Shown: positions 1-64,000 of the stretch, in pieces
How the letters are laid out: each line of letters opens with the position of its first letter
How positions within the stretch are numbered: the first letter of the stretch is position 1
Assembly: GCA_025594325.1 (NCBI GenBank)
Contig: JANHCV010000012.1
Coordinates: forward strand, 186,001 to 250,000
From: Blastocladiella emersonii ATCC 22665
Taxonomy: Eukaryota; Fungi; Blastocladiomycota
Length of the DNA stretch: 64,000 nucleotides
Direction: 5' to 3'
Notes under the pieces: model-generated
What the model was told of the DNA's origin: nothing
The model's input: only the letters and a program-made list of their open reading frames with translations
The model's database searches: none
Made by a program: the position numbers and the translations under genes

Positions 1-513
1 GAGCCTCTTCAAGGCAGCGACGACCAGGTCCGGATTACGGATCTCCCCAACGACGTCTTTGAACACCTGTGGAACCTTGTTCCTCCATGGGTCGAGCCAA
101 AGCAGGTCACGAACTAACGCGGCCAAGAGTTCGAGCGAGGTGATAGGACAAGCAGGAAGCGCAGGCAGAAGCAGTTCGTGAAGCGGCTTGCACTTGAACT
201 TGCCCGAGTTGATCAGGCAATACGCCGTATCAAGCTGCTTGCGCATGCTGCCAGCTACCGCGGCATCGTGACGAGAAATGAGCTCTTCAATACGGCGGTG
301 CACTGGATCAAGTCCGTGCACAATGTTGAAGTCATCGCTGCGCGGGCCAAGTATTGTGTACTTCCAGCCATTGTCCTCGTCATCGTTGCCATACTTATCG
401 TTGCAATACCGAGAGCTGTTGTGTTCGGGTGCAAGAAGGATCAAATCCATGGCAACGCAAGGACGTGACGCACCAGGCATGCCAAACGCTTCACAGCGCA
501 GGGCGTTCAGTGC

Positions 514-1242
514 TCATTGCAGCAGTTTGGCGCAGTCGTATCCGTCACTGTTGGTCGCCAGATCCAGGATAAAGTTGAGACAAAATGCGCGGCCCTGTCG
601 CAGCACGCCTCGGCATGCGATATCAATGAAAGGGCTGTTCATGAGGAGGGCGCCGTATTCAAGAAGCGCCGCCTGAGCCTCGGCGGGCAACAGGCGTGGG
701 TTATCAAACAGGTCGAGGTCAGAGGTCCGCGACTCAATCAACGCCTCAATTTCGTAGGAGAGACTCGTTGAATAGCGAATGCCGGATCGTAAAAGGACAT
801 GAATGAAGGCCAACGGAGAGCGCAAACGACACGCGAGGAGCAACAGGTCCTCAGACTGGAGCTCGGTCAAAGGGCAGCCGGAGGCCTTGGAGAGCTTCTT
901 AAGCTCGGACCAGCGAGCGTCACGAACGCCCGCGTTCTGGCAGACGAGCGCCCCAGCCAGCGCAATGAAGCTGCTGGTGAAGTCGTTGTGATGCTGTTTA
1001 TGCTTATGTGAATCGCCGCAGCCGCGACATTGGGTGGGTGCAAGCTGGTGAAATTCATCGAAGCGGCTATATACGAGAGCAAAGATCGCCTGCATCCACG
1101 GGCGAGCGGTCCACAGCGACGGCTCGTTGACGGCAGCGCGGCAGGTCGCGCGAAGGGCGAGGGCACCCGCGACGTCCAGGCGCTGGGCAATGGCGGGCTG
1201 AAGATCTTGCGGCAAGTTAAATAGCATGACGGTGTCGTTCAT
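514..1242 (-). CDS. F-box-like protein
   Basis: N-terminal LFNLPQDLQPAIAQRLDVAGALALRATCR fits the F-box LP..l...I...L....l..l..tCr pattern; open frame of about 242 aa. Confidence 0.55.
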   Translation of the reverse strand: MNDTVMLFNLPQDLQPAIAQRLDVAGALALRATCRAAVNEPSLWTARPWMQAIFALVYSRFDEFHQLAPTQCRGCGDSHKHKQHHNDFTSSFIALAGALVCQNAGVRDARWSELKKLSKASGCPLTELQSEDLLLLACRLRSPLAFIHVLLRSGIRYSTSLSYEIEALIESRTSDLDLFDNPRLLPAEAQAALLEYGALLMNSPFIDIACRGVLRQGRAFCLNFILDLATNSDGYDCAKLLQ

Positions 1243-1351
1243 GGTGCACAATGCATGGCAGATTGGGGCGGTGGGAGCGTGGGCGGGAACGCGACCAGGG
1301 GTGCTAGTGGGGTGTGCGAGCGGCGGCGCCACAAGTTCCCCTTCCCTGCAC

Positions 1352-2789
1352 CAGGGGGGCTGAGCCAGGGGGGCTAAGTGGGGGTGAGCAGGCTAGCCAA
1401 ACCGTTGTCCCCGACCTCTGCTGCAGGTCACACGTGAGCTGACCCGCTCGCTGCGCTCCAGCAGCTCGGGTCACTCTGCCTCGTGGCGGCACGGGCCTTT
1501 CACCTCACCCACGTGTCTCCCAGCGCCCCCACCCTTCAGTTGTCGATCGCTCGCACTCTTTCTCTCTGAAATACGTTCGCCCTAACACGTTGATCATCTC
1601 GTGGAACTCACGTCCCGCTACGGCTCGGCCCCGCCGACCAGACGCCGCGCGGCCACCAGATGTCCGCCGACCTCGCCGCCCCCGCTCTCGCGCAACCTTC
1701 TCCGCTCGATCTTGAACTCGTCGCCCTCCCCACTCGCACCTACCGACGTGCAGGCGGGGCTCGCGGCCCTGCTGGTGCCCGTCCTTGCTACAGACCTGCC
1801 CCACCCTCCCTTCTGCCCTCGCCGACTCTGCCCCGCTCCTTGGCCTTCGCCCCTGATCCGCTCGCCGCTCAGCTCGCCGTTCGCCGTTCGCCGTTCGCCG
1901 TTCGATCGAACGCCTGAGCGCGTAGCCGCTACTTGCATGGTCAGCCGGCACTTGGGGCCCTTGAACTTGTGAGCCCCGTCGTGCGCCGCGTTGTCCAGCC
2001 CACGCGCATGCACCGACCTGACCGCCACCCTCGTCTCTTCGCTTCCCTCGCGTCTCTCCCTCCCCGGATCCGCTCCCGCCGCGCCAGCTTGCGCCCTAGA
2101 GCGCTTGCGAACCTCTTCGCGGTGGTCGCTGGACGTTGCTGCGCGGCACTTGCTGGCGACGGCCGTGGCCATGCTCGACCGCCTCGTCCGTCCCTTGCTC
2201 GCGACGCTCCACACCTCGCCCTCGCTCCATCTCGCGGCAGCCGCTTGCATTTCTCTTCGGTTCGTTCCCTGTCGATCTCACCTCGCAACGTTACATGTCC
2301 GGATCGCCGCCGCGACGACTTGTGCAGCAAGTCCAAGTCGCTGCTCGCCCTTCATGCCCCCTTCGCGGACACGCTACCCACCAACGCTATCGATGCCCTC
2401 GCGCCGCGTGCGTCGCGATCCGCACGGCTCCAGGCCCACCGCGTGCGCGCCCTTCCGCGGCGAGTCGCATCACGGCCCGCTGCCTCGTTCGCGACTTTCA
2501 TCCACTCTCACGCGCTGCACGGCCCACGAAACTCGGATCTGAGTTGCTACTTAATGTGAGCGCGAGTATGGCCAGCCTGAGGCCCAACCGCAAGCCGATC
2601 GGACCACCATGATTAACGCAATGTAGGTGTGAGACACTCTGATAAATCGCGGGCGTGAGTTGACACGAAACGATTGGCTCCCCGACGAGGTGGACCGGCC
2701 GGCTCACGTGTGACCTGCAGCAGAGGTCGGGGACAACGGTTTGGCTAGCCTGCTCACCCCCACTTAGCCCCCCTGGCTGAGCCCCCCTG
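1352..2789. mobile_element. Non-autonomous TIR DNA transposon, hAT-like (about 1.44 kb)
   Basis: 88-bp terminal inverted repeats 1352-1439 and 2702-2789 (1 mismatch) starting CAGGGGGG; flanks CCCTGCAC / CCCGCAC look like an 8-bp TSD with a 1-nt deletion; no transposase recognised inside. Confidence 0.75.
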
Positions 2790-2887
2790 CCCGCACGTGG
2801 AGCGCTTGGCGTCGCTCCTCTCCATGTCCGCTAGCGTGTAACTAGCCAACAGCGGACGACCATGCAACACTTTATGCAACTAGCTCC

Positions 2888-3934
2888 ATGAACTCAGCCA
2901 TGCTCGTCGCCCGCTTCGTTTGGGAAAACCGACAAGCGGCGGAGGCCTTCTTGCTCAATTCTATGAATCTGCGGCTGCACTCCATCAGCGCTGCCTCGGC
3001 GCAGCGAATCGACCCATCGAGCGTGTACTTTGAGGCCGAAGAGCTGCGTCACGACGCGCCCTTGGCGTCGCTTGGCCTCGGACCAGGCGAAGTTCGCCCG
3101 CACGCCCATGTCGAAACTCGTTTGCGGTTCCAGTCACCGCCATCCGACGTCCTGCATCAAGATCCTGCTCCGCATAATTTCTCTTTCGCTCTATCTCGCT
3201 CTCGTGCTTGCTCTCGCGCTCGCTCAAGCTCGCTCGACCGCGACACGCGCGCCTTGTCACGCTCAAGGGATGAGCCGTACCCGTCCGCCGACTCTCCCCG
3301 CTCAACGGAGCCTCCAGACTCTGCCGCTGCCCTAACCGCTGCACAGCTCCGGTTGTGCATGAACAACTGCCACCGATACGTGCCCGTTTTCGATCCGAGC
3401 AAGACCTCGGAGCTTGGTTCGCGCTCCGTCCAAATCGCACTACGCGAGCTTGTTGACAGGATTACCGCCGAGTGTCGTCCAGGCAACCTCGCGCGCGCCC
3501 TCCTGCTGGCCCGGAACCTGTTAAAGACGCCCATGTTCAACTGTTACGCAATCTTCCTTCGGTCAGACATGAACGACGCGCAGGCTCGGCGCGCGTTCCT
3601 TGACGCGTTCGACCCAGATCGCCGGCCATCATGGCTCAACGATTGGTGCGCGCTTGAGCGACATCAGGGCGAACCGGCTCGGCAGTTCGCCAATCGGTTC
3701 CTGGCCCTGATCGAGCCTGTGTTCTCCCGCCGTGAGATTGATGAGTTCCCGCACCGTCAACTTGTGTATCTCGACAAGCTTGGCAACGATTGTAGCGACA
3801 TTGGATTGAGCCGCAAGGCGCGTCAACAATTCCGTGACACATGGTGCAATCGACCGATGCCGTTCTTCACGTTGGTAAACAAGATCTCGCAGCGGAAACC
3901 TGCACCAGCCTTTGCATCGCGCAGCATCTCGTGA
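2888..3934 (+). CDS. 348-aa protein with possible N-terminal ubiquitin-like segment and C-terminal retrotransposon Gag/capsid-like segment
   Basis: Intact ORF; RRAFLDAFDP..WLNDWCALERHQGEPARQFANRFLAL resembles Retrotrans_gag; IDPSSVYFEAEELRHDAPLASLGL..RLR resembles the ubiquitin fold C-half. Confidence 0.5.
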   Translation: MNSAMLVARFVWENRQAAEAFLLNSMNLRLHSISAASAQRIDPSSVYFEAEELRHDAPLASLGLGPGEVRPHAHVETRLRFQSPPSDVLHQDPAPHNFSFALSRSRACSRARSSSLDRDTRALSRSRDEPYPSADSPRSTEPPDSAAALTAAQLRLCMNNCHRYVPVFDPSKTSELGSRSVQIALRELVDRITAECRPGNLARALLLARNLLKTPMFNCYAIFLRSDMNDAQARRAFLDAFDPDRRPSWLNDWCALERHQGEPARQFANRFLALIEPVFSRREIDEFPHRQLVYLDKLGNDCSDIGLSRKARQQFRDTWCNRPMPFFTLVNKISQRKPAPAFASRSIS

Positions 3935-4113
3935 CGGTATGCGCGCGAGCGGCGCTCACGAATTTTCGGTTATCAATGGAGGAACCGTTTTGCTCCTTGT
4001 TTGCGTTGCGGTCGGCCGCCAGCTTGTCGATCTGTTACGACACCCGGCCAAGCTAGTGCCGCGCACTGAATATCGTTGGACAAAGCGCAAAATCCTGCGG
4101 TGACGCATCTGCT

Positions 4114-4424
4114 ACTTGGAGTTTGGAAGAGTGGACAAAACAGGTAGACTAGCCTAACGGTGTGGAATCCGTGCTATTCTGCCAACTCTCCCCCACACTC
4201 AAGCGAACTTCAGCAGTGCTTAGAGAAGCGGGCTGCGTCAGTGCCATGCGAAGCCGCATCCATTGAGAGAACCATTTCCGTGACGGCGAATGGCGGATGC
4301 GACGCTCAAATGTGGGCTCAGCGGGGATCGGACTTAGGTCTCATAATCACTTGGAGTTCGGAAGAGTGGACAAAACAGATAGACTAGCCTAACGGTGTGG
4401 AATCCGTGCTATTCTGCCAACTCT
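4114..4424 (+). repeat. 76-bp direct repeat, two copies (4114-4189, 4349-4424)
   Basis: ACTTGGAGTT(T/C)GGAAGAGTGGACAAAACAG(G/A)TAGACTAGCC...GCCAACTCT; 2 mismatches. Confidence 0.9.
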
Positions 4425-5144
4425 GCTCAGCTACCTCCCTGCTGCTTGAGGAGCGCGACATGAGTTTGCGAGAGCTAAACTCGGTGTATGTGCCGTTTGT
4501 TGATCGTGTTGAAGTACTGGGTCATGGCGTCACCGATCTGCAGGTTAGCCATCTGCACACAGGCAGTCGTCTTGTCGAGCTTGCCCTCGAGGAGGTCGGC
4601 GATGACCGTGCCGGCCTTGCTCCGCTTGTCCGTGTCGACGTCGGTCATCTGGAAGCGCGCGCGACGCCATGTCGGGTCAACTTCTTGTCCATGATCATCT
4701 CCCTAGCGCTCTAGCCCCCTCGAGGGGCGAGCAAACCTCCTTGGCGCTCGAGCCCCCTCGCACGCTGACGTGCTTGCGTCTGCGGGTGAGGTCGAGACCG
4801 GCAAGCGCTCGCAGTGCCAGGAGGTAGACGCTCTGCGCAAAGTGGTCAACTTGGACGCGGGTAACGCGTCCATCATGCGAGCATTCTTCTCGAGGATGCT
4901 CGCCGGAATCAGAGAAGTGTGCGCAACTGAAAATGTGCTCATCGCCGACTTACACTCATGAACGCTGAAGCGGGGAAGCGAGCGCGAAGCGAGAACGGCC
5001 AAAGGCAAGGGCGAAAGGGCATAGCCCTGCGCCAGTGCCAGCCGAAGGCTGTGTGACGGCAAATGAAGGATGGTATGTTGAGCTGAATCACATGTTATTT
5101 TGTTGGCCAGGATAGTTCTACAGCTCGCACATCGGACTGGACGG

Positions 5145-5349
5145 TGTCATGTCGCTTTCATGATGGCCACGAGTGACGACTAGTCGGGGATGTGTATTCC
5201 TGTCATCGGCCCCGAGCTAGGACTGGGTGAAGGGAGAGTGGATTAGAATAGCGGGAGCGCCGCCGCAGGAGCGCGGCGGGCAGGAGCGAGGGATGTGGGC
5301 GCGAAAACCCGCGATTGGTGGCTGGTCCCCACCCACTTAGCACGTAACC
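5145..5349. mobile_element. Diverged solo LTR related to the LTRs of the chromovirus at 32416-37776
   Basis: Starts TGTCATG; shares blocks TAGTCGGGGATGTGTATTCCTG, TCGGCCCCGA, GGAGCGAGGGAT and CACGTAAC with the 216-bp LTR; no clean TSD. Confidence 0.55.
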
Positions 5350-5359
5350 TTGGCATGCT

Positions 5360-6772
5360 TCAGACGATCAGGTTTGCGTCGGGGCACCGTTTTTGGATCA
5401 AGGACTTAACCGCATTGGCATTAAGAAAGTTGCCTCGAAACGACAGGTTTGCAAGGCCTCGTGGAAGCGATGGAGCAAGCAGGTTGATCGCGTCCATAGA
5501 CAGTTCGCTGTACTCGAGACCCAAGTCCTTGAGAGCAAGCGGCATGTAACCAACGAGCTCGCGCGCGCCGTCAGTCTTGAGCCTGTTACCAGAAAGATCC
5601 AGCCGCTTCAGCGACTCGGGTAGCGCGCGAGCAATCGCTCCAAGGTGGGCTGGGTCCGCGAGTCGTGATCGGGAGAGGTCGAGTGAAGCGAGACTGCGAG
5701 GCAAATGCTCAGCCAGGACGAGAGCAGCGGGTGGTTCGACCTCGTGAAGCTTGCCGATTGGAGCAGAGCGAAGCGTCAGGTACTTGAGACTCGCGGGTAA
5801 GTTTCGTCCGATAGCACGCACTCCAGCAACGGTGAGCTTGTTCCAGCTAAGCGTGAGCGAGGTGAGAGTTGAGGAGAGCCGCTCGGCCAGTAAAACTGCC
5901 GCAGAATCATCGAGATCAACTTTTCGAATTGCAAGCGAATCAAGGCGCGGCGGAAGGGACTGTGCGAACGCGAGAAGCGACCCGGTCGGCGCGGTGCACC
6001 CCTCCAACTCGATATGTGCGAGCGTGCAAGGAAGGGAAGCAAGGGCAAGACCACGGCCAAGATGGACCCGTTTGAGATGGAGCGTCTTGAAGCTCGCGTG
6101 AAGCCATGGGCCTTGGACCAGTTCAGCTTGGTAGTCGATCGGGACGTTGCACAAGTACACGGCTCTGAGTCCAAGGTCACAATGCAGCAGTGCTTGCAGA
6201 GTTGACATCGTCACTGCACAAGTCTCGAGCGAAATCGCGGTCGCGGCGCCCCTGAGGCCAGCGAGACGTTGCACTAGTCCGTTCACGACGTCCTGCGTGA
6301 TCCGGGTCTGGCCGACTTTGAGCACCAGTTGCTTCTTGTTCCGCTGGTGTGGAACGGGCATAAAGACAACCTTGGATTGGCCAATCGACCTTCCAAGGAA
6401 CACTCCGAACAACGGCGACGCACCGTACAAAACCGTGTTGATTTTGAGCGGCAGGCCAGAGTCACGCTACCACTCGACCGCTGCGTACTGGTTTTTGTTC
6501 CAAGCCTGGGAAATTGCGAGTTCCGAGTACACGAGCGGGCGGCCCAGGTGGACCCATTCGTTCAACAGTGCGACGTTACCACGCTGGCTCGCTGCGTCCA
6601 TCGTGAAGGCCTTGGCGTGAACCAGGACGGCACGACGGACGGCGAGAGCATGTTCACGGGGCAAGACACACAAGTACTTGTGGAGGCCCGGCGTGTCCGA
6701 CGGGTCGTGCATTACTACTGCAAACTCAAGAACCCGCTCAATCACGGTGTAAGGAATGGTTGCCATTGACAT
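5360..6772 (-). pseudogene. Ankyrin-like + RNI-type LRR protein with one nonsense codon
   Basis: Continuous frame MSMATIPY..MDAASQRG..AVEW*RDSGLPLK then LRRs (LKRLDLSGNRL); TAG at 6467-6469 replaces the TGG of the family WW motif. Confidence 0.75.
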
Positions 6773-8095
6773 GTGTGTAACATTGCATAAAGTCGCTGCT
6801 CTCATTTTTTCTTGCTTCATGTTTGGGTCGTGCGACAGAGGGAGCGAGGCAGCTTCTGCCCGCCAATCCACCTCTCAAGCCGCATTTCGCCTCGCCACGT
6901 GCGGATGAACATCGCGACCCCTCAGCTCGCTCGCTCCGACAGCGGGTCAACGAGATTATGGGCGAGAAAAGAAAAAATCAACAATGTCAGATCGCTAGCC
7001 CATGGGAGCTTGCATTCGATCGACATTGCGTTGGTCCAAGAGCTCTCGTTTTGAGCGAGCGAAGTCAGCGCGTTCGGTGTGAAGCCAGTTCCCTTGGTGA
7101 AGTATCAAGCCTCGCCTCACATCATCACGTGCAGATGAGCCCCGCGTCGGGTCGCGCCCTGCTCTTCAGCTCCCCCTTTCGGCTAGCCAGGCTTACCACA
7201 GTGTCCTGCTGTACCCGTATCGGTCAAGGGTAAGGCAGCTAGGCTGTGAACAAGGAATAATCAAACGTAAATCCGAAGCCGAACATGACGCCGAGGTGTA
7301 TCGGCTGTCATGGCCGTGGTCAGTACGCTGCACGACCCGCATCGTTGTTGCGATTGCTTGCTCAGGTCAACGGCAAACCAGCGCTTAGCGCGATAGCTGC
7401 GTTGGACGGCAGGTCAGGCATGTTAAAGCAGCTTGAGCACGCGCTCCTGCGCAATCAGGAAGGAGGGCATGTTTGGTGAGTGATTTGCATGGACTGCACG
7501 ACGCGCTCAGCCGGCTGCCTGTGCACGCAGAAGGCAGAAGGTACCCGTGTTTTCGCTCACGCGGCCGAGGCAAAAATAGTCACGCGTTTCGCTGGAACGC
7601 TCGTTTCGGGCTTCATTCCCGCGCCGAGAACCCCACCACACCGTCGCAACTCAAAGTGCATCAATACTTTCCAGGTTAGGCAGAGGCTGAGCAAAGCGCG
7701 TGCAGGAAGGCGCTCAATGAGGGTTCGGTTTGAAGCGCGGGCGCGTGCGCTCGTGCTGCGCCACCCACTCGCCTTCGGCCCCCAGATCCAGCGAACTCCA
7801 GTTTGACTTTCTCGCGTCGCAGAGTGACCGCCACATCACCAAATCGAGACATCTCAATGCAATCGCTGCGGCCGGCAGCTGCTCCGCGTCGCATTGATGA
7901 TGCGTTGGTTTGCCGCTGCGTCGCGTCAAACACGTTCCAGTGCAACCGCAGCAGTCGCGCAGCGGTCGGAGCGTGAGACTGTAAAGACCGGCCGGCTCTC
8001 CCGCTCTCCGTCTAGCTGATCCTTAACAGTCAGCCAAGCCCCTCCAGCTCAGCAGTCTATCGCCCATCACCCAAGCCCTTCTCCCTCCAACCACC

Positions 8096-8521
8096 ATGAA
8101 CCCTTCCGCTCTCGTCGTGCTCGTCTTCGCCCTCGTCGCCGTGGTCTCGGCCTCGACCCTCCCTCCTCCGATCTTCACGCTTTTCCCGGTCCCGGCCACG
8201 TACAAGGTGACCAACACGCACAAGGCCACGTTCGAGTCGAACGGCAAGCTCACCGTCATGTCTTCGCTGCCCTGCGACAACGTGCCGTGCGCCGGCGTTC
8301 GCGGCGAGGGCGAGTGGTCGTACGACCCCAAGACCGACGGCCTGACGGTCAGCTACTGGATGAACCCGGCGTGGACCATCTCGCAGACGTGGACCTGCCC
8401 GTCCAAGTCCAAGGACTTCTACGTGTCGCGCCTCGACGAGTGCAAGCTCGTCAGCGCCTCGGGCGCCCAGTCGGACGTGGCCCCGATCCCCGCCAAGTCC
8501 AAGACCTGGGTCCGCCAGTAA
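8096..8521 (+). CDS. Small secreted protein, 141 aa, 4 Cys
   Basis: Signal peptide MNPSALVVLVFALVAVVSA; strong GC3 codon bias. Confidence 0.8.
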   Translation: MNPSALVVLVFALVAVVSASTLPPPIFTLFPVPATYKVTNTHKATFESNGKLTVMSSLPCDNVPCAGVRGEGEWSYDPKTDGLTVSYWMNPAWTISQTWTCPSKSKDFYVSRLDECKLVSASGAQSDVAPIPAKSKTWVRQ

Positions 8522-9021
8522 GTGATCGTGGCCGACATTTGCGCGCGTGCGAGTGCTGTCGTGAGAGTGTGCTCGTGTGATTGGTGTGTGCGTGACCCAA
8601 GGGTATCAGCGCGCGGCGAGCTAGCGGGAGAGGTTGAGAAGTAGAGCGAGTGCAATCAAAATGCAGTCATGTTTCTTGATCTATCAAAGAACAACGCGTG
8701 TGATAGACAAGTTCGTCTCGCGGGTGGACTGATGATGATGCTGCGCGGAGCAGGTCTCGGTTTTCGCGAGATGGTCGCGTGGAAGGTGCTCGGCCCACGA
8801 GAGTCGCGACGCGGTCATGCTGATGCCACGCGGCGATTACGAGACATGCTTTCGCCGCGTACAAGAGAGGTGCTGCCTTCATATCGGGCTCGACCTCCCC
8901 CGCTTCTGGCTCGCCTGTCCTGCCTCACACTCGAGACGAATCGACCCGCCGAGCCTTCTGAACATGGTCCTGACAATCAAGTGATCAGCGGCGCTCCCCG
9001 AAACAGGCGGATGTGAGTAAG

Positions 9022-9736
9022 TTACTCCATTTTTCGCTGAAAGGCGCTACGGTACGCGAGCCACCCCTCGCCGGCGAGGATGATCATGGCGAGGCTGAAT
9101 GCGGCCATGACGCGCTAAAACCGGAATTCAGTGTTAGTCTTCATTCGCTTGTCCCTTACGAGCGATATGGAAGGCGGAGCGTACCCAGGCGACGTTGTCC
9201 GAGATGGTCGGCCCGATCCACATGACGGCCACAAAGACGGACGCGGCGGTGAAGAAGACGTTGAAGGACCCGATCAGAACCTTTGATACGGCCTTGGGGT
9301 CCCCAGCGAGCTGCGCCGCATCGGGCAACGCGAGTTTGCTGTCGATGAGGCGGCGGCCGGTCATGCGCTCGTACTCGAACTCTTCCTGCTCGGCGCGGAT
9401 AGCGTCCAGAATGCGCTGCAGCTCGGGCGACTAGTCGCAAGTGGCGGTCAGCGGCCGCGCGTAACGAGGTCCATGCACGGGAACGAGTACCTTGGGCTTG
9501 GGCGCTTGCGGCGCAAAGTAGACGCGGGAGCCACGAGTCAGCTCGTCAAACGGCGGCACCACACCGTCTTTGGAAGCGACTCTCTCTTTAGCCTCGGTGT
9601 GGCACGCGAAAAGGACCGAGAACGGAACGTGGTCGTCGTCAAGGAACGGCGCGAGCGTCGCGCGTGTCGGCTCACTCACGTCCGCATGAAGCAAGAAGTC
9701 GCGCATGCGCGATGTCGTAAAGAGGTCGATTCCCAT
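9022..9736 (-). CDS. VMA12: V-ATPase assembly factor VMA12/TMEM199 (2 introns)
   Basis: RGSRVYFAPQAPKPK|SPELQRILDAIRAEQEEFEYERM, two TM segments, C-terminal RKME*; GT-AG introns near 9431-9490 and 9127-9186. Confidence 0.8.
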
Positions 9737-9859
9737 AATGTTGCAGCAGGTCGGGTCAAGTTTACATGGAGAGTGGGTTTGTCAAGGGGAGAAGTCGGGG
9801 CGCGAGGGGCGCAACGCGTCCTTGAAGTCGTCGCCGCCAACCTCTCCCTGCACCATGCA

Positions 9860-10906
9860 ATGTATCCTTTGACAGCAAGCAAGCCGCCGCAAACACGCAC
9901 CGGCCTGCGTCCACGGGCCCTGGGCGCGCGTGGGACCGCGGACGGCGATGCGAACGTGGGCGCCATCGAGCTCGCCGCGTACGACGCTCGTCTGCGCCGG
10001 CTGCGCAATCGCGCCGTCGAGGAGCAGCGGGTCCAACGAGAGCAACAGCTTGCAGCGCGGCGACGGCGTGGGCCGCAGACGCGGGTCTCCTCGACCAAGA
10101 AGCCCGTCGCCGTGAAGCAGGAGGACCCGCCACGGCCGCTGCCGTCGCCACCACCCGAACCGCTCCGTCCTTCGAAACCTCCGAGAGATGACGTTCCGGC
10201 TGTCGGCGACCTCCTGCGCATACTGCGGACGCGCCAGAAGCAGGCGGCGCGGTCGCCCGACCGTGGGATCGCGGCGTCGAACGCTTGGCCTATACTTCCA
10301 CCTCTGCTCCCGCCGTCTTCATCGCCACCACCACCTCCAAGGACGGTACAGGCCATTGCTATCCAAACCGACGATCCGCCAGACCCGCCGCAACCGCGCT
10401 CGCCGCCGCGGAAACCGCCCGTGGTGCAGATCGCGCTGACCCCGCGCCGACCGCGACCTTCCGTCGTACCTCCTGGGCGAACGCCGCCACCAGCTATGCC
10501 CGCAGCGCTTCCTCTAGTCCAAGCTCCATCAACACCACGCTCGCGTCGACGGAAACCGCGCCCCGGGCCGCCCTCTGGCCTCATCGAAATCGCTTCGACC
10601 GCCGCCGCACCACCGCTCATCTCGACCCGGACAACGCGCGTGCACGTCCACCCGCTTCTCCCCGCTGACCGCGACCGCGCCGTACTTGCCGTCGATGTCG
10701 CGCGCGCGGCGCGGATCCACGCGAACCGCCGGTCGCGCGCCGACTTTGTCGCCGACCACTACGGAGTGCGCGACCCCGCCGAGCTGTTCCGGCTCGTGGA
10801 CCGGGCCGAGTCGCTCATCTTCGCCGGTTTGATGCGCGGGGTGGTGCGCGAGGTGGACGCGGCGCTCGGCGGCGTTGTCGATGCGACGTTTCGTGGCGAG
10901 CTCTGA
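9860..10906 (+). CDS. Pro-rich coiled-coil protein, possibly centriolar (moonraker/DUF4378-like C-terminus)
   Basis: Open frame; C-terminal helix ending VREVDAALGGVVDATFRGEL; family assignment weak. Confidence 0.5.
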   Translation: MYPLTASKPPQTRTGLRPRALGARGTADGDANVGAIELAAYDARLRRLRNRAVEEQRVQREQQLAARRRRGPQTRVSSTKKPVAVKQEDPPRPLPSPPPEPLRPSKPPRDDVPAVGDLLRILRTRQKQAARSPDRGIAASNAWPILPPLLPPSSSPPPPPRTVQAIAIQTDDPPDPPQPRSPPRKPPVVQIALTPRRPRPSVVPPGRTPPPAMPAALPLVQAPSTPRSRRRKPRPGPPSGLIEIASTAAAPPLISTRTTRVHVHPLLPADRDRAVLAVDVARAARIHANRRSRADFVADHYGVRDPAELFRLVDRAESLIFAGLMRGVVREVDAALGGVVDATFRGEL

Positions 10907-10973
10907 TCAACTCTCTACCCATACACTCTCTGACTTCCATGAATCACATGTAAACTTGCTGCAACGTGACATT

Positions 10974-12152
10974 ATGGGTCGCAAGAAGAAGCAGCTGATG
11001 GCGATGCAGGCGCCCGACCCGGCGAGCATCGCGGGGCAGACGCCGTTCCGCGCCGTCGAGCGAAAGTACAAGCAGCGCTACTCGCCGCTCGACCTCGCCG
11101 AGGTGTTTGACTGGACGCAGTGGGATCCCAACGAGGATGAAGGTGATGTGGACTGGAGTGCGCCACCCGACGTGCCCGAGGGCCGACCGCCGTGCGCCGT
11201 CGCTGTGGAGACGGAGTCGAGCGTGCGCGACCTGCTCGCCGCCGAGTTCCCCGACCTCGACCTCCACAGCGACGGCGCACGACCGCCCGTCATCGCTTTC
11301 CCGGGCTTCCCTGGGTTCCTGTACCTCCCCGCCGCGCTCCCGCCCGCGGTGCAGCGCCACCTCGCGCGCCGGTCGCTGACGGCGTACACGGCGCCGCCCA
11401 ACCAGTGCGACATGTCGGCGCACTGGGCCATCCCCGCTTCGGGCCTGTGGCCGCTGCACGCTGCCGGCTCCACCGACGAGATCCCGCTGCGCCCGCCGCC
11501 CGCCGATGGCGACGACAGCGACGAGGACGCGAGCGGGGCGTACGCGCGCGGGACTCCGCCGACGCACCTGACGCCGCTCCCCGCGGGCGCGCTGCTCGAC
11601 CGCCTGCGCTGGTGCACGCTCGGGTACCAGTACCACTGGGCCAGCAAGACGTACCGCAGCACCGAGATGTTCCCGTTCCCCGCCGACCTCGCGGGCCTCG
11701 CGCGCGCCGTCGCGACAGCTGTCGAGTCGGCGACGTATCGCGGAATCGAGGTCGGCACGCGGTACCCGGGCACGCAGTACGTGGCGCAGGCCGGCGTTCT
11801 CAACGTGTACGGGTACCGCGACGCGCTCATGGGCCACGTCGACGAGAGCGAGCCGAACCGCGACGCGCCGCTTGTCTCGGTCTCACTCGGCGCATCGGCC
11901 ATATTCGTGGTCGGCGGCAAGACGCGCGCGACGCGGCCCATGGCGCTGCGGCTGCGGTCGGGCGACGCCGTTGTCATGAGCGGAGCAGCTCGCCGCGCGT
12001 TCCACGGGATCCCGCGCGTACTCGAGGACGAGTACCCGGACTGGATGGCCGAGACAGAGGAGCAGAGCGCGGACGCCGAGTGGAGCATGGTTGTCAAGTA
12101 CCTCCGCGCGCGCAAGGCGCGGATCAATCTGAATGTGCGCCAGGTCTTCTAA
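10974..12152 (+). CDS. ALKBH1: AlkB homolog 1, Fe(II)/2OG dioxygenase
   Basis: LRWCTLGYQY, HVD metal motif (LMGHVDESE), PLVSVSLG, LRSGDAVVMSG..R..FHG, RINLNVRQV. Confidence 0.93.
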   Translation: MGRKKKQLMAMQAPDPASIAGQTPFRAVERKYKQRYSPLDLAEVFDWTQWDPNEDEGDVDWSAPPDVPEGRPPCAVAVETESSVRDLLAAEFPDLDLHSDGARPPVIAFPGFPGFLYLPAALPPAVQRHLARRSLTAYTAPPNQCDMSAHWAIPASGLWPLHAAGSTDEIPLRPPPADGDDSDEDASGAYARGTPPTHLTPLPAGALLDRLRWCTLGYQYHWASKTYRSTEMFPFPADLAGLARAVATAVESATYRGIEVGTRYPGTQYVAQAGVLNVYGYRDALMGHVDESEPNRDAPLVSVSLGASAIFVVGGKTRATRPMALRLRSGDAVVMSGAARRAFHGIPRVLEDEYPDWMAETEEQSADAEWSMVVKYLRARKARINLNVRQVF

Positions 12153-12387
12153 TACATCGGCTTTGCGCCTCGATTGCTGCGTCGGCGTGAGTCTCTCCCG
12201 CTGGATTCAAAGCGCGCGCACCCGCCGTCGCTGACGTGGCGCGCCACACGTGCTCCAGGACCCGCACGATGGCAACGACTGTTACCACCAGCGCACGTGT
12301 CCTAACACGAAAGATGAATAGGAGACGTACTCGTGCCAGCAAAGGTGTGTATTCGGTCTAGGATATGCGTCAGCCTATGACCACGGT

Positions 12388-13948
12388 TCAGTGAATGAAG
12401 CTGCTGTTCGGACACTGCTTGACAAACGCCTCGCGCACGCTGGGCCCAAAGACCCCGTTGCGCGTGAGCATAATCGAGTTCAGGTTCGATGGGAGCGATG
12501 GAATGAGATGCCATAACGCCTCTTCGTCAAGCCAGCATCGCTCGAGTCGCAGCGCAGCGAGATTGGGAGGCATATTTGAAGCGAGCACCTTGGCGCCACC
12601 CACCGCAATACAATTTGAAGAAAGGTCGAGGTTGCGCAATGTGCTCGGCAGTGCCCGAACGAGAGGAGCGAGAGCCTGCGGCGTGTCGAGGCTGCACCAA
12701 CGCAGCTCAAGCGTCTCGAGCTGCGGCGGCATGTGCTTGGCGAGAACGACGGCGGCGGACGTCTCGATGTGCTTACAGTAGCCCAGCGGGACCTTGGGCA
12801 GCTTGAGGGTTTTCAAACTTTGCGGAAGGTGTTCCAAGAGTGCTCGAGCGTTGACCTCGTCAAGGTCAACATTGTCTAGCACGAGCCGTGAGAGGGTTGG
12901 TGGAAAGTGCTCGGCCAGCAAGGTCACCGCAGCGTTTGGCATTGACGTGCAATTGATAGTGAGGGATTTCAGTCCAACCGGCAGTGCGCGTACGAGCGCG
13001 TCAAACGCAGAGGGCGAAAGTGTGCAGTCGAAGATGTCCAAGGCGATCAACAAGGCGGGCAAGCGGTCGAGCTCGGTCCCGCGCACAGTCTCAATGGATT
13101 TGAGGCATAGCGACTCGAGTCCCTCGTGAAGCCAGGATCCAACGAGTTGGTCGGCCTGGTAGTCAATTGGGATATCCGTAAGAGAGACAGCGCGGATCGT
13201 GCTCGGAAAGCGCATGGCCTGGATGAGCGGTAGAGTGATCACGCAGTTCTCGAAGAGCACCTCGTCCACGGTACAGTCGGGTTGGGAAAGCAGGTGGGCG
13301 ATCAGGTCAGCCCCGCCACGAGTGAGCCGGACCGAGTCAAGTTCGAGCTGATCGAGCGCGCCCGAGGCGAGGTCGTCGTAAAGGTCGCACACAAGCAAGT
13401 CGCCGTTTGCTGCCAAAGCATGCCCGTGAAACTACACACACGAACATTATTGTTGGCTTAGATCGAGCTCAACGCGACATAAGGTACGGAAGTACCATTG
13501 CGCTGGGCTCGGCTGGACGCTGCTCCTCCGGCGGAAGGTCCAAAAACACCTGCAACAGCACGGGCGGGGGAGCGCAAGGGTCGAGTTTGAGCGGCAGGCC
13601 CGACTCGCGCCACCACACAAGCACGTCGTAGCAACCGTTTTCCCACGCTCGGTCTAGAGCATGCTCGCTGCACTCAAGCGGCAAGCCATACTTGACCCGC
13701 ATGTCAAGTAAGTCAACTCGGCCCCGCGAGCTTGCTTCGTCTATTGAGTACGCCGCCATGTGGTGCAGGACGGCACGATGAACATCCCTTGAGTAGAAAA
13801 GCGGAAGGACCCGGAGGTACTCGAGCGCAGCTGGTGTGTTGGACGGGTCGAGAGAGCGCACTGCGTGCACGAGAATATTGGCGACTGCAACATAAGGAAT
13901 TTTCAGAGTAGCCGAGCTAACGACGTTGCATGGAGTTGGTTCATTCAT
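12388..13948 (-). CDS. Ankyrin-like + RNI-type LRR protein (paralog of 5360-6772), probable intron near 13434-13497
   Basis: IDEASSRG..VWWRESGLPLK followed by LRRs (LRNLDLSSNCI, LAALRLERCWL). Confidence 0.75.
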
Positions 13949-14091
13949 TCTGCATTGGTTTTATGTGCGCAGGTGGTCGAAGGGAGCGCGGGTCAAAGTG
14001 CCACCAGTTCCCCAATGTCACTCGCGACCCCTGTCAAGCCTCACCTCACACCGCATCACGCGCAAGTGAGTACCGCGTCAGGCACGCATTC

Positions 14092-15924
14092 CTAACACGG
14101 AAACACGCTGAAATCGGGATAATTCTGAGCACGATACGCATACCATTCCGGGAGCGGGTGGAGCGCGGTCGCGGCTGCGGCGGCGGCTGGGCAGCCCAGG
14201 AACTCGCGACACGCGTGCACCGCGCCGCGCGTGATGGCGCAGGCAGACAGGCGGATCGCGGCAGCGTCGGGCAGGTCGAGAAGCGGCGGCAGCGCGTCCT
14301 CGCCCGGGATCAGCTGGCCAGCCTCTTTTGCGCCGCGGCGCGCGATCGCCCAGGCAGGGATTGCCGCGACGCGGGTCGCGAACGCTGCGTCGCGGTCGGC
14401 GCGCAGCGTGTTGACGTTGAGGTGCATGACGTGCAGCAGGTCAGGGCCGAGCAGCGCGTCAATCAGCGTGCCGGCGGCGGGCTTCAGGGCGGCGTCGTGC
14501 TTGGCCGCGCCGACAGACGTGAGCTGGCTAAGCCACGACTCGGAGATCTGGTCGAGCGTCTTGACGCGCTGCTCGTCCATGAGCTTGCACTGGAACCAGT
14601 GGAACGGCGTATCCTGCAGGCCGCACGAGCACCAAGACGCCTTGAAGTCGGCGTTCCAGCACGGGATGCAGCGGGCCTCGGGGTTCCGCTCGGCGGCGCA
14701 CTCGGCCCTGCCGCAGGTGGGCACGGCGATGCGGCCGACCGAGTGCAGCGACTCGCGGCACGGCAGCTTGTTGGTGAGCGCGCGCAGGCGGAAGGACGCC
14801 TCCTTGTTCTAGTCGCGCGAGGTGCGGCGCGCGAGCGGGCGCGACCCGCCGTGGAGCGCGAGCGCGGTCGCCTCCCAGTCGAGCTCCTCGGCCTGGGCGG
14901 TGGCGGCGTTTGCAGCTGCTACAGCGGCGGCTGCAGCGGTGTCGGCGGGTTCGGGCTCGGGCGGCGGCGGCTGCGCGAGCGCGAGGTGCGTCACGTTCTC
15001 GGCGAGCACTGCTTCGTGGCACTCGGCCTGTGCGAGGTCGCGCATGAACTTGCGCGGGCCGCCGCCAATCTTGTGGTCAAAAATGGCGGGGACGTGGTGG
15101 AGGTCCGGCTCGGTGCGCGTGCGTTTCAAAAAGTACGCGTCCGAGGCGGGCGGCTGGTTCGCCGCGGCCTTGGCGGCGCGGTCGGCGACGTTGTTGGGCA
15201 TGGTCGAGTCGTCGGCGTGGCCGCGGACCCACGAGAAGGTGATTTTGACGTTGCGGTCGCGCAGCGCGAGGCGGAGCGCGGACCACAGGTCGCTCAACGC
15301 GCACTGGACGCGCTGCCGCACCGTCGCCGTTGGCGACAGCTGCGTGCGCGCGGCCTCGATGGCGGCCTGCGAGTCCGAGTAGATGTGCAGCGCGGTCCCG
15401 GCGGCGACCTGCGACACGGCGAGGACGAACGCGTGGATTTCGGCGCGCGTCGACGAGAACGGGCCGGGCGGGAGCTTGGCGGCGGCGATGTGGCCCATGT
15501 TGTTGTCCGTGACGCCGTTGGTGGCCGCGCGGCAATCAGCAGCGAAGCGCGTGGCCGTGTCGTAGCCTTAGGGCAGAGGGAACACGGCGGCGGAGCCCGC
15601 GCGCGCAACGCCCTTGGGGCCTGGGCGGTCCGCGTAGTACGAGCCGTCTGTGTACGCAACAACAACGTTGCCCGGGGTGGGCATGATCTCAAACCCGACG
15701 GCGCGGACTGGATCGACGACGCGCATTCAGTCCGAGCGTGATGGCTTGGCCTGAAACGAAGACCGGCTAACCGTTCGAACCCTAGGCCATGGGGGATCGT
15801 TTGAGCGAGGTCTCTTTTGGCTCCACGACGTTTGACTTCGCCGCGTCCGTGCGAACCAAAAGGTTGTGTTAGGGTATTTATTTCTTTTGACATCTACTCT
15901 CCGTGTGATCCTTTTTGGTACCAA
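14092..15924 (-). mobile_element. Decayed 3' part of a non-LTR retrotransposon (RNase H + C-terminal Zn finger)
   Basis: RNase H residues YTDGS, RAE, YSDS, WVRGH, NVADRAAK; CIPC..TPFHWFQC; stops and a frameshift near 14810; no RT seen. Confidence 0.75.
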
Positions 15925-16247
15925 ATGCTTACGCCAAAGAGCGGTTGTCCATGGATGGGCTGTCTTTCAGACGCTTGCGCTCGCCTTATGTTCACCCGTA
16001 TCACCAGCGCCAGCGCGTTCGCTCAGCCGCGCGTGGAAAATTCCTACTTGTCGCAAATAAAAAACAGAAAGCAAAAGGAGTACCTCGCCGGTTCGGGCGC
16101 CCTTGCACAATATGCATCTGGGTTTGAACTCTTAGCCATTATCCCATTTCACATCTTGTAAACAAAGCCGCCGCGCTCCACCTGAGAGCTATCAATCAAC
16201 TTGGATAAAGTTATTCAATGCCACACCTCCCAACAAGCTTGGCATGT

Positions 16248-17023
16248 TGCCGTATCCCTTAAGGGATACGGCATGGGCTGACCCACCACCACCTGGGCTG
16301 ACCAATTGCTTACCCCGAGCGGTCGGCGGCAGTCACTCAGGCTAACCACGTGATCGGCAATGCGTTACCCCGGGTAATATATTGAGATTTGCCAAATGCC
16401 CCAGGGGTACGGCACGGGGGCGGGTGGCGGGTGGGTCACGTGGATCACGTGCAGATGAACGGCGCGTGGGCACGGCTGCGAGTCAATCTGCGAGACAAGT
16501 CCAAGAGCAGATCCCTGAGCCCGTCCCTGACCAACCGCTCGGGCTGACCATTGCTTACCCCAAGCGGTTGGCGGCGGCCGGCGAGCGCAGCGAGACAAAG
16601 AGCAGCGCAGCTGCGGCTACCCACTGACAGAGTTCCATGGTCTGGTCCCTGACCTGACCCCCGAGCCTGTCCCTGACCTGACCCCCGAGCCCGTCCCTGA
16701 CCTGACCCCCGAGCCCATCCCCGACCACCTGCCGCAAGCGGCTGCTATGAAGCCACTCACCGTAAAGGTTCCACTTTCATGGCATATTACGACAGAGTAT
16801 ATATATACACTACCCTTTTTTGCCATGAAAGTGGAACTTTCAAAGACAAGAGGTCAGGGTACGGGGGGGGGGGGGAAGGTTGAGGACAAGGGAGCGTCTT
16901 AGCAGCATCAATGTATTGGGCAGGACAGGGGTCAGGGCAAGGGAGCGTCTTAGCAGGCAGCATCTTAGCAGGCAGGAAGGCAGCGTGGCAGGTCGTGGAG
17001 TGTCTTAGAGCTCGTTGTTGTCC
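16248..17023 (+). repeat. Left terminal inverted repeat (776 bp)
   Basis: Reverse complement of 31614-32359; differs by one 24-bp unit, G-run length and about 3 substitutions; begins with 26-bp palindrome TGCCGTATCCCTTAAGGGATACGGCA. Confidence 0.95.
16768..16837. promoter_or_regulatory. Origin-like inverted repeat in TIR: 17-bp arms around a 36-bp AT-rich spacer
   Basis: GTTCCACTTTCATGGCA (16768-16784) / TGCCATGAAAGTGGAAC (16821-16837), TATATATATA in spacer; mirrored in right TIR. Confidence 0.55.
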
Positions 17024-17492
17024 AGCTTGAGGACAAAGGTCGGGGACTGCTGCGGGGTGGTCGTCCAGCTTGCCCAGTGAGCCGCGTGGCTGGTGAACTG
17101 ACCAACCGCGTGGCTGGGGAATTAGCGCTATCCCTTGCCCTATAAGAACCCCCCACCGCCCCCCTCCCCAGACCTGCTCTCCACCACCCACAACTGAAGC
17201 CATGACACAGATTCACTGCCTCAAGCCCCTGCTGGAGCGCGTATAGGCCATCTTGCTGCAATGAGCCCAACACACTCACAGGACTTTTGGTATGGGTGTC
17301 ATGGCCAACGTTGTGGGTGGTCAAAGTGTACGGCACAAGACGTACAGGGCTATCTGCTGTGCACGGCAATAGACTCAGTTGCTTGTGTCAGGACATGGAG
17401 CGCTGCGCGGACTTGCTACCCGTGCAGTTGCACCATGGACCTTTCTTCCTTTATCCTGTTGGCGCTGTGTGGTCAATGAGCTTTGGTCTGTG

Positions 17493-17604
17493 CTGGTGTC
17501 CTGGTGTGTTGGTGTCCTGGTGTCCTGGTGTGTTGGTCTCCTGGTGTCCTGGTGTGTTGGTGTCCTGGTGTCCTGGTGTCCTGGTGTCCTGGTGTGCCGG
17601 TGTA
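17493..17604. repeat. 8-bp tandem repeat (CTGGTGTC / TTGGTGTC / CTGGTGTG) with 24-bp higher order, about 14 units
   Basis: Directly visible. Confidence 0.9.
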
Positions 17605-18294
17605 CTGTGTGGTCGATGAGTACTTGGCAATGATGCCCTGCTCCACACTGGAACTCTGATTAGTGGTTGGCCACCATGAAAGGAGACTCCAGTGTGGGGC
17701 AGTCTGGGGGCTGCCTGGCCAGCAGCTCCTGGACGGGGGCGGAGCACCCATTGCTACGTTATGTCATTACAGGGGGCTGTGGTCACGTGACCAGTTGCCA
17801 TGGACTGTTTGGTGGTGATGATGGAAGCGCGTTCAACGCACAAGTCTTTGACTTCTTCTCTGAGCCTTCAGTAACCCATGCGGGGCTGCATCCTTGACAT
17901 CACTCCCCTGCCTCAACCGCCGTGCGACCACTTGGAGCCACCTCGGTGGGTCTATGACAACCAGTTCCTGCTGGCCACGGTAGTTTACCCATGCTGTCAT
18001 CACACGTACACTTACCGCCGTAACGACTACTAAGTCTTTGGTCTTCAGTCTTCAAGGTAGCATTCACTGTTAACTTGAAGGGGCGCTTACTCAAAGCGCA
18101 CGGTGTACACAACTTTGACGCCGGGTGGACTTGTGTCTCGGATGGCCGTGTACTGGCTCAGGAACTTTGGCCCTGGTGTGGTTGGAGAAGGTGTATGGGG
18201 TGGTGACAAAGTGCAGCCAGTAGCCTGGTTCATGGTGTTGTCTCTTACTACGTTGTCGGGAAAATAAACACATTGCGCTGATGCGTTGCTTAGT

Positions 18295-18399
18295 CTACGG
18301 CGCGAATATCTTTGAGCGCGCTGGAGGTGTACCAATGATGGCAAGGTTGGCCACAAGGATGACCACGTTGGCTGCAAGGACAAGTGTCTCAAGGATCAT
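18295..18399 (-). CDS. Viral 34-aa hydrophobic peptide
   Basis: MILETLVLAANVVILVANLAIIGTPPARSKIFAP; preceded by the shared motif TTTTTTGCTGTGTACATGTAAG-ATG. Confidence 0.4.
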   Translation of the reverse strand: MILETLVLAANVVILVANLAIIGTPPARSKIFAP

Positions 18400-18429
18400 C
18401 TTACATGTACACAGCAAAAAAGTCGCAGC

Positions 18430-19176
18430 TCAGATGAACGCAAGCTCAATGTAGAAGGGTTGCCCCAGGAAGTCAACAGAGCGCAGGTTCTTGTCCACCA
18501 CGTCAACGTCAATGGAGTCTATCAGCTGTGGTGTGCCTCGCGCGTCAAAGCGAAAGTAGTCGCTCATGTGTGGACGGTGCTTGAACCAGCTCCCAAACGG
18601 CTGTGTGACATGGATGCTGCACAGCACACCATTGTCCTGCGGGTACGCCAAGAACATGTTGTCCGCAAGGCGGCTGCCCAGGTTGTGCGAGTACACATGC
18701 AGCAGGTTGATGGGAGAGATGTTCACCAGAGATGTCCCGTACTGGACCTTGCTGTAGCCGTAGCTGCTGACAAAGCCCATGTGTGTGTTCAGCGCAGCGG
18801 CCCCTGTCCCAACAGTGAAGTCGCAGGTGTCATTGGCAATGCGCATCTTCTGTGTGGTGGAGTCAACCTGCACATCCCATGTGCCCTGCCACAGAAGACT
18901 TGACGGCGCGTTGTTGAGCAGGCTCTTGAGCGTTGACATGAACGTCTCAACTGTGTAGTTGCCGTCAGGGACAGTGATGGTCCCTGGGAAGGTCACACTG
19001 CCACGGCTCTGTGTCAGGTACACCTTGTTGGCCTTGGAGTTGACCGTGTGCCAGCTGTTGCAGAGGTATGCTGAGTTGACCTTGATGCCGCTCACAGACA
19101 CGGCCCGCGGGAGGTACAGCACACCGTTCTTGAGGTCGCGGCTGCAGATGGTCAGTGTCTTGTAGGAGCCAGTCAT
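18430..19176 (-). CDS. Minor capsid (penton-like) protein
   Basis: ITVPDGNYT, NISPINLLHVYS and IDVDVVDKNLRSVDFLGQPFYIELAF are typical of Polinton/PLV minor capsid proteins; located downstream of MCP. Confidence 0.8.
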   Translation of the reverse strand: MTGSYKTLTICSRDLKNGVLYLPRAVSVSGIKVNSAYLCNSWHTVNSKANKVYLTQSRGSVTFPGTITVPDGNYTVETFMSTLKSLLNNAPSSLLWQGTWDVQVDSTTQKMRIANDTCDFTVGTGAAALNTHMGFVSSYGYSKVQYGTSLVNISPINLLHVYSHNLGSRLADNMFLAYPQDNGVLCSIHVTQPFGSWFKHRPHMSDYFRFDARGTPQLIDSIDVDVVDKNLRSVDFLGQPFYIELAFI

Positions 19177-19197
19177 TTAAGTAAGGCTTAGAAGATA

Positions 19198-19464
19198 TTA
19201 TTGCACTGCCGTGCCTGTGTCGTTGTCGTCTGTCTCAAAGATCTCACTTGTTGGCCGGTTGTACCATGTGTGGATGTCCTGGGCCAGGTCAGCGCCCTTG
19301 GACACAAGCTGTGCCACAGACGACACGGCAGGGTTGTGCGAGCGCTCAAAGAACTTGGACACGGTCTTGACTCCCTTGAGCACGGTGGGGAGATGCTTGT
19401 TCACAAAGCCGCCTACCTGGCCGAGCACATTGCTGAAGTTGGTCCACAGGTTCCTGAAGATCAT
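19198..19464 (-). CDS. 88-aa viral protein with N-terminal amphipathic helix
   Basis: MIFRNLWTNFSNVLGQVGGFVNKHL; between MCP and minor capsid; shared upstream motif. Confidence 0.6.
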   Translation of the reverse strand: MIFRNLWTNFSNVLGQVGGFVNKHLPTVLKGVKTVSKFFERSHNPAVSSVAQLVSKGADLAQDIHTWYNRPTSEIFETDDNDTGTAVQ

Positions 19465-19503
19465 TGCGTTTAACTGTACGCAAGAAAAGAATGCACGCGG
19501 GGC

Positions 19504-20724
19504 TTACTTGTAGAGGTTGACCTTGCCGGTTGGGAGGAACTTGTACACAATGTCAACACCAACAAAGGCGTCAACACGCTGGTTTGGGACAGTGTTTGAG
19601 GTGAGGATGATCTGCATGTCCACGGCCTGGCTCTTGCAAGACTTGTCGCCGCTGACAATGGTACGGGATGACTCAAGGTTGCGGCCAATGCAGAAGGTCC
19701 CCTCAGCTGGCGCATTGTACTTGTCCACTGACATGCCTGCACCAATGACATGGCCATGGAAGGCGTTGGACAGCTCTACAAAGGCCTCTGAAGCGTAGTT
19801 GTCACAGCGGACAGGCTTCTGGGGGAAGAGACGGCCACTAACGCTGAACTGGTACGTTGCAATGGTCTTGGCACGGAGGAACAAGTCCTTGGCATTGTCA
19901 TTGAGCACTGCGTTGTTGCGGAACGACACCAGCACGTCCTTTTGTGACGCACTGCGGTCAGAGACGTTGAGCGTAGAGTTGGGCACCGAGTAGTTGAGGA
20001 AGTGGTGGTTGTACGTTGTGCCGTAGAGCTTGAGACCCTGGTTCTTGAAGGCAGCGTCCATGACAGCGATCTGCTGGTCATTGAGCTTGATCAGGTCAGA
20101 CACAATGCACACGTCCTTGACACTGTAGCTTGGGATGGCATTGTTCTTGACCACACAGGCATCTGCACCAGGAGCCAGGGTGAACTCGATGCGGATACCA
20201 CCAAGGTACTTCATGGGCAGATGCTTCTGGTTGGACAGCAGTGCAGACTTGATGGGCAGCATGTACCGGTGAAGTCCAGATGACACAGCAAAGCGGTCAG
20301 CCCCAGTGGCAAAGTAACCCTGGGCCATGCCAAGGCATGAGTCCTTGAGGTGCTGCGGGACAGTCACGTCAGCCTCAATGCGCTGACGCAGGTTGTAGTA
20401 GGGAAGCTCTTCCAGCAGGGCTCCACCCGCGCTGTAGACTTGCACACGGTCAATGATGCTGAAGATGCCATCACAGAAGGCGACGTTGGCATCTGCAGTC
20501 TTGGCACTGAACTGCAGGAACGTGCAGTGGGTGTCCATCATGTCATTGTGCGGGGGCAGGAGGACACTGATAGTGTTGCCAGGTGCAAACTTGGGGCCGC
20601 CCTGTGCAGTGAACTGGACAGTCTGGCGCTCGGCATACACAGACTCCTTGGGCAGGTTAAACGTCATCTCTGGCGGCAGAGTCTTTGACAGGACCTGGGA
20701 GAACTGGGCATTGGTGGAAGACAT
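19504..20724 (-). CDS. Major capsid protein (double jelly-roll type, PLV-like)
   Basis: 406 aa, beta-rich; FAPGNTISVLLP, SIIDRVQVYS..LEEL..YN, HLPMKYLGGIRIEFTLA; adjacent to ATPase and penton. Confidence 0.8.
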   Translation of the reverse strand: MSSTNAQFSQVLSKTLPPEMTFNLPKESVYAERQTVQFTAQGGPKFAPGNTISVLLPPHNDMMDTHCTFLQFSAKTADANVAFCDGIFSIIDRVQVYSAGGALLEELPYYNLRQRIEADVTVPQHLKDSCLGMAQGYFATGADRFAVSSGLHRYMLPIKSALLSNQKHLPMKYLGGIRIEFTLAPGADACVVKNNAIPSYSVKDVCIVSDLIKLNDQQIAVMDAAFKNQGLKLYGTTYNHHFLNYSVPNSTLNVSDRSASQKDVLVSFRNNAVLNDNAKDLFLRAKTIATYQFSVSGRLFPQKPVRCDNYASEAFVELSNAFHGHVIGAGMSVDKYNAPAEGTFCIGRNLESSRTIVSGDKSCKSQAVDMQIILTSNTVPNQRVDAFVGVDIVYKFLPTGKVNLYK

Positions 20725-20767
20725 GGCGTGTGTTACTGAAGCACAAGAAAAAAAGTCGCTGCGTTGC

Positions 20768-21568
20768 TTAGTCCTTGATGATCCACTCGCTGAAGCTGTC
20801 TACCAGCCTGTACTTGGGACTGTTCTGGTTGTTGACACCAAGGAAGCGTCGCTTGGTGTTGCCCTCTGAGCGGGTGTCAAAGAGCTGTTCAATGATCACC
20901 TCAAACTCCTTGAGCAAGAACTGCGACCCGATCTCCTTGTGCAGTGTCTTGACCTCTGTCTTGTTGTAGATGGGGTACACAACGCTGTAGCTGCAGTTGA
21001 TGCGCAGTGTCTTGGGCAGAGCACACCAGCGCTGCACGCCAATGATGCAGCTGATCTTGAGGTGTTGCGAGTTGCACAGGAAGTTGGTCAGCGTCTTGTG
21101 GGACAGCAGCTTGAGCCCCAGCACGTCGTCAATGATCAGCAGCTGGTCCTGCAGTGCCTTCTTGCCCTGGTCTTCAAAGGTCTTGGTCAGGTCTTTGTGC
21201 ATCTTGAGCAGCGTGGGGATGAACAGCTCTGGGTCCGTGACAATGCACGATGGCTTCACCTTGAGCCGGTTTGGGTTGTGCTCCTGTGGATCAAGTACAT
21301 TGTGCTGCTTCTTGGGTGGTCGCAGGATCGCCTGTGAGGCAATGTACTTGTACTTGTTGTCAGCATGGAAGGTGGGGTTGAAGACCCAGATGTTGTCAAA
21401 GCATCCCTTGTAGAACTGCGGGAAGCACACAAGGTTGGCGATCAGTGTTGACTTGCCCTGACCCTTGGCGCCAATGACGTTCATGGTGAAGGGGTGCTTG
21501 GGGATGGGCAAAGGCTGGTTGTCGTCGTTCCTGGTGAAGCTGTTGTCAATGGCCACAATGTCGTACAT
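20768..21568 (-). CDS. A32/FtsK-like genome packaging ATPase
   Basis: Walker A GAKGQGKS, Walker B LLIIDD, LRINC arginine-finger region; likely start MYDIV at 21568. Confidence 0.9.
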   Translation of the reverse strand: MYDIVAIDNSFTRNDDNQPLPIPKHPFTMNVIGAKGQGKSTLIANLVCFPQFYKGCFDNIWVFNPTFHADNKYKYIASQAILRPPKKQHNVLDPQEHNPNRLKVKPSCIVTDPELFIPTLLKMHKDLTKTFEDQGKKALQDQLLIIDDVLGLKLLSHKTLTNFLCNSQHLKISCIIGVQRWCALPKTLRINCSYSVVYPIYNKTEVKTLHKEIGSQFLLKEFEVIIEQLFDTRSEGNTKRRFLGVNNQNSPKYRLVDSFSEWIIKD

Positions 21569-21593
21569 CTTACTGTACCCCAAGACAAAAGGT

Positions 21594-21794
21594 TCACGCC
21601 CAGCCAAGGTCAGTGACAATGCCACTGCGCTTGGGGACTTCGCGCACTTGCTTGACTGGTCGCTCAGGGAGCTTCTGGTGACGCTTGATCTGGGGTGCTG
21701 TCAGGCCACTGCCGGCCAACGTCTTCTCTGTGAACAGCTTCACGTCCAGGGGCTTCTTGTAGCCCAGTTGCTTGAGGATCTGTTCGAGTAACAT
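21594..21794 (-). CDS. 66-aa basic viral protein
   Basis: K/R-rich ORF with shared upstream motif GTAGTAGTAAG. Confidence 0.45.
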   Translation of the reverse strand: MLLEQILKQLGYKKPLDVKLFTEKTLAGSGLTAPQIKRHQKLPERPVKQVREVPKRSGIVTDLGWA

Positions 21795-21848
21795 CTCTGT
21801 CTTCTTACTACTACCCTCGGAATTGTTCTTGGGCGCGTCTGCAAGCTG

Positions 21849-23312
21849 TCAGATGAGCTGCTCCAGGTTGCTGGTGTCCAGGACCTGTGGCTGTGCTGGC
21901 GGCTGCATCGTGTCCAGCTTGCTGCCCAGGTCCTGGAGTGTCTTGTTCACAGCAGCATTGGGCTCTGTCTGTCCCTGGATGGCGCTCTGGACACCTGTTG
22001 CAAGCTGGCCAATGAGTCCCTGCTGGTTGGTCAGGGCAGTTGACATGCCGCTTGCAATCTCAGACACCAGTGCACGGTTCCCTGCATCAATCTGTCGCAC
22101 AAAGGCGTTGCGCTCTGCACGCAGTGTGTCCACAATGTTAGCTGCAAGGTTGGCAAAGGTCTCAAGTGCCAGTCCTTGGGCGTTCTTGGACTGCTCAATC
22201 AGGGCCATGTATGCCTGGTACTGCATGACCTGACTGTTTGTGAACTGGCCAGCAATGACGTCCAGCGCAGCCATCACGTTGGGGTCGCTGTTGTACTGCA
22301 CCATGATCTGTGTACGCAGGTCATTGTTCTGCTGGTAGTAGTTCTGCTCGTACTGCGTGATGTACTGCCGCATGTTGTAGTTCTGCGTGTTGTCCTGCTG
22401 GAAGCTGCTGTACACGTATTGATTGAACTGCTGAAAGTTCTGGACAATGTCGACCTCCATGTCGTCTGTTGTGGTCAGTGCCCGCTCTGGGTTGTAGACC
22501 TGGATGTCCTTGGAGCTTTCAATCATCTGAGACTCGTTCATGGTGGGATGTACGTGTGTGTCATTGTACACAGAGCCGCGCTGTGGAAGGTCCTGTCCGT
22601 AGCTGGGAGGGACAACAACCAGGTTGCATGTGCCATTGTCGAGCTGGGGTGGAAGGTCATTGCCGCCGTCGTTGTCATTCTGGATCAAGTAACGTCCAGG
22701 GATCATGCCAGCGTACTCTGGGATGTCCTGGCCAACGTAGTCACCAGCGTCCACAGGGTACTCTTCAGGGACAACTGGGCAGACAGGTACAGGCAAGAGA
22801 TGGTCTGGCACACGCTGCCCTGCTGTCTCCAGCATCTCAGCAAGTTCGTCCAAGGTGTCCTGTGGCCTCTGTGAGCCTATGCCAGAGTCTTGTGTGCTTG
22901 GGACGTCTGGTGTGTCTGCGCCTGTGTCAGAGTCTGGCGTGCCTTCCTGTGCAACAGGAACACGTTGGATGCCACTGCTAACGCTTGTGCTTGCTTGCTT
23001 GATGGTGTCATAGACGTGCTGCATGACGCTCTCTGAGTCTTGCCCCATGATCTCTCCATTGTGTCTCAGGAACAGCATCCCTGATTGCTTGCCCTCAAAG
23101 TCGTCTGCATAGCTCTCTGGTGTGACAGCGTAGTCAAAGGCAAGGATGTACGGGACCCACACAGTGAGGAACTCCTTGGCTGTGGGGAAAGTGTACGTGC
23201 GTCCATCAATGGTGGCCTTGATCCTCTGGCCAGGCATGCGCTCTGCAGTGATACAACTGTTTGTCTTGGCTGCAACGTCTTCCAGTTGCTTGGTGATGGG
23301 TCTTTGTGTCAT
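21849..23312 (-). CDS. 487-aa viral protein of unknown function (Q/N/Y-rich middle, helical C-terminus)
   Basis: Intact ORF from MTQRP; CACCATG context and shared upstream motif. Confidence 0.7.
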   Translation of the reverse strand: MTQRPITKQLEDVAAKTNSCITAERMPGQRIKATIDGRTYTFPTAKEFLTVWVPYILAFDYAVTPESYADDFEGKQSGMLFLRHNGEIMGQDSESVMQHVYDTIKQASTSVSSGIQRVPVAQEGTPDSDTGADTPDVPSTQDSGIGSQRPQDTLDELAEMLETAGQRVPDHLLPVPVCPVVPEEYPVDAGDYVGQDIPEYAGMIPGRYLIQNDNDGGNDLPPQLDNGTCNLVVVPPSYGQDLPQRGSVYNDTHVHPTMNESQMIESSKDIQVYNPERALTTTDDMEVDIVQNFQQFNQYVYSSFQQDNTQNYNMRQYITQYEQNYYQQNNDLRTQIMVQYNSDPNVMAALDVIAGQFTNSQVMQYQAYMALIEQSKNAQGLALETFANLAANIVDTLRAERNAFVRQIDAGNRALVSEIASGMSTALTNQQGLIGQLATGVQSAIQGQTEPNAAVNKTLQDLGSKLDTMQPPAQPQVLDTSNLEQLI

Positions 23313-23350
23313 GGTGGTTACTGTATGAAGCAAAAATAAACCCCAGGCAA

Positions 23351-23494
23351 GGTACACTTTGCACCTGTTTGTGGTACACTTTGTACCGTCAAGGGTACAC
23401 TTTGCACCTGTCTGTGGTACACTTTGTACCGTCAAGGGTACACTTTGTACCTGTCTGTGGTACACTTTGTACCATCAAGGGTACACTTTGTACG
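23351..23494. repeat. Array of seven 15-bp imperfect palindromes GGTACA-CTT-TG(T/C)ACC in a 43-bp period
   Basis: Copies start at 23351, 23373, 23394, 23416, 23437, 23459, 23480. Confidence 0.95.
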
Positions 23495-23728
23495 TTGTGC
23501 ATTGCGCTTGGCATTGAGTGCCTTGTAGATGCGGATCTTGACGCGCTCTGCCCGTGCTGCCTCACTGTCAACGTGGACAAAGCGACTGGCCTTGCAGTCC
23601 CTCTTCTGTAGCCACTTGGCCTTGTTGTCGTCGCTCTTGTTGTACCAGTTGGATGGCACAGGGAAGGTCCCTGCAAGGTGTTCACGCCACTCATCAAGGG
23701 ACATGTCCTGGTACTCTGAGCAATTCAT
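23432..23728 (-). CDS. Possible small viral ORF (98 aa)
   Basis: MNCSEYQDMSLDEWREHL..; start lies only 19 bp from the divergent fibre start and its 3' end overlaps the repeat array. Confidence 0.35.
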   Translation of the reverse strand: MNCSEYQDMSLDEWREHLAGTFPVPSNWYNKSDDNKAKWLQKRDCKASRFVHVDSEAARAERVKIRIYKALNAKRNAQRTKCTLDGTKCTTDRYKVYP

Positions 23729-23747
23729 TTCTTGCACTAAGTTAAAC

Positions 23748-25688
23748 ATGGTCAAGAATATATTCAACGTGTCTACCAACGTGTCACCAACAGTGTCTGC
23801 CACAGGTGTCTCAGATGTGTCCAAGGCATATGTTGATGCTGCCATCAGTGCTGTCTATGCCACAGTTGGTGCACCTGTCGCTGGGCCTGGACTCAGCGTG
23901 TCAGGGACAACTGTCTCTGCCAAGGTCGATGACCAGACACTGGGTGTTGGTCCAAGCGGTCTCTATGTCAAGTCAATCAGTACGGCCCAGCTCCTGCCAG
24001 CCAGCGTCACTGCAGACAAGGTTGTGAGTGTCACAGCTGCACAGGTCACAGGTAAGCTTGTTGATGCACAGCTGGACACTGTGTCAGCATCCAAGGTCAC
24101 TGGTGTGCTCAGTGCGTCCAACCTTCCAGCGCTTGGGACAACGTCCATTGCAGATGGCTCTGTGACAGACGCCAAGGTTGCCTCAGTGTCTGGGTCCAAG
24201 CTGGTTCCGGGGACTGTCAACACAGCAGCTCTTGCAGACACCTCCGTGACAGACGCCAAGGTTGTCTCAGTGTCTGGGTCCAAGCTGGTTGCAGGAAGTG
24301 TCTCAACACCTGCTCTTGCAGACGCCTCAGTGACAGACGCCAAGGTTGCCTCAGTGTCCAGGTCCAAGCTGGTTCCAGGGACTGTCAGCACAGCAGCACT
24401 TGCAGACACCGCAATAACAGATGTCAAGGTTGCCTCAGTGTCCGGGTCCAAGCTGGTTCCAGGGACTGTCAGCACAGCTGCCCTTGCAGACGCTGCTGTC
24501 ACCAACGCCAAGCTGGCCACTGGTATAGACGGTGCAAAGCTCAACGTGTCATCTGTGGGAACAGCACACCTTGCAGCAGGGTCAGTCACTGATGCCAAGG
24601 TCACAGATGTGTCTGCCACCAAGCTGACAGGGACGCTTGATCCTGCACGCATTGCAGACAGTTCACTGACCAATGCCAAGCTGGCCACTGGGATAGACGC
24701 TGCCAAGTTGTCTGGGACCATTGACCTTGCACGACTGCCTGACGTGTCCAGCAAGGTGTCAAGTGTCAACGGAGCCATTGTCACTGGGACGCTCCCCCAG
24801 TCCACCCTTGGACTTGGCAGTGTCTTTACCTTTGCCAGTACTGTGGACAGCACATCAACGTCCACTGGGGCAGTCACTGTGGCAGGTGGCCTTGGTGTGG
24901 GCAAGCAGCTCACTGTGCCAAACGTCCTTGTCCGGAACACAGTCAGTGCAAATGTGGTCTTTGACTCTGCTGCCAACACACTCACATACATTGACTTCAA
25001 GCAAGCAGGTGTCCTGAAGAGCAACCTGGCATGCACTGCACTGGGCACCATTGAGATCGCTTCAGCAACCAATGGTGGTGTGTCCTTGGCTGCAGGTGGC
25101 GGCAATGTGGTTGTGGGCTCGGCGACGCTTGGCACAGAAAAGCTCTGTGTCAATGGCACTGGTCGCTTCACAGGGCAGCTCACCCTTGACCTCGCTCCAG
25201 TGGCAGGCACCGACGCAGCAAACAAGGCGTACGTTGACTTGCGGTCTGGCATGACCTGGTACGTTGCTCAGGCTGAGCACCGCTCTACAAACAGAGTGAC
25301 CACGGGCGGCAAGATCATTGGCGGCACAGCATTGACGGGCCCGGCCACCTTTGCGTTCCAGTCCACGGCGGGCGCGTTCACATCTGTGATCAATGGATGC
25401 GTCAAACCCCCTGTCAGTGGCTACTACCTCGTCCATGCAAAGGGCTACTACGCAAACGGCACGCTCCCTGGATCCCACACTGTGAACTTTGCGCTGTACA
25501 ACATGACGGACATGATTGCAGTGTCGCTTGTCACCGGGTGCCGCGCTGAAGGCAACGTCCAGTTCCTTCAGTTCTTGAGCATCGAGTACCTTGACGCGGC
25601 CAAGAGCTACTCTTTCATCTGGATCCCGTTGGTCGCAGTTGCCAACAACTGCCAGGTCATCATTCAAAGCCACTGGACCCTGCTCTAA
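23748..25688 (+). CDS. Fibre/spike-like virion protein, 646 aa
   Basis: 28-aa (84-bp) repeats VTDAKVASVSGSKLVPGTVSTAALADTS, KAYVD motifs, STSTGAVTVAGGLGVG, C-terminal beta-rich head (KPPVSGYYLV). Confidence 0.75.
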   Translation: MVKNIFNVSTNVSPTVSATGVSDVSKAYVDAAISAVYATVGAPVAGPGLSVSGTTVSAKVDDQTLGVGPSGLYVKSISTAQLLPASVTADKVVSVTAAQVTGKLVDAQLDTVSASKVTGVLSASNLPALGTTSIADGSVTDAKVASVSGSKLVPGTVNTAALADTSVTDAKVVSVSGSKLVAGSVSTPALADASVTDAKVASVSRSKLVPGTVSTAALADTAITDVKVASVSGSKLVPGTVSTAALADAAVTNAKLATGIDGAKLNVSSVGTAHLAAGSVTDAKVTDVSATKLTGTLDPARIADSSLTNAKLATGIDAAKLSGTIDLARLPDVSSKVSSVNGAIVTGTLPQSTLGLGSVFTFASTVDSTSTSTGAVTVAGGLGVGKQLTVPNVLVRNTVSANVVFDSAANTLTYIDFKQAGVLKSNLACTALGTIEIASATNGGVSLAAGGGNVVVGSATLGTEKLCVNGTGRFTGQLTLDLAPVAGTDAANKAYVDLRSGMTWYVAQAEHRSTNRVTTGGKIIGGTALTGPATFAFQSTAGAFTSVINGCVKPPVSGYYLVHAKGYYANGTLPGSHTVNFALYNMTDMIAVSLVTGCRAEGNVQFLQFLSIEYLDAAKSYSFIWIPLVAVANNCQVIIQSHWTLL

Positions 25689-25714
25689 AGCCCACGGTCC
25701 CACTTTTCTTGGAC

Positions 25715-26797
25715 TCAGACTGGGACGCGCCTGACCCAGGTCGAGGGCTCCCTTGGCGTGACCGGGGTGCGCGCAGCAGGGAGCCTTGGAAAACTTGGAC
25801 CTACGCGCTGCCTTGTTGGCGGGTCCTGGGTCGCTGTGACTGGCTGGACGTTGCTGCGTGGATAGAAGCCCTTCAAGTCACCAACCTTGTACAACGGGTT
25901 GCTCACACCAGAGCCCTTGCGGACAGCTGTGACTTGGTGCACTGTGGACGTCCATACTGGCTTTCCCTTTGCTTCCATGGCTGTCTTGTACGGCTCACGG
26001 ACACGTACCTGTGTTCCAACTTTGAGCAGCGCACTGAGTGGGTCACCCTCTGGCTTGCCCTTGGCAGCACGGATGGCCTTGAGTGTGTCCTTGGCAGCGT
26101 CTTGCGGCATGTCATGGAAGTCATTGGGCGCCTTGCCTGTAGCTCTGGACTTGCTGCTGTTGATCACGGACTCTATGGTCTCAAGGTACTTTGGCCAGTT
26201 GTTGTTGCCTTCAATGGACAGCCACGGTGTCAGCATCCTGCGAATGGTCCCGTTCATACGCTCAATGACACCTTGACCGTACGGCACACCTGCCTTGCCT
26301 TTGATGTGCTTTGCGCCTGTCCCCGCTTCAATGCCATTGAACTCTGTGCCATTGTCTGTCTGGATGGTTGCTGGTGTCAGGTTATGCTTGGAGACAACGT
26401 TGTCCCATGCCTGCCGTGTCAGGTCCTTGGTCTTGACTGGACGCAGGAACACGCGTTGAGTTGCCAAGTCTACACAGGTAAGAATGTACCTGAACCCGTT
26501 GAAGGTACCTTTCTTGCCCATGTCTATGAGGTCCAGCTGCCAGTTGCAACTGGGGCTCGTTGAGTTGATGCTTTGGATGTCGCGCCGCTTCTGTGGTGCA
26601 CGCTTGTACTGCTGCCACACAGACTGCTCATTGAGCCACCTCCCTAGCTGTGCGCAGTACACGCGGTCACCAGTGTTCTCTCTGGACACAATGTCAAAGA
26701 GCCAACAGATACCAACACCTACATGGCCGCGCTTGTAGTACAGGTCACTGAGGAACGCTTGCTGTGCGTCTGTGAGTGGTGCTTCGTGTGGATACAT
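25715..26797 (-). CDS. Retroviral-type (rve) DDE integrase, Polinton-like
   Basis: WQLDLIDM (D), IQTDNGTEF (D), GVIERMNGTIR (E), C-terminal KVGTQVRV SH3-like segment. Confidence 0.92.
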   Translation of the reverse strand: MYPHEAPLTDAQQAFLSDLYYKRGHVGVGICWLFDIVSRENTGDRVYCAQLGRWLNEQSVWQQYKRAPQKRRDIQSINSTSPSCNWQLDLIDMGKKGTFNGFRYILTCVDLATQRVFLRPVKTKDLTRQAWDNVVSKHNLTPATIQTDNGTEFNGIEAGTGAKHIKGKAGVPYGQGVIERMNGTIRRMLTPWLSIEGNNNWPKYLETIESVINSSKSRATGKAPNDFHDMPQDAAKDTLKAIRAAKGKPEGDPLSALLKVGTQVRVREPYKTAMEAKGKPVWTSTVHQVTAVRKGSGVSNPLYKVGDLKGFYPRSNVQPVTATQDPPTRQRVGPSFPRLPAARTPVTPREPSTWVRRVPV

Positions 26798-26820
26798 TAC
26801 ATTACGGCAACAAAACAAGG

Positions 26821-27981
26821 TCAGACAAGGTAGTGGGCCACGGCGACAGGTACGCTGTGACCCATCTCAGCAGCACGCTTGGCCACGGCCTTGTACGCGT
26901 CCTTGTTCTCACTGGTGCTGATGCGGCGGATCTGCTGGACACCGCACCCCTTGAAGCCAACGTCCTGTGCTGCCAGCGCAATGGTCTTGGACCAGTCTTT
27001 GCGGACCTTGGCGTTGACCTGAGCATCACAGACGTTGTCCAGGCTGTGGTTGTAGAAGACCAGGTCATGGCCGTCAGCAAGACGCTTGGCAATGACGCGC
27101 TCAAGGGCAGCAGCAACCTTGGGGTCAGCAATGACATGCGAGAACCCATAGCCACGGCCATCTGTCTTGACGCACACAGGGCCGGCCAGCGTCTTGGTCT
27201 CGGGGTTGTAGCTTGGGTACTTGTCACTGGGCTTGGTGGTCAGGAACGCAAGGTCACTGCAGGTTGCACAGACGACTTGGAGGTACAGACGCAGAGCACG
27301 CATTGTGCCAGACACCTGGTATGTGTCCCAGTTCTCAGCAGCAACAACAGCAGCCAGCAAGTCTTCATGGCTTGGGAGTGCACCAGTCTCCACAGCCTTG
27401 CGCGCGTCAAGGTGAGCTTCAGCGTCCTGCTTCTTGGTCTGCGTGTACTGTGCAGCAAGGTCGTCATTGCCATTCCACTTGCAGTACTTGGCCAGCGCCT
27501 TGAGCGTCTCAACCTGCAGACCCTGTGCCTTGTCTGTGCCCTTGGTTGCACGGTACGTCTCCACAGCCTTTGTCACACTGTTGACGTCCTCAATGGCCAG
27601 CCCCAACTTGCAGAACGCAGTCAGCACGCGACACAGCTTGGACTGGTCATCGGCACTGAGCTGGGACACTTGGCCGTACTTGTTCACCACAGGCTCGCTG
27701 GCACGCGCCTTGATGGATTCCTCAGTCATCTGCGCGTACTTGACCTGGGGATCAGTGTCCATGGGCTCGCCAGACTCATTGGTGGGGGTGTGATTGGAAC
27801 TGTGATTGCAGTCACGTGACACTGCAGCCAGCGCAGCGAGGCTGGTCTCGACTCCCTTGAGCCGCTCATCAAAGGACGCCAGCAGCGGCTTGATACCATC
27901 AAGCACTTGGTGCACTACGTCGGCGGCAACGTGCTGAGCAACAACCTTGGACACCTGGGACACAAGCGCTTTGAGAGACAT
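26821..27981 (-). CDS. Tyrosine recombinase (catalytic Arg apparently replaced by Cys)
   Basis: LYL..ATCSDL (PLRNDY-like box I), VKTDGRGYG (K), QQIRR, AAEMGHSVPVAVAHY (box II). Confidence 0.8.
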   Translation of the reverse strand: MSLKALVSQVSKVVAQHVAADVVHQVLDGIKPLLASFDERLKGVETSLAALAAVSRDCNHSSNHTPTNESGEPMDTDPQVKYAQMTEESIKARASEPVVNKYGQVSQLSADDQSKLCRVLTAFCKLGLAIEDVNSVTKAVETYRATKGTDKAQGLQVETLKALAKYCKWNGNDDLAAQYTQTKKQDAEAHLDARKAVETGALPSHEDLLAAVVAAENWDTYQVSGTMRALRLYLQVVCATCSDLAFLTTKPSDKYPSYNPETKTLAGPVCVKTDGRGYGFSHVIADPKVAAALERVIAKRLADGHDLVFYNHSLDNVCDAQVNAKVRKDWSKTIALAAQDVGFKGCGVQQIRRISTSENKDAYKAVAKRAAEMGHSVPVAVAHYLV

Positions 27982-28069
27982 CTTACCGTAGCCCCAGAAA
28001 AGAAGGCGTCACTGCTCAAGTGCGTTTGGCGGTATTGTTAAATATATTGTGCGTCGATAGTAGGACACC

Positions 28070-31000
28070 ATGTACTACGACAGTGACAGCGACAGCCATG
28101 TCCCCAACCCCCTTGATGAGTTCCTGCTTAGCATTGCTTACTGCAGAGGCAAGGTGGTTGACTTTGACAAGGTGAAGGCCTTGACCATGGACGCTGCACG
28201 CAAGGCATGGCTGGGCAATGACGAGTCTCTGGCAGAGGCCATGAAGACGCTGCGTGTTGTTATTGCCCGTCTTGCAGTGTTGCAGCACGTCCAAGGGGCG
28301 CCTGTGAAGACACAGCAGCTGTACGACAGCACGTCAATGAAGCGGCTCCTGCCAGACATCCCCTTGAAGAAGGGTGCTCCCTCAATTGACTTTGACCAGC
28401 TTGCACAGGACACGATGCACAGGACGGGACAAGGACACGATGCACAGGGCAGGCCAACCAGGACGGGACAACGACACAATGCACAGGACAGGCCAATGAC
28501 ACAATGCACAGGACAGGCCATGCCAACAAGGGCTCCCAGGGCACAGTCATTAACGCTAAATCCTGCGCGTTTAAACGCACCTGTCCTGTCACCCTTTCTG
28601 TTACCTCATCATAACAACATGGTCTGCAATCAGGTTCCCGGTAAACATGGCACTGCCTTTGGTCTCAAGTGGTTCCATGGCAAGGATGGTGGCAACAGCG
28701 ACATGGGCCCTCAGCGCACGCTCTTGTCCAAGCTGCAAGACAACAAGACGGTCATCAAGCGCCTTGTTGACAAGGGCGTCGACAACCACGGCCAACCCAA
28801 GGCGGCGCACTACTTTGCCAAGGTCAAGACAGCTGACCTGGCCGGGCTCCTTGACAAGAACCGCTGCATCCAGGAGATGGTCCACCCCAAGCGCCTGTCC
28901 AAAGTCTACTTTGACATTGACTGCCCGGGCAACCGCAAGGACGTGACCCTGGACGTCATCAAAAAGGTCATCCTGGCCCAGTTCCCCGGCGCCAACCTCC
29001 AGGTCTGTGGCTACAAGACGGACCTCAAAAAGGCGTGGCACATTGTCCTCAGCAACTACACGGCCACGCTCAAGGACATGCCGTTCCTGAAGCTGTTCTG
29101 CAGCCACCCCGACCATGTCAAGCTTGGCTTTGACTCCAGCGTGTACAGCAAGCACCGCTTCATGAAGTGCATCAACCAGTCCAAGCCCAAGAAGATGCCC
29201 GGCGTGTGGATCTTGGGTAACAAGGACCGCCTTCCAAGCACTTGATCCAGTGCGACTTTGACCACAACTGCGCGTCGGTCTTGGACCTGTCCTTTGAAGA
29301 GTTTGTGACTGCCAAGGCCAAGGAAGCGCGGACCAAGCGCCACGCGGGTCGCCTTTGCACATCCTTGAACTTGGGGATGTCAAGGTCGTGCAGATCGACC
29401 CCGACTTCTTCTACTACAACGCCACGCCACTTGAGATCCTCCACAACATCCCCATCAGCCCCGAGAACGCGTTCCACAACAACGTGACCTGGCGGATCAT
29501 GACATGGGCCATGCGCAAAGGGGTCACATTTGACCAGTTCTGGGCGTGGACGTCGCAGCAGGACAACTTGGCTCAGCGCATGCAAAAGTACTGGGGCCGA
29601 TGGAACGAGATTGCCAGCAACGACAACTACCAGGTGCTGGACACGTTTGTCAAGGCCATCTTCTACAAGCGGTTCCCAGCCGTGTTCAAGTCCAAGGCCA
29701 TGGCCAAGTTTGAGCAGTCGCTTGAGGTACCAGTGGACGTGACCAGCCCCAACTAGTTCCTGTCCTGCGACAACATTACCCTGGCCAAGTTCAACATGCT
29801 GGCCACGGGCATGGGCTCCAACAAGACGGCGCTGTGTGCGACTACATTGCCAAGTACCCAGACGCGTGAGTGGTCTGGATCACACCTTGCATCACCCTGG
29901 CCCACAACACCGAGGGTCGAGCCCGCAAACAGAAGCTTGGCTTTGTCAACTACTGCAGCATCAAGGACAAGAAGACACTGGGGGATCACAAGCGACTCAT
30001 TGTCTCGCCGTGCTCGCTGCACTACTTGACCGAGCCCTACAACATTGTTGTGGTGGACGAGTCCAAGACGGTCCTCAAGGTGTTCCAGGACGCCAAGTTG
30101 CACACAACCACCATTCGCAACAACCTCGAGGCCAACCTCAAGGCCTTCAAGACGCTGTGCGAGCACAAGGGCAGCAAGGGTATCTTCATGGACGAGTTTG
30201 TCACAAACCTGACCATGGACGTCCTCCGCTCCTTTACTGTCAAGCACAACATCAAGACCATACTCCATGGTAAGATCAAGGTGATCACGAACACGCTTGG
30301 CAAGAAGTTTGAGCCGCGCAAGATGAGCCTCATCACTGACGACAAGGATGAGGAGAAGTCCGCCAAAGACATCATGGAGAGCAACATCATTGCCGACCTC
30401 AAGGCCAACAAGAAGCTCTACCTCTTCATCCCACAACCATTCAAGAAGTCAACCAAGTGGTTGGTGCAGACCTTTGGCAAGTACCTCGAGCTGGTCTTTG
30501 CCAAGGAGAAGTGGAAGATTGGCAAGCAGATCAAGCTCTACCACGGCGACCGCCCCAACCACGAGGACAAGGAACTCATTGACCCTGACTCTGTGTGGTG
30601 TGGGGCAACGATACGGTCCGTATAGTCATCGCCAACCTCAAGATCACTGTGGGGGTCAACTTTTTGAAGCCATACGTCTTCCACAAGGTGTACGCGCGCT
30701 ACAAGTCCTGGGTCCCTGCCCACGACTTCTTCCAGGCAATCTACTGCGTGCGCTACCCCATTGACAACAAGATCGTGTTCATGATCAGCCATGGTTGCCG
30801 CAGCGCGTACATGAACAAGTTACAGGTCATTGACTCGGACTTGGTTGGCAAACTTCACCGGGCTATTGTCAAGAACACAGATCTTGAGAACAAGATGGCC
30901 GCTGTGACCTTCTGCCTCAAGGTCTTTGACGCCTTCCGCAAGGTCGCCAACATTGTCATGGACGACTCCCCCGAGTACTACTACAAGGCGCACCCCGAGA

Positions 31001-31632
31001 TTAAGGATGTCATGACGTTGGGCTGGTCTTTTGAATGGGCAAACGTCCAGCTACCGTCCAAGGAGATCATGCGCGCCTACTGCAAAGGTACCATCAAGGA
31101 CCCAGACTGGACCATCTCCCTCTCTGTCCGCAAGGCCTTCTTCATCCGCAAGTTCAATGGTCTGAGCATGGACAACATGAAGATCATCTGGGACGACAAC
31201 GCGGAGAGCTTCATGGAGCGTATCCAGCACTTTTACACCAAGGACAAGGGCCACGTCCTGCAAAAGCTCCTGGAACACAACAACATGGACCTCTGCACGT
31301 CCAAGGAGTTCAACATCCAGGCCACCATCCCCGCCAAGTTTGAAGCAGACATCCATAAGTACTTCAAGAAGCTTGGGTATTACAAGTGTGACACAGCAAC
31401 AGTCCAAAACAGGCTTCTCAGCACTTACTTTAACAAGTGCCTTGCTGTGCCAGACAAGGACGAACCCTGGGTCTCAGTACGCGGCAAGAAGTACAGGAAC
31501 CTGAAGTGGACAGACAACATTCTGTACTTTGTCATGTACGAGACCTGGACCCCACCCCCAGCCAATCCGGCCCCGTTTGTCCTGGAGATGGACAAGGACG
31601 AGGACAACAACGAGGACAACAACGAGCTCTAA
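28070..31632 (+). pseudogene. PrimPol-type AEP primase + PriCT-like + UL9/OBP-like SF2 helicase; at least 4 frameshifts and 2 stops
   Basis: VYFDID, AWHIVL, GFDSSVYSKHRFMK (AEP, from Met 28619); TWRIM..FWAW..YWGRW; GMGSNKT and VVVDES helicase motifs; stops at 29754 and 29867. Confidence 0.85.
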
Positions 31633-32359
31633 GACACTCCACGACCTGCCACGCTGCCTTCCTGCCTGCTAAGACGCTGCCTGCTAAGACGCTCCCTTGC
31701 CCTGACCCCTGTCCTGCCCAATACATTGATGCTGCTAAGACGCTCCCTTGTCCTCAACCTTCCCCCCCGTACCCTGACCTCTTGTCTTTGAAAGTTCCAC
31801 TTTCATGGCAAAAAAGGGTAGTGTATATATATACTCTGTCGTAATATGCCATGAAAGTGGAACCTTTACGGTGAGTGGCTTCATAGCAGCCGCTTGCGGC
31901 AGGTGGTCGGGGATGGGCTCGGGGGTCAGGTCAGGGACGGGCTCGGGGGTCAGGTCAGGGACCAGACCATGGAACTCTGTCAGTGGGTAGCCGCAGCTGC
32001 GCTGCTCTTTGTCTCGCTGCGCTCGCCGGCCGCCGCCGACCGCTTGGGGTAAGCAATGGTCAGCCCGAGCGGTTGGTCAGGGACGGGCTCAGGGATCTGC
32101 TCTTGGACTTGTCTCGCAGATTGACTCGCAGCCGTGCCCACGCGCCGTTCATCTGCACGTGATCCACGTGACCCACCCGCCACCCGCCCCCGTGCCGTAC
32201 CCCTGGGGCATTTGGCAAATCTCAATATATTACCCGGAGTAACGCATTGCCGATCACGTGGTTAGCCTGAGTGACTGCCGCCGACCGCTCGGGGTAAGCA
32301 ATTGGTCAGCCCAGGTGGTGGTGGGTCAGCCCATGCCGTATCCCTTAAGGGATACGGCA
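31614..32359 (-). repeat. Right terminal inverted repeat (746 bp)
   Basis: Includes the last codons of the helicase ORF; ends in the 26-bp palindrome 32334-32359. Confidence 0.95.
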
Positions 32360-32631
32360 CATGTAGTCCAGCTCTCTCTCAATGAATTGAGAATGGTTCT
32401 GAAGCGGGTGGCGGCTGTTGATGCCGACAGAAGGAGGCAGGAGACAAGTAGTCAGGAATGTCTATTCCTGCCTTTTGCCCCAAACCCAAGACGGGGAGAG
32501 GGGAGAATGGATAAAAAAGCAGGGCGCGCCGCAGCGGGGTGCGGCGGCGCGGGAGCGAGGGATTGCGGGCGGCTCACGCGAGATCAGATGATTGATCACC
32601 ACGGTTGTGGCCGCATGAACGACACGCAACA

Positions 32632-34479
32632 TCACCTCCCCCCAGACCTGAGCGACTTGACGAACCCTTGGTGCACCGCGTTCTTGAGCTGGCGACCGGA
32701 CCGGCTGCGCGTGATGGATGACGGCGGGTTGGGCGAGGGTGAGCGCGCGCGCTTCGGGTTGGCGCGGGCGGGCGATGAGGCAGCCGAGGACTGCGTGACT
32801 GAGAACTGCGACTTGTCGGCCGAGACTTGGCGAGGAGCAGGATCTTGGCGTGGAGCGGGCACAGGGGAAGACGCGGCGACTTTGGGGGCGAGACGCTGCA
32901 GCAAACGCTGGCGCTCGAGCCAGGTGTTGGCCGAGATCTTCTTGTGGTAGTCGTTGATGGCGCCAGCGGTGTCAAAGCTGCTGGTGGGGATCCACGAGTT
33001 CTTGGCGGAGCGATCGGACCAGCGGACCAGGTACTCGCGCTCGCCATTCGCGCCGTTGCAATGACGGAGGATGTTGCGCACGGTGTCCAATTCGCCCAAA
33101 GGCGCCGACTCGGGCTGGATGAGGCGCAGGTGGTGCGCGGGGTAGATGGACTCGGTCATGAGCTTGAGGTGAGCGAGCTGCTCCTGCTTGGTCATGTCGC
33201 GGAGGGGCGGCTGCGCGCGGTCGTTGCAGAGCGCGTTGGTGGGACGCGCGAACATGAGCGAGAAGGGCGTCGAGCTGTGGCGCGCGTGCGCGCGCGTGTT
33301 GTAGGGGTACTGGATGGCCGGGACCATGGCGGGCCAGCGGTTGAGCTGCCTGTTGAGCGAGGGGAGCAGCGTCTCCTTGACCGAGCGAACGAGACGCTCC
33401 GAGGCGCCGTTGGCCTGCGGGTGGTACGGCGACACGAGGTGGCAGTCAATGCCGGCCATGTTGGCGAGCGAGGCGATGATCTGGTTGGCGAACTCGGGGC
33501 CGTTGTCGGACTGGATGATGCGCGGGAAACCGAACTGGAAGCACGTGGCCAGGAAGCAGGTGGCGACCTCGCCGGCAGACGCGGAGCGGATCGGGTGCAG
33601 CCACGCGAACTGGGTGCAGATGTTGATGATCACGAGCACGTGCGTGTATCCGTTGGGCGAGATGGGCAGCTGCATGCAGTCCATGGACAGGTGGTCGAGC
33701 GGCAGCAGCGCCTCAATCGAGCGCATCGGGTGGAAACCCTGCCGCGTGGCCGAGAACCGCGCGCACGGGATGCAACCGGCAATGACGCGCTGGCAGTCGG
33801 CGAGCATGCCAGGCCATTCGTGGCCGAGGACGACAAGCTGCTGCTGTGTGGCCGCGGGACCCAAGTGGCCCCTGCCGTGCACGTCGTGGATGATCTGGTC
33901 GCGCTGGTCACACGGAACAGGCGCCGTGTCGAGGCGCTGTGCAGGCGGGATGGTGCCAATGGGCGAGAACTTGGGCCGCGGCGCGCTACCCTTGGGGGCG
34001 GGTGCGGCGGCGACAACGCGGGCGTGCGCGGCGGGCACAGGTGTTGAAGAAGAGCTGCCCCCATGGGTGGGTGCGGCAGCAAAAGCGCGGGCCCGCTCCG
34101 CGGGCGGGAGCGAGGCCGGCGCGAGGAAGAAGTGTCGAGCACGATTCTCCGCAAGGGAGAGATCGTGCGTCATGAGCTGCTCGAGCTCGCCGTCGCCGAG
34201 GGCACACTCGGGGAAAGACGGCGCGGGTGTTGAAGAAGAGCTGCCCCCATGGGTGGGTGTGGCAGCAAAAGCGCGGGCCCGCTCCGCGGGCAGGAGCGAG
34301 GCCGGCGCGAGGAAAAAGTGTTGAGCACAATTCTCTGCGAGGGAGAGATTGTGCGTCATGAGCTGCTCGAGCTCGCCGTCGCCAAGGGCACACTTGGGGA
34401 GAGACGGCGCGGGAGAGGATCTGGAGGGACCCCCCCCCCCACCAGCGGGCGCCCACGGGGGGAACGCGATACAGGACAA
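32632..34479 (-). pseudogene. Retrotransposon integrase + chromodomain
   Basis: HGRGHLG..CIPC zinc motif, HLSMDC, IIQSDNGPEF, QANGASER, EYLVRW..SWIP chromodomain; internal tandem duplication near 34020-34400. Confidence 0.85.
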
Positions 34480-35816
34480 CGGCCGGCGTGGTTGATGGCA
34501 ACAAGATGGGCACGGGCGTCGGTATTATACAGGCGCGACAGGATGTTGGGCAGCACGTTCAGGACGCCGGGGAGGTGCGTGACCAAGAACAAGAGGGAGA
34601 GCAGCGTGTCAAGCCAGTTTTTGAGGATGGGCGACAGGCGCTTCTGCGTGAACATGTGGGTGAGCGCCGCGTGGTCCGTGAACAACGCGAAACGGCGGCC
34701 GTGGAGGTAGTAGAAGAAGCGAGTGAGCGCGAAGACGATGCCGAGGAGCTCGCGCTTGGTGGCCAAGTAGTTCTGCTTGGCGGGCTGCAGAGAGCGAGAG
34801 GCAAACGAGATGTAGCGCGGGGACTTGCGGCTACCCTGGAACAGGACGGCGCCAAGACCGACGTTCGAGGCGTTGGTAGCGACGAAGAACGGCTTGGAGA
34901 AATCAGGCGGCGCGAGACACGGGGCGGCGGCGGCGGCGATGGCGGCCTTTAAGGCGAGGAACGCCTGCTCGCACTCGTCAGTCCACACGTTGCGGACGTC
35001 AAGGTTGATGCGCTTGAGGTTGCGCAGCGCGTCAAGCGGGTGCATGAGGACTGCGGCGAGCGGGATGTAGGCGCGCAGGTAGTTGACAAGGCTGAGGAAC
35101 TTCTGGACCTGGTTGCCGGACGTTGGACGCGGCCAGTTGCGGATCGAGACGACCTTGGCCTCGGCGGGCTGCACGCCCTCAGCCGAGACGACGTGGCCGA
35201 GCAGGTGCACGCGTGCGCAGTAGAAGAAGCACTTGGCGGGGTTGAGGCGGGGGTTCCACCGCGTGAGACGGTAGACGACGAGGACGAGGTGCTGCGTGTG
35301 CTCCTCGACCGAGGCCAAGAAGATGATGAGATTGTCAATGAAGACGCGCACGAACGGCATGTTGTGGAAGATGTTGGACATGACGGCCTGGAACTGCGCC
35401 GAGAGGGTCTTGATGCCAAACGGGCCGCGCGAAGACGACATCGGGCTGGATAGAGCTGGAATGATGTTGTCAAGGAACAGGTCTGCACGCACGGTCAGGA
35501 ACGCTGGGTAGCACCGAGAAGGCTCGCTGCGAATGGGCGTGCGGTTCGCCGCAGCCGAACGAGTGCGCGAAGACGACATCAGGCTGGATAGAGCCGGAAT
35601 GATGTCGTCAAGGAACAGGTCTGCACGCACGGTCAGGAACGCCGGATAGCACCAAGAAGGCTTGCTGCAAACGGGCGTGCGGTTCGCCGCAGCCAAACGA
35701 GCGCGCGAAGATGACATCGGGCTGGATAGAGCCGGAATGATGAGGTCAGAGATATTATTATTGTGAGCGACAAGCGCCACGTACAGGTCGCGGATGGACG
35801 CGCGTGCCCAGGTCAC
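34356..35816 (-). pseudogene. Partial reverse transcriptase/RNase H
   Basis: PFGIKT..AQFQ, FIDN (degenerate YxDD), LLGHVVS, NYLATKRELLGIV, FTDHAAL; N-terminal RT replaced by duplicated segments. Confidence 0.85.
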
Positions 35817-36161
35817 AAAAATGCGGGCGTGCCCAGCCAGTCGGGGTCGACCGCACCGGCGCTGTCGTGCTCACGGCGCGCACCAGAGCGGGCGGGGGCG
35901 GCGAAATGCGCGACGGGACCGAGGCGGCCGCGAAGGGGATCGTCGTGGGTGACGGTGGCAGCGCGGGCCGAGGTGGGGCCGAGGCGGGAGCCGACAATGA
36001 TGTGGTAGAACTTGTCGAGCAGGTGCGCGAACAGGCTGGTGGCAGACGCTGGCAGGAGGGCGAGGACACGGAGGTGGTGGGCGAGCAGGGGCTGGGAGCG
36101 GGGAATGCCGTCGACCGCGCGGGCAGGCGAGGAGATGAACTTGGAGCGGGAGCGCTCAAGG

Positions 36162-37538
36162 TCATCCGCCAAACTTGGTCTCGAGACCCGCGGGCCAGAC
36201 GGGCGCCACGGCCGCGTGGTAGTTGCGCAGGGCGCGCTCGCGCACAGCGGAGCGGGAGCGCGAGCGCTGACGCTTGTCGCTGCCGCCATGGTCACGATCG
36301 TGGCGGTCGTCGGGCACAGCGAGAAGCGCGCGCGGGGCGTCGCGGGACGCGCGGTCGTCACAGCCGGCCTTGCCCTTGTTGTAGTGGCCGTTCTTGTCGT
36401 GGGCGCCGCCGCCGCGGTGGTTGTTGTAGTTGTTGTTGTTCTTGTTGTCGTAGTTGTTGTAGTTGTTGTTGTTGTTGTAGTTGTTGTTGTTCTTGTTCTT
36501 GTCCTTGTCCTTGTCCTTGTCGCCCGACTTGGTGCGCGCGGCCAGCACGGCGGACGAGGCGTTGCCAGCGTCGCCGGCGGGCGCCTTGCTGCGCAAGGCG
36601 ATCTGGACATAGCCGTGGGGGCCAATGGGGTCAACGAGCGTGAGCAGGGTGCGCTTGGAGGTGGCGGTGCCGAGCGTGTGGCAGAGGGCGTTGTAGACGT
36701 CGTCCTTGATGCCTTTGACCGAGTTGAGGAACGAGGAGAGGAGCACAGGAGGCAGGTGGCCGGTGGGATCCAGGCAACCCCCCTTGCGGAGACGCCGGAC
36801 AAACACAACGCGGTGGCGCTTGAGGGTGAGGCCCAGAGTGGCGGGGAACGAGAGGTCGAGGTAGCGGACGATGGCGGCGCGCTCCATGTGGTCAAAGAAG
36901 TGGGCGATCAGCTGGTGCTCCTCGAGACCGGCGCCCTCGCGGACCATCAACTTGTACACGACCTGGGCGTTGTGGCCGACAGTGGTGGTGGCGGCGTTGA
37001 GCAGCTTGTACAGGTTGTGCAGCGGGTAGAGGACGCGGAGGTTGCGAAGGAAGGTGGCTGGGTCTTGGCAGTTGCCGCGGGTTGGGTGGCGGTAGTTGAT
37101 GCGGGTGCTCTCAATGTCGGCGCGCAGCTGCTTGTCAACGCTGGTGGTCGACGCGGCGGGAGCGGCTGGCGAGGCGGCGGCTGGCGCAGCCAGGGGCGCC
37201 TCAGCGGGCAGCATGTCGACAGCGAGGTTGATGATGTTGTTGTAGCGCGAGTGCGCGGCGATGAGCGCGTCCAGCGCCTTGGCGGCCTGGGCCTGCAGCT
37301 TGGGCGGGTGGGTGGCCAACGTGCCATTGCCCTGGGATGGCGCGGGTTGCGCGGCGGCGTCGATGGCGGCTGAGCAGACAGCGAATTGCTCACCGAGTAG
37401 CTGGCGCAGCTCGGCGGCGCGCGCGCGTGCGGCGGGCACAGCCTGGGGGTCCTTGGCCGCGGTGCTGCAGGTGCCGGGGAGCGCGGAGATGTCGCTGCAG
37501 AGCGCCGGCGAGATGGTGAAGGTGGGGTTCGAGGCCAT
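36162..37538 (-). CDS. Gag-like ORF of the chromovirus with N/Y-rich tract
   Basis: First ORF after the 5' LTR (MASNP); (AAC)-rich tract near 36410-36520. Confidence 0.65.
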   Translation of the reverse strand: MASNPTFTISPALCSDISALPGTCSTAAKDPQAVPAARARAAELRQLLGEQFAVCSAAIDAAAQPAPSQGNGTLATHPPKLQAQAAKALDALIAAHSRYNNIINLAVDMLPAEAPLAAPAAASPAAPAASTTSVDKQLRADIESTRINYRHPTRGNCQDPATFLRNLRVLYPLHNLYKLLNAATTTVGHNAQVVYKLMVREGAGLEEHQLIAHFFDHMERAAIVRYLDLSFPATLGLTLKRHRVVFVRRLRKGGCLDPTGHLPPVLLSSFLNSVKGIKDDVYNALCHTLGTATSKRTLLTLVDPIGPHGYVQIALRSKAPAGDAGNASSAVLAARTKSGDKDKDKDKNKNNNNYNNNNNYNNYDNKNNNNYNNHRGGGAHDKNGHYNKGKAGCDDRASRDAPRALLAVPDDRHDRDHGGSDKRQRSRSRSAVRERALRNYHAAVAPVWPAGLETKFGG

Positions 37539-38160
37539 GCGGAAAACTACTTGAAGAAAATGTTGATGCCGACAGAAGGAGGCAGGAGACAAGTAGTCAG
37601 GGATGTCTATTCCTGCCTTCGGCCCCGAACCCAAGACGGGGAGAGGGGAGAATGGATAACAAAGCAGGGCGCGCCGCAGCGGGGTGCAGCGGCGCGGGAG
37701 CGAGGGATTGCGGGCGGCTCACGCGAGATCAGATGATTGATCACCGCGGTCGTGGCCACATGAACAACACGCAACAGCGGCTCCAGCGCCTTCAATAAGT
37801 TGTTAGAGAACAACGTCGCAATCTAGCTGTGACAATTGCTCTTGCGATGCCGCTTGTATTAATATTAGTTCTGCTGCTTAATTCGCTGTTTCGCGTACAT
37901 TCATCTTTTGGTCAGCCGTTGATCGGGACGGCGTACGCGGCATTGAATAGACCCATAATCCAGGGTGGACCAGCGGCACTTTGCTTACATTTCATCAACG
38001 TAGCGATTCTATTGGACTTCGTGATCCTAAGAGAGTCGCAATTAATGAGCGTGTAAAGCGACTCGCGCTCGCCTCGCGATGCGCCACAGGTCACGCGACG
38101 TCGGTTTGGGGGTTTCAGCCCGCCCGGCAATCAAGTTCCCACGCTCCACACAACCACACC

Positions 38161-39172
38161 ATGAAGGCAAGAAAACGAATGAATGAATCTGCCACTGGCG
38201 GCAATGTATCAGGGCCTGGTTCCTCTGCCATTATGCCGACTCCTGCTGACAGCGGCGAGACTACGATCGCGCGTCCGACCACCACTCCAACCATTGTTGA
38301 CAAGCCCGACGCAGAAACCCCGGCGCTTTTAACTTGCCGCACGCCGTATCGTGGGAGCCGCGTCGAGACCTTTCGACCATACCGAAATGTGCCACCGCGT
38401 GACGTGTTTCTCTACCACGTCTCGCGCTCGCGCACCAAGCTGAACGCGCTCTTGTGCGGCTGCGGCGACTTGGCCGAGGTCGCGCGAACTGTATGTATGC
38501 GAAGCTGTAGCCAAGGGCGCCACCGCGATGCTTTCCTTCGCGCTCAATGACTGGCAGCCCGAGGTCCTTGCGCGAAAATTGCTCATATTATATGATCCTG
38601 CTTGGACTTAAATAAGTTCCTCCTCCCCGCATTGTGTGCCGCATGCAAGTGAGCCAGATAATCGCCTCCTGGTACATTCGATTCGTGCTGCCCCTTGCAC
38701 GGGCCTGGATTTGGTCGACCGCTTGTTTCCGCCTGCTCCAGGCGTCGAGCGCAACGACGAAAACCGGATGCGTACCCTCAACTCGAAGCTTTCTCCCACT
38801 AAATCGGCGGTCGTCGAGTTTACGCGCCTAATCCTTGGCGCCTTCACGGCCTGTCACCAGGTCGTCGCTCGTTACGGTGTATTTAGGCAACCCAGCTTGC
38901 TCATTTTCTTCGACAGGCCCGTCTTCGCTCCCTCAGCTGACCCTGGTACGATTCCTACTCCCGCGCTCGAATGCACCGTGGATGTGATTGTTGACATGTC
39001 GAACCTGCGTGTCGAATCCGCGCTGATTTCGAAACCAACAGAGACGCACACGTACTGCCCCGTTACCGACATTAGTTTACATTCAGCCAGTCCACCAATG
39101 CTACGTTCTGGGCGAGGGATCAGCAACCAATCGTCGCGGCTCTTGCTTGCAATCTTTGGACAGCTTGGGTGA
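38161..39172 (+). pseudogene. Internally deleted paralog of the DUF4470-like gene at 39271-42586
   Basis: LLTCRTPYRGSRVETFRP..GCGDLAEVARTVC matches the N-terminus, and IPTPALECT matches the C-terminus, of the neighbour. Confidence 0.7.
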
Positions 39173-39270
39173 ACTTGATCGAGTCAGCGGACACTCTCGA
39201 CTCATGAAAAGCACGGCCGTGAACATTGCCACGGAGAACAGTTTATCGAAAATCAGGTAACGACGTGACA

Positions 39271-42200
39271 TCAAACACCCTTGTCAAGAAAAGCCTTGAG
39301 CTTCGGGCCCACCTTGTCCATACCGCTGCCGCACACGGGGTATGCGGGAAGAAGAAGAACACGCTGGAGGTACGGCCGGAGCTGAGCGTAATTGTCCGCG
39401 TGAATCCGCGAGTCCGACTCTGGGACAGGCTCCGGAAGGGCCATGTAATCGATGAGGTTCGATGCTTGTATGTGGTTGACTGGGAGGTCGATCGAATGCA
39501 ATTTTTTGCCCATGGCTCTGGCACAGAGCCCTATGACGATAAGTCGCTCCACGCGCTGCGCCTCGCTGATGTCGGCTCCAACGTCAGTATCGATCCCCAG
39601 AGTGCACTCAAGCGCTGGTGTTGGAATCATCCCCGGTCCCGCTGACGGAACCATGGCGACGCGATCAACAAGAAGCAGGAAAGCCGGAACGCGATTGGCC
39701 GACTGTATAAATACGCCGGAGCGACCTGTTGCGTAGACATCGAAGAGTACGCGAGTTAACTCGGCCAACCACGAAGCTGCGGTCTCGGGCCGCATCACGT
39801 ATAGATCCTCCATTCCACGCGAGCGCAGCGCGAATCGGCCATTGTAGTCGGGACCGCGCGCAAGTGATTGAAGCAGGTCATGAAAGTCCGCTGCCGCTTG
39901 CATGCTTGCGCGAATCGAATGTTGCACGATGTAGCTAGCCAGTGGAAGAGCCACGCGTCGCCCAATGTGAGGGTGCCCTGGGGTAAGCCCTAAGTCGGTG
40001 GCCGCGGTCGTGACGCGCTTGAGAAAAAGTGTGAGGCGGCCTTGCTTGCGCTCGACCTTGGCCTTGGCGACGCGGACGGGTGACGTCAATCGCATGGCTT
40101 GCTTACGTCCATCAATGAGGATCGTAACGGCCCCGCGATCGAGCTTAAGCGCGAAGGCGGTTGGGAATGTAAACTTGGCCGGTGAGCCGGGCAGGAACGA
40201 GAGAACGAGTTCGACCGAGTCCATTTCCTCCTTCACCTGTACCACGGTAAGCGGCCACGTTCGCGGGTCCTCTGGTCCAGATTGCGTAAGCGATGGGCGG
40301 GACTCGACAATTGCAGAAATGAGTTTCGTGAATGGCCTGAAAATGCTCCGAGTGATTTTGGCAGCTGACATTGGGAGAAGCTTGCCTCCGACGAGCTCGC
40401 GCTCCGCTGTGGGTGGGCGCACGCCAAGAATTTCCTCACGAAACACGCCGATCATGGTCCCGGCCGGGGCCTCATCGGCCTGCTTCATGGGCACGTTTGT
40501 CAAAACGCGCAGGCGCGGAGGGTAGCCGTGAACCGCTTCGACGTGGAGGCTCTCAAAGTGGTACGTTATGGTCGGCTCGATGATTTCAAGGGCAAGGTGC
40601 GGAGATTGGAACACAGAAGTCTCGTTGGCAGGCAGCGTGACCTCGAGGCAATAACTGGAGTAGTCAGTCTCGAATGGTAGAGCGGTCCAGAGACCGTATT
40701 GAAGGATGAGAAGGCTGAGTTTAGCAAACTCACTGTCACTATGCCCACACGCTGAAGCAAGGCGGAGCATCATGTCCTTGCACTCGGACCGCTGAAGCGA
40801 GGTGGTGGTGGTTGAGCCCGACATGACAATTCGACCCGAAGCAAACGCGAACGCTAAGAGCTTTACGATAAACCCTCGCGTGGTGAAGTTTGGGGCTACA
40901 ATAGGCGGTGCGTGGTGTGAGGCTTCCAGAGCATCGGCTTGATTTGTTCATGACAGCTCGAAAGGTACCAGCTTGAGACAACTTTGCCTTGGCAACAACT
41001 TTTCCGCAGTCGATCAAAGCGCGCTCCAGAAACGGCGAAGCATCCAAGGCAGTAGGCACCGTCGGGTGAGGCAGCTTGGTGAAGGTCAAGTGGCGGATGC
41101 GATGGCCGTCGAGCTGGGCGGAACTCCACGCAAAGTGTTGATACCATGTCGCCGGGTCATCCATGCTACTAGCTTCGGCTAACGTGACGCCAAAGAATGC
41201 CGGGTAAGCACAGGGCAGAAGCCCCATCAAGTAGAGGAGGTACTCGTCCGGATTAACCTTGGGCTCAATATCCGCGACAGCAGAGTAGGCAAGCAAGCGA
41301 GCTCGTTCGCAATAATCGTCGTAGTGACGGAGGAGAACGGAGCCGTGAATAAGGATGCTGAGAAGGCCGCACGAGTCCATGAGATAGTTCGTGTCCACGA
41401 CGTCGAAGCGCATCGAGGGGTTGGCCGCAAGCTCTTCCATCACCGCGACGGTATGACCATGCATGAAGGTGAGGCGGAGTCGTTGGTTGTTTGCAGATAG
41501 GCCAGTGCGGAGCGCAATCACCCACTCGGTGATCTCGGCGAGCATGGCCGACTCGGGAAGCCCGCGACCAAGAAACAAGTCAAATGCATCTGTGGGGAGA
41601 GTATTCGGTTCGACCGCGTAATACGGAACTTCGTCGCAAGAAATGAGAAGCATAGTTGGATTGACAACGGGCGTTTGGACCGGATGAGCTCGACGACCCA
41701 GAGGGAATGCGCGAGATTTTGCGAGTCGGTCGAGATTGCAAGCCGTGCGAGCCGATTCAACCCCAGTGAGTACGCCGCGGTACTGCTCTTGCATCTGGGC
41801 CATAAACTTGGAAGCAGCGCCAGAGTGTTGATCGACCAGGGGCTGGGTACGACTCGACGCCGTCTGACGGTACCGCTCGCGCTTGTTGAACAGCGACTCG
41901 ATGGACCAGTCGACGTCGAGCCACGCCCGCCAGCAGCGGCGAAGCTCGCTCAGGGTCGCGTCGTTCATGACCCGTAACGGCTGCCTGGCCGAGACGTTGA
42001 TCCAGTCTTTCGCAAGGCACGAGCGAAGCTGGACGTTCCAGTAGTCGCGCACGTCGGGGTCGAGAACGATCGAGTACCAGAGCTGGCCAACGTAGCGAGC
42101 GAGTGTTGGCGAGTCGATCGCATCCACAGGAGTGCTCGAAATGGCGTGAAGGATAAGCAAGTTCCGCGCGAGGACTTCGGGCTGCCAGTCATTGAGCACA

Positions 42201-42586
42201 AACGAAAGTGTCGCGGAAGCGCCTTTGGCCGCAGACTCGCACACCGTCCGTGCAACCTCGGCCAGATCGCCGCATCCACACACGAGCGCCTTCAAGTCAG
42301 GACGCGTGCGCGAGTTGTGGTACAGGAACAGATCGCGGGGCGGCAGGTGGCGGAAAGGGCGAAAGCGCTCAACACGGCTCCCGCGGTACGGGGTGCGGCA
42401 CGTCAGCAGTGTCGGAATCGGGGCATCGGGCTGGTCGACGACAATGGCCGAGGCAAGCGGCGCTGCCGTCCTATTTGTCGCGGAGGCGGTCATGTCAACG
42501 TTGCCGATAGTCTCGGGTCTATTCATTTGCTTCGTTGGCTTCAGGGGTTTGCGAGGGAGGTAGCGAGCAGAGAATAAACGCGTCAT
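39271..42586 (-). CDS. Large DUF4470-like domain protein; frameshift or intron near 40900
   Basis: GCGDLAEV..LNDWQPEVLARNLLIL, FDVVDTNYLMDSCG typical of DUF4470; two long adjacent ORFs in different frames. Confidence 0.65.
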
Positions 42587-43133
42587 TGTTGCCGCCGCGT
42601 CCGCGTGAGAGTGGCCACGCGACCGCGGTCGCGTGACGATCGGCGAAACGCGTTGAGGCCGCCTTCTCAACTGGCAACGCAAACGAATCAACTCACCGAC
42701 GTTTAACTTGCTGCATTTCAGTCTTGAGCGGATGTTCGTATGAGTGGTCCAAACACATTGGGATGAAAACGACATCGTCGGGTTGATGCAGTATGCGCGG
42801 GCAGCTGGAGGAAGAAGCCAAATTGATATCAATCTATAAACTTTTCATGGTCCCAGGGAGGCTGCAGACGCGTCCCGAAACTGTCTCACGAAACCTGAAA
42901 CGCGACGCGTCGCGAAATCCAGTGAGTCTCACGCCGGTCACATGACGCGCTGCAGCCACCCCGCCGGTCGGTCGGCTCGCCGATGTTCGCGGGCGCCTCT
43001 CAAGCTCCCGCCCGCAACGCTATCGCCCCCACACTGCCACGTAGCTTAACGGAAGGACGCAGCAACCTCGCGCACTGCGACCGACACTCGTAGAAACCCA
43101 GCTCGAGCGACGCCCACCACACCACCGCCCAAG

Positions 43134-43953
43134 ATGTCTGGAATCTGCATGGCCCGTCTCCAGGAGGAGCACAAGCAGTGGCGCAAGGGTATCCCGCTGT
43201 GTTGCATGGAGTCGTGCGAGGACAGCGGACTCACTGCGCTGCGCGTTGCGTTGCGTCGCTCCGCTAGACCACCCGTTCGGTACGCTGCGTCGCTTTCTCG
43301 ATGCTCATTGAGCGTGCTGATGACTGTCCATACGACTCCACAGGTTTCTTCTGCAAGCCCAAGAAGAACAACGACGGTAGCAAGAACATGCGCGTGTGGG
43401 AGGCCGGCATTCCGGGCAAGACGGGCACGGTACGCGGCGCGCGCGGCGCCCTACCTTCGCACGACTGACTCACCGCGGCGTGGCAGATCTGGGAGGGCGG
43501 CCTCTTCAAGGTCAACATCGAGTTCCCCGAGGACTACCCGTCTAAGCCGCCGAGTACGCTCGCATCGCCCGACCGCCGTCAGTCATCGTTGCCGCACTGA
43601 CGCCCGGCTGTCGCGACTCGCTGTGTAGAGGTCAAGTTCACGCCGCCGCTCTTCCACCCGAACGTGTACCCGTCGGGCACCGTGTGCCTGTCCATCATCA
43701 ACGAGGATGAGGGCTGGAAGCCCGCCATCTCGGTCAAGCAGGTGCTCCTCGGTGTCCAGGGTATGTCGCTTGTGCTACATCCGTTTTCTGGCCCAGCTCT
43801 GACACACCGTGCGCACGTCTAGATCTGCTCAACGACCCGAACCCCAACTCGCCCGCGCAGAGCGACGCGTACACGCTGTTCGTGAAGAACCGCGCCGCCT
43901 ACGAGAAGAAGATCCGCCAGATTGCCAAGGAGAACGCGCCCAGCGACGACTAG
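43134..43953 (+). CDS. UBC9: SUMO-conjugating enzyme E2 (5 introns)
   Basis: Spliced [55 protein letters not shown]. Confidence 0.93.
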
Positions 43954-44217
43954 GTCCTCGGGCGCGGGCGACCGCGGTGCTACTTTGATATTGCGTGAAT
44001 ACGACCGTGTACTGCTTTGCTCGACGTGTGAGTCCCAGACCGCCGACTTGCCTGAAGGTGCCGTCGCCACAACACGCAGCATCATGCGCATGAACGAAAC
44101 ACTCTGCATGAATTGAATTGCGCCACAGCGATGCATGACGCCGCCACAGCTCGCCCTTCAACTCGGTGGCTCACTGGCCCTCCGACTCACACTCTCGCCG
44201 GCCTCCCACTCCATGCA

Positions 44218-45050
44218 ATGAAAGCTCCAATGAAACGACGCACCACGAAGCACTCCGTGCAACGCGACGCTATCTTCCCGCCGGCCAAGCTCTGCGTCTC
44301 ACTTGTGATCAACGCGATCTTGGTCGAAGCGGTCCACGCGCACGACGACCCGACTGACGTGCCCGGGCTCGCTCAGTATGCCCGGGTCATGCGGCGCGAC
44401 GACACCCCCGGCGTCTTCCGCGCGATCGAGGCCCGTGTACTGTCGAACATGTCCATGGACGAGGCGAGCGCCGCCGGCCGGATCGACGTGCTGCGCATGT
44501 GGCGCAGATCGGGCCGACCGCTCGTCTTCACCGAGGACGCGTTCTTTGGCGCTTACGTTTACGGCCGACTCAACTCGTTCGCGTGGTGGCGCAAGTCGTT
44601 CGCCCCCCGCCGAACCTCAAGAAACTCTCTCTCATTCTCAACGACATGGATGACGATTCGGCCGCGATCCTTGCGCACCGTCTCCCGCCTACGCTGCGGT
44701 TCCTGCTCCTCAACGACGTTCTGCTCTCATCCAACGGCGCTTTGGCGATTGCGGAGGGGTTGCGCCGCACGACCAACCTCAAGTACCTGGAGGTCAGCTT
44801 CAACCCGTGGCTCGGCGACGAAGGCGCGTTCGCGCTGGTTTCGGCGGTCGACAGCACCGTCGAGGACGCATCCTTCACAGAGTGTGGTCTCACGGACGCG
44901 TTCTTGGACATGTGCGTGGCCGAGCTCAAGTTGCCCAAACTGATCGCGCTTTCGGTCTCGTTCAACCACTACACGGCCGACGGAGTCGCGCGGTTCATGG
45001 TCAAGTTCCCGCACGCTCAGGTCGAGTGGCGCCAGGAGGACGAGGAATGA
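44218..45050 (+). pseudogene. Internally deleted ankyrin-like/LRR gene
   Basis: N-module and MDEASAAG repeat joined out of frame near 44610 to the last LRRs, which match 49050-50486. Confidence 0.7.
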
Positions 45051-45304
45051 TCTGCGTGGGCTCGCACACGCTCTGCTGCTTGGTGTTGGTTATAAAATGT
45101 ACGCTAAGATTCGGTTGTAAACGGACAATTAAGGAGTTTTTTGAATAGTACTGCCATGCCTTTGACTGAAAGGCGTCGAGTGCATCAAAACGCGTCGGGT
45201 TTCAAGTGTGCGTGACTCTCCTCAGACACGTGCGGCTGCCCTTGCTGGTCGAAACGGCGCTCAACGCGTCAGCGGAGCTCGCCCTCCCCAATGACCGCAC
45301 TGCA

Positions 45305-48300
45305 ATGCAACGATCTGTCATGAAACACTCCATGCAACGTAACGCGATCATGTCAGCGATCAAGCTGTCCGTCTTGCTCGTTGTGAATGCGATCTTAGTC
45401 GAAGCCGTTCGACTTCATGACGACCCGACCGACGTGCGCGGTCTCATTCAGTATGCTCGTGTCATGCGACGCTAGGATATTCCGGGCGTGTACCGCGCCA
45501 TTGAGGCCCGCGTGTTGTCGCACATGTCCATGGACGAGGCGAGCGCCGCTGGCCGCACCGACGTGCTCAATCTGTGGGTCAAGTCCACAGTGAAAAAGCA
45601 CCCAGGTTAGGGCTGCGGTTAGGCGGGCTTAACTGCGGTGCGATCGCGATCGGCGCCACGCGCCAAAGTCCTTGAGCTAGCACCTCGGTTAGGAAAGCTT
45701 AGCTCGGCGTGCGGCTTAGGATAGAGTTTGGCCCGGTTTGCAACTCCATCACGCTAACCCTTCCCTTAACCTCGCCCTAAGCACTCCCACCGTTACTCAA
45801 TGAATACACCATGTATACTAGTTGCAACGCCTTCTATGTGCTCGTCCACGTCGGGACAGGGATCTCGCACGCGATCCAGCTTGCCCGCGTCGTCGTGGCG
45901 TCCACCGTGGTGATCGGCGCCTCGACCGTCCTCCGCCGCTCCGACCGCGTCAAGCGCCGGTCGCTGCACACGCGCGCCGTGATGGCCTGCACTGGAAGGA
46001 CGAGGCGGGCGCCGTCGCCAGCGTCCAAGGGCTCCTCGATCCGTCGCACGCCCGCGATCTCGATCCGCTTGGGGAAGTTGTCGGCGAGGTCGTCATGCAA
46101 GTAGTCGACCTCGTTGACGAGCGTCACCTGCGCAAAGACCTGGCCGACGTACTCGAAGAAACCCGTGCACCGCGCGAGCGCCGACACGAGTTCGAGGCCA
46201 TGAGTTGCTGGCGCGGCCGCGCTCCAGCGACGCGGGAAGCCAGTGAGCGGCTGCTTGCTCCCGCATCGAGCGCGGTATCATGACGCACGCCAGGCGAATG
46301 GACGCCAACACGGAGAGCGCGGCGGGAGACCGCGACCTGCATCAGATCCTCCCGCACTTCGTTGTGATTGTCCTTGATATCCTCGTTCCGCCGTTCACCA
46401 GGTACCCCCTCGTGTCGCCGTCCCTGTGCTGGCTCCAGGCGCTGTGTGTCGCGGCGGACCTGGCCACCGCCAACCGCGCTATGTACTGAGCCGCCCTGCG
46501 CGTCACCTCGTTCTTGCGCGACGTACTCCAAAGGCTCCTCGCCGTCGCTGCCGTCCTGCACGCCCAGCTGGCCACGGGCGCCGATACTCGCGCCCCGCCG
46601 CTCACCGCGGGTCTGTCCGCCGCCGCGTGCCTGCTCGCCGCGGGGCTCGCGCATGCGCACGTCCTTACCATGCTGTACCCTTGAGCGACCATGGCGGCGA
46701 CCGAAGATTGCCCACGCAAAGTCATCGGGAGCGTCATGTGCCGGTTCTGCATCTCGAGGGACCACCGCGCGATACCGACTCGATGGCGCCCTACTACGCA
46801 CAGCTGCGCGCCTCGCGCCACGCACAGTGGACTTCAACGCATCCGTCGTCGGCGCCAAGGGCGGGGCAGGTTTCACCCGGTGCATCAGTTTGTCGCGCAG
46901 CTCGGCCAGTGTGCGAGCTTCGTCCCCGCCAACCGCGAGAAGTTGGTGCATGACCTGCTGCAGTTTGAGTTCAGGCTCGTCGTCGGCGACCGTGTCACCA
47001 AGGTCAAGCGGCGTCGCCCCTCGTGGCGCAGCGCCAAGGTACGTGGACGCGTGATGGGCGTCTTTTTGTCGCGGTTGACTGACACGCCAGGGACGAGTGT
47101 AGATTGAGTACCTTATTGATCGAGTCCGCCCGACTGCACTCCACCATCTTGCCGAAACTGGCGAGGATGACGCATCCACGCCCGAACCTCAGCGTCACGC
47201 GCGCGGGAACCGGCGCCTGGCCGTCGTCGCAGTCGACCATTTCGCGGCCTCGCCCGAGATACCCATGGCGGGAATGCTTGTCCCTTTTGACGTGCGCGCG
47301 ACCCTCGGTTTCGAGCTGGCCGCGCCGCACGCGGACCCAACCATCGAGACGAACCACCAGGACCGGATTCGCGATGCCGAGCTGCTCGCAGAGCATCCCG
47401 ATGACCCGTCGCACAAGCTGTTCTACCCGCCCTCTGATGGTGCGTGAACAGGGCGACCGCGTCGCCGTTGCGCGACACAGCGCCAGGGCATCAGTTGGAC
47501 GCATTTGATTGTATTTCTTCCGTTAAATACGTGGCAAGCAGTGCCTTATTCAGTTCTGTCGTGTTGAAAAAACCTTTGAGGATTTTGCGACACGGGCAGC
47601 ATGACTCGTGCAACGGCGTGCGAGCCAGCCGTGCAGTTGTGGACGCGGCGGTCATCTGCACGTGACGCGTCGTGGGGTCCGAACAAGGTTTGGAACCCCT
47701 TCGCTCGCGTTCTTGCTGAGGCCGGGAGGGTCCTTCCGCCGCGGCGGTATTTAAGCTTCGCGCGCCCGCCCTCTGCTCAGCAAGGCACTCTTCTCCCCCG
47801 CGGCCGCCCCTCGTCAAGATATTCGCCTCGTATAGCATGCGCGCCACGGCCGACGTGACGGTGACGGGTACGCCTCCTCCCAGCTTGACCGTGACGGTCG
47901 TGTGTGTCTCGTCGGCCGACCTAACTCATAGCTAACCTGTACTGTGTCCGCTCGTCCTTGTCTAGGCTAAGGGAATCGGCCCAGGTCGGCGGGAAGGTCG
48001 ATGGCCATGGTCGGCCTGTTCTCGTCTCGTCGCTGATCCGTACGTGCGCTGCTGTTTCTCCTCCTCTCCGCCCCCACCAATGCCTCTCGTGGCATCTCGA
48101 CGAGTGTGCTGGCGAGCGGAGCCCGTCCTCACGGGCCTCGTTTGCGGGCCGCCGTCGCAAGGCGCCTCGCTCGTGCTCCTCGGACCGTTCACTGACGTCC
48201 TGCGTGCCGTGAATTGTAGCCGGTATCGCTCAAGCATATCGATGTACGTGTTCTCCTCATCACGACTCGGCGGTGGTGTTGGGCGGACGCGACCGCCGCC

Positions 48301-50486
48301 ACGTCCACGGCCGCGGCTTGCCGCTGCTGCTCGAGCTGTACCTGGCCATCATCGCGATGGCGGTTGGTTTCGGCTCGACGCGGCGGTCGCGAGTCGCGGC
48401 CGACGAGTACGGCGGTATTCGCCGTCGTGTTCACCGTCCCTGCTCGCGGGAGCGGCAGCGTGTGACGGGTGGCGGTCGCGGGCTGTGCGGTGTCCGCGGA
48501 CCAGCCGATCGGGGGCGGCGTGATTTCGGGCGGCGAGTGTGGCGCAACGCGTGGGACGCGTGCGCGAGCGCAAGCGGCGTGGCCGCTGCTTTAATCACCT
48601 CAATATACGTGATTTGCCGAAAAACGTGTCATGATGAGTCAGTAAATGATATTCAGCTGTATCGAGCCTAATTAGCTGCTAACCAGCTCCTAATCGCTTC
48701 CGATACTAATCTACGCTAACTCCGCACTAATCCGTCTCGCGATTAGTCGCACTTCTCTAACCTCGTCGCGCGTCAAACTACGCCTAAGCGCCTTCAAACT
48801 CATTACTTGTTAGCCGCCTGCTAACCGCGACGCTAGCTCGACTACTAGTCGTTGCTAACCCACAACCTAACCTCGCGTCGCTAACCCATTATCCTAACCT
48901 GGCCATGACTGGTTAGAGATTCGATCGCGCTAACCGGTCTCCTAACCCTTCTTAACCGTTCCGAAAAACCTAAGCGGTGCTAACCTACCCTAACCATGGG
49001 TTAGGAGCGGGTTAGGGCGATTTCCTAACCGGGGTACTTTTTCACTGTGTCGGGTCGGCGGCGTGCCTTCTCCAAGGATGCTTTCCAAGGTGCTCACGCC
49101 TATGGCCGCCTCAACTCGTTTACCTGGTGGCGCCGGACGATACCCCACAAGCGCATGCGTGTCCAGTTGCAGGTGTTGGGGCAATCCAGTGCAACTGCAG
49201 TTGTACCGGTACTCTTACAGCGCAGCAAGCCCACCTGCGTCGAAACGGGCAGAAATGCCGGCACAGGTCGCATTGCAGCCGGCGATGCCCTCGCGTTTTC
49301 ATTCGAGGAGCGAATCGCGTCGGACTCAATGACCGAGGTCACCATTTCGAACGCGCGGATCAGCAACTACGGTACCCGCGCCCTCACTCGAGCATTCAAA
49401 TCCCCGAATCAGGCCGTGACCAAGCTTGACCTTTCGTACACGGGCGTCACGCTCACCATGATTGTCAAAATGTGTCTGCCTGACACGCTCACTGAACTCG
49501 ATCTTAGCGGGAACATGCTGACATATTGCGCCGATACCAAGCATGCCTACGAATCGTGGCTGCCGCCTCGGCTCGAGCGGCTGAAGCTCGGCGCAAACTC
49601 GTTTATGACTCCCTTTTGCACCGATTTCCTCGTCGAGCTCCCTAACTCGCTGTTTCTGCTTGATCTTGAGGACAGCACCTTCTCTTGCGAGGCGTTCTGC
49701 AATCTCATTATCGGGCTCCCCCAAGATCTCGGCATCCTCACGGGCCTGAGGCACGATTCCTGGACGGACGAGGAGCTGTCCGCCCTTTTCGACCTCTTCC
49801 CCTTTGCCGTTGGTGCGCTTGAGCTGGACGCTCGGAACTTTCCAACCGAGGCCATTCCGCGCCTCGCCGATTGGCTGCCCAAATCGGTCGTCTATCGACT
49901 GAGCTTGAGATCTATCAATTTGTCAAACCTGGACGCGCTTCGCAGTGTCATGTCGAGCCTCTGCCCGGTCCTCAAGGTCCTCTCGTTGAGGAATAACGAG
50001 ATCAACACTTCCGAGGGGTTTGCTATTGTGGCCGAGCACCTTCCGCCACACCTCCAGGAGCTCTCCATCACCACGAACGACATGAACGATGAGTCGGCGG
50101 CGATTCTTTCGCACCGCTTGCCACCGACGCTCCGATTCCTGCTGCTCAACGACGTCCTGCTTTCGGCCAACGGAGCCCGCGCGATTGCAGAGGGGCTGCG
50201 CCGTGCGACCAATTTCGATTACCTGGAGGTCAGCTTCAACCCGTGGCTCCATGACGAGGGCGCGTTTGCGCTGATATCAGTGGTCGACAGCGCCGTCGAG
50301 TACGCGCTTTTCACTGAGTGCGGGCTCACCGACGCGTTCCTGGACATGTGCGTGGCCGAGCTGAAGTTGCCCAAGTTGCTCGTGCTCTCGGTCACTGTCA
50401 ACCATTTCACGGCCGACGGCGTCGCGCGGTTCATGGCTAAATTTCCGCATGTTCCAGTCGAGTGGCGCGAGGAGGATAAGGCGTAG
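45305..50486 (+). pseudogene. Ankyrin-like/LRR gene split by a transposon insertion
   Basis: ..VLNLWVKS (45585) rejoins in frame to GRRRAFSKDAF (49052) when 45586-49051 is removed; extra stop at 45473. Confidence 0.8.
45586..49049. mobile_element. CACTA/EnSpm (CMC)-like DNA transposon, 3464 bp
   Basis: 26-bp TIRs CACAGTGAAAAAG(C/T)ACCC(A/C)GGTTAGG; 2-bp TSD TC; dispersed CTAACC/GGTTAG subterminal motifs; fragmented internal coding with an intron near 47040-47090. Confidence 0.85.
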
Positions 50487-50890
50487 TGTGCGCGTTGATG
50501 TATCTGATCGAATGCCACTTGTCATGCACGCTTCTTCGCGGACTCTCCAAGAGGTAATTGTATATAATGTTTAACACGGCGTGCGTTGCGCCAGGGTAGT
50601 TGCTTGGCCCGCGTCCCGCGCGGAACTCGTTGGAGGACCTCCTTGCTGGAGGGTCTTAGCTGTATAGGGCGAGTCGAACAAAACTTTCACGTTCGCGACG
50701 CTGCAAATTAACGTGTTTGTATTCAGGAAGCAACCATGGACTTCTTTGATGCCAGCCTTCCGAACGCGTTGCGTTTTAAGTCCGCATGACTCGACATGAA
50801 CACATGCGCCCTCCCGCGAGGGTCCAAGTGACGCCCGGCGCTTCGGTGAGACCGCTATCCCCAGCGAGAGCTGCATCGCAACGGACTACC

Positions 50891-53157
50891 ATGAATCACT
50901 CCATGCATCGAGATCCAGCCGTGCCGCAGGTCAAGCTCTGCGTCTCGCTGGTCGTCAACGCAATCTTGGTCGAGGCCGTTCGCCTTCACGACGATTCGGC
51001 CGACTTGCGCGGACTTGCTCAGTATGCTTGCGTCATGCGGCGCGATGATATTCCCGGCGTCTTTCGTGTGATCGAGGAACGCGCTTGGACCTGTCCACAT
51101 GACATGTCATCGTATGTCGCTTGTCGCATGGTTTCATTATGATCTGGACTGGCGACACTCGACCGCTTCGGCCGTTGCGAGGCTGTCGACTGCTGTGTCG
51201 GACGCGCACGGGTGGGACAACCGCGACCACTGGCTGACTTTCATTGAATACCTTGCCCTTGTGGCCCTCAAGTGGTGACGGCCCGAGGTCCTTGCCATGC
51301 TCGAATCGCCCGAATACAATCTCGACAAGGAAAACTTTATCCAGCGCGTTTTCGACTTCGAATACTTTCAAATTGGATCGACATCATGCGACCCGTCCCT
51401 TCCAACCGATCTCGTGATTCAGACCCTCGCGTGGTTCACTGGAGCGCACGGAGAGAATGTCAACCGCGAGCTGTATCCTTCGGTTGCGGCAGTCTATTCG
51501 GTTACATGTAGCCCCGAGTGCACTTTCGCGCTGATCCGCCAGCTCGACACATACGACGATCTCCTCGGCCTTGCCTCAGACCTCCAGCAAGTAGTGGCTA
51601 CAGCAGCGCTTGGCGGCACTCGACTTGACGCGCTGCTTGACTCGGGCGCGCTGGGCGAGTACGAGGACCGTGTGCTTTTGCTTGCAAAGCGCGGCGTCGT
51701 GGACATGGACCTCTGGCACAAGCTCCTCCTCGTTCTCATCCGCTGTGAATCGCCCAACTTGCTCCGCTGCGCCCGCTGGCTCCACGAGGAGCTTGACTCG
51801 TTTGTCTACACCAAGGGTACGATCCGTTGACTTGTGCCAACTGAATTGCGCTCACCCGAGCAAGACGTCGTCTCTAGCTATTCAGTCTTCGATTGAGGTT
51901 TGCGACGCCGTATCGAGCTCTGGTGGTTTCACGGACGGCGATCGCGACTTGGACAACGGCTCCCTTGAAAACGCTTCGCTTTGCAGCGAGTCAGCTTCCA
52001 GCTCGATCGCCTCAACCCGACCTGTTGGCAATTTGATTCGAGACGTCACCAAGATTATTGAACTGGCGATGCGTCGGGGCCTGCACGAGTGCAACTTCAT
52101 TTCCATCAAGTCACTGACAGAACTGGCTCGCCTTGGTGCCCTAAACGACGTGCTTTCATTCGTCGCCACGTATCGTGGGGCATTCAGCGCGTTCCTCAAC
52201 TACGAGACCGTGTTTGCAGACTTCTTCAGACACGCCAGCTTGCGACTTGAGCCTCAGATTGACGTTCCCTATGGCCGACTCCTTGTGGCGCTTCTCTGCG
52301 ACCCGGAGACGTCCAGCAAGGTTCTGACTCAATTTACGCGTCAATGCTCACGCAGCTCGCCCGCGTGTCGCTTGCATCTCTACAAACTGCTTCTGCCTCA
52401 AGTCCGACACGGCCCCGGCCCTGTGCCACACTGGAACTCGACCGCCGAGGCGTACCTCGACTCGCTTCCGCTCGTCCATTTCAACCGCGCCGAGTTGCGC
52501 GCAGCGCCTCCGGTTCCTGTCAACCTGGAGGAGTTTCGGTTTGACAGCGAAGACGACGACGACAGCGAGGACGCAAATTCCGACTCGCCCGCGGAGCCCA
52601 CTTCGCGCTGGACCGTACGCGTGACGCTGCCCGCCGATCTTCCCGATCCGTCGTGGGCGCCTTGGCAGTACGCAATTCACTGCTTGCTGACCAAGGTTCC
52701 GGGCTTTACGGTCACGGCCGACCTGATCCCCAACGAGCTCCGCGTCATGCTCTTTTCGCGCGAAGCGCTTTGCTGCGCGGATTTCTTGCGCCGTGGCGAG
52801 GCCGCTGGCGTCGTCGCTGGGCCGGGTACCGAGACGGCGTGGATTATCGAGCAACTGCACCGCGCCGCGCCTGCAGTTCTCCTCAATGAACTTGTGCAGG
52901 TCAGCGTCACGAGCCCGCCGTGTGTGTGGCGGATGCTCCCGCGTGGCGCGCTGGACGGAGTCCGGTCGCCACGGTGGCTGCTCGCCGCCGCGTGCGTGGC
53001 GCTCGACCGCTTTTCTGGCAAGAACGCGGCTTTGGCGTTGTCCGCTCTCTTCGCTTCGGCAACTGAAACGGCCAAGTCGGAGGCGTTCCGCGCCATGCTT
53101 GCGGCCGAGAGCACGCAGCGCGGGGTCGACGCGTCGCGCTTTATTCTACCTGCCTAA
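50891..53157 (+). CDS. Helical protein carrying the family N-terminal module but no LRRs; introns probable
   Basis: KLCVSLVVNAILVEAVRLHDD module then ORFs 51297-51830 and about 51880-53157; candidate intron near 51817-51878. Confidence 0.5.
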
Positions 53158-53934
53158 TTGTGCGGTTTCATTCTCTCGCACCAAAAAATAAATGCATAGC
53201 TAGCGAGACGCGTACCGCCAATTGTGTGACGTTCTCATGATCGTTGCAGGCTCAACTCCAACCAAGGTTCAATCAAGCCTCGGATTGACAGGCTTGGACG
53301 GTTGTTCTGTTCCGCCATGTCCCCTTTGCTGCATGAAGTTCAGCGGAAAAAAAGTTTTATCGTCCGGGTGGTGCTTTGGGTAGCAGGAACGTCATGGCGG
53401 ATCCGTCTTGTCCACTCTCACATCATAGCAGGTGACAATGCCGCGAGGCAAAATATTCCAACCTTGGCCTAGGCCGTGCTGGTCCAGGACTTGTGTTAGT
53501 GATTGCAACCCCCAGTTTGTTGTCGCGCGCTTACTGTCCGCCAATAAATAGTGCTTAGATTGTCTTGGAAATCCTCTCGAATTTAATGAGTAGCTGTCGG
53601 CTCGCATGCGTTGGGCGTCGTTGAATCCCACGAACGCGGGCCGTGCTTTGGCACAACTGCCGATCTCCAACCGTCCATGCACTTGCGGTCAGCGGGATCA
53701 GCTTCGCGTAGACCTTGAATTGCGGGCCGCGTCGCCACGCGACGCGTCGTACATGTCGCGGCGCGGCGCGTCGATCGCACGGCGGTGATGCAAGCCGCGA
53801 TGGCCGTCCTGCGCCACATGCGCCACTCGCCGCGCTGTTCCGTTGCAGGACACGACCGCAACCGACTTTTTCTCCTTCACACAACGTTCCCGAGGTAGAA
53901 TCACCCTCCAGCTTACTGCAACCCCGCCTTGACC

Positions 53935-54664
53935 ATGTCCGGAATCTGTGCGGCGCGGCTCGATGCCGAGTACAAGGCGTGGCGCAAGGGTACGCACTCG
54001 TCGAGTGCTCTGTCACCTGGCGTTGCTCACTGTTCGCTCGCGCGCGTGTAGACCGTCCGGTGGGCTTCTCGGGCGGACCGAAGCGCAATGCGAACGGAAC
54101 GCGGAACATGCACGAGTGGGAGATTGGGATCCCGGGCAAGGCGGGCACGGTACGCCGTGCGCACTTCACTCTACCTTCTTACTTCCACTCACGGCTGCGC
54201 GAGTAGATCTGGGAGGGCGGCGTGTACAAGGCGCTGCTGCAGTTCCCCGCCGACTACCCGGTGAAGCCGCCTAGTACGCTTCCCTCTCTCTCCCCGCTCT
54301 CGCTTTCCCATCCCACGACGAGCTGACCCGCGCGCGGAGAGTAGACGTACGCTTCACCCCGCCACTGTTCCACCCGAACGTGTACGGCGGCGGCGACGTG
54401 TGCCTGTCGATTATCGATGAGCACGGCGGGTGGTCCGCGGGGATCACGGTCAAGCAGGTGGTGCGCGGGGTTCAAGGTACGGCATCCTTCTCGCGTCCTG
54501 GAACACGCACTGACCCGGTTCCCCCAAAAATAGAGCTGCTCGACGAACCCAACGTCAACTCGCCGGCCCAGCTCGACGCGTTCACGACGTACGTCAAGGA
54601 CCGGCCGGCGTACGAGCGGCAGGTGCGCGCGCAGGCCAAGGAGCACACGCCCGCGGACGAGTGA
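53935..54664 (+). CDS. UBC9: Divergent second UBC9-like SUMO E2 (4 introns)
   Basis: Spliced MSGICAARLDAEYKAWRKDRPVGF..WEIGIPGK..HPNVYGGGDVCLSII..PNVNSPAQ; catalytic Cys kept. Confidence 0.88.
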
Positions 54665-54758
54665 GGTATAGGTAGATGGAGAAGAACACGGATTTGTACA
54701 TTGGCGGAAAGGTGCAGGGTGTGGGAGCGATCAAAACGAGCGCGGCGGGTAGGGCGGA

Positions 54759-56073
54759 TCAAAACGAACGCGGCGGGACGGGCGCTGGTGGTGGTGGTGG
54801 TGAGGGCGACGACGCGAACAGGATCCCACGGCGCGCGCGCAGGGTCGACGCGAACGACGCCGTTGCGGTCGAGACTGCCCGCTCCTCTTCCCTATCCTCC
54901 TCCTCTTCGGACGGCAACAGCGGAACCATCTCGCCCGCCTCATCCACGAGCCGCGCGAGCACGCGGGCCGCGGACCCGATACACACGGAGCTGGCGAGCA
55001 GGAGGACGGGGACCCACGACTGGATCGATCCGGCGAGGTCCGGGTGGACAAAGGCGAGGAACCCGCGGGCGGTGAGCGAGTGGCACACGGCGGTGCCGAT
55101 GACGGCGACGGCCGACGAGATGGCGAGGCCGCGGCGCGTGCGGTCGACCATGTAGAAGATGGCGAGCACGATGAAGAGCAGGGTGCCCGACAGGAGGCGC
55201 GGGATTTGAGGGATCTTCTACTCGGGTGCGCGGAGAGGTCAGCAAGGGAGGGGGAACGCGAGAGAGATGAAGGCGTACCGAGATGGCGTAGTTGATGCCG
55301 GTCAGGCCGCCGAGACACCGCAGGATGAGCGTGCGCTTGCTGCGGAACCGGAGCGGGCGGCGCCATCCGGCGAGGTTCCCGCTCGCGTCATTGTCGCCGT
55401 CCTCTTCATCGCCCGAGTCGTCGGCAGAACACGCCGTCGCGGGCTCCTCCTGCCCCTCGCCAACGACACATGCCCCCGAATCCGCTCTTCCCATGCCCTG
55501 CACCCCGAGCTCGCCGACCCACGCGTCCGCGAGGAGGTACATCCCGCCGACAATCAGGGCAGCGGCGCCGCCGACGACGGGGAGCCAGTCGACGCCCAGG
55601 CCGCGGACGGCGAGGTAGTGGGTGACGCGGTGCTGCATGTGCAGGTGCACGATCAGGGCGCCGGTCGCGTACCCGAGCGCGGCGAGGGCGAGCGGGAGCA
55701 CGCCGTGCGAGCGGGTCGCGGCGCGGAGCACGGACGAGGTCGCGTGGCGCCATCGGTCGAGCGGGGTCGTGGGTGGCGGGGGTATTGGGGAATCGACGTC
55801 GGTTTCGGGTTCGGGAGCGGCGGCGTGGTGGTGGTACAGGGCGGCGTGTGGCGGGGTCGGCGGCGGGAGCGAGCGCGGCGGCGACGGGAGCGGCGGCGGT
55901 GCAGGGAACGAGTCATCGGCAACCGCGTCCTCACCGTCCGTCTCCTCATCGTCGTCGTGTAGACCGAGGTGGAACACGCCGCCGAGCGCTGCGGGCGCCG
56001 AGAGCGGCGGGCTGCGTCCGATGCGCGCGGGTGCGGGGACGGCGGGCGAGTGCATGGTGGTGGTTGCGGCCAT
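54759..56073 (-). CDS. INSIG: INSIG-family membrane protein (1 intron near 55205-55280)
   Basis: ILRCLGGLTGINYA, MVDRTRRGL, SSVCIGSAARVLA; multiple TM segments. Confidence 0.75.
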
Positions 56074-56756
56074 GTCGAACGAGGTGCGGGGTGGGACCGA
56101 GGTTATATAGCGCGCAGCAGCGTGCGCAGCAGGCCGTGAAATGAACAGCGGCGGGCTGGTCGTGAGAGCCGAACTGGAGCCAAGCACCCGAACGGCTGCG
56201 CGCGCAGGCGGGATCTCGGCTGGGCTGTATCGACGCGGCACAGCGCAGCAGCGAGGATGCGAGTCGTCAATGCGACTCTCGAGTACGGCGGCGAGTTGAG
56301 CTGAGCTTGGCTACGATCAGCGATCGCGGTCGACGACGGCGGCGGCGGCGGTAGCGGTAGCGTAGGACAGACAGCAAGAAGAGCGGCAGACGGCGGCGTG
56401 GATCAGGCCGGCCGTGGACGATACATGGAATGCATGGAGCGAGAGCGGGGACTGAGGGCGAGGGGGAGAGGAGAAGACTGAAGTCGGGTGGCGGTGGGCG
56501 GAAAGCGCAAGCAAATTTTCACGCGCCGTCTCCCTTCCTTTGCTCAGCGCGCGCCCTGCCCACGCGGTCCGCGTCGCGTCGCCGCCCACGCTCTCCGCTC
56601 CGCCAACGCGAAAATTAGAGCGGGGGCCATAAAAGGCGGCCCACGTGCCCATGACCAGCGCGTCCTTTGCATGCATGAATCAATCGATGAAACTGTATCA
56701 AGTGCGCTCGGGAGGGATACGTATGTACAAATTGCCGCGACAAAGCTACCCTGAGC

Positions 56757-57146
56757 TTAGTGCGAGTGGTCCGTGTGCCCGTCGTTCGGCCCATGCTCGA
56801 CAACCTCGGCCTCGCCCGCTGGGTGCGCGCCGCCGTGGTTCTGGATCCCGACCTCGGTCTCGCTATGCACGTCGTCGGCCCCGCCGTGATGCTGGATCCC
56901 AAACTGCTTTGCCTGCGCGTCGCCGTGGCCATCCTCAGCGCCGCCGGCATGGTGCTGGATCGAGACCGCCGCGTCGGTGCCATGGTCGTCATCGGCGCCC
57001 GCGTGGTGCTGGATCGACACGGACCCGGCCGCGGTGGGCGGGTGGTCGCGGCGCGCGAGCGCGGGGGCCGCCGAGACTTGGGCCGTGAGCCCGAGCAGGG
57101 CGACCGTGAGGGCAGCGAGGAGGACGAGGAAGGTGGCGGTGCGCAT
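56757..57146 (-). CDS. Small secreted His-rich repeat protein, 129 aa
   Basis: Signal peptide, ARR|D site, four IQ(H/N)H(A/G)G repeats. Confidence 0.8.
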   Translation of the reverse strand: MRTATFLVLLAALTVALLGLTAQVSAAPALARRDHPPTAAGSVSIQHHAGADDDHGTDAAVSIQHHAGGAEDGHGDAQAKQFGIQHHGGADDVHSETEVGIQNHGGAHPAGEAEVVEHGPNDGHTDHSH

Positions 57147-57677
57147 GCTTGGTTTGTTGCTTGGTTGTTGCGTTGAGTGCTGATCCTCGTCATGGTCGCG
57201 GGGTCACCGTGGGTTTTATACGCGCCTCGCCGTGAGGGAAATCGCGCACTTTCGAGTCCAAGAGTTAATCCCGCACCGGCGACGACGACCAAGCCCGCGG
57301 CCGGTGCGGCGCGGCGCGAGGGATTGGCGCCACGGCGCGGTCGATGGTCGCAGCCGAGTGTGGCGCGGCGCGTGGCCGGGGCACTGACATCACACAGTCT
57401 CACATTCAGTCGTCATGGAAGTCTCGACGAACGGCTTGATTCGCCACGGAGGTCCTGAAGAGCGCCTCGTTCTATAGAACTGGTTGCGAGGCGCGTCTGG
57501 GAGGCGAATCGAGGGGAAGGCACGTCGAGTTCACGCTTTGCTTGCGGCGCTTAGCCAAGTTTGTCATGAGCTTTTCGTGAATCGGTGGTCCGCGAACGAT
57601 CGCGTGCCCGCGGTACTGATCCTCAACCGTAAGCGATGAGAGCGGTGATCAAAGACGAAACGCAAGTTCATTCATAC

Positions 57678-59567
57678 TCACATCGCACCGCCACCCGCGG
57701 CCTCCGCCGCCGCCTGCGCCGCCGCCGCCGCGCGCGCCTTAGCCTCACGCTTCGCGAGCGTAGTGAAGTACTGCTTGTCCGGCGGGAGCCACTGCGCGTC
57801 GATAAAGTAATCGTAGAGCCGCGTCGTCTTGTTGACGTCGATCCGGACCAGCTTGCGGGCGCCGCGCCGCGTGAGCCGGCCCTGCGTCGCGTACGCCGCC
57901 ATCAGGTTGTCCTTGATGGCCAGGAACGCGCGCGGCATGATGCGCAGCTCGCTGCACAGCGCCTGCTCGCGCTCCGTCAGAAGGTTCACGCCCTCGGCTT
58001 CCGAGATGTTGAGCGGGTTCGCCACGCGCCGGATGCGCGGCGCCGGCGCCGCGGAGGCGGATTCGCCGCCGCTCGTGGTGCCGCCGGGGGTCGGCGCGGC
58101 GGACGACGTCGCGCCCGACGCGGGCGGCGGGGTCGTCGAGCGGCCGTACCCGGCGGCGCGGCTCGAGCCCGCGGCAGCCGCGGCGGCGGCGGCGCCGCCC
58201 GTGAGCGAGGCCGTCGACCCGCGCCGGCTCGGCGGGTTGCTCCCGCTGCCAAACCCGAGCGGGAGGCGCGAGGAGGGCTGCGGGACAAACGGCTGCAGCG
58301 GGGGCGGCGGCGGGAGGACGGGCAGGCTCGACTTGGAGTTGGTGCGCAGGGCGCGCTCGCGCTCGAACTGGAACGCCTGGTTGTACGTGCACACGCCGTT
58401 GCGCCGGTACTCTTGCAGCCGCTCGATGCGGTTGCGGAGCTGTGACTCGACTACACGGTGCGGGATCGGTCAGCGTGAGGCGGGATCGGTCAGCGTGAGG
58501 CGGGATCCGGACAGGGCGAGCGAGAAACGTACTGAGCAGGCCCTCGATGAGGGCGGCAAAGTCGTCGGGGGTCATGAGACGGCTGAAGGCCTTGTACTGG
58601 GCGATGAGGGCCTTTTCCTCGGGCGACTTTTTCCGCTCGTCGGCCGTGACCTGGCGGTATTCTTGCAGGCCGCGGTCGAAGATGAACTTTTTGCGCTCGT
58701 ACTTGCGGTCGAGCTTGTCGTTGTAGATGTCCATGATCATGACCTTGAAGTCTACAATGGGGCGTGAGTATCAGCCGATCGTCGCGCGGGCGGGTTCCGA
58801 GTGAGGAAGGGAGCGTACCGACGTCCTCCTTGGAATCCGTCTCCTCGAAGGTGAGCTCGCGCACGCACACCTCGTCAATCTCGTTGCCGTACTCGGTCTC
58901 GAACTCGCCGCGGCCCGGCATGTACCCGGCCACGTCGTGGTTGCACGGCTGCGACGTGAGCGGCTTGACCTTTTTCGTCGGCTCGGCGCCGGGGAGCGAT
59001 GCTACACACGCGCGCGGGGGGGTAAGCGGGGTGTGCGAGAGGAGAGCGGGTGAAGAGTGAAGCGTACAAGTCTCGACGGGCGCAGGCCGCTTGCGGGGGA
59101 TCGGCTCGGCGGGGAACGTGATCGACATGTCCTGTACCCAGAAAACGCATGTCAGCTATCGCCGCAAACCAGCTCCCAAAGGGCGAGCGTACCGGGATCG
59201 GCCACGTCGGCGCATTGACAAACACCGTGTAATAGTGCTCCTCGACAGCATTCGCGGTCTTGGTCCCGATATGGTCGGCAACATCGGCCCAGTTCCCCAT
59301 GCCATACTTTTCGAGTCCCTCCATCATCAGCAGCTCCTCCTCGGCGCCCCACGCGTCGTCAAAGACCGGGAAACTCAGCGTGTCCTTGACGCGGTACGGG
59401 TGGTCGTTCTTGTGGGTCGACACCTCGACGCCCGCGGCGAAACACTCGACGCACAGGTCAAAGTCCTCGCACACGGCGCACGCGACCCGCGCTATGTCCG
59501 ACACGTCCTTGCGGCACGCGTCGCAGTGGTACCGCACGCCCACCTTTTTGCGGTGCGTCACGGTCAT
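57678..59567 (-). CDS. ADA2: Transcriptional adaptor 2 (ZZ, SANT, SWIRM), spliced
   Basis: YHCDAC..CAVCEDFDLCVECF, WGAEEELLMMEGLEKYGMGNW, GYMPGRGEFETEY, LVRIDVNKTTRLYDYF. Confidence 0.95.
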
Positions 59568-59886
59568 GGTCGGTTTGGGGTTGGTGTTGCAGGGAGTTGA
59601 GGCCGGATCGGGCGATTAAGATTGCATTGCAGTGTGGTGCGTGCGGGGAGAGAGAACCGCGCGCGGCCGATCGCGCTTGGAAAAAGCGGCCGCGCGGCGC
59701 CGCACGTCTCAGCCACCTCACGTGCGCCGTGCATCCGTGTCCGCGACCGCGATCCCTCGAGCGACGTGCGGTGTCCAAGCGAGAAATCTTACATGTATGC
59801 TACAGAGTGATGCTTAGTGCGACGAGAGCAAGGATCCGAGAGCAACCATACATGTATGCTACAGAGAAACCACTAATCCCACCCTC

Positions 59887-62625
59887 TCACGCGTCCTCAA
59901 ACTTGGCGCGCATCGCGAGCAGCGCGGCGAGGCGCTCCTCGGAGATGGCGTCCTGGCCGGGCTCGAGCACCTGGATCGACTCGCCGTCCACCTCCTGCAG
60001 CAGCTGTTCGAGGATCGCGTTGAACTCGGCCGCCTGCTCCTTGCCGTCGCCGTCCTCCTCGGTGTCAGCGACCGCTGCGGCCGTCGTGGGCGCGCTGCTG
60101 CTGCTGGCCGCGGCGGCATCTGGCTCCGAGCTCGACCCAAGCCCCGTCTTGTCGTTGAGCTTGCCCTGGCCAATGACCATCTTCTCGAGCTGGCGCTTGG
60201 ACTGGGCGCGCTCGTAGACCATCTGCTCAAACTCGGAGATGAACCGGAACACTGTCACTGGGCGATCCTGTCCCATGCGGTGGGCGCGATCCATGGCCTG
60301 GAGGTCGACGGCGGGGTTGTCGGACGAGTCGAGGAGGACCACCGTGTCGGCGGCGACCAGGTTGAGCCCGAGCCCACCGGCCTTGGTGCTGAGCAGGAAC
60401 AGCTTGCACTCGGGGTCGTTGTGGAACTTGGCAATCGCCGCCTTGCGCTCCTCGTGGCCGACAGACCCGTCGAGCCGCGCGTGGCCCCACCCCTTGGACT
60501 CGAGGTAGTACTGGACAATGGTCAGGAACGTCGTGTACTGCGAGAACAGGAGCACCTTGTGCTTCTGGTCGGCCTCGTCGACGAGCAGCGCGCGCAGGAT
60601 CTGGTCCAGCAGCATCATCTTGCCCGACCGCGCCACGAGCGAGGCCTCGGGCTCGTAGTCAATTGGGTACTCGGGGTGCGGGAACAGGAACGGGTGGCAC
60701 GACAGACGCCGCACCGCCATGTACTTGTGGCGCAGCCCGACGCTCAGCTCGCGCGTCCGCGGCACGCGCACGTCGAGCGCCTCGAACTTGGCCGTCAGGT
60801 ACTCGACCAGCGTGTTCTCGCGCACCGCCGTGAACAGGTCGCGCTGCTCGCGCGTCAGCGGCGCCGTCACCACCAGCTCCTTTTTCGGCGGGAGGTTCAG
60901 GTTCACGTCCGCCTTGACGCGGCGAAGCATGAAGGGGCCCAGGATCTGGTGCATCTTGGTCACAAGCTGATTCGTCAGCTGCAGGTTCAGGATCTTGTCG
61001 CGGTTCAGCTTGGTGCCCTCGAGCTCAAAGTCGAACCACCCGAGGAACGAGTCTACATGCGATCAGGTCGAGCATGAGTGTTAGTCGCGAGCCGCATGAC
61101 GAGTCTGACCCCAAAGACACGCACCGACGTCGTCAAAGATCATGGGCATGACAAAGTTGAGCAGCGACCAGAGCTCCGACAGCCGGTTCTGCAGCGGGGT
61201 GCCCGTGAGCAGGTACCGGGTCTCGGTCGTCATGAGGCGCAGGTTGCGGATCAGCAGGCAGTTGGTGTTCTTGAGGCGGTGGCCCTCGTCGATGACGGCG
61301 GTCATGAACTTCATGGACCGGAAGAAGCCGGTGTCGGACGGCATGTTGAGCATCTCGTAGCTGGTGAGGATCACGGGCAGCTGGAGGTGCGCCTCCTTGT
61401 TGCGGCGGCGCGCCGCGGGCCCGCACTTGCTGACAATGGCCTTGATGCGCTTCTGCAGGACCAGCCGCTCCTCCTTGAGCCCGTGGTACAGCACGACGGG
61501 GACCGACGGCGCGAACCGGGCAAACTCGGACTCCCAGTTGGCCAGCGTCGACAGCGGCACGACGACGAGTGACATGCCCCACAGGTCGACGGTTGCGCGC
61601 ACGCGGCACAGGAACGCGATCGTCTGCACCGTCTTGCCCAGCCCCATCTCGTCGGCCAGGATCCCGTTCAGCCCGTTGTCGAACAGCGTGTACAGCCACT
61701 CGACGCCGTCCTCCTGGTACGGCTTGAGCGTCCCCGTGAACATGCGCGCGTACCGGTCCGCCGCCGCGGCTTCCGCCGACAGCTTGGCCTCGGCCGGGTC
61801 CAGCGGCTCGGCGTCTGCGGGCTCGACCGCTTCGTCGGCCTCCTCCTCCTCGAGCTCCACCGCCTTGATCGTCGGCTTGCGCTGGCGCGTCGACCGGCGG
61901 CGCCCGGCCGTCTCCGTCGCCGCCGCCGCCTCGGTGCCATTCTCGGTCCGCGCCGCGGGCGCGACATCGGGAGCAGCGGCAGCAGCCGGCTCGGCCTTGC
62001 GCGCGCGCGTCGAGCGGCGGATCCCGGCGCCCTCCGTGTCGGCCGCAGCCTCGGCCATCACGGCATCTGCATCGCCGCCCGTGCCCGCGGCCTTGCGCCC
62101 GCGCTTACGCGGAGCCGCCGCGCCGCCCGTCGCCGGGTCCTCGGCCTTGCGCTTGCGCGCGGTCGTGTCCTTCTTGTTGATGCGGGTGCGCGCCTGGCTC
62201 AGCATCTCCGAGATGCGGCCCGCTAGCGTGCCCGTCTTGTCAAGCAGCTTCTCGAGCGCGTCGAGCCGGCGCAGGCCCTCGTTCTGGTCGGCTTCGAGTT
62301 TGAGGCGGGCTTCCTCCTGTTGATGGGGTGATGGCGTGGGTGAGTGGATGCGGGTTTTAGGGATCAGAGCGGCGAAGGAAGGGTGAACGTACGCGAAGGC
62401 GCGCGGCCTCGGCCTCCTCGGCCTGCTCGACCTCGGCGGCCGCCTTGGCGTCGGCCTCGTCAAAGGTCAGCGGGACCTCAACGACCAGCTGCGAGGTCGT
62501 CTACACGGGGTCGGAGCGGGTCAGGGTCCTGAGCATGGAGCATGACGATGACGGCGGCCGGTAGTGCATACATCCTCGAGCTCCACGTCGGGACGCGGGT
62601 GGTCCAGTTTGCCTGTCATGGTCAT
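59887..62625 (-). CDS. HELLS: SNF2-family remodeller, HELLS/LSH/DDM1/Irc5-like, spliced
   Basis: LKPYQ, NGILADEMGLGKT, IDEGHRLKN, LLTGTPLQN, PFMLRRVKADV, QAMDRAHRMGQ; N-terminal RLDALEKLL coiled coil; start position approximate. Confidence 0.85.
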
Positions 62626-62896
62626 GGTTGGCGATCCGTGCAAGGAGACGGTGTATCGACGACGCAGACGAAGACGAAGACGAAGACGAAATGCGGACGT
62701 GAGTTTCAAAAAGCGCATAGCACCGGGTCACGCTGGGTCAGCTGACGCAAACGCACCGCGGGCCGCGCCACGCGACGGTCGCGTTCCATCGCCATCGCCG
62801 TCGCAGCGTCCAATCGCAGCAGCGGCATCACCACGAAGCATACCCCCGCCGACTCTCCATGAAACTTGCCCGCTAGAGCGGCCCCACGTCATCAAA

Positions 62897-64000
62897 ATGG
62901 TCAAGCTCACGCCGCTGTTCGTCTCGGAGCACGCCGCGCAGCACCTGCAGGAGATCACCAAGCTCGAACTGAACGGCAAGGAGATTGACGCGATCGAGGA
63001 CATCAGCGCGCTCGTGAACCTGCGCGTGCTCGAGCTCGAGGACAACCGGCTCGACAACGACGCGCTCGAGGGTCTGTCGCACAACGCGGCGCTGACCAAA
63101 CTCAACCTCAAGAAGAACGCGCTCGAGTCCTTCGCCGGGCTCGACAAGCTGCACAAGCTGATTGCCCTCAAGGTGCCGCACAACGCCATCACGCGGTTCA
63201 GCACCCACCTGCTGTCGCTCAAGCACCTCAAGGCGCTCGTCGCCAACGACAACCAGATTGCGCGCATCGAGAACCTCGGCCACTGCACCGAGCTCGAGAC
63301 GCTCGTCATTGCCGGGAACAAGATCTCGGAGCTCAAGAACCTCGCTGCCCTCAAGCAGCTCAAGGCGCTCAACGCCGGCCACAACCCGATCCGCGAGATC
63401 CCGGACCTGCGCGTGCACGAGCACCTCGAGCAGCTGCGCCTCAACAGCTGCAAGCTGACCTCGGTCCCAGACACGATCCGGTACAACCCGGCGCTCAAGA
63501 TCGTCGACCTCGGCAACAACCTCATCACCAGCTACTCGGAAATCGTCAACCTCGCCGCCCTGCCCAACCTCATCAACCTCACCCTCAAGGGCAACCCGCT
63601 GTGCAACGAGCCCGACTACGAGACCCGCATCAAGGCCCTGTTCCCGACCCTCCGCATCCTCGACAACAAGCGCTTCGATCCGAAATACCTCAGCATCAAG
63701 CAGAAGCGCGCCGGGTACAAGATGAAGCAGGCCATCAAGAAGACGGGCGTCAAGCCCGCCAAGCGCCACCGCCGCGGCGACCGTGACGCAGGGTCCGCCT
63801 CCGACACGGGCGCGACCAGCGACACTGGTGCCGCGCCCGCTCGTGGCGGCGACGACGAGGACGCTATGGACGTGGACGGCGACGCGCCCAAGCCTGCCAC
63901 CGCCGTCGACCGCGCGCCCAAGCCCCCGCGCTGCCCGCGGTCCGATGTCGACAACGGCGACGAGTCGGCCGCGTCCGCCGGCGCCGCGTCGTCGGACCCC
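62897..64000 (+). CDS. SDS22-like leucine-rich repeat protein with LRRcap, runs off the window
   Basis: MVKLTPLF..; repeated LxxLxLxxNxI; LKGNPLC..Y..RI..FPTLRILD cap; basic/acidic tail. Confidence 0.85.
   Translation, partial: MVKLTPLFVSEHAAQHLQEITKLELNGKEIDAIEDISALVNLRVLELEDNRLDNDALEGLSHNAALTKLNLKKNALESFAGLDKLHKLIALKVPHNAITRFSTHLLSLKHLKALVANDNQIARIENLGHCTELETLVIAGNKISELKNLAALKQLKALNAGHNPIREIPDLRVHEHLEQLRLNSCKLTSVPDTIRYNPALKIVDLGNNLITSYSEIVNLAALPNLINLTLKGNPLCNEPDYETRIKALFPTLRILDNKRFDPKYLSIKQKRAGYKMKQAIKKTGVKPAKRHRRGDRDAGSASDTGATSDTGAAPARGGDDEDAMDVDGDAPKPATAVDRAPKPPRCPRSDVDNGDESAASAGAASSDP

Follow-up and report, generated by a model that had tools for sequence, protein, structure and literature searches.

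The 64,000-nt window analysed here from Blastocladiella emersonii ATCC 22665 harbours an integrated Polinton-like virus (PLV) of 16,112 bp (16248–32359). This is very probably one copy of a multicopy family; its ends are exact and its capsid gene is intact, but the replicase is broken and the recombinase mutated. An rve integrase of its own likely inserted it, and host CpG methylation has likely eroded it since. Its sequence supports an endogenous PLV of a zoosporic fungus that is without protein-primed PolB (pPolB) and belongs to a distinct lineage.

Ends and gene content

The element possesses TG..CA termini and is bounded by a CATGT target-site duplication (TSD) of 5 rather than 6 bp, as one base further the two sides read GCATGT and CATGTA. 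Its terminal inverted repeats (TIRs) are identical at 743 of 746 aligned bases, differ further by a 24-bp and a 6-bp indel, and each terminates in a perfect 26-bp palindrome (Table 1). From their sequence, these palindromes may fold into blunt hairpins and are candidate self-priming ends, whilst the AT-rich hairpin within the TIRs is a putative origin or promoter. Codon scoring gave no consistent coding signal in the stretch beyond the left TIR. A preliminary description had given the CATGT duplication, the TG..CA ends and TIRs of about 750 bp, all of which are borne out, and had overlooked the terminal palindromes. The genes that it named, namely a virion module of major capsid protein (MCP), penton, A32 ATPase and fibre, two different integration enzymes and an AEP-helicase replicase, are likewise all present.

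Table 1. Features of the integrated PLV (positions within the window)
Feature	Position	Strand	Remarks
Left TSD, CATGT	16243–16247	unstranded	5 bp
Left TIR	16248–17023	+	776 bp
Terminal palindrome, left	16248–16273	unstranded	perfect, 26 bp; 0 matches expected by chance
AT-rich hairpin in left TIR	16765–16840		imperfect; mirror copy in right TIR at 31791–31866; z −7.95
8-bp tandem array	17465–17631		inside non-coding stretch 17024–18429
Penton/minor capsid protein (putative)	18430–19176	−	248 aa
88-aa ORF	19198–19464	−	conserved in other copies
Double-jelly-roll MCP	19504–20724	−	406 aa; reading frame intact
A32-type packaging ATPase	20768–21568	−	266 aa; PF04665 E 2.6e-11
ORF487	21591–23312	−	487 aa; TGA at 21849–21851
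Small ORF (possible, uncertain)	23432–23845	−	overlaps 43-bp tandem array
Fibre-like protein	23748–25688	+	about 646 aa; 28-residue repeats
Stand-alone rve (DDE) integrase	25715–26797	−	360 aa; D-D-E motifs; no RT fusion
Tyrosine recombinase (YR; putative)	26821–27981	−	catalytic motifs align; Xer-like core-binding domain
AEP primase-polymerase fused to UL9-type SF2 helicase	28619–31632	+	broken frame
Right TIR	31614–32359	−	746 bp; ends in same palindrome as left
Terminal palindrome, right	32334–32359		26 bp; at right TIR end
Right TSD, CATGT	32360–32364	unstranded	5 bp

Structure prediction for the MCP gave a double jelly roll at high confidence (pLDDT 92.4), and the model resembles the PBCV-1 capsid (Foldseek E 6e-18; VIA Z 27.9, rmsd 3.3, 353 aligned) more closely than Sputnik or mavirus (Z 19.7 and 18.5, respectively). 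A virophage-MCP profile built from four sequences found no match, Pfam detected no capsid family in the protein or in 51 homologues, and a PDB sequence search returned only chance-level matches. For the putative penton, support comes from a profile that combines five penton candidates from environmental PLVs (E 1.2e-14 among 298 ORFs; hhalign probability 95.8), themselves assigned from motifs and position beside an MCP. The fibre-like protein matches PHROG tail fibres (E 4e-9) and PF09327; its start is probably at 23748, an alternative giving 719 aa being rejected by codon score. The 88-aa ORF possibly encodes a small virion protein. ORF487, which has no match in Pfam, PHROGs or Atlas, is probably truncated by its TGA, because the same frame remains open and coding-like for a further 84 codons. 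Codon scoring also rejected a 138-aa TIR ORF and antisense ORFs. No cysteine protease was detected using Pfam and a profile from four virophage proteases; two to three ORFs carry no assignment.

The rve and YR genes are also adjacent in other copies (one 631-bp contig covers both), and the occurrence together of a stand-alone rve and a YR is rare in PLVs. The rve domain matches PF00665 at E 3.5e-6, under the curated cut-off, and the Ty3 and PFV integrases at E 4e-5 to 4e-4. Assignment of the second ORF as a YR is not statistically strong: neither profile comparison reaches significance (HMM E 0.18; hhalign probability 5), and its model (pLDDT 46) returned Cre, TelA and lambda integrase as top Foldseek rows at E 0.3 or worse. 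The R-K-(H/R)xxR-H-Y catalytic set nonetheless aligns across the family, the copy described here being without the first Arg, and the core-binding domain of this low-confidence model is most similar to Xer recombinase (Z 9.4). A protelomerase is a less likely reading, the motifs being closer to the PLV/virophage YR type.

The helicase part of the replicase matches the herpesvirus origin-binding protein (E 9e-14); the AEP part, which has no Pfam match, is assigned from motifs and published annotation. The true start lies at about 28619, one at 28070 being rejected by codon score. In line with the earlier description, no pPolB was found using Pfam and PolB motifs over 298 six-frame ORFs, and the coding space of the element is accounted for.

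The copy family and its relatives

The preliminary description proposed a search for other copies and overlooked membership of a multicopy family: in the annotation of B. emersonii ATCC 22665, at least 24–25 related loci are spread over 12 contigs. When the locus tags for MCP, penton, YR and replicase are grouped, they form 25 clusters, two of which may be a single element, and 22 of the 25 contain at least two markers. These numbers, taken from annotated proteins, are lower bounds, as the matches listed cover 15 of the 26 proteins in the largest MCP cluster. The MCP paralogues among the matches listed are 80–96% identical, and all derive from this strain. Across subfamilies the MCP and penton models are conserved, and among 13 other replicase models four have no gaps and retain all six motifs, a count in which short predicted introns may hide lesions. 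Read depth at the TIR end, at approximately 30–60 times that of the flank, fits the copy count and is not itself a copy number.

In the replicase tree, Blastocladiella and Allomyces form a clade with 100% local support, the closest sequences being those of Allomyces javanicus (51%) and A. arbusculus (49%), whose contigs measure 14.6 and 15.0 kb, respectively. The MCP phylogeny suggested previously resolves a clade apart from Spizellomyces-type MCPs (monophyly rejected, AU p 1.2e-17), using a quick tree in which 10 motif-picked proxies stand in for the S. punctatus protein; nine environmental MCPs fall within the element's clade. Related replicases occur at 126 environmental loci, 12 of which carry a related MCP (seven of these with a YR) and 24 a virophage MCP. 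For the 12, no protease or rve was detected, and no terminal palindromes were present at the ends of these partial contigs. Scans of viral contigs with the MCP, ATPase, rve and two environmental MCPs matched no locus.

With regard to classification, the element displays the double-jelly-roll MCP, penton and A32-like ATPase of Aquintoviricetes-type PLVs, along with TIRs and an integration gene in a genome within their 14–40 kb range; the PLV link of the MCP rests on relatedness to the Spizellomyces-type proxies. It shares rve with classical Polintons/Mavericks (Polintoviricetes), but has neither their protein-primed PolB nor a 6-bp TSD, the latter a weak criterion, as one paper gives 5–6 bp for classical Polintons. 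Its MCP is not of the virophage type that marks Virophaviricetes, and at 16.1 kb it is outside the 35–45 kb of mriyaviruses. The replicase and MCP clades thereby uphold the distinct lineage in zoosporic fungi proposed earlier, but the lack of PolB and the 5-bp TSD do not serve as marks of its novelty, because most PLVs are without pPolB and PLV TSDs of 5–7 bp have been reported.

Many chytrid genomes have already been reported to contain PLVs. Bellas & Sommaruga 2021 (PMC7805220) mention them for Spizellomyces punctatus and Allomyces macrogynus, and Starrett et al. 2021 (PMC8502044) report six MELD viruses of Powellomyces, the majority of which have a non-PolB replicase. PolB-less PLVs of zoosporic fungi, 5-bp duplications, AEP-SF2 replicases and terminal palindromes have each been published separately. 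The comparisons that follow use the available portions of the sources. The A. macrogynus PLV is from the same fungal order and is similarly integrated, with MCP, ATPase and DNA helicase; its two-sentence mention there (PMC7805220) gives no borders, integrases or copy family, and by description it may or may not belong to the same lineage. The S. punctatus group (PMC7805220; SP67 profile, bioRxiv 10.64898/2026.06.19.733378) also has a zoosporic fungal host and a detectably related MCP (E 1e-9 to 1e-19, motif-picked proxies), but this is some 470–630 aa long as opposed to 406 aa, and 52% of the group has a chitinase, which the element does not. Powellomyces MELD viruses are chytrid-associated, mid-size linear dsDNA genomes with fibre genes and non-PolB replicases, and a figure legend names S2H and YRec among their genes (PMC8502044); they differ in having a host from another phylum and in being assembled from reads, not presented as bounded insertions. 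Halocafeteria PLV subtype 4 and virophages have TIR-end palindromes beside TSDs, a non-pPolB replicase and rve, but in a protist host, with 52-nt palindromes in virophage subtype 5 and the rve and YR pairing in virophages, not PLVs (bioRxiv 10.64898/2026.07.28.741278). Mid-GC EMALE virophages of Cafeteria also combine rve, YR, TIRs and TSDs mostly of 3–5 bp, but with a virophage-type MCP, whereas the MCP of the element is of the PLV type and no protease is recognisable in it (PMC8547959). Environmental AEP-UL9 PLVs (loci L007, L050, L057, L093 and others; protein cluster PC_0360 of PMC7805220) share a related MCP, penton and replicase, often a YR, and no detected protease; they differ in replicase (23–36% identity), AT-richness and MCP subclade, and rve is absent from 12 of 12 partial contigs.

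No report of the B. emersonii family was found in the literature, although supplements to two 2026 PLV preprints and a 2025 viral-region preprint may list the species. Blastocladiella is absent from the literature found on endogenous viral elements and MCPs, and its genome paper contains 'viral/virus' in references only. Fungal PLVs receive brief mentions in the portions of the PLV literature examined, a large EVE survey left out Fungi, and according to a 2023 abstract fungi had no known dsDNA virus. The novelty of the family is moderate.

Proposed life cycle and alternative readings

In an active ancestor, the rve integrase would have attached a linear genome by its TG..CA ends to host DNA, generating the 5-bp duplication; insertion is ascribed to this enzyme because YRs are not known to make such target duplications. 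After excision, the palindromes would form blunt hairpins from which synthesis is primed, replacing the terminal protein of pPolB elements, whilst the AEP-UL9 protein would unwind, prime or extend. Such priming has been suggested for PLVs and virophages that have palindromic ends and no pPolB. The YR would probably resolve hairpin or concatemer junctions, or act as a second integrase, e.g. into a giant-virus genome. MCP, penton, fibre and A32 ATPase would build and fill an icosahedral particle, with transcription presumably performed by the host nucleus or a co-infecting giant virus, as no RNA polymerase gene was found in the element.

It is possible, though not probable, that the element is a virophage-like parasite of fungal Mycodnaviridae, entering the host genome via rve and the giant virus via YR, and waking only upon co-infection. 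The pairing of these enzymes recalls mid-GC EMALEs, where the YR is presumed to target the genomes of giant viruses; several PLV isolates require a giant virus, virophage MCPs accompany some related environmental replicases, and the closest replicases are from Allomyces species that, in the accessible accounts, harbour Mycodnaviridae. Against this, such accounts of fungal giant viruses as were found report none for B. emersonii, and the initial description of one PLV isolate was of a nuclear lytic virus. Less readily accommodated is a nucleus-only, self-synthesising transposon that merely carries its capsid genes along and makes no particles. The number of loci and the similarity within subfamilies fit intragenomic spread, and scans of viral contigs revealed no close MCP, ATPase or rve relative; however, the MCP, penton and ATPase frames are open, MCP and penton are conserved across subfamilies, the predicted MCP structure is a high-confidence capsid fold, and environmental MCPs join its clade, making this reading unlikely.

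Extending the PLV reading, one could speculate, at long odds, that this is a Blastocladiales-specific lineage, combining two stand-alone integrases with AEP-UL9 replication primed from hairpins, that provides a virophage-like defence against Mycodnaviridae, and that intact B. emersonii or Allomyces copies are silenced by CpG methylation and can be woken. Were this true, a laboratory model would offer the first small fungal dsDNA virus or virophage that can be isolated. The value of the family lies in a culturable system in which to test for a fungal dsDNA virus or virophage. Because the host is a culturable model, some of the roughly 24 loci have gap-free replicase models, and relatives reside in Allomyces, where giant viruses are described in the available text as latent and sometimes active, three questions become testable: whether PLVs of fungi form particles, whether they live as parasites of fungal giant viruses, and by what means PLVs without PolB replicate their termini.

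Lesions and CpG decay

The earlier label of 'complete' holds for the ends and gene outline, but not for intactness; the pseudogenised state was overlooked. The replicase contains four frameshifts (at about 29232, 29380, 29827 and 30593) and two in-frame stops (29754 and 29867), and the predicted catalytic Arg241 of the YR reads Cys (codon 27259–27261, a CpG site), with Arg in all six other copies covering this column. One replicase stop and the Arg to Cys change are CpG transitions. This copy is predicted to be incapable of replicating unaided; siblings in better repair could provide the proteins that it lacks.

Short-read contigs at several lesion sites display only the letters of other copies, and some lesions could be assembly errors, which is less likely because the published assembly combines HiFi reads with Illumina polishing. 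That the copy is actually intact, its frameshifts and stops all being such errors, is improbable. At 29232, 29754, 29867 and 30593 (two runs) every contig differs by a letter or an indel and none carries the window's allele, but contigs drop rare variants and are filtered. Moreover, the two CpG transitions represent the dominant change in the family, gaps or lost motifs also occur in nine of 13 sibling replicase models, and the flank matches without differences.

At the left junction, short-read contigs in three of four runs read from flank into TIR (15700–16276) with 0 differences, although they reach only 29 bases into the element, just short of the 31 that the bridging rule demands. The right junction is covered, with no bridging contig among the matches listed, and no empty-site contig was found among the short-read contigs by an indirect test (one TIR per read search). 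An assembly artefact, a contaminant or a classical Polinton with lost PolB is scarcely credible and largely refuted, for whilst GC is below that of the host (0.56 versus 0.60–0.67) and rve and TIRs are as in Polintons, the TSD is exact, flank-to-TIR contigs appear in three runs, host genes lie on both sides, loci are many, there is neither room nor remnant for pPolB, and the replicase and MCP group with PLVs.

The CpG observed/expected ratio is 0.59 in the element and 1.22–1.27 in its flanks, with a TpG ratio of 1.56 in the element. All 23 TIR variants are transitions, 17 of them at CpG (Fisher p 6e-5). Amino-acid variants per opportunity number 0.27 for CpG transitions, 0.04–0.08 for other C>T/G>A changes and 0.007 for transversions, by a count that favours a CpG route wherever one is possible. 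No literature was found linking endogenous PLVs with CpG deamination or methylation. That the decay is virus-specific was rejected, as a neighbouring Ty3 element mutates likewise (29 of 37 differences at CpG); because the latter nevertheless retains a ratio of 1.10, low CpG could be partly native to the virus. The substitution pattern makes erosion by host CpG methylation likely, and the decay suggests that repeats are silenced by 5mC in Blastocladiomycota, a phylum reviewed as 6mA-dominated.

Borders, termini and genomic setting

The element is a real, well-bounded endogenous Polinton-like virus (PLV), and constitutes a decayed member of a family resident in Blastocladiella emersonii, a fungus of the Blastocladiomycota. 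The exact borders proposed in the preliminary description stand: CATGT is found at both flanks as a target-site duplication (TSD) for which extension to 6 bp is impossible, and the terminal inverted repeats (TIRs), 776 and 746 bp long, differ by two indels and by 3 mismatches over an alignment of 746 bases. Each end carries a perfect 26-bp palindrome that is found nowhere else in the window and is predicted to fold as a blunt hairpin; terminal palindromes with a hairpin-priming model have been described (10.64898/2026.07.28.741278). The AT-rich hairpin within each TIR is a candidate binding site for a UL9-like protein. At the left junction, contigs from three of four runs of one sample pass from single-depth flank into the TIR with 0 differences and display no empty-site branch, extending 29 bases inside the element relative to a bridging threshold of 31 bases.

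The neighbours are eukaryotic host genes (ADA2, SNF2, AlkB-like and LRR proteins) and retroelements; a small repeat cluster forms the setting of the virus. The Ty3/chromovirus-like element has matches to rve and RT-RNaseH, and a weak chromodomain match, whilst the remnant on the opposite side is probably a non-LTR retrotransposon relic. The three LRR_6 genes may belong to a host family that has expanded.

Features of the element and its surroundings (window coordinates)
Feature	Position	Strand	Remarks
LRR_6 repeat genes (three)	5363-6466; 12391-13431; 49029-50483		
RNase H-bearing remnant	14095-15567		~0.7 kb left of virus
PLV element	16248-32359		16,112 bp
AT-rich 76-bp hairpin, one per TIR	16765-16840; 31791-31866		z -7.95
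Penton	18430-19176		248 aa
ORF88	19198-19464		
ORF487	21591-23312		
DDE integrase (rve)	25715-26797		
Putative tyrosine recombinase (YR)	26821-27981		
Replicase	28619-31632		
Ty3/chromovirus-like LTR retrotransposon	32416-37784		LTRs 224 bp, 94 % identical; starts 51 bp right of TSD
SNF2-family helicase (host)	59890-62466	(-)	

Copy family and damage in this copy

All seven close homologues of the major capsid protein (MCP) are annotated proteins of B. emersonii ATCC 22665 (80-96 % identity). When MCP, penton, YR and replicase proteins are grouped by locus tag, 25 clusters on 12 contigs emerge, this locus included, a count that is a lower bound as it derives from annotated proteins; 22 of the 25 carry two or more markers, and two clusters may be a single element. 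No report of this family was found in the literature searched.

The copy had been described as complete, which holds for its borders and gene set and fails for its intactness. Its replicase contains four frame changes and two in-frame stops, its YR has Cys at a predicted catalytic position occupied by Arg in all six covering paralogues, and ORF487 probably ends prematurely. Contigs of other copies deviate at both replicase stops and, among the indel rows listed, at three of the four frameshifts; 4 of 13 other replicase models are gap-free, with all six checked motifs. That this copy is intact, and its frameshifts and stops assembly errors, is improbable, and retains a small chance because read data gave no confirmation of the replicase alleles present in the window. 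In public gene models, ORF88 and the penton are fused via predicted introns, and predicted introns also span the gaps between broken replicase parts; both are probably annotation artefacts.

Gene content and affinities

The virion module was borne out. The MCP model, built on a 108-sequence alignment (pLDDT 92.4, pTM 0.89), folds as the double jelly roll on which the original reading depended, and matches PBCV-1 capsid proteins (E 6e-18; Z 27.9) ahead of Sputnik (Z 19.7) and mavirus (Z 18.5). For the 248-aa ORF the match is to penton candidates of environmental PLVs related to this one, at E 1.2e-14 and an hhalign probability of 95.8 %; the packaging ATPase is A32-type and the fibre protein matches tail-fibre families.

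The AEP-helicase replicase was likewise upheld. In other copies it spans 940-1006 aa and includes a UL9 origin-binding helicase domain (PF02399), with a herpesvirus protein matched at E 9e-14; the N-terminal AEP is recognised by DxD and His motifs, a Pfam search of this part giving no match. PrimPol/helicase is the annotation given to a published protein cluster whose helicase match is the same. The closest replicases outside Blastocladiella, over the AEP part, are from Allomyces javanicus (51 %; 14.6 kb contig) and A. arbusculus (49 %; 15.0 kb contig), and in a FastTree phylogeny the Allomyces and Blastocladiella copies form one long-branch clade (support 100). Loci GGF32_006347 and GGF31_002599 lie on these two Allomyces contigs. 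The family probably belongs to a Blastocladiales lineage. The Allomyces contigs P0185 (14,600 bp) and P0186 (14,956 bp) approximate the element minus its TIRs (~14.6 kb), suggesting whole collapsed elements.

With regard to the two integration enzymes claimed, rve is stand-alone and keeps its D-D-E motifs; YR is assigned by motif alignment and an Xer-like core-binding domain (Z 9.4), with no significant score in profile searches. Contig depth is lower over rve and YR (25700-27981) than over the replicase (28500-31500), and YR paralogues are 52-65 % identical between subfamilies, compared to 80-96 % for MCPs, which together suggest module exchange among copies.

In an MCP tree of 43 rows, picked from 150 matches plus loci, nine unnamed environmental MCPs (~24-37 % identity) group with this MCP (SH-aLRT 98). 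Their clade lies apart from the MCPs of three PLVs with the same replicase type and from ten motif-picked Spizellomyces-type proxies, monophyly with the latter being rejected (AU p 1e-17). The suggested distinct lineage with a 5-bp TSD gains a separate MCP clade, but 5-7-bp TSDs of integrated PLVs are already published, as are PLVs in S. punctatus and A. macrogynus (PMC7805220) and non-PolB replicases among six Powellomyces MELD viruses (PMC8502044). Chytrid PLV ATPases occupy two positions among aquintoviruses (10.64898/2026.06.19.733378). ICTV names follow the cited papers, including PMC10120064, PMC13533422, PMC9730499, PMC13297926 and 10.1101/2025.04.19.649669.

The 126 environmental loci with this replicase are partial contigs and include some duplicates; their MCP is of virophage type in 24, of a related PLV type in 12 and undetected in 90. 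In the 12, as partial contigs, YR occurs in seven and rve in none; rve occurs in 2 of the 90. Environmental loci L095 (4461-5594; with a chromodomain) and L111 (6284-7918) pair an AEP-UL9 replicase with rve, contrary to the reported pattern of AEP with YR and DDE with pPolB, from a source in which AEP-SF2 fusions are a 'sizable minority' (10.64898/2026.10.13.758929). Together, rve and YR were reported in 12 of 8,300 elements, all retrotransposon fusions (PMC12220804), and the pair is known from virophages (PMC8547959; 10.64898/2026.07.28.741278). Each single ingredient has precedent; what is uncommon is for the PLV of a culturable fungus to combine stand-alone rve and YR with an AEP-SF2 replicase and palindromic ends. 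An inducible fungal virophage would be of much greater interest, if true, and is a rather doubtful identity for this family.

CpG depletion

CpG observed/expected is 0.59 within the element and 1.22-1.27 in the flanks, the fall coinciding with the borders. All 23 TIR variants listed are transitions, and 13 of the 19 at C/G sites lie in CpG, relative to a CpG share of 74/289 such sites (p 6e-5). Protein variants agree with this bias, in a count that favours the CpG route wherever possible. CpG also accounts for 29 of 37 differences in the adjacent Ty3 element, whose internal duplications diverge mostly at such sites, and so the decay looks like general repeat methylation, as read from sequence. 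The host SNF2-family helicase is a candidate for the subfamily of HELLS/Lsh/DDM1, a repeat-methylation cofactor that it appears to resemble, and as such would fit this decay. An Allomyces giant virus is reported to carry CpG methylation over part of its length in one strain and none in another. That CpG is far more depleted in the virus than in Ty3 points to a lengthy stay in hosts that methylate, or to a natively low CpG content.

Follow-up and report, generated by a model that had tools for sequence, protein, structure and literature searches.

What is a perfect palindrome doing at both extreme ends of an endogenous virus in the fungus Blastocladiella emersonii? Within the 64-kb stretch of DNA analysed here (the window), a 16,112-bp element with TG...CA ends is flanked by a 5-bp target-site duplication (TSD) and carries the palindrome TGCCGTATCCCTTAAGGGATACGGCA at its left and right limits (Table 1). 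We describe the ends, the genes between them and the ends of sibling copies, and weigh what the palindrome may do when the virus leaves or enters the host genome.

Perfect palindromes bound the element

The 26-mer is a perfect 13+13 palindrome, and CATGT adjoins both copies; among seven boundary shifts tried, one register alone gives a 5-bp duplication, with CATGT flush against the palindromes. Coordinates, a search allowing mismatches and this boundary-shift test all confirm the preliminary description, which had placed a perfect 26-bp palindrome at both extreme termini, directly against the TSD. It is the longest of the 11 perfect palindromes of at least 14 bp in the window (runner-up 20 bp). 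Allowing up to three mismatches, the 26-mer occurs at two places only in the window, with none expected (100 shuffles), and the chance of 13 pairs at one fixed place is about 2e-8; the two copies count as one event because each is the outer end of a terminal inverted repeat (TIR). The left junction (16050–16276) is reproduced with no differences in contigs of three of four runs, all from one sample that is possibly the source sample. A search of viral contigs for the exact 26-mer gave no matches. The terminal palindrome is real and well defined, and it is probably functional.

The left palindrome opens with TG and closes with CA, and its inner border reads GGCA/TGGG (16273/16274, the slash marking the border). 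Folding the 26-mer as DNA gives −12.1 kcal/mol for an 11-bp stem closed by a 4-base loop, with the 3′ end paired and flush, a hairpin that is retained on both strands when folded in a 140-base context. The two TIRs are separated by three substitutions, all transitions, and 30 gap columns. Between 16278 and 16702 lie seven CTGACC motifs, a duplicated block of ~45 bp (16293–16330 and 16539–16580) and a 24-bp unit that differs in number between the two TIRs; just inside the left TIR, at 17465–17631, an array of 8-bp units (GGTGTCCT-like) sits in a 1.4-kb stretch to which no genes are assigned.

Two further mobile elements share the window. An LTR retrotransposon (32416–37784; RT, RNase H and integrase; LTRs 94% alike) starts ~56 bp to the right of the virus. 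We rejected the idea that the TSD was borrowed from this neighbour, whose LTR starts at ~32416 and does not supply the duplication. A small element at 1352–2789, bounded by 93-bp inverted repeats that are 97% complementary, is probably a non-autonomous DNA transposon.

Table 1. Features of the endogenous element, in window coordinates
Feature	Position	Strand	Details or basis
Left target-site duplication CATGT	16243..16247	.	
Left terminal inverted repeat	16248..17023	.	776 bp
Left terminal perfect palindrome	16248..16273	.	26 bp
Subterminal copy of inner palindrome border	16405..16418	+	12/14; mirror 32189-32202
Internal imperfect inverted repeat	16765..16840	.	76 bp; 17-bp perfect arms, 36-bp spacer 72% AT
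Putative minor capsid protein	18430..19176	-	248 aa; size and position only
Major capsid protein (likely)	19504..20724	-	406 aa; relatives and profile
A32-like packaging ATPase	20768..21568	-	PF04665, E 2.6e-11
Fibre-like repeat protein	23529..25688	+	719 aa; tail-fibre PHROGs, E 4e-9
rve integrase, open frame	25715..26797	-	360 aa; rve E 3.5e-6, below curated cut-off
Tyrosine recombinase	26821..27981	-	Cys241 at first catalytic Arg position; K272, R352/353, H375, Y384 present
Replication gene, broken, five pieces	28070..31632	+	four frame changes, one stop
Right terminal inverted repeat	31614..32359	.	746 bp
Mirror copy of internal inverted repeat	31791..31866	.	
Right terminal perfect palindrome	32334..32359	.	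26 bp
Right target-site duplication CATGT	32360..32364	.	

A Polinton-like virus with no detected protein-primed polymerase

The element is an endogenous Polinton-like virus (PLV) in which no protein-primed DNA polymerase B (pPolB) was detected. PLVs are recognized by a size of 15–40 kb, TIRs, an RVE or tyrosine recombinase (YR) integrase and a TSD, all of which are found here, with both enzymes encoded. The pPolB that strictly defines Polintons/Mavericks is missing from what we found: none of 98 stop-to-stop frames of at least 75 aa matches a polB family or motif, and the element has no unassigned space of pPolB size. Motif and Pfam scans likewise detected no HUH nuclease and no Holliday-junction resolvase, although negative Pfam scans have limited power on this element, whose capsid, recombinase and primase Pfam misses. 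TIRs, RVE integrase, TSD (5–6 bp in Polintons/Mavericks; PMC8547959), major capsid protein (MCP) and ATPase are common to both groups; the present element differs in having no detected pPolB or protease.

The 406-aa protein is, on sequence comparison, likely a double jelly-roll capsid protein. It matches seven B. emersonii clusters at 80–96%, and 541 relatives are found at E 0.001 or better. A profile built from 94 of them gives a single, weak match among solved chains (8h2i, MCPv1, E 0.0034), and a PDB search with a smaller, 14-row profile came back empty or spurious. Unnamed capsid relatives (P0016–P0027) of 23–38% identity come from contigs (Logan, JGI and ENA) no longer than 15 kb. The 248-aa frame, which lies where a minor capsid gene is expected, has no family match in Pfam or PHROGs. 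In the rve integrase, D89, D148 and E179 can be read as the DDE triad; a search for its relatives returned one distant match and no B. emersonii copy inside the length window of that search.

The first piece of the broken replication gene carries what we take to be primase-polymerase-like motifs, followed by an SF2 helicase presumably of the origin-binding-protein type. The primase motifs found no database match (including a PDB sequence search and a phage tblastn of the primase piece), and a PDB sequence search with the helicase piece was empty or spurious. In the Atlas the helicase piece reaches 0.93 with an origin-binding-protein cluster (PF02399 on 34% of the third cluster) and with DEAD/ResIII clusters. 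The evidence leans towards a gene of primase-helicase type, its helicase closest to the origin-binding family. Near the middle of the element, between divergent genes at 23351–23493, are seven alternating 21/22-bp units that start GGTACACTTTG and contain CACTTT, as do the internal TIR hairpin's arms; these units could be iterons.

All five lesions of the replication gene fall within 29220–30625 (1.4 kb), and the frames of the capsid, ATPase, fibre, integrase and recombinase genes are all open. Confinement of lesions to this gene, together with TIRs that differ by three substitutions, suggests that the copy replicated and inserted with sibling help. Across 16248–32359, CpG observed/expected is 0.59 (1.22–1.24 in the host flanks), with a TpG/CpA excess of 1.54/1.58; this depletion likely reflects a methylation-driven decay that viral DNA undergoes in the fungus.

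Ends of sibling copies

All seven capsid clusters and all seven recombinase clusters that we found bear Blastocladiella emersonii as their source, and 20 recombinase sequences lie on 11 contigs, from which we infer about 20 copies of the element family in this species. The contig depth summed over the TIR (40–100x that of the flank) was rejected as a measure of copy number, as it adds overlapping contigs together. When contigs of four runs (one sample, uninduced genomic DNA) are aligned to the left end, at least eight flanks besides the window's own join at the outer edge of the palindrome, diverged copies included, among the records listed (26 of 65, and 20 of 21 rows for loose ends). Two of these flanks end GTCAT and ATGAC, which are reverse complements and thus mark another insertion together with its 5-bp duplication. 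The five ends whose first letters can be read all start TG (two TGCC, two TGT and one TGTT). Among the contig matches listed for the four runs, no end starts at the inner edge (16274), and there is no fold-back or strand-changing joint and no head-to-head junction.

Variation inside the palindrome is read within one constraint: differences 30 letters or fewer from an alignment end go unlisted, so palindrome variants near contig ends are hidden. The TGT-type pieces have exactly one further difference within 16252–16281, a range that covers the partner position 16271. In the TGTT end there is one further difference where full compensation requires two, so one pair or more must be broken; this can fairly be read as decay after insertion, because the C concerned sits in a CpG and the element is CpG-depleted. 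An earlier inference of conservation, from the lack of listed variants inside the palindrome, was withdrawn, each listed row having its contig at least 31 letters from the alignment end. One contig, from one low-depth run, has an extra T at the apex, which we did not take as a variant. No related locus was confirmed in viral contigs (queries A1, P0197, P0016 and A4) or in metagenome contigs (A1 and P0197).

A proposed cycle with hairpin ends opened by the integrase

We favour, at a probability of roughly one half, a cycle in which the free genome has hairpin ends and the rve integrase opens them at GGCA/TGGG, giving this proviral anatomy. From the directly observed anatomy, gene content and boundary common to the copies we infer a hairpin state, a priming step and an integrase cut. 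The palindrome would record, in unfolded form, a hairpin end of the free genome, used to finish the ends without a protein-primed polymerase. A displaced strand would fold back on the palindrome and then either prime synthesis or become a sealed, closed end. Cleavage after CA at the inner border by the rve integrase, at the hairpin foot or in a head-to-head junction, would leave a 26-base 3′ extension that ends in CA-OH; strand transfer, followed by gap filling by the host, would set a full palindrome beside a 5-bp duplication at each end. CA before TG is the specificity of retroviral integrases. HIV integrase is described as able to cut an internal palindromic end-to-end junction (PMC1905944).

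Hairpin ends are supported by palindromes flush with the duplication at both ends, TG...CA termini, the outer edge common to at least eight other flanks, an open rve frame, a replication gene of primase-helicase type with no pPolB found, and the predicted fold. Against them, a primase could start the ends de novo, and no compensatory change is seen in the terminal palindrome; the nicking step leans on a presumed activity of the integrase, because no HUH nuclease or Holliday-junction resolvase was detected. Hairpin priming in the manner of parvoviruses, one of two mechanisms put forward in the preliminary description, fits every test applied (the fold, the lack of a detected pPolB and the parallel in Halocafeteria elements considered below), but the listed contigs hold no fold-back or head-to-head junction. 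The other, a telRL-like site for the encoded tyrosine recombinase, emerges weaker: the enzyme has a core-binding domain of the Xer/lambda-Int kind and in most copies stops within 2–5 residues of its Tyr, and a resolved telRL would leave half-palindromes, so that a second cut is needed. An end made by telomere resolution would carry half the palindrome as duplex, and full proviral palindromes would then require a cut at the hairpin foot. That description had no source for such a cut; an rve integrase cutting after CA supplies it and makes both mechanisms look alike in the provirus. Since one integrase cut gives the same outcome in a hairpin or a junction, the provirus by itself accommodates fold-back priming, recombinase-made hairpins and circle excision equally.

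A tyrosine recombinase and its possible site

The enzyme encoded beside the integrase is a tyrosine recombinase of minimal, Xer-like two-domain build. It has the core-binding domain and the R-K-(H)-R-H-Y set of the superfamily, the window copy having Cys for the first Arg (Cys241, codon TGC), which bears out the earlier suggestion of a tyrosine recombinase that has lost its Arg. Among 19 relatives examined, two could not be scored at this position; Arg is present in 16 of the 17 that could, and one is also Cys. The Lys, Arg, His and Tyr motifs are kept and most copies end 2–5 residues from the catalytic Tyr. The first His of H-x-x-R is absent, a trait also of telomere resolvases.

A structural model from a 16-sequence alignment is confident only for residues ~10–115 (the catalytic half has pLDDT <50), and this N-terminal domain matches the core-binding domains of Xer and lambda-Int (XerA: Z 8.2, rmsd 2.4, 90 aligned). 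The top seven VIA-align rows are all recombinase or integrase-type entries, counting the SroF row, which we take to be of this type; no telomere resolvase appears among the 50 rows listed, a result that does not exclude the family. Foldseek returns nothing at E 0.001, with Cre ranked first (E 0.57) and TelA 19th (E 2.3); a PDB sequence search with the recombinase profile was empty or spurious, and Pfam gave no match to the ResT-TelK catalytic domain. The 30 best Atlas matches are unnamed clusters, the three shown being viral and most commonly Preplasmiviricota; of the clusters with names, phage integrase comes first (0.96, 170 features), followed by ResT/TelK (0.95, 147 features).

These features raise a second, distinctly more tentative reading, in which the palindrome is the core site of the recombinase: the ends would be recombined into a circle, the junction resolved into closed hairpins, or both, and the integrase would re-insert the product. 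Seen as a recombinase core, the palindrome has a symmetric 6-bp centre, CTTAAG, with 10-bp arms on either side. The family keeps its enzyme (the Arg in 16 of 17, and the K, H and Y motifs) although rve explains integration, and both the missing first His and the ResT/TelK cluster at 0.95 lie in the direction of resolvases. Phaeoviruses are described as excising by a tyrosine recombinase and linearizing at a telRL-like palindrome (PMC13236599), and two substitutions are reported to switch TelA to a Cre-like recombinase (PMC13221069). Yet the confident part of the model resembles Xer/lambda-Int core-binding domains and the nearest named Atlas cluster is phage integrase; the pairing of YR and RVE is known in virophages, where the Halocafeteria preprint (10.64898/2026.07.28.741278) reads it as integration into two kinds of target. 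The window enzyme has moreover lost its Arg while the ends are intact (action in trans would be possible), and the element offers other candidate sites, such as its internal inverted repeat.

Also conceivable, if unlikely, is an N15-like cycle in which both enzymes use the one 26-bp site. The Xer-like recombinase would excise the provirus and cap the linear genome with hairpins, and the integrase would open these at CA/TG, with integration regenerating full palindromes. Such a cycle, if true, would explain how rve-integrated DNA viruses excise, the step so far missing, and would give each of the two enzyme families a new role.

Internal repeats and possible protein binding

Each TIR holds the internal inverted repeat, and in the right arm of the left-end repeat (16765–16840) five transversions are listed among diverged copies. 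For runs X1 and X4 the class totals leave room for exactly five more transversions, not listed (A>C, G>C, G>T, T>G and T>A), which are the changes that pairing predicts for the left arm (rough chance 0.004); run X2 has the predicted left-arm changes plus one more, and run X3 two of them only. This pattern points to compensatory change between the arms among copies. The repeat is a candidate replication origin for the origin-binding-type helicase or, because genes on both sides run towards it, a candidate transcription terminator. A similar layout is found in herpesvirus oriS, where an AT-rich spacer stands between two inverted boxes bound by an SF2 origin-binding helicase (PMC12543377).

The palindrome may instead serve only as a symmetric site, at an open duplex end, to which a dimeric protein binds (the integrase, the helicase or a host factor), the primase priming the ends de novo with no hairpin in vivo; this we regard as doubtful. 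The 14-mer of the inner border matches four times in the window against 0.38 expected, with one independent extra site, and this 12/14 copy recurs 141 bp inside, as binding sites do; each TIR also has its oriS-like, AT-centred inverted repeat, and the helicase leans to the origin-binding family. A binding site, however, has no need of perfect symmetry through the centre. Palindrome lengths vary by host (26 here, 52 in Halocafeteria subtype 5 as described), which fits an apex-to-cut distance better than a fixed footprint, and association with non-pPolB modules points to end replication.

Improbable, finally, is a functionless by-product of accidental annealing or template switching in excision, repair or integration, or an assembly artefact: the Halocafeteria preprint raises by-products as an alternative (10.64898/2026.07.28.741278) and the present copy is decayed (broken replication gene; CpG 0.59 against 1.22–1.24 in the flanks), but the palindrome has the same length and the same boundary at either end and in further insertions, diverged ones included, the junction is found in contigs of three runs, and no other perfect palindrome above 20 bp exists in the 64 kb.

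Known systems and significance

The closest parallel to the hairpin cycle that we favour comes from Halocafeteria seosinensis, for which a preprint of July 2026 (bioRxiv 10.64898/2026.07.28.741278) describes palindromes inside TIRs and adjoining TSDs in virophage subtypes 1, 2, 5 and 6 as well as in PLV subtype 4. There they accompany non-pPolB genes and certain RVE integrases, and the authors propose priming by hairpins. By this account the two systems have in common a palindrome in the TIR beside the TSD, a non-pPolB replication gene and an RVE integrase. They differ in palindrome length (26 bp here, 52 nt in subtype 5), in host (fungal versus stramenopile) and in the origin-binding-type SF2 helicase found here; RVE and YR occur together in a PLV here, and in Halocafeteria, as described, only in virophages. 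The likeness drawn here is one of arrangement.

In the parvovirus rolling-hairpin mechanism the terminal palindrome folds back and primes, and a nick at the hairpin foot duplicates it. Our palindromes would be analogous in being able to fold back and prime; they differ in bounding a double-stranded, capsid-encoding element of 16 kb, in forming a perfect, unbranched 26-nt hairpin and in the lack of a detected HUH nuclease. Telomere resolvase systems (N15 telRL/TelN, TelA, ResT and phaeovirus EVEc) are described with a single internal palindrome and ends that carry half-sites (PMC13236599, PMC13221069). A perfect palindrome with a symmetric 6-bp centre and an enzyme of the tyrosine recombinase family in cis are common to these and our element, which differs in its full palindromes at both proviral ends, its marks of rve integration and its short, Xer-like two-domain enzyme. 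In PLVs associated with entomopoxviruses, a recombinase acting on inverted repeats beside a primase-helicase has been suggested (PMC11296320).

PLVs are reported from zoosporic fungi, as an element of Spizellomyces punctatus (PMC7805220) and as chytrid A32 ATPases (bioRxiv 10.64898/2026.06.19.733378). As described, these resemble ours in being integrated and TIR-bounded with an MCP, an A32 ATPase and RVE or YR, with TSDs of 5–7 bp; neither text contains 'palindrom' or 'hairpin'. In the literature covered we found no report of a Polinton-like element for Blastocladiella, and the 2023 protist survey is described as excluding fungi.

Terminal palindromes and the hairpin idea are thus already in print for PLVs and virophages; the present element extends them to a blastoclad fungus and is not a new category. 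To this we add a concrete role proposed for the rve integrase as a cutter of hairpins or junctions. The combination of a palindrome with a non-pPolB replication gene is probably general, because it is also present in a fungus, far from the protist of its first description. This family bears on how PLVs lacking a protein-primed polymerase copy their ends and on the way out for those integrated by rve. Because the fungus can be cultured and has about 20 copies, many of which encode complete enzymes, comparison of the ends and biochemistry are straightforward.

Follow-up and report, generated by a model that had tools for sequence, protein, structure and literature searches.

The window, by which we mean the whole 64-kb stretch of DNA that was analysed (64,000 nucleotides), contains an integrated Polinton-like element of 16.1 kb at positions 16248-32359, with the following features.

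16248..17023, plus strand: left terminal inverted repeat (TIR), 776 bp, starting with TG, with the target duplication CATGT just before it
16248..16273, no strand: left terminal palindrome, perfect, 26 bp
16768..16837, no strand: dyad in the left TIR, candidate origin, consisting of a 17-bp arm, a 36-bp AT-rich spacer with (TA)5, and a 17-bp arm
19504..20724, minus strand: probable major capsid protein, 406 aa, tentatively identified by its size, its position, and its relatives in viral contigs
20768..21568, minus strand: A32-type packaging ATPase (PF04665, E 2.6e-11)
25715..26797, minus strand: rve integrase (PF00665, E 3.5e-6, below the Pfam cut-off)
26821..27981, minus strand: 386-aa ORF with a recombinase-like C-terminal motif, no profile match
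28619..31632, plus strand: putative AEP primase, UL9-like SF2 helicase, and C-terminal domain, in five reading-frame segments with in-frame stops
30781..31632, plus strand: uninterrupted ORF of the C-terminal domain, 283 aa, a predicted DNA-binding domain with a weak top match to UL9 547-843
31614..32359, minus strand: right TIR, 746 bp, ending with CA, with CATGT just after it; contains the helicase stop codon
31794..31863, no strand: right-TIR dyad, which mirrors the left one exactly and lies 162 bp beyond the stop codon of the primase-helicase
32334..32359, no strand: right terminal palindrome, perfect, 26 bp

The sequence-only reading, made from the letters without database searches, had labelled the element a PLV, and the label is borne out by the TIRs, the target duplication, the A32 ATPase, the integrase, and a length of 16.1 kb that falls within the 15-25 kb range; the rve integrase is in turn consistent with the TG..CA ends and the 5-bp target duplication. 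The 406-aa probable capsid ORF had no match in Pfam or PHROG, and a search of IMG/VR alone gave no relative of the protein. Besides the rve integrase, the element carries the 386-aa ORF, which none of the profiles recognised and whose C-terminal motif we take to be tyrosine-recombinase-like; no match to pPolB was found in the element, and no ICP8-like gene was seen there. The genes run outward from a divergent gap (27981-28070) toward both TIRs, no element gene starts near either dyad, and each dyad is located downstream of a transcription unit, at a distance of kilobases from the gap. The eight nearest primase-helicase proteins are labelled Blastocladiella emersonii (seven) and Allomyces arbusculus (one), which argues for a zoosporic fungus as the host of this Polinton-like element, present there in multiple copies.

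The window has further features, both within the element and outside it. A T-tract followed by (C/A)(A/G)GT(A/T)A occurs five times on the minus strand (starts 28001, 23336, 21590, 20754, and 19488), each time just upstream of a start codon in the minus-strand gene cluster; these motifs could serve as splice acceptors in a single long transcript, or else represent an initiator motif. An LTR retrotransposon (32416-37776) with 216-bp direct repeats that are 95% identical, encoding RT, RNase H, integrase, and a chromodomain, begins 56 bp from the right end of the element; a 1.4-kb element at 1352-2789 with 88-93-bp terminal inverted repeats is probably a non-autonomous DNA transposon; and a diverged inverted repeat pair (253 bp, 76%) at 38335-42400 surrounds ORFs 39271-40824 and 40739-42775 (DUF4470).

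The dyad and the primase-helicase

The sequence-only reading had described two inverted 17-bp boxes flanking a 36-bp AT-rich spacer, once in each TIR, and this description is exact: the arms at 16768-16784 and 16821-16837 form a perfect inverted pair; the spacer (16785-16820, 72% AT) contains TATATATATA at 16798-16807 and ties for the highest AT content among the 36-mers of a TIR that is 60% GC; and the mirror copy lies at 31794-31863. The arm has four exact matches in the 64-kb window and no more at up to 3 mismatches (expected 0.19), shuffling the element 100 times gave no perfect arm longer than 14 compared with the 17 observed, and the hairpin has a z of -7.95. The dyad exceeds chance. Three CACGTG boxes are also present in the TIR.

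Other genomic copies of the dyad were read as differences in contigs from one sample, possibly the window's own source. One spanning contig has five adjacent changes in the left arm (16778-82) and five complementary changes in the right arm (16823-27), assigned to one record by their identical depth values; the spacer of this variant copy shows several changes with a net loss of one base, and keeps the TA run. A paired change at 16775/16830 is also present, but in separate contigs. Because one template-switch event could yield five mirrored changes, these copies demonstrate that symmetry has been maintained, and do not by themselves demonstrate selection.

The proposal that the element encodes an SF2 helicase with UL9-like motifs fused to a primase, for which a profile search against UL9/OBP was suggested as a check, holds by way of homologues, a family profile, and a model, but not for the window's own pieces: none of the five stop-free pieces of the helicase gene matched Pfam, and a PDB search with one of them gave no match. 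Pfam Herpes_ori_bp (PF02399) matches three of the eight homologues, only across profile positions 16-211 of 820; a 26-sequence family profile matches HSV-1 OBP in the PDB across both helicase lobes at E 1.2e-22, the next match being at 0.029; and OBP is the best match for a model of homologue P0006 (pLDDT 79.6) by Foldseek (1e-14), the full model aligning to OBP with Z 24.7, rmsd 3.6, and 377 aligned residues (next helicase Z 21.4). The P0006 model also has a distant fold match to the ASFV PrimPol, and the family alignment contains conserved FDID, H, and KxxNQ motifs, which we take to be those of an AEP, followed by SF2 motifs. Alignments and model together support the prediction that the protein joins an AEP primase to an SF2 helicase of the UL9-like type. 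The fungal primase-helicases occupy a long branch of their own in the tree.

Folded alone, the C-terminal ORF of the window gave a pLDDT of 85.3, and this model ranked HSV-1 OBP 547-843 first of 48,161 chains, weakly (Z 4.8, rmsd 5.5, 145 aa; next 3.7) and at a Z that falls under the level the tool calls reliable. Foldseek found no match for the domain at E 0.001 in PDB or BFVD; the weak sub-threshold PDB rows are winged-helix proteins, and giant-virus "origin-binding proteins" are among the weak BFVD matches. The RVKNL motif is absent from the window's C-terminal ORF and from the rows of the family alignment. The modelled likeness of this domain to the UL9 origin-binding domain is suggestive only.

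Relatives, controls, and co-variation

Relatives of the protein, 22-33% identical in the best segment, were found at 35 and then 55 IMG/VR loci (overlapping sets) and at 11 metagenome loci, some with Sputnik-type and others with window-type capsids. The first 35 loci and the element together contain 51 spaced inverted repeats, compared with 0.33 in shuffles. The relatives' sites have a median span of 67 bp and pair most strongly at 17-33 bp from an AT-rich centre; where present they number one to several per sequence, some in tandem, and they also lie within genomes; and the gaps that adjoin the helicase gene are enriched in them (35 of 87 versus 22 of 187 other gaps, the loci not being independent). 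The spacer of the window dyad is longer than in most relatives, and the dyad was missed by a relaxed scan tuned to them; scored against the relatives' half-site matrix, its arms rank 142 and 276 of 32,190 as the best of 18 offsets, a marginal result within the top 1%. Judged by such comparisons, the window site joins the family by build and gene, and less by sequence. A scan for the window's own arms gave one match, with 10-bp arms and no related helicase, which we took to be chance.

One relative deserves separate mention. In L142 a site at 4539-4601 has a TATATATATA centre, and its right arm read inward holds GTTCGCAT, 7 of the 8 bases of HSV Box I; this occurs in one arm of one of three sites, the other arms of the contig differ there, and so does the family consensus, and we regard the similarity as a weak lead.

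The controls were virophages fetched by capsid (80 of 279 matches, later 79 loci), 34 loci having an SF3/D5-type helicase; they are virophages, with no PLV-only set, because the alignment of the window's probable capsid protein was too variable to scan with. Loci, many of them partial contigs, were collapsed into clusters at 60% helicase identity, and of the capsid-fetched loci only those with an identified helicase entered the cluster count. The presence of any spaced repeat does not separate the helicase types (19 of 29 UL9-type versus 4 of 10 SF3 clusters, p 0.26). Short AT-centred dyads are found in 27 of 34 UL9-type clusters (25 within 700 bp of the gene) versus 2 of 20 SF3 clusters (1 near), and repeat-armed dyads in 8 of 20 SF3 clusters, where they are about 100 bp long, and in 4 of 34 clusters of the UL9 type, three of which look like short sites on inspection; the short and long classes were defined after inspecting the sites, and p-values for them are therefore descriptive. 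Counted by site, dyads of about 97 bp with 9-bp tandem arms make up 9 of 12 in SF3 virophages versus 2 of 64 in the UL9-type. Seven UL9-type clusters scored no short site (L027/L147, L022, L018, L132, L148, L150, and L130): the repeat rule misfiled a site in L027/L147, L022 showed one elsewhere in the analysis, and L018, L132, and L148 are long-branch outliers in the tree. The UL9-type loci are more AT-rich than most SF3 controls, yet AT-rich SF3 loci still show the long dyad type.

The dyads of about 100 bp in SF3/D5 virophages are built of 9-bp tandem units (e.g. TAAGATAGG, TTGTGAAGG) and often lie beside the helicase gene; they occur in L039, L051, L055, L060, L075, L077, L172, L173, L177, L181, L204 (there in tandem), L217, and others, and are a candidate second class of origin. 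One such long repeat-armed dyad (L032, 4669-4774) is borne by a contig that also has a UL9-type gene and short sites, and is possibly the relic of a replaced SF3 module. Long near-perfect palindromes with a common centre, TAATAACGTTATTA, are present in the unrelated virophage contigs L166, L167, L168, and L192, two of them at contig ends.

A DNA-only site pattern run against IMG/VR gave nine matches, two on known contigs and seven new. In five of the seven new contigs, which represent three lineages, the end of the gene lies no more than about 100 bp from a site, and three of these five share one identical site sequence; the other two are fragments ending within 360 bp of the site, and no SF3 helicase was found in the fetched DNA of the seven. 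Arm similarity correlates with protein similarity (Mantel, n=37), with rho 0.47 for the C-terminal domain, 0.45 for the primase, and 0.36 for the helicase (p 0.002), and because the C-terminal domain does not correlate more strongly than the primase does, the signal points to the gene and not to the domain. The correlation holds across capsid types (rho 0.46); among all pairs that differ in capsid, the arms are closest between L008 (virophage capsid) and L137 (window-type capsid), whose helicases are sisters. Arms do not co-vary with the tyrosine recombinase (rho 0.08, n=16), and within 11 virophages they correlate with neither the C-terminal domain nor the capsid. The sequence-only reading had proposed conservation of arms and spacer length among related elements as a check; the dyad is kept across copies and relatives, tracks the protein, and is not peculiar to this PLV. 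We conclude that the dyad is real, constrained, and family-wide.

Known systems and rival readings

The dyad resembles HSV-1 oriS in having two inverted boxes around a TA-rich spacer and one copy in each of two inverted repeats (PMC12543377, PMC13483431, PMC13458718), and the protein resembles HSV-1 UL9 in its homologous SF2 helicase core and in a C-terminal domain weakly like UL9 547-843. The window arm starts with GTTCCACTT, which lacks one base compared with oriS GTTCGCACTT and is oriented the same way, a likeness noticed after the fact. There are also clear differences: i) Box I, GTTCGCAC (PMC12543377), is not matched, as the window arm reads GTTCCAC, and most relatives' arms are unlike Box I; ii) the window site spans 70 bp with 17-bp arms and a 36-bp spacer, whereas oriS spans 49 bp with 8-bp boxes and an 18-bp AT stretch (oligo in PMC13483431); iii) a third box adjoins Box I in oriS, and none is present in the window at up to 3 mismatches; and iv) the window protein, unlike UL9, has a fused primase and is without RVKNL. 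The best reading, by analogy, is that the dyad would work like oriS but is not oriS, from which it departs in box sequence, spacing, and RVKNL.

An AEP domain N-terminal to a UL9-related SF2 helicase is described for mimivirus R8, ASFV pF1055L, OsHV-1, and the AEP-SF2 protein of mriyaviruses (PMC11253617), but here the protein sits in PLVs and virophages of 16-30 kb; the likeness to R8 and F1055L rests on motif order, the ASFV fold match, and published descriptions. The replication proteins given for virophages and PLVs are AEP-SF3, PolA-SF3, pPolB, and SF1 fusions (PMC11161782; bioRxiv 2026.06.19.733378), and we found no DNA site named for an AEP-SF2 protein in these papers or in PMC11253617. 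PLVs of the chytrids Spizellomyces and Allomyces are similarly integrated, with TIRs, target duplication, packaging ATPase, helicase, and integrase, but we found no cis-acting origin described for them (PMC7805220). Terminal palindromes are reported in non-pPolB virophages and PLVs of Halocafeteria (bioRxiv 2026.07.28.741278), and the window element likewise has terminal palindromes and no pPolB match; the window dyad, however, is a separate internal feature, and would have gone unreported in the Halocafeteria palindrome screen because its 36-bp spacer exceeds the gap limit of 10 (bioRxiv 2026.07.28.741278). We found no description of such a dyad site in the literature searched on oriS/UL9, virophages, PLVs, and AEP-SF2 proteins, which also included PMC4642659, PMC11296320, PMC5636890, PMC6905037, and PMC13533422 (supplements may list motifs or SF2 annotations), and the site is probably new to the literature.

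From the build of the site and the company it keeps, we think it probable that the dyad is a replication origin and that it is the virus's own AEP-primase/UL9-like helicase which binds there. The up to 4-5 site copies per genome are many for an origin, and count against this reading. Several copies, some tandem, flanking the gene as in the gap counts above, would suit binding by the same protein mainly at an operator or a recombination/tethering site, either regulating its own gene or joining genome copies, and UL9 is much more commonly seen to tether oriS molecules in trans than to loop oriS (PMC13458718); we nevertheless hold this to be unlikely, given that both window sites lie downstream of transcription units and far from the start gap, and that a TA-rich centre and a fused primase suit melting and priming. 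Even less credence goes to a transcription signal, whether a TATA promoter or an RNA hairpin/poly(A) signal closing each of the two transcription units at its 3′ end. The (TA)5 centre and the CACGTG boxes might suggest the former, and the downstream position of the dyads, the strong hairpin, and the many relatives' sites that begin right at a stop codon the latter. With the nearest genes pointing toward each of the dyads, a TATA promoter is disfavoured; moreover, 112 sites in 51 loci include 22 in convergent and 21 in divergent gaps, near the gap shares (48 and 46 of 294), the distance from site to start codon spreads from 55 to >1000 bp, no G-U bias is seen (18 vs 11, p 0.26), and five viral genes have their own upstream motif, while a promoter needs no 17-bp dyad.

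Repeated, often inverted copies at module borders, the recombinases encoded by many relatives, and the recombinase-like ORF of the window could all be taken to indicate a site for a viral tyrosine recombinase or integrase, acting in resolution, inversion, or excision. Tyrosine-recombinase sites usually have 6-8 bp spacers, however, and those of the dyads are about 19-36 bp (36 bp in the window); of the 15 SF3 loci that encode a recombinase of this family, only one has a short dyad; the arms do not follow the recombinase; and integration uses the TG..CA ends, 520 bp away. A recombinase or integrase site is accordingly quite improbable. Finally, the five adjacent mirrored changes would fit a single event in a functionless quasi-palindrome kept symmetric by template switching, but a mere by-product is hard to reconcile with a fixed geometry and position across proteins only 25-30% identical, or with a DNA pattern that predicts the gene, and we regard it as very improbable indeed.

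How the proposed origin would work, and what it may mean

If the dyad is the origin of the element, the C-terminal domain of the primase-helicase would read both arms, ATP-driven helicase action would open the TA-rich centre, the fused primase would prime there, and host or helper-virus factors would complete synthesis. In the free linear genome, firing would take place at one site some 520 bp in from either end, while the ends themselves may be dealt with by the 26-bp terminal palindromes, a role suggested for such palindromes in other elements without pPolB (bioRxiv 2026.07.28.741278). We wish to stress that the window's gene is broken, so that its site would work only with protein from another copy.

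The dyad is relevant to how replication starts in virophages and PLVs without a protein-primed polymerase, and in the literature searched we found no DNA target named for the giant-virus AEP-UL9-like proteins. Since dozens of natural protein-site pairs with differing arms are available, specificity can be tested by swaps. A broader proposal, which we put forward tentatively and with more doubt than confidence, is that helicase-specific origins travel with the replication gene in virophages and PLVs, a short TA-centred dyad with AEP-UL9-like proteins and a long 9-bp-repeat dyad with AEP-SF3 proteins; and that oriS and UL9 are homologues of the short dyad and of the C-terminal domain that reads it, such that this initiation system would long predate herpesviruses and survive as a one-gene cassette in protist and fungal viruses. 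The dyad bears on the origin of herpesvirus UL9/oriS, and if gene and site travel together, this may explain how replication modules pass from one capsid type to another.
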